Shown: positions 1 to 23,247 of the stretch, piece by piece
How the letters are laid out: every line of letters begins with the position of its first letter
Position numbering within the stretch: the stretch's first letter is position 1
Source: Candidatus Margulisiibacteriota bacterium
GTDB taxonomy: Bacteria > Margulisbacteria > WOR-1 > O2-12-FULL-45-9 > XYB2-FULL-48-7
NCBI GenBank assembly: GCA_041665245.1
Contig: JBAYJF010000011.1
Span: 1 to 23,247 of the forward strand
DNA length: 23,247 bases
Reading direction: 5' to 3'
The notes under the pieces: generated by a model
Databases searched by the model: none
What the model was told of the DNA's origin: nothing
Seen by the model: the letters and a program-made list of their open reading frames with translations, nothing else
Program-made: the position numbers and the translations under genes

Positions 1-63
1 CAATAAATGTTGCCAGGCAATATATTATGAACAAGGTGCGAAAAATTGGAGATAATTTCATTA

Positions 64-591
64 TTATATGATCCCGCGTTCTTTAGTTTTAAGCCCATCC
101 ATATATTGGTTATATTCTTTTTCGGCCGGCGTTTCAAACATGGATAATACTCCGAATAAATTCCAGAAGCTCGGCTGGCGGTCTTTTTTATCTTTTTCGG
201 CTTTTGTTTTCAGATACTCAAAAGCTCCGGTCTCTTTTTGATCGTCCGGAAGCCTATTGATCCTGCTATAGGAATCTTCGTATTCTCTCGGGCCAAAAAC
301 CAGGTCGCCAACGCCCCAAACTGCGGTCACAAGCCCGGTAGCAGAAACGACCGAAGCAAAAGGCAAAAGAGCAAGTTTTCCCCAAATATTTTCTACTCCG
401 TTAAAAGCTGCAATGCCTCCAGCAGTTAACAGTCCGCCGCCGATTATTTTCACCGAACCGTTCAACAGGCGGCCATTCGCCTCCCCATCGGAGAGTTTTT
501 TCACGCCATCAAGGGCAGTCGTCGCGGCAAAAGAATTCAAGACAAGGATGAAAGACAGAAAAATGAAGATAACCGATATTTTTATTTTCAT
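64..591 (-). CDS. hypothetical exported/membrane protein
   Basis: 175-aa ORF. Signal-peptide-like N-terminus MKIKISVIFIFLSFILVLNSFA, a Gly-rich hydrophobic core (GGGLLTAGGIAAF, glycine-zipper-like) and a charged C-terminus. No family recognised. Confidence 0.55.
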   Translation of the reverse strand: MKIKISVIFIFLSFILVLNSFAATTALDGVKKLSDGEANGRLLNGSVKIIGGGLLTAGGIAAFNGVENIWGKLALLPFASVVSATGLVTAVWGVGDLVFGPREYEDSYSRINRLPDDQKETGAFEYLKTKAEKDKKDRQPSFWNLFGVLSMFETPAEKEYNQYMDGLKTKERGII

Positions 592-597
592 GCGGAT

Positions 598-606
598 ATT
601 CTAACA
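598..606 (-). promoter_or_regulatory. extended -10 box TGTTAGAAT (minus strand), 6 nt upstream of the ATG at 589-591
   Basis: Reverse complement of attctaaca. No Shine-Dalgarno sequence between the box and the start codon, which is a leaderless-type arrangement. Confidence 0.45.
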
Positions 607-619
607 TATTTCTAGCGGG

Positions 620-628
620 TGCTATAAT
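620..628 (+). promoter_or_regulatory. extended -10 box TGCTATAAT, 6 nt upstream of the ATG at 635
   Basis: Perfect TATAAT at 623-628 with TG at 620-621. No SD before ATG 635. The -35 is weak. Confidence 0.5.
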
Positions 629-634
629 GAATAT

Positions 635-2305
635 ATGCGGAAAGTTTTTGACGAACAGATCCTCCCCAATGTCCAGAAACCGGCACGGTACATCGGCAAT
701 GAGCTGAATTCCATCCATAAGGACTGGGATGCGGCTAAGATCCGAGTTGCCCTGGCCTACCCCGACCTCTATGAGATCGGCATGTCGAACATGGGGATCC
801 AGATCCTCTACCATATAATAAACCAGCAGGAAGATCTTCTAGCCGAGCGCTTTTTTGCTCCTCTCCCGGATATGGAGAATTTACTCCGATCTACGAACTC
901 GGAGCTCCTAACGCTCGAATCCTTCCACCCAGTTAAAGAATTCGATCTCATCGGCTTCAGCCTTGGCCATGAATTGACTTACACAAATATAATCACAATG
1001 CTAAAACTGGCGGGCATCGGAGTTAGGAGTTCAGAGAGAGGCGAAAATGATCCGCTGATAATGGGCGGCGGACCATGCACCTTTAACCCTGAACCCGTAG
1101 CCGATTTTTTTGATTTTTTCTTAATTGGCGAAGGGGAAGAAGCGATTTTGGAAATAATTGAAATAATTAGAAACTCAAAAACAGGAAATAGACAATCTAA
1201 ATTAGGAAAGCTGGCAAATATTCCGGGAGTATACGTTCCAGGCATTAGCCTGAAGGTAGCTAAGCGCTTTGTAAAGGATCTCAATTGCGCGCCCTCCCCC
1301 CCGTGCCCCATCGTCCCCTTCGTTGAAGTGGTCCACGATCGAGCGGCGGTCGAGATCATGCGGGGCTGCAAATGGGGCTGTAAATTCTGCCAAGCCGGCT
1401 GGACAGGCCTTCCGGTCAGGGAAAGATCAAAAGAAAACATCTATCAAATGGCGGAAGAGCTGATAAAAAATACCGGCTATGAAGAATTATCGCTCGTCTC
1501 CCTTTCCAGCTCCGACCATAAACAGATCGAAGAGATGGCAAAAACTCTAGCCCAAAAATACGAAAGCAAAAAAGTTAATATTTCGCTCCCTTCAACGCGA
1601 ACCAACAATTTTTCCATTAAATTGGCCAAAGAGATCTCAAGGGTTAGGCCTAGCAATATCACTCTGGCTCCGGAAGCCGGGACCCAGCGCCTTCGGGACA
1701 TACTCGGAAAGAATATGACCGAAGAAGATATTATTGAAAGCCTAAAAGCCGCCTTTCAGGAAGGGATCGAAGGGATAAAACTCTATTTTATGATCGGTCT
1801 GCCGACAGAAACCGAGGAAGATCTAATGGGGATCTGCGAGTTAGCCAAAAAGATCCAGCTTTTGGGTAAAAGCTACTCAAGGCGCGCCAGGATAACAGTA
1901 AATCTATCTACTTTTATCCCCAAATCGCACACTCCCTTCCAATGGGAGCGGCAAATTACGATTGAAGAGACCATTAATAAGCAAAGGTTCCTTAAAGATA
2001 ATCTTAAGGTCAAAGGAATTGAGATCAGATGGCATCAAGCCGAAGCTAGTTTTTTAGAAGGGGTCTTTTCACGAGGAGACAGGAAATTATCGCAAGTGAT
2101 CGAAAAAGCCTGGGAGCTCGGCGCCCGCTTTGACGCCTGGTCGGAACATTTCAAGTTTGATCTCTGGCTCAAAGCGTTTTCAGAGTGTGGGATCGATCCA
2201 AACGATTACCTGAAAGCCAGAAATATTGAAGAACCCCTCCCCTGGGATTTTATCGACACCGGCGTCTCAAAGGAAACCTTAATTAATGTTAAAAATAAAA
2301 ATTAA
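635..2305 (+). CDS. B12-binding-domain radical SAM protein (TIGR03960-like)
   Basis: 556 aa. CxxxCxxC cluster motif C-KWG-C-KF-C at nt 1367-1390. N-terminal ...QKPARYIGNELN is typical of this family. Classical synteny with a DUF2344 gene and rplU-rpmA. Confidence 0.88.
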   Translation: MRKVFDEQILPNVQKPARYIGNELNSIHKDWDAAKIRVALAYPDLYEIGMSNMGIQILYHIINQQEDLLAERFFAPLPDMENLLRSTNSELLTLESFHPVKEFDLIGFSLGHELTYTNIITMLKLAGIGVRSSERGENDPLIMGGGPCTFNPEPVADFFDFFLIGEGEEAILEIIEIIRNSKTGNRQSKLGKLANIPGVYVPGISLKVAKRFVKDLNCAPSPPCPIVPFVEVVHDRAAVEIMRGCKWGCKFCQAGWTGLPVRERSKENIYQMAEELIKNTGYEELSLVSLSSSDHKQIEEMAKTLAQKYESKKVNISLPSTRTNNFSIKLAKEISRVRPSNITLAPEAGTQRLRDILGKNMTEEDIIESLKAAFQEGIEGIKLYFMIGLPTETEEDLMGICELAKKIQLLGKSYSRRARITVNLSTFIPKSHTPFQWERQITIEETINKQRFLKDNLKVKGIEIRWHQAEASFLEGVFSRGDRKLSQVIEKAWELGARFDAWSEHFKFDLWLKAFSECGIDPNDYLKARNIEEPLPWDFIDTGVSKETLINVKNKN

Positions 2306-2585
2306 ATACCGCAAGGGGGAAGAAGTTAAATATATCTCCCACCGCGACCTAATGCGAGCCTTTCATCGCGCGATCCGGCGAGCTGAGATACCCGTCGCCT
2401 TTTCACAGGGCTTTAATCCTCACATCAAGATCTCCTGGGGGCAAGCGCTAAAAGTCGGCGCCTCCTCTCCCGGTGAATTTGCCGAGATCAATCTTGAAAG
2501 ACACGTTAAACCGCTGGAGCTAATGGAGCGCTTAAACCGCGTTCTCCCGCCGGGACTTGAAATCCTCGAGGCTTTTCTGGTATAA
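2286..2585 (+). CDS. radical SAM-associated DUF2344 (TIGR03936-like) protein, short form
   Basis: 99 aa. Its start overlaps the upstream radical SAM gene by 20 nt. The [27 protein letters not shown] signature matches the DUF2344 N-terminal half. Confidence 0.65.
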
Positions 2586-2586
2586 T
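2557..2586 (+). promoter_or_regulatory. sigma70-type promoter TTGAAA-N18-TATAAT (with TG extension) for rplU
   Basis: -35 at 2557-2562, TGg at 2578-2580, -10 at 2581-2586. The ATG lies 9 nt downstream with no SD. The promoter sits inside the 3' end of the DUF2344 ORF. Confidence 0.55.
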
Positions 2587-2595
2587 ACATCTACT

Positions 2596-2910
2596 ATGTA
2601 CGCAATAATTGAAACCGGCGGAAAACAACAGGTCGTTTATCCAGGAGATATCCTGGACGTTGAATTGATCGAAGAAAAAGAAAAAGTTACTTTCACCAAT
2701 GTCCTGCTCTTCGCGGATGGGGACAAAGTAGAGATCGGAACGCCTTATGTAAAAGGGGCCAAAGTTTCCGCTACGGTCCTTAGCCCGATGATCAAAGACG
2801 ATAAAGTTACCACTTTTAAGTATAAAAACAAGACCAATTACCACCGAACGATCGGACACAGACAAAGATATACCCGTGTAAAGATAGAGGAGATCAAAAA
2901 TGGCGCATAA
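2596..2910 (+). CDS. rplU: 50S ribosomal protein L21
   Basis: [11 protein letters not shown]... is the canonical L21 N-terminus. I used the internal ATG at 2596 rather than the ORF-track start at 2557. 104 aa. Confidence 0.95.
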
Positions 2911-3139
2911 GAAGGGCGGCGGAACGTCTAGAAACGGCAGAGATTCAAACGCACAAAGATTAGGAGTGAAAGTATTCGGCGGACAGACCGTCCCGGCCGG
3001 AAGCATCATCGTTCGCCAGCGCGGAACCAGGTTTTTCCCGGGATCTAACGTTGGAATCGGCAAGGATTATACTCTTTTCGCAAAAGCAGCCGGCGTTGTT
3101 GTATACAAAGGGAAAACCGTAAACGTCCAGCCAGCCTAA
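2900..3139 (+). CDS. rpmA: 50S ribosomal protein L27
   Basis: [24 protein letters not shown]... is canonical L27 with no N-terminal propeptide. Overlaps the rplU stop by 11 nt. Confidence 0.95.
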
Positions 3140-3142
3140 ACA

Positions 3143-3922
3143 ATGGCAAAAAAACCTTTTAACACCGTTATCATTAAGCTCGGCTCCAGCACTTTAACCA
3201 CCCCTCAGGGCAAATTAGACCTTAAAAACCTAAAACGAATTGCAAATGAATCCGCAAAACTTGTTAAACAGGGAAAAAGGGTCCTAATTGTCTCTTCCGG
3301 AGCGATCGCCGCAGGCGCGGAAAAGCTAAAACTCGGAAAACCTTCAACCATCCCGGAAAAACAGGCCGCCGCTGCCGTTGGCCAATCCTTGTTAATGCGG
3401 CAATACGAAAAAGCCTTTGAAAAACACAAGATCTCCGTTGCACAGATCCTGTTAACAAAGGAAGAGATCCAAAACAGTGAACGCGCGGCAAATACCCGCA
3501 ATTGCATCTTCACTTTATTGAACGAAAAAGTTGTCCCGATCATCAATGAAAATGATACGGTTGCCGTCGATGAAATAAAGATCGGCGATAACGACAATTT
3601 AGCCGCCCTTACCGCAAAGCTTATCGGCGCCGATATTCTGGTGATCTTAACCGATGTCGACGGATTTTACATGCAAGACGAAAACGGCAAAGAACAAGTC
3701 GTGCCAACCATCGAAAAAATATCGCAAGAAGTAAAAAATGCGGCCGGAGGGACACTCTCCCATCATGGGACCGGCGGCATGACGACAAAGATCCAGGCGG
3801 CCGAGATCTGTTCCGGCGCCGGCATCTATACATCCATCATCAACGGCCGCAAAAACGGTGCGCTCGAAAGGGTATTATCCGGAGCCGGGATCGGGACACT
3901 TTTTACTCCGCCAAACAATTGA
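3143..3922 (+). CDS. proB: glutamate 5-kinase (no PUA domain)
   Basis: 259 aa. Amino-acid-kinase fold signatures IIKLGSSTLT, VSSGAIAAG, NENDTVAVDEI.IGDND.LAA and TGGM.TK. The length indicates the C-terminal PUA domain is absent. Confidence 0.88.
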   Translation: MAKKPFNTVIIKLGSSTLTTPQGKLDLKNLKRIANESAKLVKQGKRVLIVSSGAIAAGAEKLKLGKPSTIPEKQAAAAVGQSLLMRQYEKAFEKHKISVAQILLTKEEIQNSERAANTRNCIFTLLNEKVVPIINENDTVAVDEIKIGDNDNLAALTAKLIGADILVILTDVDGFYMQDENGKEQVVPTIEKISQEVKNAAGGTLSHHGTGGMTTKIQAAEICSGAGIYTSIINGRKNGALERVLSGAGIGTLFTPPNN

Positions 3923-3989
3923 ATTCCACCCCATTTCTTGCTACAATTTTACCCTGTCCAATTCTTATATTTTAGAAAGGGGTATATTC

Positions 3990-5330
3990 GTGAAAAGTAA
4001 AGTATTTGTTCTGTCCCTTGTTATCGCTTCGCTAGTCTGCGGTGTTTTTCTTTCCGGCTGCGGTCCGACCAAAAAATCCAATCAGAGAGTAGTTGAATTC
4101 TGGGTCATGCCCAATTCGCTAAATCCTGTTGGTGACATCGAGACCCTCCTCAAGCCATTTGAGGCAAAAACAGGGATCAAGGTCAAAGTAACTTCGGTCG
4201 ACTGGGGTGCGGGCTGGTCAAAAATCACGACTGCCGCTACATCCGGCGACGTTCCGGATATCGCTCAACTTGGATCGACATGGGTTTCGGCAATTGCCGC
4301 CATGGGCGCGCTTGAAGAGCTTTCGAAAGAAGCCATCGCCTCTCTCGGCGGATCAAAAGCCTTTGTTCCTGTTGCCTGGTCAACGACCGGCGTTGAAAAT
4401 TCCGGTAAAACAAACGCAGTCCCATGGTTCGTTGATGCAAGAGCATTATTTTACAGGACCGATGCGCTGGAAAAAGCAAAATTAACCGCAAAAGACCTCG
4501 ATAATTGGGATTCATTCAAAACTTCATTAAAGAAAATATTTGACGCAGATATCGTCCTTAACGGCCAATCTATGGCACCGCTTGGCATCGCCGGTAAAAA
4601 CGACTGGAACGTTGTTCACTCGCTTGCTCCCTGGATCTGGATGGCGGGCGGAGACTTTTTATCATCCGATAGAAAAACCTGTATCCTCGACAGCGACGAA
4701 GTTTTCAACGGATTAACTTATTATATGGGCCTCGTCAAAGAAGGGGTCGTCCCGACAGAGTATCTTGAATTAAATACCGCCCAGGTCAGCGGCAACTTTA
4801 ACAGCAGCGCCGTCTCCATGTATTTTGACGGACCATATGAAGTCAGAACTTTAACCAGGCCAGCCGAAGAAGGCGGAGCACAAGGCTCTCCGGCTGCAAA
4901 GAATTTTGCTGTAACCGGCTATCCCAAAGGGCCCAAGGGACGGATCACTTTTGTCGGAGGATCACAGCTCGCAATTTTCAAACAATCAAAGAATAAGTCC
5001 GATGCCTTTGAAGTAATAAAATATTTAACCTCGACGATGCCGCAAGTCGACTATGCGAAAGCTTCCGGTTTTCTTCCGGCAAGAGCCGACGCTTTTGACG
5101 ATCCATATTTTTCGGCAGACCCAAAGCGCAGAGTTTTCAAAGAGGCCGTTTTCTATGGCAAAACATATCCTTCGATTCCAAGCTGGGGACTGCTTGAGCC
5201 TATCCTAACCCGGCGGTTCGGTATTATTTGGGATTATGTTTCCAGCGGTCAAGACCTCAAATCCGAAATACTTAAAGAACAACTGAAATTAGCGAAGCAA
5301 GAAGTCGAATCTATATTAAGGCAAAAGTAG
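3990..5330 (+). CDS. ABC-transporter sugar-binding lipoprotein (solute-binding protein family 1)
   Basis: GTG start at 3990 preceded by GAAAGGGG. Lipobox LSGC with the Cys codon at 4059-4061. MalE-like features (KV.V..V.W......KI..A..SG..PD, GLV.EG..P). 446 aa from the GTG. Confidence 0.8.
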   Translation: MKSKVFVLSLVIASLVCGVFLSGCGPTKKSNQRVVEFWVMPNSLNPVGDIETLLKPFEAKTGIKVKVTSVDWGAGWSKITTAATSGDVPDIAQLGSTWVSAIAAMGALEELSKEAIASLGGSKAFVPVAWSTTGVENSGKTNAVPWFVDARALFYRTDALEKAKLTAKDLDNWDSFKTSLKKIFDADIVLNGQSMAPLGIAGKNDWNVVHSLAPWIWMAGGDFLSSDRKTCILDSDEVFNGLTYYMGLVKEGVVPTEYLELNTAQVSGNFNSSAVSMYFDGPYEVRTLTRPAEEGGAQGSPAAKNFAVTGYPKGPKGRITFVGGSQLAIFKQSKNKSDAFEVIKYLTSTMPQVDYAKASGFLPARADAFDDPYFSADPKRRVFKEAVFYGKTYPSIPSWGLLEPILTRRFGIIWDYVSSGQDLKSEILKEQLKLAKQEVESILRQK

Positions 5331-5346
5331 CCTTAAAGGATACAAA

Positions 5347-7176
5347 ATGTGCGGGATATTTGGATACATAGGCAATAAGGAAGCGGTCCCTTTCATTGTA
5401 GAGGGATTAAAAAAACTTGAATACCGGGGATACGACTCCGCCGGTATCGCCACTCTGCATATGGGAAAGCTTTTTGTATCCAAGTGCGTCGGGAAGATCT
5501 CCGAGCTTGAAGGGACACTGGAACAAAAACCGATCAATGGTTCCGTCGGAATTGGTCACACGCGCTGGGCAACGCACGGACAGCCATCGCACGCGAATTC
5601 CCATCCCCATGAAGACTGTAAATCCGAGCTGGTCGTCGTCCATAACGGGATCATTGAAAACTTCCTTGATCTTCGCGCCGAACTGATCGAAAGAGGCCAC
5701 ATATTTAAATCAACGACCGATACCGAAGTTGTCGCCCATCTTATCGAAGAACATTTTGAAGGCGACCTATTCGATGCTGTTCGCAACTCTCTTACACATA
5801 TCCGCGGCTCCTATGCCCTTGCCGTTATTTCCGAGAATAACCCGGACAAGATCATTGCAGCACGCTTTGGCAGCCCGCTCATTGTCGGCTACGGAGAGGA
5901 GGAGATCTTTCTCTCTTCTGATATTCCGGCAATTTTAAAATATACCAGCAAAGTCGTTCATCTTGAGAATGGAGAGATCGCGGAAATAACGACCAAAGAA
6001 GCAAAATTTTCCACCATGGCCGGGAAACCGATCGAAAAAGAGATCACCTATATTTCCTGGGACCCGGAATCCGCCGAAAAGGGGGGCTATTCCCATTTCA
6101 TGCTCAAAGAGATCCATGAACAGCCGAACGCAATTAGAAACACCATCAAGGGCCGCGTTGAAGCTGAAAATCATAAGATCCATTTTGACGAATTAAATTT
6201 AACCGATGAAGAGATCAAGAAAGTGAACCGGGTCGTCTTCACCGCTTGCGGAACGTCTTGGCACGCGGGTCTGGTTGGAGAATATTTATTCGAACAGCAT
6301 GCCAAGCTTCCGACCGAAGTCGAATATGCGGCCGAATTCCGATACCGCAACCCGATCATTGATGAAAATACGCTCGTGATCGCGATAACCCAATCCGGAG
6401 AGACCGCCGACACCCTCGCCGCCGTTTGGGAAGCAAAGGCTAGAAATGCTAAAGTGATCGCAATCTGCAACGTTGTCGGTTCAACTGTCGCCAGGGAAGC
6501 GGACGGAGTAGTTTATACCAATGCCGGCCCGGAGATCGGGGTTGCATCAACCAAGGCTTTTACTACTCAACTCACGATCGTATATTTATTAGCCATTCTT
6601 TTTGGAAAGAGGCACGGCAAGATCAGCGAAACAGAATCAATTAAGCTAATTAATGAACTTATCGAACTTCCACAAAAGATCGAAGAGGTCCTCCTGACAG
6701 AAAAACATGTTGAGGAAATAGCCGAAAAGTTTAGCCATGCGACCAACGCCTTGTATCTTGGACGCGGGAAGGGCTTCCCGGTCGCACTTGAAGGGGCTCT
6801 AAAATTAAAGGAAGTCGCCTATGTCCATGCGGAAGGCTATCCGGCAGCAGAGATGAAACACGGACCGATCGCCTTGATCGACAAGAACATGCCGGTAGTT
6901 GTGCTTGCACTTTCCGGCCGCAGATTTGAAAAGATCCTGGGAAACATCGAAGAAGTAAAAGCGCGCGGCGGGCAGGTAATTGCCATTGCAACCACGGGCG
7001 AAAAAAATATCGCAGGCAGGGTCGATGAAGTGATCTTCGTCCCGCCATCCAGCGTCGCCCTCTCTCCTATCCTTGCGGTCATCCCTCTACAGATGCTGGC
7101 ATATTATATTGCCGTTAAAAGAGGCTGTCATGTCGACCAGCCAAGAAACCTTGCAAAGTCTGTTACGGTAGAATAG
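5347..7176 (+). CDS. glmS: glutamine--fructose-6-phosphate aminotransferase
   Basis: MCGIFGYIG Ntn-amidotransferase start, two SIS domains and the canonical C-terminus ...LAKSVTVE. 609 aa. Confidence 0.97.
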   Translation: MCGIFGYIGNKEAVPFIVEGLKKLEYRGYDSAGIATLHMGKLFVSKCVGKISELEGTLEQKPINGSVGIGHTRWATHGQPSHANSHPHEDCKSELVVVHNGIIENFLDLRAELIERGHIFKSTTDTEVVAHLIEEHFEGDLFDAVRNSLTHIRGSYALAVISENNPDKIIAARFGSPLIVGYGEEEIFLSSDIPAILKYTSKVVHLENGEIAEITTKEAKFSTMAGKPIEKEITYISWDPESAEKGGYSHFMLKEIHEQPNAIRNTIKGRVEAENHKIHFDELNLTDEEIKKVNRVVFTACGTSWHAGLVGEYLFEQHAKLPTEVEYAAEFRYRNPIIDENTLVIAITQSGETADTLAAVWEAKARNAKVIAICNVVGSTVAREADGVVYTNAGPEIGVASTKAFTTQLTIVYLLAILFGKRHGKISETESIKLINELIELPQKIEEVLLTEKHVEEIAEKFSHATNALYLGRGKGFPVALEGALKLKEVAYVHAEGYPAAEMKHGPIALIDKNMPVVVLALSGRRFEKILGNIEEVKARGGQVIAIATTGEKNIAGRVDEVIFVPPSSVALSPILAVIPLQMLAYYIAVKRGCHVDQPRNLAKSVTVE

Positions 7177-7182
7177 CCGCTT

Positions 7183-7211
7183 TTGACTATCGCCTTAAAA
7201 AATGATATAAA
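7183..7211 (+). promoter_or_regulatory. sigma70-type promoter TTGACT-N17-TATAAA (TG at -15/-14)
   Basis: -35 at 7183-7188, -10 at 7206-7211. ATG 7220 is 8 nt downstream with no SD. Confidence 0.6.
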
Positions 7212-7219
7212 GATATCCC

Positions 7220-10200
7220 ATGGATACGCCTAAATACCATATAAATAGCGACGGTTCGTTTGTTATTGAAAACTATAACAGCGCCCCTACTTTTTCAAGC
7301 TTTTTCCCGGGAATAGCGGGAATTTTTGGCTCTCCAATGTGGGTTTTTTATACCAACCGCGGCCAGTGCATTACCTCCGCCGGCGTTGAAGATAAAAATG
7401 GCGCTATCATCGAATTTAACGCCGCAAACAAAGCCTATCGAACCGTCTCCCTTCAAGGGTTCAGGACCTTTATTAAGGTGGACGGGAAATATTACGAGCC
7501 TTTCAGTGAAAGGAACCAGAACAAAAGAGAAATGTTCATTTATCCCGATAGCCTCAAGATCGTGGAAAGGAACAGCCCGCTTAAGATAGAGATCGAAATA
7601 ACCTACTTTACGGTCCCGAATGAAGCCTTCCCCGCCCTGGCTCGGATCGTCAAAATAACCAATCTATCGGCAAAGGCAAGAAAGATCGAAGTAATTGACG
7701 GTCTGCCGATCGTGATCCCTTTTGGTTTTAACAATTCGCTCCTAAAAATGATAAGCCAGACCATTGAAGCCTGGTGCGTTGTAGAAAATATTGAAAAGAA
7801 CGCTCCTTTTTACAAGCTAAAGGTTATGCCGGCTGACGCTTCCGAAACTAAATATATCGAACAAGGGAATTTTTTTGTATCATTCGCAAATATAAAAGGA
7901 AAAGATGTTTCTTCCGATATAATCATAAACCGAACCTCGATCTTTGGCCAAAACACCAGCCTTGAATTGCCGATAAGTTTCATTGATAGCAAGAATTTTC
8001 TCCCTCCTAAAAACCAACAAACCGAAGGGATCACCCCGGCGGCTTTTTCATATAATAAGGCTTCTTTGCCCGGCAAAGGATCTTTTGAGATCTGCTCGAT
8101 CCTGGGAAGAGCGGAAAACCTTCAATCCCTGAATAAAATAAAAAAACGGGTCACCAATCGAAAATACTTGGGGGGAAAACTCGCCGAAAACCGGGGATTG
8201 ATCGATTCTATCTGCGATTCGATCCATTCGCAAACTGCGGCGCATAATTTCGACCTATATTCTAAAACAACCTTCCTCGACAATGTAATGCGCGGCGGAC
8301 TTCCGGTGAAAGCCGGCAAGAACACGCTCTATGTTTATTATCGCAAGCATGGGGATATGGAACGGGACTACAACGATTTCAAGCTTATGCCGACCTATTT
8401 CTCGCAGGGGAACGGAAATTACCGCGATGTAAACCAAAACAGAAGGAACGATCTCTTTTTCTTTCCGGAAATAAACGATAAAAATATCATTCGATTTTAT
8501 AACCTGATCCAGTTGGACGGCTATAATCCGCTGGTAGTCATAGGCAGTAAATTCTATTTAAAGTCGAAAGAAGACGCAAAAGGCCTGCTGGATACCCACG
8601 TAAAAGAGATAAAAGACGGCTGGGCCAAGATCATGTCAAACCCTTTTATTCTCGGTATTTTATTAAAAGAAATGGAAAAAAGGGACGTTGAATGGAAAAC
8701 CTCCCGCGAAGAATTCATAAATGACCTGCTGGCTAAGGTCGAGATAGAGGAAGGAGCTTCGCATGGAGAAGGCTTCTGGACCGACCATTTCGCCTACAAT
8801 ACGGACCTGCTGGAAAGTTTTGAAGGGATCTATCCAGAAAAAGTAAAAGAGCTATTTTTCGATAAAAAGATCTTTACCTTTTTTGATAATGACCATGTTG
8901 TCGTAGACCGAAAAGAGAAATACCGCCTGGTCGGAGGAAATGTCCGACAATATGAAAGCGTCAAACTCGATAATGAAAAAAACCGGCTGATCGTTGGCCG
9001 AGAAACGCATCCAAACCTTGCCAGGAAAGAGCAAGGCAAGGGAGAAATTTACCGAACAACATTGATAGCTAAAATTCTCTGTATTGTCGCAAGCAAAGCG
9101 GCCTCCTTTGACGCAGAGGGGATCGGACTGGAGATGGAAGCGGAAAAACCGGACTGGTATGATGCGCTGAACGGCCTTCCCGGGCTTCTTGGCTCATCCC
9201 TTTCTGAAACATTGGAGCTTAAAAGGCTCTGCGCGTTCACCCTTAAATATCTTGGTCATGAAAATGAAATTCAGCTGCCAATAGAATTACTCGATTTCAT
9301 TGAAGGTCTAAAGGGCAGTATAACTTCAAACGACAGCTTCGCTTATTGGAAAACAGCCTATGACCTAAAAGAAACCTATCGAAATAAGACGAGGCTTGGG
9401 ATCGGCGGAGAAGAAAAACCGCTTTCAAGTAGCGCTGCAACGGAATTCCTAAACAATGTAGTCACAAAATGCGACCTGGCTGCCAAAAAAGTCCTGGAAA
9501 AATATAACAACTACTACACCTATTTCATCAATGAAGTTGAAGACTTTGAATTAAGCACATCGAAAGAAATTATCATCAAGAAATTCAATCAAAAACCCCT
9601 CCCTCTATTTCTGGAAGGTTTTGTTCATGCCCTTAAAGTTGAGAAAGACAAAAATATCCCGAAAATGGTAAAGCAAAGCCCTCTGTACGATAAAAAGCTA
9701 AAGATGTACAAAGTAAATTCATCGCTGAACAACACTTCCATGGAGATCGGGCGCGCTAGGGTCTTCACTCCCGGCTGGCTGGAGAATGAATCGATCTGGC
9801 TGCACATGGAATACAAATATATCCTTGAATTATTAAAAGCCGGAATGCACAAAGAATTTTTCGGTGATTTCAAGAATGTCCTAGTTCCCTACATGGACGC
9901 GAATCAATACAAACGAAGCACCTTGGAAAACTCTTCTTTTATCGTTAGTAGCGCAAACCCAAATAAGGAGAATCATGGCCGTGGATTTATTGCCCGACTC
10001 TCCGGCGGCGCCGCCGAATTTATCGATATGTGGATCATAATGATGGCCGGCAAAAAACTCTTTTCTCTCGATGAAAAGGGTCAACTCATATTTAAGCTTA
10101 CCCCTACCCTTCCGGCTTGGCTATTTAAAAACGGAGAATTGTCCTTCAAACTGCTTAGCACAATTGATGTAACCTACAAAAACCCGAAGAAGAAAAACAC

Positions 10201-10348
10201 TTTCGATGGCGGCGTATCGCCGATATCCTACAAATTAACCCTAGATACCGATGAAGAAGTAGAAATTAGTTCACCTATTATCCACGAACCGCATGCAAGC
10301 CAGATCCGAGAAAGAAAAGTTAAAAAGATCGTTGTTCTTCTTTCATAA
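7220..10348 (+). CDS. large GH94-clan glycoside phosphorylase-like protein (specificity unknown)
   Basis: 1042 aa. Four motifs occur in the same order as in the bona fide GH94 gene at 13577. YRDVNQN (8420-8440) matches FRDSNQD. DWYDALNG (9152-9175) matches DWNDCLNL. ENESIWLH (9782-9805) matches ENGAIFCH. RLSGGAA matches WLTGSAC. Confidence 0.6.
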   Translation: MDTPKYHINSDGSFVIENYNSAPTFSSFFPGIAGIFGSPMWVFYTNRGQCITSAGVEDKNGAIIEFNAANKAYRTVSLQGFRTFIKVDGKYYEPFSERNQNKREMFIYPDSLKIVERNSPLKIEIEITYFTVPNEAFPALARIVKITNLSAKARKIEVIDGLPIVIPFGFNNSLLKMISQTIEAWCVVENIEKNAPFYKLKVMPADASETKYIEQGNFFVSFANIKGKDVSSDIIINRTSIFGQNTSLELPISFIDSKNFLPPKNQQTEGITPAAFSYNKASLPGKGSFEICSILGRAENLQSLNKIKKRVTNRKYLGGKLAENRGLIDSICDSIHSQTAAHNFDLYSKTTFLDNVMRGGLPVKAGKNTLYVYYRKHGDMERDYNDFKLMPTYFSQGNGNYRDVNQNRRNDLFFFPEINDKNIIRFYNLIQLDGYNPLVVIGSKFYLKSKEDAKGLLDTHVKEIKDGWAKIMSNPFILGILLKEMEKRDVEWKTSREEFINDLLAKVEIEEGASHGEGFWTDHFAYNTDLLESFEGIYPEKVKELFFDKKIFTFFDNDHVVVDRKEKYRLVGGNVRQYESVKLDNEKNRLIVGRETHPNLARKEQGKGEIYRTTLIAKILCIVASKAASFDAEGIGLEMEAEKPDWYDALNGLPGLLGSSLSETLELKRLCAFTLKYLGHENEIQLPIELLDFIEGLKGSITSNDSFAYWKTAYDLKETYRNKTRLGIGGEEKPLSSSAATEFLNNVVTKCDLAAKKVLEKYNNYYTYFINEVEDFELSTSKEIIIKKFNQKPLPLFLEGFVHALKVEKDKNIPKMVKQSPLYDKKLKMYKVNSSLNNTSMEIGRARVFTPGWLENESIWLHMEYKYILELLKAGMHKEFFGDFKNVLVPYMDANQYKRSTLENSSFIVSSANPNKENHGRGFIARLSGGAAEFIDMWIIMMAGKKLFSLDEKGQLIFKLTPTLPAWLFKNGELSFKLLSTIDVTYKNPKKKNTFDGGVSPISYKLTLDTDEEVEISSPIIHEPHASQIRERKVKKIVVLLS

Positions 10349-10398
10349 TCCACCTCCCGTTCTATGAAATTTTGACCTATTTTTTACGATAATTGGAC

Positions 10399-11676
10399 AT
10401 GAGTACTGCATCAGTAACTTTAATTAAGCCACCTGTTAACACGCGAGTAACCCTAGGGAATCTCAGGCGAATAGCTCAAAAAATAGCTCTCGACCCTAAG
10501 GAATTATTACCAGTTGAACCTTTTACTAACCTTCATGGAACAAATATTAGAGTAACGGCAAGAACAGCAACTATGGAAAGCTATTTATCCATCTTTCGGG
10601 TCGATCCCGGGGTCAGTTATTTTGTCTCCCCGGTTGGCATCAGTATTGTTGCTTGCGAGCCGGAAAATAGTTCCGAAAGCGATCGTTACGTAGAAGAGCG
10701 CAAGCTCGTGGTTGAGTGGGCTGCCTTAGATCAGCCTGTCCAGAAAGGTCCCGATTATGAATGGAACCATTATACAACCTGCTATGCGCGTGCTGTCGTA
10801 AAGAACAAAATTCCCCTTGCCAGCTCGTTTATGATCAAGGTCCCTTATTTCGCAAGACCAGCGCCGGGACAGGGTGACAATGGCGGCGAGCCGCGAAACA
10901 TTGCCGGATATCTAAGATGTTTTCTATTTTCCTGGTCAGACATCGAAAGCAGAGAGCTCCCCTTCGACTCTTTATTTTTACCAAATTTAGATTGGAATAT
11001 TATCTCCCACCCGTCGCCCCATCTGCCAGTACTCCCAATACACCCGGAGCGTCCCATTATTCATGAAACAATGTCCGACCACAAAGAAGTTTATACTGCA
11101 TTAACCCATTTTCATCCCTCAAAGAATAATAAAGTATTGATCCTTAACTTGGACGCACATCACGATTTTGGGTATGGAAATGAGAACCTCTCTACTTTAA
11201 GTTGCGGTAATTGGGCCGGCTGGGCCGAAAGGGATGGGTTTGCGCGCGTAGTCCATCTTCCGTCATATTTTAGAAATGCAAACTATGCCCTTCCACCGGC
11301 GGAAAGACAGGAAAACAACTGGAATACCGAAAGCCGCCGCCGTTCAATCCTTGAAGAAGTCCAATTAATCCTTCAGGGCGAAGATATCTCCGAAATCTGG
11401 CTAACCATTGACGATGATTCTTTCTCGCTTCGGGCACCCGCTAATAAATACGAGGGCAACTATGCTAAAGAAGCCTGGACCGGTAGACCGTATCACATGC
11501 AGCCCGCCGAGATCGAAAAAGAGCTTCTCGCTCTGAAAGAATTTTTAACGGTAAACGGCATACAATTACACCGAATCTTGCCCTGCTCTTCGCCTGAATA
11601 TTTAGGAATACCTACAAAAGAATCCTCCGAATATATACGCACAATAGACAAATTAATCCAGCAGGTTTTTATCTAA
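10399..11676 (+). CDS. hypothetical protein with an arginase-fold-like (UPF0489-like) C-terminal half
   Basis: 425 aa from ATG 10399 (the ORF track starts at TTG 10393). SDHKEVY...VLILNLDAHHDFG (DAHHD = 11152-11166) and IWLTIDDDSF (11404-11424) resemble arginase-superfamily metal motifs. The N-terminal ~220 aa are unassigned. Confidence 0.5.
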   Translation: MSTASVTLIKPPVNTRVTLGNLRRIAQKIALDPKELLPVEPFTNLHGTNIRVTARTATMESYLSIFRVDPGVSYFVSPVGISIVACEPENSSESDRYVEERKLVVEWAALDQPVQKGPDYEWNHYTTCYARAVVKNKIPLASSFMIKVPYFARPAPGQGDNGGEPRNIAGYLRCFLFSWSDIESRELPFDSLFLPNLDWNIISHPSPHLPVLPIHPERPIIHETMSDHKEVYTALTHFHPSKNNKVLILNLDAHHDFGYGNENLSTLSCGNWAGWAERDGFARVVHLPSYFRNANYALPPAERQENNWNTESRRRSILEEVQLILQGEDISEIWLTIDDDSFSLRAPANKYEGNYAKEAWTGRPYHMQPAEIEKELLALKEFLTVNGIQLHRILPCSSPEYLGIPTKESSEYIRTIDKLIQQVFI

Positions 11677-11682
11677 TATATT

Positions 11683-11691
11683 TGCTATAAT
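11683..11691 (+). promoter_or_regulatory. extended -10 box TGCTATAAT, 9 nt upstream of ATG 11701
   Basis: Same 9-mer as at 620-628. No SD and a weak -35. Confidence 0.45.
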
Positions 11692-11700
11692 GCCTCTATT

Positions 11701-13497
11701 ATGTTCCCCTTTGGCGTAACGTTTTATCCGGACCAGTGGCCGCAAGATACTTGGGATAAGAATCTCAAGGAGATAAAAGCGGCCGGGTTCAACATTATCC
11801 GCTTCGGCGAGATGAGCTGGGACCTTTTTGAACCGACCCTTGGAAAATTTGATTTCTCGGTATTTGACGCCGCCATGGATGCCTGCCATAAACATGGCTT
11901 AAAAGTCCTCCTTGGCATCCCAACCTCTCAAGTTCCACCCTGGTTCCACAAGAAATTTGGCGGAAGCCGTCCGGTAGCCCAAGACGGGACGCTCTATCCG
12001 GAATACGGCCCCCGGCCAAACGTCTGCAAAGATAACCGCAATTACAGGATCCTTGCTGAGAATCTGGCAAAAAACATCGCCTCTCGCTACCGCAAACATC
12101 CGGCTCTTTATATGTGGCAGGTTGATAACGAACCGGTCTATCCGCCGCTTGACCATACCACCAGTAACGACTTTTGCCATTGCGAAGACAGCCGCCTGGC
12201 GTTTATCGTCTGGGTTAAGAAAAAATACGGCTGTATTGAAAAGGTAAACGAAGCCTGGGGGTCAAAATTCTGGACCAATACCCTTTCCTCTTTTGAAGAT
12301 ATTAGGACGCCCAAAGGCGGCGTTTGGGAAGCCGTTTCGCCGCATGTCTTTCTGGATTGGTTCAGATTTAAATCCGACCGGATCACCGAATGGGTAAGCC
12401 ATCTGGCAAAGATCGTAAAAGAGATCGATCCCGAACATAAAGTCGGGACCAATGGATTTATTGGGATCTGCACGCGAACCCCGGAACACGATCTTGTCCC
12501 GGCCAATTTAGACTGGTACGGCCTGGACGTCTATCCCAAAGGGAACAGCATGACCCCCCTCGATTATTCTTTCGCGCTCGATCTATGGAGAAGCTTCACC
12601 CGCGGGACTTCTGCAGAATTCCATATTACAGAACTCCAGGGCGGGCAAAACGTCCGCTGGGGATCGCCAAATTATGTAGAGGGACCGGAGATAGAAGGTT
12701 GGACCAAAACCGCCCTTAAACACGGCGCTAAAGCCATTTTGTATCATGCATGGAGACCGCCCTTGTTTGGGGCGGAAACGGGAGGGTTTGGGATACTAAA
12801 AACTGATGGATCATCGACCAAGCGGCTGGAAGTAGTTACTAAGCTTGCAAAAGAAATACTAAATCCGAAATACGAAACTCTAAACAAATCTAAAAATCTA
12901 AATTCTAAAGTCGCGATTGCGTATCTGAGAAGCTCCGAAGTCCAAACCTACCAAGAACAGGGGCCGCCTAGAGCGATCGTTGGCCAATGGGAGCCCGTCC
13001 GCTCCGATATCGGCGTTATGCACTCGCTTATGTCGATGCAGGGGGCTTATAATGCGGTTTTCAAAGGAACTCCGATCGATTTTATCTTTGAAAGAGATCT
13101 TGATTCGGTAAATCTTCAATACAAAACGATCCTGCTTCCAAACCCATACCTCTTATCCGAGAAACAGTATGCCAACTTAAAAAAATGGATCGCAGCCGGT
13201 GGGACTTTAATTACAGAGGCCCGTTTCGGCTTAAAAAATGAAAACGGACATCTTTACCCTAACCCCCTTCTCGAGGATCTCATGGGAGTAACGCATGAAT
13301 ATACTATCCCAACGCCAAAAGGCTTTTTTGACGGGATTAAAGAGAAAAACCTGCCTACCGGCAGGCAGGCAAAAAAACCACAAATTATCACTAAAAAGAT
13401 CGGCAAGGGGAAAGCGATCTACGCTAACTTTAGTTTATTTTTAGAGATCAAAAACGGCAACAAAAAGCTATTGCAATTCATCAAAAAAACCGTTTAA
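11701..13497 (+). CDS. GH42-type beta-galactosidase-like glycoside hydrolase
   Basis: 598 aa. N-terminal FYPDQWP....W..D...IK.AGFN.IR.GE.SW...EP..G.FDF. Acid/base WQVDNEP (Glu codon 12130-12132). Nucleophile ITELQGG (Glu codon 12631-12633). Cys cluster C109/C159/C161. Confidence 0.82.
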   Translation: MFPFGVTFYPDQWPQDTWDKNLKEIKAAGFNIIRFGEMSWDLFEPTLGKFDFSVFDAAMDACHKHGLKVLLGIPTSQVPPWFHKKFGGSRPVAQDGTLYPEYGPRPNVCKDNRNYRILAENLAKNIASRYRKHPALYMWQVDNEPVYPPLDHTTSNDFCHCEDSRLAFIVWVKKKYGCIEKVNEAWGSKFWTNTLSSFEDIRTPKGGVWEAVSPHVFLDWFRFKSDRITEWVSHLAKIVKEIDPEHKVGTNGFIGICTRTPEHDLVPANLDWYGLDVYPKGNSMTPLDYSFALDLWRSFTRGTSAEFHITELQGGQNVRWGSPNYVEGPEIEGWTKTALKHGAKAILYHAWRPPLFGAETGGFGILKTDGSSTKRLEVVTKLAKEILNPKYETLNKSKNLNSKVAIAYLRSSEVQTYQEQGPPRAIVGQWEPVRSDIGVMHSLMSMQGAYNAVFKGTPIDFIFERDLDSVNLQYKTILLPNPYLLSEKQYANLKKWIAAGGTLITEARFGLKNENGHLYPNPLLEDLMGVTHEYTIPTPKGFFDGIKEKNLPTGRQAKKPQIITKKIGKGKAIYANFSLFLEIKNGNKKLLQFIKKTV

Positions 13498-13526
13498 TTC
13501 GCTAATTTTGCCTTCTTTCTTTTTTA

Positions 13527-13535
13527 TGCTAAAAT
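13527..13535 (+). promoter_or_regulatory. extended -10 box TGCTAAAAT upstream of the GH94 gene
   Basis: Unlike the others, it is followed by a ~40-nt leader carrying an SD-like GAAAGGA before ATG 13577. Confidence 0.4.
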
Positions 13536-13576
13536 TATAAATAATAGCTTTTACTACTGAAAGGATAAAAAATACA

Positions 13577-15919
13577 ATGTCTAAATACGGTTATTTCGAT
13601 AAAGATAATAAGGAATATGTGATCACTCGGCCCGATACTCCCCTTCCATGGATCAACTACCTCGGCGCAGAAGAATATTGCGCGCTAATGTCCAATACAG
13701 CCGGCGGCTATAGCTTCTATCGCGATCCTAAAGAACGGAGAATCACTCGCTATCGCTATAACAATGTCCCGATGGACCGCGGCGGCCGCTATATTTATGC
13801 CCGCGACAACGACAGCAAAGATTATTGGTCCGTCTCCTGGCAGCCGGTTATGAAACTCGACAAATATGAATGCCGCCATGGGATAGGCTATACAACCATC
13901 GCTGCAGAATACGCCGGCGTAAAAACCAAGACCACCTATTTTGTCCCGCTAGGCGAAAATCTGGAGATCTGGATGCTTGAAGTCAGCGCCGAAGAAGATA
14001 AAGATCTCTCCCTTTATCCTTTTGTTGAATTCTGTCTCTGGGACGCATTAAATGATATGACCGATTATCAATACAACCTGAATATCGGGCAAACCGAATA
14101 TAAAGACGATATTATTTATCATATTTCCCGCTATCGCGTAACTCAAGATGTGGTCGGCTTCTTGGCCTGCACCAATGCAACGCCCGAAGGCTATGACACC
14201 CAGCGCCGCGATTTCATGGGGACCTACGGCGATTTCTCAAATCCGCGCGCAGTTATCGAAGGAAAGATGAATAATTCGATCGCCTGCGGCTGGTCACCGG
14301 TCGGCGCCCTAAAAGTCCCCTGTAAACTTAAAGCCGGCGAGACCAAGACTTTCATTTTTGTCCTCGGATTTTCCGAAGATATTAAAGAACCGGCAAAAAA
14401 GGTAAAAAAATATTCCGACAAAGCCCTAATTGAAAAAGAATTGAAAAAACTCGCCGCCTATTGGGAAGAAAACCTAAATAAATTTTCAGTTCAGACACCC
14501 GACGCCGAACTAAACCTTATGGCGAATACTTGGAACCAGTATCAGTGCCGAACGACCTTCAACTGGTCTCGTTCCGCTTCCTATTATGAATCGGGAATTG
14601 GCCGGGGAATGGGCTTCCGCGATTCAAATCAGGACACGCTCGGCTTTGTTCATATGATCCCGGAGAAAGTTAAGGGAAGGATCATGGACCTGGCCGCTAC
14701 CCAGCTCCCAGACGGCAGCGCTTATCATCAGTATTCGCCGTTAAGCAAAAAAGCTAATCCTTCCGACCACAAGTACGGAGACGACCATCTCTGGCTTATC
14801 TATTCTATTGCCAGCTACGTTAAAGAAACAGGGGATATCGCATTCCTTAAAGAAAAAGTAACGTTCGCGGGCAAAGGAACTGGAACAATGTACGAGCATA
14901 TGGCTCGGGCAATTAATTTTGCAGTAAAAAATATCGGCGGACGCGGGCTCCCCAAGATCCTTTTTGCCGATTGGAACGATTGTCTGAACCTTGATCAGGG
15001 TAAAGGGAAGGCCGAATCGGTCATGGTCGCCCAAATGCTGGTCGGCGCCGCCTATGAAATGGCCAAGATCGCGAAGCTCCTTGGTAAAAAAGCGGATATT
15101 ACCAAATATAATAAAATTGGTGATAAAGTTAAGGTCGAAGTTAACAAAAAAGGCTGGGATGGCGAGTGGTACATCCGGGCTTTTACCGACGACATGGAAC
15201 CGGTCGGTTCAAAAAAATGTAAAGAGGGTAAGATCTATCTTGAAACCCAGGCTTGGGCAGTCCTTTCCGGAACGGCCGATGAAAAGCGCGGGAAACAGTG
15301 CATGAATTCGGTCCACAAACATCTTGCCACCGAACACGGTATTCAAGTTATGACCCCACCCTACTCCAAATTCTATTATCAATACGGATCGATCGGCGTT
15401 TATCCTCCGGGATTAAAAGAGAACGGAGCGATCTTCTGCCATCCTAATCCGTGGGCCATGGTCGCGGAATGTATGCTCGGTAACGGCGACAGGGCTTACG
15501 AATATTATCGTTCAATTTTGCCGGCGGCAAGAAATGATATTGCGGATCTGCACAAAACCGAACCGTATGTTTATTGCCAGATGATCGCCGGTAAATTTCA
15601 CAAAGATTTTGGCGAAGGAAAGAATTCCTGGTTAACAGGATCAGCCTGCTGGAACTTCGTTGCGGTTTCCCAACATATTTTGGGGATCAAACCTGAATAT
15701 TCGGGATTAAAGATCGATCCTTGCATCCCTAAAGCCTGGAAAGGTTTTTCGGCTAAGAGAACTTTCCGCGGAGCGGATTATTTGATCACCGTAAGAAACC
15801 CGAATGGCGTCAGCAAAGGGATAAAATCTGTAACGATTGACGGAAAACCGGCAAATTCGAACATAATCCCTACTGTAAAAGGGAAAAAAGAATATAATAT
15901 TGAAGTGGTGATGGGCTAA
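13577..15919 (+). CDS. GH94 disaccharide phosphorylase (cellobiose/chitobiose/cellobionate-phosphorylase type)
   Basis: 780 aa. GYF.....EY.I..PDTP.PW.NYLG N-terminus, FRDSNQD (14615-14635), ADWNDCLN (catalytic Asp motif, 14969-14980), ENGAIFCHPNPW (His codon 15440-15442) and WLTGSA. Confidence 0.88.
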   Translation: MSKYGYFDKDNKEYVITRPDTPLPWINYLGAEEYCALMSNTAGGYSFYRDPKERRITRYRYNNVPMDRGGRYIYARDNDSKDYWSVSWQPVMKLDKYECRHGIGYTTIAAEYAGVKTKTTYFVPLGENLEIWMLEVSAEEDKDLSLYPFVEFCLWDALNDMTDYQYNLNIGQTEYKDDIIYHISRYRVTQDVVGFLACTNATPEGYDTQRRDFMGTYGDFSNPRAVIEGKMNNSIACGWSPVGALKVPCKLKAGETKTFIFVLGFSEDIKEPAKKVKKYSDKALIEKELKKLAAYWEENLNKFSVQTPDAELNLMANTWNQYQCRTTFNWSRSASYYESGIGRGMGFRDSNQDTLGFVHMIPEKVKGRIMDLAATQLPDGSAYHQYSPLSKKANPSDHKYGDDHLWLIYSIASYVKETGDIAFLKEKVTFAGKGTGTMYEHMARAINFAVKNIGGRGLPKILFADWNDCLNLDQGKGKAESVMVAQMLVGAAYEMAKIAKLLGKKADITKYNKIGDKVKVEVNKKGWDGEWYIRAFTDDMEPVGSKKCKEGKIYLETQAWAVLSGTADEKRGKQCMNSVHKHLATEHGIQVMTPPYSKFYYQYGSIGVYPPGLKENGAIFCHPNPWAMVAECMLGNGDRAYEYYRSILPAARNDIADLHKTEPYVYCQMIAGKFHKDFGEGKNSWLTGSACWNFVAVSQHILGIKPEYSGLKIDPCIPKAWKGFSAKRTFRGADYLITVRNPNGVSKGIKSVTIDGKPANSNIIPTVKGKKEYNIEVVMG

Positions 15920-15923
15920 TAGA

Positions 15924-16367
15924 ATGAAATTAATAAAAATATCCCTTATCGTAGTAATTATTATTTCTGCGATCCTCATAGGATATTATTTTGTTAATAA
16001 AAACCAAGCAACCCCCGGCACTATGATCGAGGAGAAGATCACCGTCATCAATAACACGCCGGATGAAATAAAATTTGTCAGCTGCCGGGCGACCGCAAAA
16101 GGGACAATTGAAACAACGACCATTTTTGGCCCGATCCTATCTAACAAAAACAGCACCGGCTTTCTAAAAGTATCGTATCCGAACGGGATCTTCACGGTCG
16201 AAGCAACGCAGTTCATTAAGGGGAAAGAAGTTACCGCAAGCCCGTTCACCGCACATATGAAGAAAGAAGCACCGCTAACGCCCGTTACACTGACCCTAGG
16301 GACAATTCCTTGGGGAAAAGACCAAGTTAAAGCAGTTTGGCAAAAAGTCGAATGGGACTTGCCTTAG
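15924..16367 (+). CDS. small membrane-anchored hypothetical protein
   Basis: 147 aa. Starts 4 nt after the GH94 stop. N-terminal TM anchor KISLIVVIIISAILIGYYF followed by a beta-rich domain. No family recognised. Confidence 0.55.
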   Translation: MKLIKISLIVVIIISAILIGYYFVNKNQATPGTMIEEKITVINNTPDEIKFVSCRATAKGTIETTTIFGPILSNKNSTGFLKVSYPNGIFTVEATQFIKGKEVTASPFTAHMKKEAPLTPVTLTLGTIPWGKDQVKAVWQKVEWDLP

Positions 16368-17101
16368 GCCACGCTTCCGGCACCAATGATCCTTCTCGCA
16401 ACAACTAATTCCGCATAAGGACTATCTTTCCCTTCCGCTATTGGCTTCAAGTCCGTCCCACTAATTACTAGTTTTCTATTATTATCAAGAGTAAGGACAT
16501 GAACTCCAGGGTTTATGGAAGGTTCAACAACATAAACGCCCATTCCTTCCCAATCATATCTTATCCTCATGCCAGGATTAACTTTCCGCATAATTGCGCC
16601 TTCCGGCAGCATTACGCCAGTTTTTAAAAGTTTATTGATTGCCGTAATAAGAAAATAAAGACTATCCGCCCTTACGCGCATACCAGCGCTTGTGAACCTG
16701 GCTTCAATCCCTTGAGGAAAAATCCCGATATCGTGCCCATAGTTTATTGCATCGACTATTTCAATCAACAGTTTGCCTTTAACTTTACCGACCTCATATT
16801 TGTCATTGCCTTCCCTGACAGAAACCCGATCAATAACAAGGTCGCGAAATTCGATCTCTTGTATGCAATCTCGAATTGCATCTGTAAAGAACGTTAAAAC
16901 TCGTTGGACTCCCCCAACTTGATCGTCCAGAACTTCGATCGCAATTTCCGGGGAAACAGTTCTTTCTCTAATGGCTCTTTTTACTGCCTCAAAATCTTCC
17001 AAACGACAGCGCCGGCCAGCCGGAGTGATAATTTCTTTGCTTAATACTCTCCCTCTATATTCTGGTTTTCGCGCCATTTGTTGTATGTGTGATAATTGCA
17101 T
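16364..17101 (-). CDS. hypothetical protein (no family recognised)
   Basis: 245-aa ORF with no TM segment and no motif I can name. Its stop overlaps the stop of the convergent + strand gene (TTAG at 16364-16367). Confidence 0.6.
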   Translation of the reverse strand: MQLSHIQQMARKPEYRGRVLSKEIITPAGRRCRLEDFEAVKRAIRERTVSPEIAIEVLDDQVGGVQRVLTFFTDAIRDCIQEIEFRDLVIDRVSVREGNDKYEVGKVKGKLLIEIVDAINYGHDIGIFPQGIEARFTSAGMRVRADSLYFLITAINKLLKTGVMLPEGAIMRKVNPGMRIRYDWEGMGVYVVEPSINPGVHVLTLDNNRKLVISGTDLKPIAEGKDSPYAELVVARRIIGAGSVA

Positions 17102-17165
17102 ATTTGATTGATTTCCATATGAATATCAGCATTTATTAAAAATAATTTCAGCCTATTTTAACTGT

Positions 17166-17203
17166 GAAAACAAACAAAAAGGGTTAGGAATCATTCCTAA
17201 CCC
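17166..17203 (-). terminator. rho-independent terminator for the 17234-18082 gene
   Basis: Perfect 10-bp stem gggttaggaa (17181-17190) / ttcctaaccc (17194-17203) with a 3-nt loop. On the minus strand it is followed by TTTTTGTTTGTTTTC. It lies 31 nt downstream of the stop at 17234. Confidence 0.8.
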
Positions 17204-17233
17204 TTTTATAAATATCCGCAAACAGAAACTAAA

Positions 17234-18082
17234 TTATTTCGTCCCAAACCTCGTCGTATAAACCGCCCCTAATCCGCAAAGGCAGGCAATTAGTTTAACC
17301 AAGAACCCTACAAAGGGGATAAATCCAACCAGGCTTAAAAGCAATACGCCAAGCAAAGTTTCGGTCATCAACGAAAGACCTTTAATTCTGAAGGCATAAA
17401 ATGTTTTTTTGCCAAGGAGATGCGCCGCCGCCGTATAGCCAAAAATACCGGCCGACATCGCCAAAATGATCCAGACCGGCACCAAAAGCATGCCGACCAG
17501 AGAGATAAACAACACGATAATTATTGGAATAAATAAGACCAACAACAGCGTTCCGATCAAAAAGCTGACCAACACATCTTTTTCGATCCGCCCCGAAACT
17601 TTTCCGATCTGTTTTGTAAATATGGCTACGAGAATAATTGTTAAGATAATAAAACCGATAAAATTAAGCACTTCAAAAATTGCGATCCCTGTTAAGAACC
17701 CTTCTTTGGTGAAAAATGAAACCACTGGAGATACCGCCGGGATCGAAACCTCAACTATATCTCCTTTCAATATTGCCCCTGGTTCCTTCATTATCCTCCC
17801 GCCAACCGAAACAACGCTCCCTCCGACCATGGCAGAATCTTTTAAGAAAACCGACCCGCCAACGCAAACCACATCCTCATCTACCCGCCCATAGATGGTA
17901 ATAGATCCACCAACGTCTACGGCAGTTTTAACGACGGACCCTTCGGGGATAGTAATACTTTCGCCGATCTTAATAAGGGATTGTTTTTCTTTTTCCAGTT
18001 CTTTAACAATGGCAAAACATGAAACTCCGGCGGAAATAACAAGCATTGCAACAAGCGAAGAGAATAATATTTTTTTGAGCAT
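17234..18082 (-). CDS. exported beta-helix-repeat (bactofilin-like) domain fused to a multi-TM membrane domain
   Basis: 282 aa. Signal/anchor MLKKILFSSLVAMLVISAGVSCFA. Repeats VGGSITIYGRVDEDVVCVGGSVFLKDSAMVGGSVVSVGGRI. At least 4 hydrophobic helices in the C-terminal half. GGAGG SD 7 nt upstream of the ATG. Confidence 0.75.
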   Translation of the reverse strand: MLKKILFSSLVAMLVISAGVSCFAIVKELEKEKQSLIKIGESITIPEGSVVKTAVDVGGSITIYGRVDEDVVCVGGSVFLKDSAMVGGSVVSVGGRIMKEPGAILKGDIVEVSIPAVSPVVSFFTKEGFLTGIAIFEVLNFIGFIILTIILVAIFTKQIGKVSGRIEKDVLVSFLIGTLLLVLFIPIIIVLFISLVGMLLVPVWIILAMSAGIFGYTAAAHLLGKKTFYAFRIKGLSLMTETLLGVLLLSLVGFIPFVGFLVKLIACLCGLGAVYTTRFGTK

Positions 18083-18113
18083 CGTAGTACCTCCAGTAAG
18101 ATTTTCTAGGTGA

Positions 18114-18142
18114 ATTATACGGAGCTGGCAAGGCTATGTCAA
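18114..18142 (-). promoter_or_regulatory. consensus sigma70 promoter TTGACA-N17-TATAAT (minus strand)
   Basis: -35 = reverse complement of 18137-18142 and -10 = reverse complement of 18114-18119, with exactly 17 nt between them. Located between the tRNA-Gln 3' end and the 17234-18082 gene. Confidence 0.65.
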
Positions 18143-18155
18143 TCGAAAAAATAGT

Positions 18156-18229
18156 TGGCTGGGGGACAGGGGCTCGAACCCCGATTCTCGCCTTCAAAGG
18201 GCGGTGTCCTACCATTAGACGATCCCCCA
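18156..18229 (-). tRNA. tRNA-Gln (anticodon UUG), CCA encoded
   Basis: The 74-nt reverse complement is TGGGGGATCGTCTAATGGTAGGACACCGCCCTTTGAAGGCGAGAATCGGGGTTCGAGCCCCTGTCCCCCAGCCA. It has a 7-bp acceptor stem, anticodon loop CTTTGAA, a TTCGAGC T-loop, and UGGGG...CCCCAGCCA ends as in bacterial tRNA-Gln. Confidence 0.9.
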
Positions 18230-18241
18230 ACGCACTTCGTG

Positions 18242-18277
18242 CAAATAACAAATTCCAAATGAACAAATGACAAATTA
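18242..18277 (+). repeat. five phased CAAAT repeats (CAAATNN heptads)
   Basis: CAAAT begins at 18242, 18249, 18256, 18264 and 18271 (spacing 7, 7, 8, 7), immediately upstream of the tRNA-Gln 5' end. Confidence 0.6.
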
Positions 18278-18322
18278 TTGAATTAATATTTAATAAAAAA
18301 TATAAGCTGAAAGCATACATCC

Positions 18323-18350
18323 ATTTGACATTTGTAATTGGTCATTTGTC
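18323..18350 (+). repeat. inverted array of the same heptad (ATTTGNN x3 plus one ATTGG)
   Basis: ATTTG at 18323, 18330 and 18344, and ATTGG at 18337, all in 7-nt phase. 18340-18353 is the reverse complement of 18258-18271 apart from a 1-nt bulge. Confidence 0.6.
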
Positions 18351-18372
18351 ATTAATTAGTATATCCGTTTTG

Positions 18373-18402
18373 TTGAAATTTTTCCACTTTTTTGACGATA
18401 AT
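18373..18402 (+). promoter_or_regulatory. sigma70-type promoter TTGAAA-N18-GATAAT for the giant ORF
   Basis: -35 at 18373-18378, -10 at 18397-18402. ATG 18412 is 9 nt downstream. This is the same geometry as the rplU promoter. Confidence 0.5.
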
Positions 18403-18411
18403 ATAAGCGGA

Positions 18412-21400
18412 ATGGTAAATCAAATTGGCCCGCGGCCAACATTAGTACAAAGGCTTATAGCCCCCACAGTAACCTGGGGGTTGAGCCACATATTAACGTA
18501 TCCAAACCGGAAAGCGGTCGCCGGGAGCTTGCGCGAGTTAGCAATAGGTTTCACTTTTGAACAGCGGTCAGAATTAATTCACCTTCTCTTTGTTAACGGG
18601 GTCATCCAGACAAAATTTTCTTCTCTTTCTCCCGAAGAACTTCAGCATTATCATATTAAAAAAGACCTTCGTCTAAAAACATTAAGAACATTTATATATT
18701 ATTTTAATCGGTCCGATTCATTTCCGGAATACAAGATCCATTTCATCGGCGCCCAGTTTACGCTTGAAAAAGTTGAAGTCAAAGCCCCCGCAGCAGTTCC
18801 TGAAATAGAAGTAAACGCAACACAACCCAGTTTACAAATTAGTTTGCACAGAATATTTTATCACGCTAATCGCCCATTAAGCTTAAGGCAGATCCACGCT
18901 GAGCTCTCGAGCCCAGTTGAAGAGGGAGTCCCTGCAATTCAGGCATCTACAGAGGATATTAGTTTCTTTTTAGGAAGAATGATGGAAAAAGGGTCAATAT
19001 TAAGAACTTTCCCGGGAACAGACGATTTACCGCGGTTTTGCGCGTCATTCCTAGCAAAAAGATGGACAAATGAAGGGGTCCTCTGTCCCCTTTCTTATTC
19101 TGTTGAGGATGGAGACCATTCTGCAGCGATCTATCGGGGAGACGCTGAAGCTCATTGCCGAAAAGGAACCCTGCATAAAGTATTAACAATTGAAGGACAA
19201 CTGCTTTATGCCACGCCTTTATATATGCTTACCCATAAAGATGAATATGCTTTGCTATCTACAGGCAAGAAGGAAAAAGCAACGATCATCTTCTGCCAAG
19301 CAGCTGATATTCCGGTTCTTGTCGAAAAAGGAAAAATACTTCTCGGAAGAACAGACGAAGGACAAGAGATCAATATTCTTGCTGAACATCAACAAGCATA
19401 TCGATTTGAAATATTTAACATTTTTGCCCAAGAAGCATTGCACTCCGTCCCCGAAACTGACCAGGCCGCTACCTATCAAAGATTGCGGGTCGCTTTCAAT
19501 GCCGGATATCTGGCGCATGCCCCCACTTCAATTGACGCCTATATTTCTGAGGCACGATTAGTTAGAGGCATGGGCGGAGGAGACAATGCAATAACTATGG
19601 CTCTCCTGGGAGACAAAAAAGGAGTGGCGCAATTAAGGAAAGGAACGGTCTTCACTCCTGCTGAAATTGAAGTTCTTGATAGATCCTTTGATGCATTAAA
19701 CCTGCTCACGCATCTGCCTTTCCCATATAAACCGGGTTTTTCCCACTGCCTGCAGAATTTTCTCTATTTTCTTTACGATGCTTCCTTAAATTATGACGTT
19801 TACCTTCTAGTCCTCGCTAGAAAATACGAAGGGATGGTCAAACTTTCACAAACGGGAGGACAAATACCTGAATCTGTCGCGCTCGACATGGAGCTGGTCG
19901 TTGCTCCACAAGCTAAGAAGAGGGGGTTCCCATTTTTACACGATGAAGCATGCGACCTTCTGGCTCGCCAAGCAAACCCTGAAGGATACCAGCGCGCATC
20001 CGCCCAACTCCAAACTTTAGCCCAAATGCCGCTGGATAGGGCAAAGAGCCGCTTACATCAAACAGTTGATTCAATTAAAAAAAGAATGGTCAAAGAATTG
20101 GGGTTTCCGATATCGGTCAAATATAGAATAAAAGAGGTCTCATCGGCCATGCAAAAGGAAAGCATAGAAAGAGCCGAATTTTGCGACTTTTTTGGAGGAA
20201 GATTTATTTGCAGCACTTTAGCCGAAGCAAAGGCGGTCTCTGCCTGGCTATCAAATAACCTTATCCCCGTCGGGGAAGCTGATCTGCCACCCGGAACAAA
20301 AGGAGTTGAAGATAATCTTGAAACTCCCAGAAAAACCGGCTGGAAGGGATGGCGCGGCTATTTCTATGTCTCCGATAGAGATAGAATTTCTGAAGGTCCG
20401 ATAATTGCCTCTTTGCAAGTACTAACCACCGATATGGATAAAGCCGACCGCTTGGGAGAATACGGCCATTGGCTCTACAAATCGGTTCGGGCCTCAATAA
20501 AATGGGCTAAAGAGCTTGGTGCAAGATGGAAACAGCAGCTTTTTGATCCTGTCCCAGCAGATGCGTATTCTGGTATCCCATCAGAAGATTATCGCGTCGA
20601 TCAGGAAAGAGCGCAAAAGTATAACACGGTTTTTGTCCTCCCCCTCAAAGCTGGGGATGAAACTCCAAAAGATATTCAGTCCCTTTTTGCAGCAGGATCT
20701 CCGGCGATCTTGCGCCCTGGCAGGGAATCGCCGGTATATGATCTGGTAGCCTTTCGCTCTTTTGGAAATCTAATGACCGAATCGCATATCTGTGAGGTAT
20801 ATACCCTTTCGTATAGCAAAACACAGGGACGCATCGTTGCTGCTCCATATAAAAAAGGACAGGCCAGATGCGGTTTTAAAGAAAAACTCCCAAGGCACGC
20901 TTTTGTTATTATTAGGGAAGATCCGGCGGGAGGGAAACCGCTTGGCGATGCAGACCTCGCAGAGATCGTGAATAACAAATCCAGCTCCTTTCGAGCAGTT
21001 TTTCTCGCCAGGCTTGAACTTGAAAGAAGAAAAAGAAACCGAGGAAGCGTACAAATGACGCACGAAGTTGTAATTGGTAGCTTCTCACAAGTAGGTATCC
21101 AAAATCCGGCGGCAAGAAGATATTTCCTCACTGCTCAAAACGGCCGAGAAAAGATCCAGGAAGCACTCTCAAGGCTCGGGCTAAAAGACGAAATAGAACT
21201 CTTTGCAGCCATTGGTCTTGATCTTCTTGGCGAGACAAAAATCAAAGAGCTTCTTTCGATCTTCGATGCCAGAGAAGAACATCGCGCCGGGAACAACAAT
21301 ACTTACACGACAACAGTAACTGCCCCCAATCATCGGCAATTGATCCCAACCACATTGAGCGGATTAGAACAATTTGATATCATGCAATTATCGCTTGATG

Positions 21401-21849
21401 TGGAATCGCGCTCTTTAGGAGTAAATCCTGTAAAGATCACCATTCTGTCAAAACCCAAAGGAACGCTTGTTCAATATGGTCAAATAAAAGCAAAGCTTGA
21501 TAATCTAGGATCCGACCCCTTGTTCGCTTCACCGGTCCATGCCGCGGATGATCCATCTGTGTTTTATACGATCGAAGTCGGCCTTTCTACAAAAACCCCC
21601 ATTGCGAACTGGAACACGATTCACGAGATAACCTCCGCAATGCAGGCTTCATTCAGAAAAGGAGGTTTTGTTTCGGTAAAACTAGGAAACATATTGGAAG
21701 GAGAAAGCACGGGTTCTTTTGTTTTTCAGGTCCACGGAATTGATAGCCCTTCGGCAACCGAAAAAAAGATCTCCGAATCCGTTCGTGAATCGATCAGCCC
21801 ATTCTGGGACGCCGAGGAAGGCCGTAACTTTACGGTTACAGTAATTTAA
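18412..21849 (+). CDS. giant divergent RelA/SpoT-homologue (RSH)-like protein with a long N-terminal extension
   Basis: 1145 aa from ATG 18412. RSH synthetase-domain motifs lie at 20125-20157, 20185-20208, 20326-20370 and 20410-20481. A TGS-like segment lies at 20620-20928 and a GREKIQEALSRLGLK...ELFAAIG linker at 21139-21279. See findings. Confidence 0.7.
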   Translation: MVNQIGPRPTLVQRLIAPTVTWGLSHILTYPNRKAVAGSLRELAIGFTFEQRSELIHLLFVNGVIQTKFSSLSPEELQHYHIKKDLRLKTLRTFIYYFNRSDSFPEYKIHFIGAQFTLEKVEVKAPAAVPEIEVNATQPSLQISLHRIFYHANRPLSLRQIHAELSSPVEEGVPAIQASTEDISFFLGRMMEKGSILRTFPGTDDLPRFCASFLAKRWTNEGVLCPLSYSVEDGDHSAAIYRGDAEAHCRKGTLHKVLTIEGQLLYATPLYMLTHKDEYALLSTGKKEKATIIFCQAADIPVLVEKGKILLGRTDEGQEINILAEHQQAYRFEIFNIFAQEALHSVPETDQAATYQRLRVAFNAGYLAHAPTSIDAYISEARLVRGMGGGDNAITMALLGDKKGVAQLRKGTVFTPAEIEVLDRSFDALNLLTHLPFPYKPGFSHCLQNFLYFLYDASLNYDVYLLVLARKYEGMVKLSQTGGQIPESVALDMELVVAPQAKKRGFPFLHDEACDLLARQANPEGYQRASAQLQTLAQMPLDRAKSRLHQTVDSIKKRMVKELGFPISVKYRIKEVSSAMQKESIERAEFCDFFGGRFICSTLAEAKAVSAWLSNNLIPVGEADLPPGTKGVEDNLETPRKTGWKGWRGYFYVSDRDRISEGPIIASLQVLTTDMDKADRLGEYGHWLYKSVRASIKWAKELGARWKQQLFDPVPADAYSGIPSEDYRVDQERAQKYNTVFVLPLKAGDETPKDIQSLFAAGSPAILRPGRESPVYDLVAFRSFGNLMTESHICEVYTLSYSKTQGRIVAAPYKKGQARCGFKEKLPRHAFVIIREDPAGGKPLGDADLAEIVNNKSSSFRAVFLARLELERRKRNRGSVQMTHEVVIGSFSQVGIQNPAARRYFLTAQNGREKIQEALSRLGLKDEIELFAAIGLDLLGETKIKELLSIFDAREEHRAGNNNTYTTTVTAPNHRQLIPTTLSGLEQFDIMQLSLDVESRSLGVNPVKITILSKPKGTLVQYGQIKAKLDNLGSDPLFASPVHAADDPSVFYTIEVGLSTKTPIANWNTIHEITSAMQASFRKGGFVSVKLGNILEGESTGSFVFQVHGIDSPSATEKKISESVRESISPFWDAEEGRNFTVTVI
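20077..20499 (+). other. RelA/SpoT-type nucleotidyltransferase (SYNTH)-like domain
   Basis: RIKEVSSAMQK = RxKxxxSxxxK. DFFGGRFI = DxxAxRxI. GWRGYFYV resembles GYRSYHLVV. SLQVLTTDMDKADRLGEYGHWLYK aligns without gaps to EIQIRTxxMHxxAExGxAAHWxYK. Confidence 0.6.
20620..20928 (+). other. TGS-like domain with insertions
   Basis: VFVLPLKAGD...LRPGRESPVYDLVAF...GRIVAAPY...HAFVIIRE compared with RelA VYVFTPKGD..LPAGSTPLDFAY...GRIVPFTY...DQIEIIT. Confidence 0.4.
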
Positions 21850-22674
21850 TTACGCGGTTTTATAAAGCTCTCTGACAATCTGTTCTTCTTTTTCGGTAAG
21901 GATTTTCCCGCGCCTTTGCATTGTCGTCTTTACAGTCCCAATAAATTTTTCAATCTCCACTTTCCCCACATCTCCCCACGCAAAATTAGGCACAAATTTC
22001 GGCGTCACTCCTCCGCCCCAAACATTCGCCCCCACCCCGATCACCGAACCAGTATTGATCAAGGTTCCTATTCCGGTTTTTGCATAATCCCCGATGAAAC
22101 AACCCAGGAACTGCTGACCAGTATCTATGACCCCTTGCCCCTTCGACCCTTCGACACTTGCAACTTTTACTGTCCCATAATTATTTTTCAGGTTAGAATT
22201 TGTCGTCCCTGCACCAAGATTGACCCACTCCCCGATATACGAATGGCCGATAAAGCCGTAATGCGCTTTGTTGGAATAACCATGAAAGATCGAATGGGTC
22301 ACTTCGCCGCCGATCCGGCATTCGGGGCCAATATAGAGCGGCCCTCTTAAATAACTTTGCGGGCGAATGATCGTATTTTTACCGATATAGATCGGCCCGC
22401 TGCGTGCATCCAGCACGGCACAAGCTTCTATCTCTGCCCCATCTTCTATCACAACGTTTTCTGGAGAATAAATCACCGCCGAAGGATGAATTGACCCTTT
22501 GACCCCTTGACCCTTCGACCCTATGTCTTTTTCCAGATCCTCTTTTAAACTTACTATCAAATCCCATATATACTCGGGTTTTCTTTCAGTGTGCTCGGCT
22601 AATGTTTTTGCCCCGCAGCGCAAGTCTGCAACCTCGCGGGTGTAAGTCAGGGGATAGAAGTTTTCCTTCATCAT
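21850..22674 (-). CDS. left-handed beta-helix (hexapeptide-repeat) GlmU-like sugar nucleotidyl/acyl-transferase family protein
   Basis: 274 aa. N-terminal NFYPLTYTREVADLRCGAKTL resembles the alternative-GlmU-like family (TIGR03991-type). Hexapeptide repeats run through the C-terminal half. The start abuts the ackA stop. Confidence 0.65.
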   Translation of the reverse strand: MMKENFYPLTYTREVADLRCGAKTLAEHTERKPEYIWDLIVSLKEDLEKDIGSKGQGVKGSIHPSAVIYSPENVVIEDGAEIEACAVLDARSGPIYIGKNTIIRPQSYLRGPLYIGPECRIGGEVTHSIFHGYSNKAHYGFIGHSYIGEWVNLGAGTTNSNLKNNYGTVKVASVEGSKGQGVIDTGQQFLGCFIGDYAKTGIGTLINTGSVIGVGANVWGGGVTPKFVPNFAWGDVGKVEIEKFIGTVKTTMQRRGKILTEKEEQIVRELYKTA

Positions 22675-23247
22675 TTAATCGGCCTTTTTCTTAAAATTTT
22701 TGTCTTCGAAAGTATAAGTGAAATTGGTATGAACATCGTAACGGCCCTCAAGGATAGCGATCACGTCTTCAATAAAAACGATCTCCTCGTCCGTCGGAAT
22801 AACAAATACTTTTATCTTTGAATCTTCGGTTGAGATCTCGTTCTCTTTTTCACGGCTAACCGCTGCCGTATTTTTCTTCTTATCGATCGATATCCCCAGA
22901 TTTTCAAGTCCTTCCAGCGTCTTTTCTCTTAATTTCCAATTCAGTTCCCCTGCTCCGGCCGTGAAAACAATAGCATCCACTTTTCCCAACGCCGCAATAT
23001 AAGTTCCAATATATTTTCTTAAACGATAAGATTCGATCTCGATAGCCAATTTTGCGCGATGATCGCCGGCCTCGGCCACTTTTTCAATATCGCGTCGGTC
23101 CATATATTTACCCGTGATCCCAAGCAGTCCACTTTTTTTATTTAATATCGTGTCGATCTCTTCCGCATAAAAGCCTTCCTTTTCGATCATGAACAGGATT
23201 ATCGCCGGATCGATATCACCACAGCGGGTCCCCATCACCGCCCCTTC
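22675..23247 (-). CDS. ackA: acetate kinase, C-terminal part (5' end lies beyond the window)
   Basis: The frame stays open to the window edge. ...EGAVMGTRCGDIDPAII..., FTAGAGE and VFVIPTDEE are conserved acetate/propionate-kinase motifs. Confidence 0.88.
   Translation of the reverse strand, partial: EGAVMGTRCGDIDPAIILFMIEKEGFYAEEIDTILNKKSGLLGITGKYMDRRDIEKVAEAGDHRAKLAIEIESYRLRKYIGTYIAALGKVDAIVFTAGAGELNWKLREKTLEGLENLGISIDKKKNTAAVSREKENEISTEDSKIKVFVIPTDEEIVFIEDVIAILEGRYDVHTNFTYTFEDKNFKKKAD

What the first reader, a model, noticed from the sequence alone, without database searches (positions are those of the whole stretch)
18412..21849. Giant orphan protein built on a highly divergent long RelA/SpoT (RSH) scaffold
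This is the longest ORF in the window: 1145 aa from ATG 18412, monocistronic, with its own promoter and divergent from tRNA-Gln. I cannot assign its first third to any family. The rest lines up in the canonical order with long RSH enzymes (Rel/RelA/SpoT). The matches are RIKEVSSAMQK (20125-20157) = RxKxxxSxxxK, DFFGGRFI (20185-20208) = DxxAxRxI, PRKTGWKGWRGYFYV (20326-20370) = PKxxGY(R/Q)SxHxxV, and SLQVLTTDMDKADRLGEYGHWLYK (20410-20481) = E(I/V)QIRTxxMHxxAExGxAAHWxYK with no internal gaps. These are followed by a TGS-like segment (GRIV conserved), a GREKIQEALSRLGLK...ELFAAIG helical linker like that of RelA, and an ACT/RRM-like tail. Canonical long RSHs are about 700-750 aa. This protein is about 400 aa longer and far more divergent than a housekeeping Rel would be expected to be. 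RSH-fold proteins include alarmone synthetases and toxins that pyrophosphorylate the tRNA 3' CCA end, so a remodelled giant version is a candidate for new signalling or defence biology.
Basis: partly seen in the sequence, partly recalled or inferred. Interest (0 to 1): 0.8.

Follow-up and report, generated by a model that had tools for sequence, protein, structure and literature searches.

The report
Margulisbacteria giant RelA/SpoT homologue lacking catalytic residues
The 1145-residue protein is a real but very divergent member of the RelA/SpoT stress-alarmone enzyme family; it is conserved as a core gene in the uncultured phylum Margulisbacteria rather than being an orphan, and it has lost the key catalytic residues of both of its enzyme domains, so it may be a regulator rather than an enzyme.

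Summary

- **It is a long RSH.** The family profile hits canonical Rel/SpoT at E=6.5e-13. An AlphaFold model (pLDDT 82) matches full-length SpoT, Rel and RelA best (Foldseek E=5e-15).
- **It is not an orphan.** An exhaustive HMMER search found about 15 clusters of 1045-1179 aa relatives at 25-32% identity. All named ones come from Margulisbacteria/WOR-1 MAGs. They share a locus: tRNA-Gln | RSH | alternative GlmU | acetate kinase.
- **There are no defence hallmarks.**
- **Architecture.** A 330-aa N-terminal extension (helical module, winged-helix-like domain, beta-beta-alpha repeats), then pseudo-hydrolase, synthetase, TGS-like domain, helical linker and two ACT-like domains. The zinc finger is absent.
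- **Active sites.** All hydrolase metal and catalytic residues are lost. The synthetase keeps its ATP/Mg residues (R572, K574, K582, D592, R597). The catalytic Glu of E(I/V)QIRT is Ser in 16 of 18 members (His and Ala once each), but Glu in 16/16 sister Margulisbacteria RSHs and 23/23 canonical ones. The guanine-stacking Tyr is Trp.

Most likely this is a lineage-specific Rel derivative working as a nucleotide-binding pseudoenzyme or regulator. An unusual active synthetase is the main rival. I could not determine whether these genomes carry a second RSH.

The parts
18412..21849 (+). Complete gene for the 1145-aa giant RelA/SpoT homologue (NCBI: hypothetical protein WCV91_01665, Candidatus Margulisiibacteriota MAG)
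   Evidence: ORF and translation; identical database entry P0001; start supported by alignment with homologues
18412..18771 (+). N-terminal helical module (aa 1-120), shared with all Margulisbacteria-type RSH families, including the 530-aa short family
   Evidence: AF2 helices 11-26, 33-44, 49-61 and 88-100 plus hairpin 107-120; phmmer hits of aa 1-132 to short-family proteins P0018 and P0031; alignment A2; no Pfam or PDB match
18829..19047 (+). Winged-helix-like domain (aa 140-212); inferred, weak evidence
   Evidence: AF2 topology of three helices plus a beta-hairpin; marginal profile hit to the Hop2 winged helix 2mh2, E=0.098; scattered sub-threshold HTH_20 and TBPIP hits in single members
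19087..19380 (+). Beta-beta-alpha repeat region (aa 226-323) of unknown fold family; P0006 and P0009 carry an extra inserted stretch of about 53 aa here
   Evidence: AF2 secondary structure; insertion visible in alignment A1, columns 308-360
19402..20100 (+). Pseudo-hydrolase (HD-fold) domain, aa 331-563. His-Asp is 'GD' (LLGDKKG, aa 398-404) and ADRLHN is ARKYEG (aa 469-474)
   Evidence: Collinear alignment with canonical Rel; site table shows all 8 HD metal/catalytic positions lost; Foldseek matches to Rel N-terminal-domain crystal structures over about 370 columns
20107..20517 (+). RelA_SpoT synthetase-fold domain, aa 566-702. R572, K574, K582, D592, R597, Q669 and T672 are retained; Trp644 replaces the stacking Tyr; Arg648 replaces His
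   Evidence: Pfam PF04607 aa 572-691; TIGR00691; 1vj7 alignment; site table; 6 of the family's 16 invariant residues lie here
20410..20412 (+). Codon TCT = Ser667, at the position of the catalytic Glu of E(I/V)QIRT (RelSeq E323)
   Evidence: role of D264 and E323 from PMC7983052
20620..20931 (+). TGS-like beta-grasp region with insertions (aa about 737-840, includes GRIV 806-809)
   Evidence: Alignment to canonical TGS segments VYVFTP / LP.GAT..DFAY / G..C.GAKVNG; AF2 strands; Foldseek alignment to full-length SpoT spans about 888 columns; Pfam TGS not detected
20947..21264 (+). Alpha-helical linker (AH-like, aa 846-951), including GREKIQEALSRLGLK...ELFAAIG
   Evidence: AF2 helices; C-terminal profile aligns to the B. 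subtilis Rel segment '...NIQKVADKFNFSNEEDMYAAVG' in 6htq_x
21271..21516 (+). ACT/RRM-like domain 1 (aa 954-1035; family motif I.I..PDR.GLL..IL, TVTAPNHRQL in the window), which follows the helical linker directly, with no zinc-finger domain between them
   Evidence: Profile alignment to the ACT domain of B. subtilis Rel; AF2 beta-alpha-beta-beta-alpha topology; no CxxC or CC.P.PGD motif, Cys positions listed
21559..21846 (+). ACT-like domain 2 (aa 1050-1145), an extra C-terminal beta-alpha-beta-beta-alpha-beta domain that aligns with the canonical terminal ACT in the MAFFT alignment
   Evidence: AF2; alignment A2, columns 1300-1421
18156..18229 (-). tRNA-Gln(UUG), divergent upstream neighbour; this position is conserved in L001 and L002
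18373..18402 (+). Sigma-70-like promoter match TTGAAA-18-GATAAT, 10 nt upstream of the ATG (consensus match only)
21850..22674 (-). Convergent downstream gene, an alternative bacterial GlmU-type hexapeptide transferase. With acetate kinase (22675-23238) it forms the conserved synteny of the family
   Evidence: the same neighbours appear in L002, L004, L005/L006 and L009/L010

Best explanation
The gene encodes the Margulisbacteria-specific, vertically inherited derivative of the long RelA/SpoT (Rel) stringent-response factor. SHOWN: it keeps the whole long-RSH scaffold in order (HD-fold domain, synthetase-fold domain, TGS-like domain, helical linker, ACT-like domain). It has gained a 330-aa N-terminal extension and a second ACT-like domain, and it has lost the zinc-finger domain. 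The hydrolase active site is destroyed, as in E. coli RelA. In the synthetase pocket the residues that hold ATP and Mg2+ in canonical enzymes (R572, K574, K582, D592, R597) are the most conserved positions of the whole protein. The acceptor side is remodelled: the stacking Tyr is Trp644 and His is Arg648. The catalytic Glu is fixed as Ser667 in this clade alone. INFERRED: the protein still binds a nucleotide in this pocket (ATP or an alarmone-like ligand) but does not carry out efficient canonical (p)ppGpp synthesis. It therefore acts as a non-catalytic or weakly catalytic sensor and regulator. Its TGS, helical-linker and ACT domains, and possibly the winged-helix-like N-terminal domain, would couple that binding to partners such as the ribosome, tRNA, other proteins or nucleic acid. 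The identity as a lineage-specific long RSH is near certain (about 0.95). The pseudoenzyme mechanism is the weaker part.
For: - **Homology to long RSHs.** The family profile hits canonical RSHs at E=6.5e-13; the window protein itself hits TIGR00691; Foldseek's top hits are full-length SpoT 7qpr (E=5.4e-15, 888 columns), B. subtilis Rel 6yxa and ribosome-bound RelA 5iqr, on a model with pLDDT 82 and pTM 0.69.
- **Family and lineage.** 15 relatives of 25-32% identity, all named ones from Margulisbacteria/WOR-1.
- **Core-gene status.** tRNA-Gln lies upstream in the window, L001 and L002. Alternative GlmU and acetate kinase lie downstream in the window, L002, L004, L005/6 and L009/10. There is no PADLOC hit.
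- **Phylogeny.** Margulisbacteria-type RSHs form one clade (100/100), and the Ser-bearing giants form a clade within it (100/100).
- **Active sites.** All 8 HD positions are lost. The synthetase R, K, K, D and R are kept. Glu is Ser in 16, His in 1 and Ala in 1 of 18 members, against Glu in 16/16 sister forms and 23/23 canonical ones. All further loci also carry Ser. D264 and E323 are the catalytic Mg2+-site residues and Y308 stacks on guanine in RelSeq (PMC7983052).
- **Constraint on the pocket.** 6 of the 16 invariant residues of the family lie in the synthetase pocket. No convincing compensating acidic residue was found.
Against: - The strong conservation of the Mg2+-binding Asp and the phosphate-binding Arg and Lys residues is what one would also expect of an active enzyme. 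In RelP the Glu contacts Mg2+ only through water (PMC7983052), so a Ser could conceivably be tolerated or the chemistry could be altered.
- I found no second RSH in any genome that carries this protein. If it is the only RSH, a purely non-catalytic role would leave these bacteria without (p)ppGpp synthesis.
- All functional statements rest on sequence and a predicted structure; nothing was assayed.
- The TGS, helical-linker and ACT assignments are below Pfam significance.
- The winged-helix assignment is marginal (E=0.098).
Confidence: 0.6

Rival explanations
1. It is an active pyrophosphokinase. On this reading it is the working, perhaps only, stringent factor of these Margulisbacteria. It would use a non-canonical catalytic arrangement (Ser667 with water-mediated Mg2+, Trp644 stacking) and possibly a different acceptor nucleotide, and it would be monofunctional like RelA.
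For: ATP and Mg residues are invariant or nearly so across members that are 25-32% identical. The aromatic stacking residue is kept as Trp in 34/34 Margulisbacteria-type RSHs, including the Glu-bearing ones that look active. The acceptor pocket is remodelled but strongly conserved (W644, W647, Y650, R648), which suggests a functional ligand site. In RelP the Glu-Mg2+ contact is water-mediated.
Against: The Glu is invariant in 23/23 sampled canonical RSHs and in all 16 sister Margulisbacteria forms, and the literature treats it as a catalytic residue. From my own knowledge, substitutions at this Glu are used as synthetase-dead alleles in Rel enzymes. The Arg of QIRT and the Glu of AE.G are also replaced. 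No compensating carboxylate was identified.
Confidence: 0.3
2. It is a toxic RSH effector or anti-phage defence protein of the toxSAS/CapRel type that pyrophosphorylates tRNA or depletes nucleotides.
For: CapRel appears among the Foldseek hits (E=4e-5). The gene lies next to a tRNA gene, and in one relative (L009) a restriction-modification/Abi island lies upstream.
Against: Long-RSH structures match ten orders of magnitude better than CapRel. The full HD, TGS and ACT scaffold is present. There is no PADLOC hit and no small adjacent antitoxin-like gene on the same strand. The housekeeping synteny is conserved across deep divergence, which indicates vertical inheritance. The catalytic Glu that toxSAS enzymes need is missing.
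Confidence: 0.04
3. It is a decaying or mis-assembled gene (pseudogene or chimeric MAG artefact) with no function.
For: The protein comes from a metagenome-assembled contig. Single-sequence database scores are weak. Single-sequence AlphaFold failed.
Against: The 3.4-kb frame is uninterrupted. Full-length homologues occur in many independent assemblies, with 16 invariant and 28 near-invariant residues. The AF2 model built with the family alignment is confident.
Confidence: 0.01

Closest known systems
E. coli RelA (monofunctional long RSH; ribosome-bound structures 5iqr and 5l3p)
   Same: Same domain order. The HD-fold domain is retained as a catalytically dead pseudo-hydrolase in front of a RelA_SpoT synthetase fold, followed by TGS, a helical linker and a C-terminal ACT/RRM. 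It is the third-ranked distinct structure among the Foldseek hits.
   Different: RelA keeps the catalytic Glu, the stacking Tyr and the zinc-finger domain, and it is about 744 aa. This protein has Ser at the Glu position, Trp for Tyr, no zinc finger, a 330-aa N-terminal extension and a second ACT-like domain.
Bifunctional Rel/SpoT (full-length A. baumannii SpoT 7qpr; B. subtilis Rel 6yxa and 6htq; RelSeq 1vj7)
   Same: Best structural matches over up to 888 aligned columns and best sequence matches in the PDB. Rel is regarded as the ancestral long RSH and is the form found in the sister phylum Cyanobacteria (PMC3153485).
   Different: Both catalytic centres of Rel/SpoT are intact. Here all HD metal and catalytic residues and the synthetase Glu are replaced. 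Sequence identity is only 11-18%.
Short (about 530 aa) and Glu-retaining giant Margulisbacteria RSHs found here (P0018-type; P0026, P0029, P0038)
   Same: Same clade (100/100). They share the N-terminal helical module, the dead HD site, the Tyr-to-Trp change and the loss of the QIRT Arg. P0029 and P0038 also share the giant architecture.
   Different: They keep the catalytic Glu (16/16). The short family lacks the winged-helix/repeat region and everything after the synthetase domain. It sits in a different conserved locus, HisG | RSH | PanD, or next to HisRS/AspRS.
Plant RSH1 (a long RSH that lost synthetase activity by active-site substitution; from my own knowledge, not tested here)
   Same: A precedent for a long RSH that keeps the synthetase fold after losing a critical catalytic-site residue.
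   Different: RSH1 remains an active hydrolase. Here the hydrolase is dead as well, so no canonical activity is predicted at either site.
toxSAS / CapRel tRNA pyrophosphokinases (7ztb)
   Same: Same synthetase fold (Foldseek E=4e-5).
   Different: toxSAS proteins are small, single-catalytic-domain proteins in toxin-antitoxin or defence loci with an intact active site. This is a 1145-aa full long-RSH scaffold in a housekeeping locus without the catalytic Glu.

Membership tests
Long RSH (Rel/RelA/SpoT) | RelA_SpoT synthetase-fold domain (Pfam PF04607) | tested here: met
   The window protein scores 18 bits, E=0.0035, below the gathering score of 27. Family members P0002 (39 bits), P0005 (30.7) and P0014 (40) pass it. 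The family profile hits canonical RSHs at E=6.5e-13. Foldseek matches Rel and SAS structures.
Long RSH (Rel/RelA/SpoT) | HD-fold hydrolase or pseudo-hydrolase domain immediately N-terminal to the synthetase domain | tested here: met
   TIGR00691 and 1vj7 alignments start inside the HD domain (aa 439-468 onward). The YAPLA/ENF/KL..R landmarks are collinear. Foldseek aligns about 370 columns to HD-plus-synthetase crystal structures. Pfam HD_4 is not detected in the window protein.
Long RSH (Rel/RelA/SpoT) | C-terminal regulatory region: TGS, helical (AH) and ACT/RRM domains | tested here: inconclusive
   No Pfam TGS, RelA_AH_RIS or ACT hit at significance. Collinear alignment, a C-terminal profile hit to the B. 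subtilis Rel C-terminal region (E=0.0085, AH and ACT segments), AF2 topology and the 888-column Foldseek alignment to full-length SpoT all point the same way.
Long RSH (Rel/RelA/SpoT) | Zinc-finger (ZFD/RIS) domain with the CC.P.PGD motif between AH and ACT | tested here: not met
   No Cys after residue 820. The canonical CCRPIPGD block aligns to gaps or to non-Cys sequence.
Catalytically active (p)ppGpp synthetase | Mg2+/catalytic pair Asp (RelSeq D264) plus Glu (E323), with the stacking Tyr (Y308) | tested here: not met
   D592 is present. Glu is Ser667 (Ser in 16, His in 1, Ala in 1 of 18 family members). Tyr is Trp644. Residue roles are from PMC7983052. Activity itself cannot be tested with these tools.
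Catalytically active (p)ppGpp hydrolase (HD superfamily) | The His...His-Asp...Asp metal ligands and the ED catalytic pair | tested here: not met
   All eight positions are substituted in the window protein except a stray Asp in 'GD', and none is conserved in the family.
toxSAS / CapRel-type toxin or defence RSH | Small stand-alone synthetase-domain protein with an adjacent antitoxin or fused antitoxin domain, in a variable or mobile locus | tested here: not met
   1145 aa with the full long-RSH scaffold. Both neighbours are on the opposite strand (tRNA-Gln, GlmU-like). The locus is conserved across the family. No PADLOC hit.
Margulisbacteria giant-Ser RSH clade (defined here) | N-terminal extension plus long-RSH core, Ser at the catalytic Glu position, GW.GWRGY loop, locus next to alternative GlmU and acetate kinase | tested here: met
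   In the NJ tree the window protein is the earliest-branching member of the clade.

The most novel reading that the evidence does not exclude
A phylum-wide 'doubly dead' long RSH: a stringent-factor scaffold that has given up both alarmone synthesis and hydrolysis and has been re-purposed as a pure sensor. On this reading it binds ATP or (p)ppGpp in the vestigial synthetase pocket. It reads ribosome or tRNA status, or small ligands, through its TGS and double ACT domains. It passes the signal on through its N-terminal winged-helix-like domain, possibly by binding nucleic acid directly, for example the heptad-repeat palindrome in its own promoter region. No non-catalytic long RSH of this kind has been described, to my knowledge.
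Probability: 0.25. Interest if true: 0.75.

Novelty: new variant of a known kind. Interest (0 to 1): 0.55.

Why it matters
Long RSH enzymes are the master switches of the bacterial stringent response. Every characterised one keeps at least one working catalytic centre.

This clade is conserved across an uncultured sister phylum of Cyanobacteria. It retains the full scaffold under purifying selection but lacks the hydrolase site and the synthetase's catalytic Glu. One of two things must follow:

- the synthetase chemistry tolerates a configuration thought to be dead, which is relevant to mechanism and to inhibitor design; or
- the scaffold can evolve into a non-catalytic regulator, which would be a bacterial pseudoenzyme of a new type.

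The finding also raises the question of how, or whether, Margulisbacteria make (p)ppGpp. The Glu-bearing sister family supplies a natural control for experiments. Automated annotation already labels some members 'RelA/SpoT domain-containing protein', so the novelty lies in the architecture and the active-site state, not in the domain assignment.

Tried and rejected
- **Word-indexed homologue search, single protein:** found only the protein itself. The same tool with the family profile returned canonical RSHs but not the family members. The 'orphan' impression is therefore a sensitivity artefact; exhaustive HMMER resolved it.
- **Genome scan with the single protein:** found nothing. The mixed alignment A3 was too diverse to seed a scan. 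The A1 scan found 4 loci and the metagenome scan found 6.
- **Exact look-up of the window protein's contigs:** not on record.
- **Single-sequence AlphaFold:** useless, pLDDT 34.6.
- **N-terminal region against PDB and Pfam:** nothing significant, only a marginal Hop2 winged helix.
- **C-terminal single sequence against PDB:** only a chance-level sigma-factor hit, rejected.
- **hisG hit in NCBIfam:** E=0.15, rejected as noise.
- **Test for a second RSH in the same genome:** I compared locus-tag prefixes, assembly accessions and contig lengths of giant-Ser and short-family members. There was no overlap, but sampling is too sparse to conclude anything.
- **Literature:** no paper links Margulisbacteria to ppGpp. 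The KEGG tables of the Margulisbacteria genome paper do not list relA or spoT KOs at all, which is uninformative.
- **Compensating acidic residue near Ser667:** E575 and D679 are clade-specific. E575 follows K574 on the strand, so it should face away from the pocket. D679 looks like a one-residue shift of the canonical AE.G Glu. Neither is convincing.
- **Defence models:** no hit.
- **First phylogeny script:** timed out and was rewritten.

Full report
**Observation.** The window is a 23-kb contig of about 45% G+C. It carries ordinary bacterial metabolic genes: a radical SAM protein, an amino-acid kinase, a solute-binding protein, GlmS, GH42, GH94 and acetate kinase.

ORF 18412-21849 (+) is the longest in the window and translates to 1145 aa. 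A TTG at 18325 would add 29 residues, but homologues start at the position of the ATG. tRNA-Gln(UUG) lies divergently at 18156-18229. The downstream gene is convergent and abuts the stop codon, so the gene stands alone on its strand. A TTGAAA-18-GATAAT promoter-like match lies at 18373-18402; this is only a consensus match.

**Is it an RSH?** On its own the sequence gives only weak signals:
- Pfam RelA_SpoT at E=0.0035 and 18 bits, below the gathering score of 27.
- TIGR00691 spoT_relA at E=7.9e-5 over aa 468-711.
- RelSeq 1vj7 at E=0.075 over aa 439-714.

These become decisive once relatives are added. An exhaustive HMMER search of 1.84 billion representatives found 43 hits. Fifteen of them are clear relatives at 25-32% identity; the full-length ones are 1045-1179 aa and the rest are partial. 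A profile of this family hits canonical long RSHs carrying RelA_SpoT, HD_4, TGS and ACT at E=6.5e-13 in a database of 5.8 billion proteins. Three members pass Pfam's own RelA_SpoT threshold.

AlphaFold2 with the family alignment gave a confident model (pLDDT 82, pTM 0.69). The single-sequence run had failed. Foldseek against the PDB ranks the hits as follows:
- Full-length SpoT 7qpr first (E=5.4e-15, about 888 aligned columns).
- B. subtilis Rel 6yxa.
- Ribosome-bound RelA 5iqr.
- The N-terminal-domain crystal structures of RelSeq, Rel from S. aureus, T. thermophilus and M. tuberculosis.
- CapRel only at E=4e-5, and the small alarmone synthetases at about 1e-3.

So the C-terminal 800 residues are a complete long-RSH scaffold.

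**Not an orphan.** The word-indexed search found only the protein itself. NCBI lists it as hypothetical protein WCV91_01665 from a Candidatus Margulisiibacteriota MAG on this very 23,247-bp contig. That result explains the orphan impression.

Every named relative comes from Candidatus Margulisbacteria/Margulisiibacteriota, from candidate division WOR-1, or from unclassified 'bacterium' MAGs. UniRef already calls two of them 'RelA/SpoT domain-containing protein'.

The locus is conserved:
- tRNA-Gln(UUG) lies divergently upstream in the window, L001 and L002.
- A hexapeptide/NTP-transferase gene lies convergently downstream, followed by acetate kinase. In the window this transferase is TIGR03991 alt_bact_glmU. 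The same pair appears in the window, L002, L004, L005/L006 and L009/L010.

Conserved housekeeping synteny across proteins only 25-32% identical means vertical inheritance of a core gene. No PADLOC model matches the protein or its unannotated neighbours.

**Architecture.** This comes from the AF2 model and the alignments:
- aa 1-120: a helical module plus hairpin.
- aa 140-212: three helices and a beta-hairpin, which looks like a winged helix. The only database support is marginal: Hop2 wHTH at E=0.098 and scattered sub-threshold HTH hits.
- aa 226-323: beta-beta-alpha repeats. Two relatives have an extra inserted stretch of about 53 aa here.
- aa 331-563: HD-fold domain.
- aa 566-702: synthetase fold.
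- aa about 737-840: a TGS-like beta-grasp with insertions.
- aa 846-951: helical linker. The C-terminal family profile aligns this segment and the next domain to the B. subtilis Rel C-terminal region (6htq_x, E=0.0085).
- aa 954-1035: an ACT-like domain with the family motif 'PDR.GLL'.
- aa 1050-1145: a second beta-alpha-beta-beta-alpha-beta domain.

The canonical zinc-finger block (CC.P.PGD) is absent, and there is no cysteine after residue 820. Pfam does not recognise the TGS or ACT domains, so these assignments rest on collinearity, the profile hit and the predicted structure.

**Active sites.** I aligned the HD-plus-synthetase core of 57 sequences and read the canonical positions. The set held 18 members of the window's clade, 3 other giant forms, 13 short forms and 23 canonical RSHs.

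*Hydrolase.* All eight metal or catalytic positions are replaced in every Margulisbacteria-type protein: the HP His, the LHD His-Asp, the ED pair and the ADRLHN Asp, His and Asn. In the window protein the sequences are LLGDKKG and ARKYEG. This is a pseudo-hydrolase, as in RelA.

*Synthetase.* The RxKxxxSxxxK Arg and Lys residues (R572, K574, K582), the Mg2+ Asp (D592), R597, Q669 and T672 are kept. The guanine-stacking Tyr is Trp in 34/34 Margulisbacteria-type proteins. The His of YQSxH is Arg or Lys, and the Arg of QIRT is Leu or Met.

The catalytic Glu of E(I/V)QIRT is Ser in 16, His in 1 and Ala in 1 of the 18 members of the window's clade. It is Glu in all 16 other Margulisbacteria-type proteins and in all 23 canonical ones. 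All additional loci recovered from genomes and metagenomes also read Ser. The literature identifies RelSeq D264 and E323 (RelP D107 and E174) as the catalytic Mg2+-site residues and Y308 as the stacking residue, and it notes that in RelP the Glu-Mg2+ contact is water-mediated (PMC7983052).

Six of the 16 invariant residues of the family lie in the synthetase pocket: K574, D592, W644, T672, H686 and K690. The pocket is therefore under strong constraint. I found no convincing compensating carboxylate.

**Relatives inside the phylum.** The exhaustive search also revealed a family of 520-580 aa proteins (P0018-type, 18 clusters at 90% identity). One is named as Margulisbacteria. They share the first 130 residues and the dead HD domain. 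They have a strong RelA_SpoT match (E down to 2.5e-17), an intact Glu and nothing after the synthetase domain. They sit in their own conserved locus, HisG | RSH | PanD, or beside HisRS/AspRS.

Three further giant forms (P0026 at 933 aa, P0029 at 1082 aa, P0038 at 1129 aa) keep the Glu.

A neighbour-joining tree of the core (352 columns, 100 bootstraps) gives these results:
- All Margulisbacteria-type RSHs form one clade (100/100).
- The Ser-bearing giants form a clade (100/100), with the window protein as its earliest branch.
- The short family forms a clade (100/100).
- The Glu-bearing forms together are sister to the Ser clade.

The giant architecture is thus probably ancestral, and the Glu-to-Ser change is a derived, fixed feature of one clade. 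This is a quick distance tree, so the deep topology should be checked by maximum likelihood.

**What I could not settle.** The question is whether genomes with the Ser-bearing giant also encode a Glu-bearing RSH, a canonical Rel, or small alarmone synthetases or hydrolases. Locus-tag prefixes, assembly accessions and contig lengths of the two families never coincide. No short-family cluster lies on the 1.35-Mb or 462-kb contigs that carry the giant. That leans towards mutually exclusive lineages, but sampling is sparse and canonical RSHs could not be screened per genome. No paper in the library links Margulisbacteria with ppGpp.

**Mechanism.** Shown:
- It is a long-RSH scaffold.
- It is a core gene of one phylum.
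- The hydrolase site is dead.
- The nucleotide and Mg2+ residues of the synthetase are conserved.
- The catalytic Glu is absent and the acceptor side is remodelled.
- The zinc finger is lost.
- There are extra N-terminal and C-terminal domains.

Inferred: the synthetase pocket still binds a nucleotide but does not perform efficient canonical pyrophosphotransfer, so the protein acts as a sensor or regulator (a pseudoenzyme). I put this at about 0.6.

The main rival, at about 0.3, is an active pyrophosphokinase with an unusual catalytic arrangement and perhaps a different acceptor. That rival would be favoured if this is the only RSH in these genomes. A toxin or defence role (about 0.04) and an artefact (about 0.01) are disfavoured.

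**Comparison and novelty.**
- It works most like RelA in having a dead HD domain in front of a synthetase fold with a regulatory tail.
- Structurally it is closest to full-length SpoT and Rel.
- It fails the tests for an active synthetase, an active hydrolase and a zinc-finger domain.
- It carries domains that no described long RSH has.

It is therefore a new variant of a known kind rather than a new kind. Automated annotation has already attached the RelA/SpoT label to some members. The interesting part is the doubly degenerate active-site state fixed across a clade, together with a natural Glu-bearing sister family that makes the question directly testable.

Noticed in passing
window 18241-18356 (between tRNA-Gln and the RSH gene): The motif ACAAATGACAAAT and its variants occur 7 times in 116 bp. 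Three are on the plus strand (18241-18275) and four on the minus strand (18323-18356), forming a large imperfect palindrome. Across the whole window there are 9 matches with up to 2 mismatches, against 0.98 expected. It could be an operator in the divergent promoter region. It does not appear to be conserved: L001 shows no such repeat on reading the region (an 800-bp gap), and in L002 the gap between the tRNA and the gene is too short to hold it (about 50 bp).
   Followed up: partly
proteins P0018, P0020, P0023, P0025, P0028, P0031, P0032, P0039, P0082-P0092; loci L007, L011, L012, L013: A second Margulisbacteria RSH family of about 520-580 aa. It has the shared N-terminal module, a dead HD domain, an apparently intact synthetase (Glu retained) and no C-terminal regulatory domains. 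Its locus is conserved as HisG | RSH | PanD (once with PRPP synthetase, once beside HisRS/AspRS). It is a candidate for the real alarmone synthetase of part of the phylum.
   Followed up: partly
window 7220-10348 (+) and 10393-11676 (+): A 1042-aa protein with no Pfam hit is a distant relative of GH149 beta-1,3-glucan phosphorylases (NCBIfam NF058639, E=7.8e-28, far below the cutoff). It is followed by a 427-aa ORF with no hit at all. Both sit in a glycan-utilisation cluster with a solute-binding protein, GH42 and GH94.
   Followed up: partly
L009 1860-9590 (upstream of the P0002 homologue): In one relative the space upstream of the RSH gene holds a restriction-modification and abortive-infection island: Eco57I-like enzyme, DNA methylase, RE_Alw26IDE, AbiTii and GIY-YIG. 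This is the position where tRNA-Gln sits in other members, and it looks like an integration hotspot unrelated to the RSH itself.
   Followed up: no
window 21850-22674 (-): The downstream alternative-GlmU-type gene is only 274 aa here (273 aa in L002, 262 in L005) but 361-441 aa in L009 and L004. The window copy keeps only a trace of the nucleotidyltransferase half (NTP_transf_4 residues 4-30), so that half appears largely deleted in some lineages.
   Followed up: no
window 2286-2585 (+) and 2506-3063 (-): The DUF2344 ORF after the radical SAM gene covers only profile positions 1-94 of 176. It is overlapped by an unannotated 185-aa antisense ORF. This may be a truncated or frameshifted gene.
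   Followed up: no
window 16364-17101 (-), 17234-18082 (-), 15924-16367 (+): Three ORFs between GH94 and tRNA-Gln have no Pfam, NCBIfam or PADLOC match.
   Followed up: partly
proteins P0006 and P0009 (alignment A1, columns 308-360): Two family members carry an extra stretch of about 53 aa in the N-terminal beta-beta-alpha repeat region, consistent with that region being built from a repeated unit.
   Followed up: no

What the first reader, a model, noticed from the sequence alone, without database searches (positions are those of the whole stretch)
20401..20481. RSH-like domain keeps nucleotide-binding motifs but lacks the catalytic Glu, and no HD hydrolase dyad is recognisable
In the gap-free alignment anchored on HWLYK (His codon 20467-20469), the position of the essential synthetase Glu of the EIQIRT motif is Ser (codon tct, 20410-20412). 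The Arg of that motif is Leu, and the His of GYRSxH is Phe or Arg. The RxKxxxSxxxK and DxxGxR motifs are intact. About 160-190 residues upstream, where long RSHs carry HPLxVA and LLHDxxED, I read NAITMALLG and VLDRSFD, so the His and the His-Asp dyad appear substituted. That pattern predicts either a pseudo-enzyme, comparable to the dead HD domain of E. coli RelA but here affecting both halves, or an altered chemistry or substrate.
Basis: partly seen in the sequence, partly recalled or inferred. Interest (0 to 1): 0.65.

Follow-up and report, generated by a model that had tools for sequence, protein, structure and literature searches.

The report
Long RSH relative lacking both catalytic centres
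This gene encodes a 1145-residue relative of the bacterial alarmone enzymes Rel/RelA/SpoT, found only in Margulisbacteria, that has lost the key catalytic residues of both its hydrolase and synthetase halves but keeps its nucleotide-binding residues, so it probably binds nucleotides or uses a changed chemistry instead of making or breaking (p)ppGpp the usual way.

Summary
The core observation holds. In the 1145-aa ORF (18412-21849, +), Ser667 (tct, 20410-20412) occupies the position of the essential synthetase Glu (RelSeq E323). Three alignments agree on this: phmmer against 1vj7, my own canonical RSH HMM, and an hhalign profile-profile comparison (99.8%, E 5e-30).

This is not decay. A monophyletic clade of 15 protein clusters (25-30% identity, all from Margulisiibacteriota/WOR-1, conserved synteny) has Ser at this position in 13 of 15. 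All 105 other RSH hits have Glu there, as do the positional orthologues in sister lineages and a ~530-aa paralogue family. The active-site residues are the most conserved part of the protein. The clade also gained a carboxylate at the H244 position (E575) and a GWRGWRGYF strand.

Predicted structure and Foldseek show a complete long-RSH architecture plus a ~345-aa N-terminal extension that weakly resembles tandem winged helices.

Best reading: a doubly non-canonical long RSH that retains a constrained nucleotide-binding pocket, acting either as a sensor pseudo-enzyme or as an enzyme with a relocated carboxylate. It is a new variant of a known kind and has not been characterised experimentally.

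The parts
18412..21849 (+). Complete CDS of the RSH-like protein (1145 aa, ATG start; the mechanical ORF from TTG 18325 is 29 codons longer)
   Evidence: ORF list. The database protein P0001 of 1145 aa is identical to it. Coordinates checked.
18412..19446 (+). N-terminal extension (aa 1-345), absent from canonical RSHs; predicted alpha/beta repeats that weakly resemble tandem winged-helix domains
   Evidence: No Pfam hit. AF2 model pLDDT 85.5. Foldseek best hits are ScpB 3w6j (E 1e-3) and Fur/PerR/BlaI-type winged helices. The extension is shared by all ~1100-aa relatives.
19447..20091 (+). Pseudo-HD domain plus central helical bundle (aa 346-560); metal ligands H53/H77/D78/D144 replaced by A/G/D/R
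   Evidence: hhalign columns 342-560 align to canonical positions 26-246. HMM alignments of P0003, P0007 and P0035. Residue table. The orthologue P0003 gives a weak HD_4 hit.
19600..19614 (+). ALLGD, the counterpart of the canonical ALLHD motif (His77 -> Gly; most clade members have Lys/Arg here)
20092..20511 (+). SYNTH-like nucleotidyltransferase domain (aa 561-700)
   Evidence: Pfam RelA_SpoT 18 bits, below the cut-off of 27. Own HMM 51.6 bits. hhalign. The predicted strand order matches the RSH SYNTH fold. Foldseek hits to RelSeq, Rel_Tt, RelQ and RelP.
20125..20157 (+). RIKEVSSAMQK = RxKxxxSxxxK ATP-phosphate motif, intact; includes the clade-specific Glu575 (20134-20136) at the RelSeq His244 position
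20185..20202 (+). DFFGGR = DxxGxR; Asp592 (= catalytic D264) is invariant and Arg597 (= R269) is kept
20338..20364 (+). GWKGWRGYF, a remodelled acceptor-site strand replacing GYQSLHTTV (Y308->W644, H312->R648); conserved specifically in this clade
20410..20427 (+). SLQVLT in place of EIQIRT: Ser667 (20410-20412) at the catalytic Glu, Gln669 kept, Leu671 for Arg, Thr672 kept
20467..20481 (+). HWLYK = HWxYK motif, intact (H686 and K690 invariant in the clade)
20617..20931 (+). TGS-like beta-rich domain (aa ~736-840), very divergent
   Evidence: Aligned to the canonical TGS by hhalign at low confidence. Covered by the Foldseek match to full-length SpoT, Rel and RelA. Not detected by my canonical C-terminal HMM.
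20932..21261 (+). Helical (HEL-like) region (aa ~841-950)
   Evidence: AF2 helices 846-951. Weak HMM match to the canonical HEL motif at aa 906-963. hhalign.
21262..21846 (+). Two C-terminal beta-alpha-beta-beta-alpha-beta (ACT/RRM-like) modules (aa ~951-1145); the Cys/His residues of the canonical zinc-finger domain are absent
   Evidence: AF2 secondary structure. hhalign aligns the last module to the canonical ACT/RRM and puts no Cys opposite CCxPxPGD...H..C.

Best explanation
The gene encodes a vertically inherited, Margulisiibacteriota-specific derivative of a long RSH (Rel-type) protein. Its domain order is: N-terminal winged-helix-like extension, pseudo-HD, SYNTH-like domain, TGS-like domain, helical region, then two ACT/RRM-like modules. 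It cannot hydrolyse (p)ppGpp because all four Mn2+ ligands are gone. It very probably cannot make (p)ppGpp by the canonical mechanism either, because the Glu that binds Mg2+ and deprotonates the acceptor 3'-OH is a conserved Ser. The SYNTH pocket is nevertheless under strong purifying selection for the residues that hold ATP phosphates and the acceptor nucleotide. I therefore infer that the domain still binds nucleotide (ATP-Mg and/or a guanine nucleotide or alarmone) without turning it over, and acts as a ligand-sensing module. Occupancy would be relayed through the conserved central helical bundle and pseudo-HD to the N-terminal and C-terminal domains. Shown here: homology, architecture, loss of catalytic residues, clade-wide conservation, monophyly. 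Inferred: ligand binding without catalysis, and the regulatory output.
For: Homology and architecture: hhalign 99.8%, E 5e-30, covering family columns 342-1071 against canonical 26-700. Foldseek top hits are full-length SpoT 7qpr (E 7e-16, ~870 columns), Rel 6yxa and RelA 5kpv. Loss of catalytic residues. Published work shows E323Q and D264G abolish RelSeq synthesis, with E323 as Mg2+ ligand and proton acceptor (PMC13299517), and that B. subtilis Rel E324V is inactive (PMC7098656). Not decay: the ORF is intact, 15 clusters at 25-30% identity share synteny with the hexapeptide transferase, ackA, apbE and OTCase genes, and Ser is found in 13 of 15. The clade is monophyletic in 100 of 100 NJ bootstraps. 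Pocket constraint: the invariant or near-invariant residues of the clade are exactly R572, K574, D592, R597, W644, Q669, T672, H686 and K690, and the pseudo-HD and SYNTH-like domains are the best conserved parts. By contrast, the structural-only pseudo-SYNTH of A. baumannii SpoT lost its binding residues and does not bind GDP (PMC9974481).
Against: The Mg2+-ligand Asp592 and Gln669 are invariant, and a clade-specific Glu575 has appeared at a phosphate-contacting position (RelSeq H244). This is also what one would expect of an enzyme that is still catalytic with a relocated carboxylate. No ligand-binding or activity data exist. I could not inspect model coordinates, so the geometry of Glu575, Ser667 and Asp592 is unknown. 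The output domains are only weakly identified: the best winged-helix hit has E 1e-3, and the TGS is not detectable by sequence.
Confidence: 0.45

Rival explanations
1. The protein is still an enzyme, using altered chemistry or an altered substrate. The catalytic carboxylate would have moved from the beta-strand (E323) to the phosphate-binding loop (Glu575, at the H244 position). The acceptor pocket is remodelled (Y308->W, H312->R, GWRGWRGYF). The protein would then transfer pyrophosphate or another group from ATP to a non-canonical acceptor, or to GDP/GTP through a different base.
For: Glu575 is present in 13 of 15 clade members, in 0 of 11 Glu-retaining orthologues, and in 2 of 105 other RSHs. 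H244 contacts pppGpp phosphates, and E323 sits next to K243 and K251 in RelSeq (PMC13299517). Asp592 and Gln669 are invariant. A block of clade-specific conserved residues (G646-F651, R664, K690) indicates new constraint rather than relaxation. RSH-fold enzymes with other acceptors exist: the tRNA pyrophosphokinase CapRel appears among the structural hits.
Against: Glu575 and Ser667 do not covary perfectly: P0012 and P0014 have Ser/Thr at 575 together with Ser at 667. The window protein itself lacks two clade-typical residues (R664->I, D653->V). No RSH without the strand Glu appears among the 105 other hits. E323Q and E324V are dead in canonical enzymes. The 3D proximity of Glu575 to the acceptor 3'-OH was not testable here.
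Confidence: 0.33
2. The catalytic core is purely structural or allosteric. Both domains would be kept only as a folded platform for the N- and C-terminal domains, with no nucleotide binding, as in the pseudo-SYNTH of A. baumannii SpoT.
For: Precedents exist for retained dead RSH domains: the RelA pseudo-HD and the SpoT_Ab pseudo-SYNTH (PMC9974481, PMC3153485). The central helical bundle motifs (SLQNF, EIELVYAPLAE) are among the most conserved stretches.
Against: In SpoT_Ab the nucleotide-contacting residues were lost along with the catalytic ones (PMC9974481). Here R241, K243, S247, K251, D264, R269, Q325, H342 and K346 equivalents are invariant or nearly so at 25-30% overall identity.
Confidence: 0.15
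3. The gene is a decaying pseudogene, or the Ser is a sequencing or assembly error in this contig.
For: Pfam and TIGRFAM scores are far below their cut-offs.
Against: The reading frame is an uninterrupted 1145 codons. The same substitution occurs in independent assemblies from NCBI, ENA, JGI and Logan. There is strong site-specific conservation. The AF2 model is confident (pLDDT 81.7).
Confidence: 0.02

Closest known systems
Bifunctional long RSH Rel / SpoT (e.g. RelSeq 1vj7, Rel_Tt 6s2t, full-length SpoT_Ab 7qpr)
   Same: Same domain order from HD to the C-terminal ACT/RRM (hhalign E 5e-30; Foldseek). Same SYNTH motifs RxKxxxSxxxK, DxxGxR, xxQxxT and HWxYK at the same spacing.
   Different: A ~345-aa N-terminal extension is added. 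All HD metal ligands are lost. The catalytic Glu is Ser, R327 is Leu, Y308 is Trp and H312 is Arg. The zinc-finger Cys/His residues are absent and an extra ACT-like module stands in their place. The TGS and C-terminal region are not recognisable by sequence. Curated family cut-offs are not reached.
E. coli RelA [hS], a long RSH with a pseudo-HD domain
   Same: The HD fold is retained with its metal ligands substituted (EcRelA row). The dead domain is kept under selection.
   Different: RelA keeps a fully canonical synthetase (E, R, Y, H all present). In this protein the synthetase Glu is lost as well.
Moraxellaceae SpoT [Hs], a long RSH with a pseudo-SYNTH domain (PMC9974481)
   Same: The SYNTH fold is retained without the canonical catalytic set.
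   Different: SpoT_Ab lost D272 and Q347 and the adenine, guanine and phosphate-binding residues, does not bind GDP, and has an active HD. Here D, Q and the binding residues are invariant, only the Glu (and R327) is replaced, and the HD is dead.
Glu-retaining positional orthologues in other Margulisiibacteriota/WOR-1/Saganbacteria lineages (e.g. KPJ69739.1 = P0021; MCX5726561.1 = P0035)
   Same: Same length (~1100 aa), same N-terminal extension, same synteny next to the hexapeptide transferase and ackA genes. Same Y308->W change and a hydrophobic residue at R327.
   Different: They keep Glu at 323 (EIQLMT). They lack Glu575 and the GWRGWRGYF strand, and most lack K346. P0035 still has H53 and H77.
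~530-aa RSH paralogue family of Margulisbacteria (e.g. MDD5593586.1 = P0169)
   Same: It belongs to the same phylum-specific RSH radiation (monophyletic with it in 100 of 100 bootstraps). It shares Y308->W and R327->M.
   Different: It is half the length, sits at a different conserved locus (hisG, panD, rnf) and retains the catalytic Glu (EIQIMT). It could be the active synthetase of these organisms, which was not tested.

Membership tests
Long RSH (Rel/RelA/SpoT) superfamily: homology | Significant profile similarity across HD, SYNTH and the C-terminal regulatory domains, in the canonical order | tested here: met
   hhalign 99.8%, E 5e-30, 636 columns, family 342-1071 vs canonical 26-700. Foldseek to full-length SpoT, Rel and RelA, E 1e-13 to 7e-16. 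Exhaustive HMMER retrieves canonical RSHs at E ~1e-12.
Long RSH (Rel/RelA/SpoT): curated family models | Score at or above the Pfam RelA_SpoT (27 bits) and TIGR00691 spoT_relA (499 bits) cut-offs | tested here: not met
   18 bits and 21 bits for the window protein. The orthologue P0003 reaches 33.3 bits for RelA_SpoT.
(p)ppGpp hydrolase (HD domain) | Mn2+ ligands H53, H77-D78 and D144, plus the E81-D82 motif | tested here: not met
   The positions are A, G-D and R in the window protein and D, K/R-x and variable in the clade.
(p)ppGpp synthetase (SYNTH domain) | Catalytic carboxylate pair D264 and E323 | tested here: not met
   D592 is present and invariant. E323 is Ser667, and Ser in 13 of 15 of the clade. 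All 105 other RSHs have Glu.
(p)ppGpp synthetase (SYNTH domain) | ATP and acceptor binding motifs RxKxxxSxxxK, DxxGxR, GYxSxH, HWxYK | tested here: met
   R572, K574, S578, K582, D592, R597, H686, W687, Y689 and K690 are kept. GYxSxH is changed to GWKGWR, which is aromatic and basic but not identical.
(p)ppGpp synthetase / hydrolase | Demonstrated synthesis or hydrolysis of (p)ppGpp | not testable with these tools
   Requires biochemical assays or complementation.
Single-sided pseudo-enzyme RSHs (RelA [hS], Moraxellaceae SpoT [Hs]) | One catalytic domain is degenerate while the other is canonical and active | tested here: not met
   Both domains lack canonical catalytic residues.
toxSAS / CapRel-type toxin or defence RSHs | A single SYNTH domain (sometimes with a small sensor domain) in a toxin-antitoxin or defence arrangement | tested here: not met
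   No PADLOC hit. The protein is a 1145-aa multidomain protein. The gene is monocistronic, with conserved housekeeping synteny and a convergent neighbour.
Winged-helix DNA-binding proteins (N-terminal extension) | Recognisable winged-helix fold or family profile | tested here: inconclusive
   No Pfam hit. Foldseek gives only weak hits: ScpB at E 1e-3, Fur/PerR/BlaI at E 0.01-0.1, TM 0.3-0.5 on the target.

The most novel reading that the evidence does not exclude
The clade may be a catalytically active RSH-fold enzyme that has relocated its catalytic carboxylate from the beta-strand (E323) to the phosphate loop (Glu575, at the H244 position) and rebuilt its acceptor pocket (GWRGWRGYF, Trp for Tyr308, Arg for His312). 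It would then pyrophosphorylate, or otherwise modify, a non-canonical acceptor, possibly a nucleic acid or protein recruited by the N-terminal winged-helix-like domains. That would be a new reaction in the RSH superfamily.
Probability: 0.25. Interest if true: 0.8.

Novelty: new variant of a known kind. Interest (0 to 1): 0.52.

Why it matters
Long RSHs are the master regulators of the stringent response. The described pseudo-enzyme forms lack one activity only: RelA [hS] and Moraxellaceae SpoT [Hs]. The RSH classification papers I read (PMC3153485, PMC7229694) do not describe a long RSH degenerate at both centres, and no paper in the library links Margulisbacteria with (p)ppGpp.

A conserved long RSH with neither canonical centre, but with an intact and strongly constrained nucleotide pocket and a new N-terminal module, would be one of two things. 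It could be an alarmone enzyme turned into a nucleotide receptor, or an RSH-fold enzyme with a migrated catalytic residue.

It also raises the question of how Margulisbacteria, the non-photosynthetic sister phylum of Cyanobacteria, run (p)ppGpp signalling. Every RSH-like protein I recovered from named Margulisbacteria/WOR-1/Saganbacteria records is non-canonical (W308, M/L327).

Tried and rejected
- The word-indexed homologue search with the 15-member alignment returned only the query itself, so that search was wasted.
- The first GTDB genome scan, with patterns from the 3-member alignment, found nothing. The second scan found 4 Margulisiibacteriota/WOR-1 genomes.
- I tried to show that genomes carrying the Ser-clade gene also carry the Glu-retaining ~530-aa paralogue or a canonical Rel. 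Sample and assembly identifiers never coincided and whole genomes cannot be read here, so this is unresolved.
- An HMM of canonical C-terminal regions detects almost nothing in the clade: only a 6.5-bit HEL motif match. I therefore make no claim about retention of the tRNA- or ribosome-sensing residues.
- I looked for an alternative acidic residue that a shifted alignment could place at the catalytic position. E661 lies in a variable, gapped loop and is not conserved, so I rejected it.
- Defence or toxin membership was rejected: PADLOC gives no hit.
- Rfam finds only a tRNA upstream of the gene.
Full report
**1. What is at the coordinates**

Window 20401-20481 lies inside a single long ORF on the + strand (mechanical ORF 18325-21849). 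The biological start is most likely ATG 18412, which gives 1145 aa. This equals the database protein P0001 and is preceded by a promoter-like site at 18373-18402. The 81 bases translate to IIASLQVLTTDMDKADRLGEYGHWLYK.

**2. Is Ser really at the catalytic Glu position?**

Three independent alignments agree.
- phmmer against PDB sequences aligns the region to RelSeq 1vj7. It pairs Ser667 with E323, Gln669 with Q325, Leu671 with R327 and HWLYK with HWAYK. The single-sequence E-value is only 0.018.
- An HMM I built from 31 canonical long-RSH N-terminal regions matches P0001 at 51.6 bits (i-E 1e-16) and aligns 'iaSlQVLT' to 'avEvQIRT'.
- hhalign of the 15-member family profile against a 24-member canonical profile, which includes E. 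coli SpoT and RelA, gives 99.8% probability, E 5e-30 and 636 aligned columns. It pairs 'SIQVLT' with 'EIQIRT'.

The Glu-to-His spacing (19 residues) is the same as in RelSeq, so no gap can bring an acid into the position. E661, six residues upstream, is in a variable gapped loop and is not conserved.

- R572-x-K574-xxx-S578-xxx-K582.
- D592-xx-G-x-R597.
- H686-W-x-Y-K690.

GYRSxH is GWKGWR, so Tyr308 is Trp644 and His312 is Arg648, not Phe.

**3. The HD half**

Profile alignments of P0003, P0007 and P0035 and the hhalign comparison give a different assignment.
- 'AITMALLGD' (19585-19614) corresponds to TIxAALLHD. His77 is therefore Gly, and Lys or Arg in most relatives. Asp78 is retained in this sequence only.
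- The HPLxVA site corresponds to 'DAYISEA' (19534-19554), with His53 -> Ala.
- KLADRLHN corresponds to 'LARKYEG', with Asp144 -> Arg and Asn148 -> Gly.

**4. Not decay: a conserved clade**

An exhaustive HMMER search of 1.84 billion representative proteins found 15 full-length clusters at E < 1e-135. They share 24-30% identity with the window protein. Named members are 'hypothetical' or 'RelA/SpoT domain-containing' proteins from Candidatus Margulisiibacteriota / candidate division WOR-1 MAGs. A GTDB genome scan found four species representatives. Three are titled Margulisiibacteriota or WOR-1; the fourth is an unclassified 'bacterium' MAG (JBDRMQ01) that appears to carry P0151, a member of the P0005 cluster named Candidatus Margulisbacteria.

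Gene order downstream is conserved in every locus examined: a convergent NTP_transf_4/hexapeptide transferase gene, then ackA, and where the contig extends further also apbE and the OTCase gene.

At the E323 position the 15 representatives have Ser 13 times, His once (P0003) and Ala once (P0015). In contrast, 105 of 105 other RSH hits from the same search have Glu.

A neighbour-joining tree on 244 profile columns recovers the Ser clade in 100 of 100 bootstraps. It nests within a Margulisbacteria-specific radiation, also supported 100 of 100, whose other branches all retain Glu:
- ~1100-aa relatives, of which P0021 (KPJ69739.1) was checked and is a positional orthologue with the same synteny.
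- A ~530-aa paralogue family at a different conserved locus, next to hisG, panD and rnf.

The simplest history is a single loss of the Glu that has been maintained since.

**5. The pocket is under constraint and has been remodelled**

Within the Ser clade the pseudo-HD and SYNTH-like domains are the most conserved parts: 21-26% of their columns are at least 80% conserved, against 1-9% in the N- and C-terminal domains. The invariant or near-invariant SYNTH residues are exactly the canonical ligand-contacting and Mg-binding ones: R572, K574, D592, G595, R597, W644, Q669, T672, H686 and K690.

Comparison with the Glu-retaining orthologues reveals a block of residues that is conserved specifically in the Ser clade: Glu575, Ala606, G646-W-R-G-Y-F651, Pro654, Arg664, Ser667, Leu671 and Lys690.

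Glu575 occupies the RelSeq His244 position.
- It is Glu in 13 of 15 clade members, 0 of 11 Glu-retaining orthologues and 2 of 105 other RSHs.
- In the RelSeq-pppGpp structure His244 is among the residues contacting the nucleotide phosphates, and E323 interacts with K243 and K251 (PMC13299517).

This pattern looks like new constraint rather than relaxation. The window protein itself lacks two of the clade-typical residues (Ile664 for Arg, Val653 for Asp).

**6. Architecture**

AlphaFold2 with a 29-sequence alignment gives mean pLDDT 81.7 and pTM 0.67. The SYNTH-like region has the expected strand order, and Ser667 lies in the middle of strand 664-672.

Foldseek against the PDB returns the following:
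- Full-length A. baumannii SpoT (7qpr, E 7e-16, ~870 aligned columns).
- B. subtilis Rel (6yxa).
- Ribosome-bound RelA (5kpv, 5iqr).
- The N-terminal catalytic regions of RelSeq, Rel_Tt, Rel_Mtb and S. aureus Rel (target TM 0.5-0.65).
- CapRel and the small alarmone synthetases, at lower ranks.

hhalign extends the alignment through the TGS, the helical domain and the terminal ACT/RRM. The Cys/His zinc-finger residues have no counterpart, and an extra beta-alpha-beta-beta-alpha-beta module stands there instead. By sequence alone the C-terminal region is barely detectable.

The first ~345 residues have no counterpart in canonical RSHs and no Pfam match. A separate model (pLDDT 85.5) gives only weak Foldseek hits, to tandem winged-helix proteins such as ScpB (E 1e-3) and to Fur/PerR/BlaI DNA-binding domains. 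I regard that assignment as tentative.

**7. Mechanistic reading**

Published mutagenesis identifies D264 and E323 as the essential carboxylates. E323 is the Mg2+ ligand and the acceptor of the 3'-OH proton (PMC13299517, citing Hogg et al. 2004). E324V inactivates B. subtilis Rel (PMC7098656). Canonical (p)ppGpp synthesis is therefore very unlikely, and hydrolysis is excluded by loss of all metal ligands.

The structural-only pseudo-SYNTH of A. baumannii SpoT lost its nucleotide-binding residues and does not bind GDP (PMC9974481). Here those residues are invariant. On that basis I rank the readings as follows:
- Non-catalytic nucleotide-binding sensor: 0.45.
- Enzyme with a relocated carboxylate (Glu575) and a remodelled acceptor site: 0.33.
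- Purely structural core: 0.15.
- Pseudogene or sequencing error: 0.02.

These cannot be separated without biochemistry or access to model coordinates.

**8. Comparison with known families, and novelty**

The protein is a homologue of long RSHs. It fails the defining catalytic features of both the hydrolase and the synthetase, and it fails the curated Pfam and TIGRFAM cut-offs. The described long-RSH pseudo-enzymes are degenerate in one domain only: RelA [hS] and Moraxellaceae SpoT [Hs] (PMC3153485, PMC9974481). The RSH classification papers I read do not describe a doubly degenerate long RSH. No paper in the library links Margulisbacteria with (p)ppGpp or the stringent response.

I class it as a new variant of a known kind. 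Interest is moderate: the finding is clear and conserved, but its function is unresolved, and whether these organisms carry another, active RSH could not be checked here.

Noticed in passing
window 18156-18229 (-): A tRNA-Gln (anticodon TTG) lies directly upstream of the RSH-like gene and is read divergently from it. It is the only Rfam or ARAGORN hit in the window.
   Followed up: partly
window 7220-10348 (+) and 10393-11676 (+): Two large ORFs (1042 aa and 427 aa) between glmS and the GH42 and GH94 glycoside hydrolase/phosphorylase genes have no Pfam match at E <= 0.001.
   Followed up: no
window 21847-21852; L005 13464-13471: The RSH-like gene and the convergent hexapeptide-transferase gene abut with no intergenic base: the stop codon ends at 21849 and the neighbour ends at 21850. 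In relatives the two 3' ends overlap by about 8 nt. No room is left for a terminator between them.
   Followed up: no
window 21850-22674 (-); L001, L002, L005, L007, L009: The downstream NTP_transf_4/hexapeptide gene comes in two lengths: 262-274 aa here and in L001 and L009, and 361 aa in L002, L005 and L007. In the short form only a stub of the nucleotidyltransferase domain is matched.
   Followed up: no
L015 6001-7608; L016 6001-7584; L017 3001-4692: A ~530-aa RSH paralogue family in Margulisbacteria keeps the catalytic Glu (EIQIMT). In L015 and L017 it has its own conserved neighbourhood: hisG upstream, panD and rnf genes downstream. It could be the active alarmone synthetase of the phylum.
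   Followed up: partly
P0035 (MCX5726561.1, Candidatus Saganbacteria, 1095 aa): This ~1100-aa relative still has His53, His77 (HK instead of HD), E81/D82, Asp144 and the catalytic Glu. It looks like an intermediate between canonical Rel and the degenerate forms.
   Followed up: partly
P0053 (5805 aa), residues 2537-2902: A giant 5805-residue protein contains an RSH-like HD/SYNTH region with an HWSYK motif. Its origin and its other domains were not examined.
   Followed up: no
L005 2623-9590: In the contig carrying orthologue P0004, a cluster of restriction-modification, AbiTii and GIY-YIG genes sits directly upstream of the RSH-like gene. The upstream side is variable between genomes, whereas the downstream side is conserved.
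   Followed up: no
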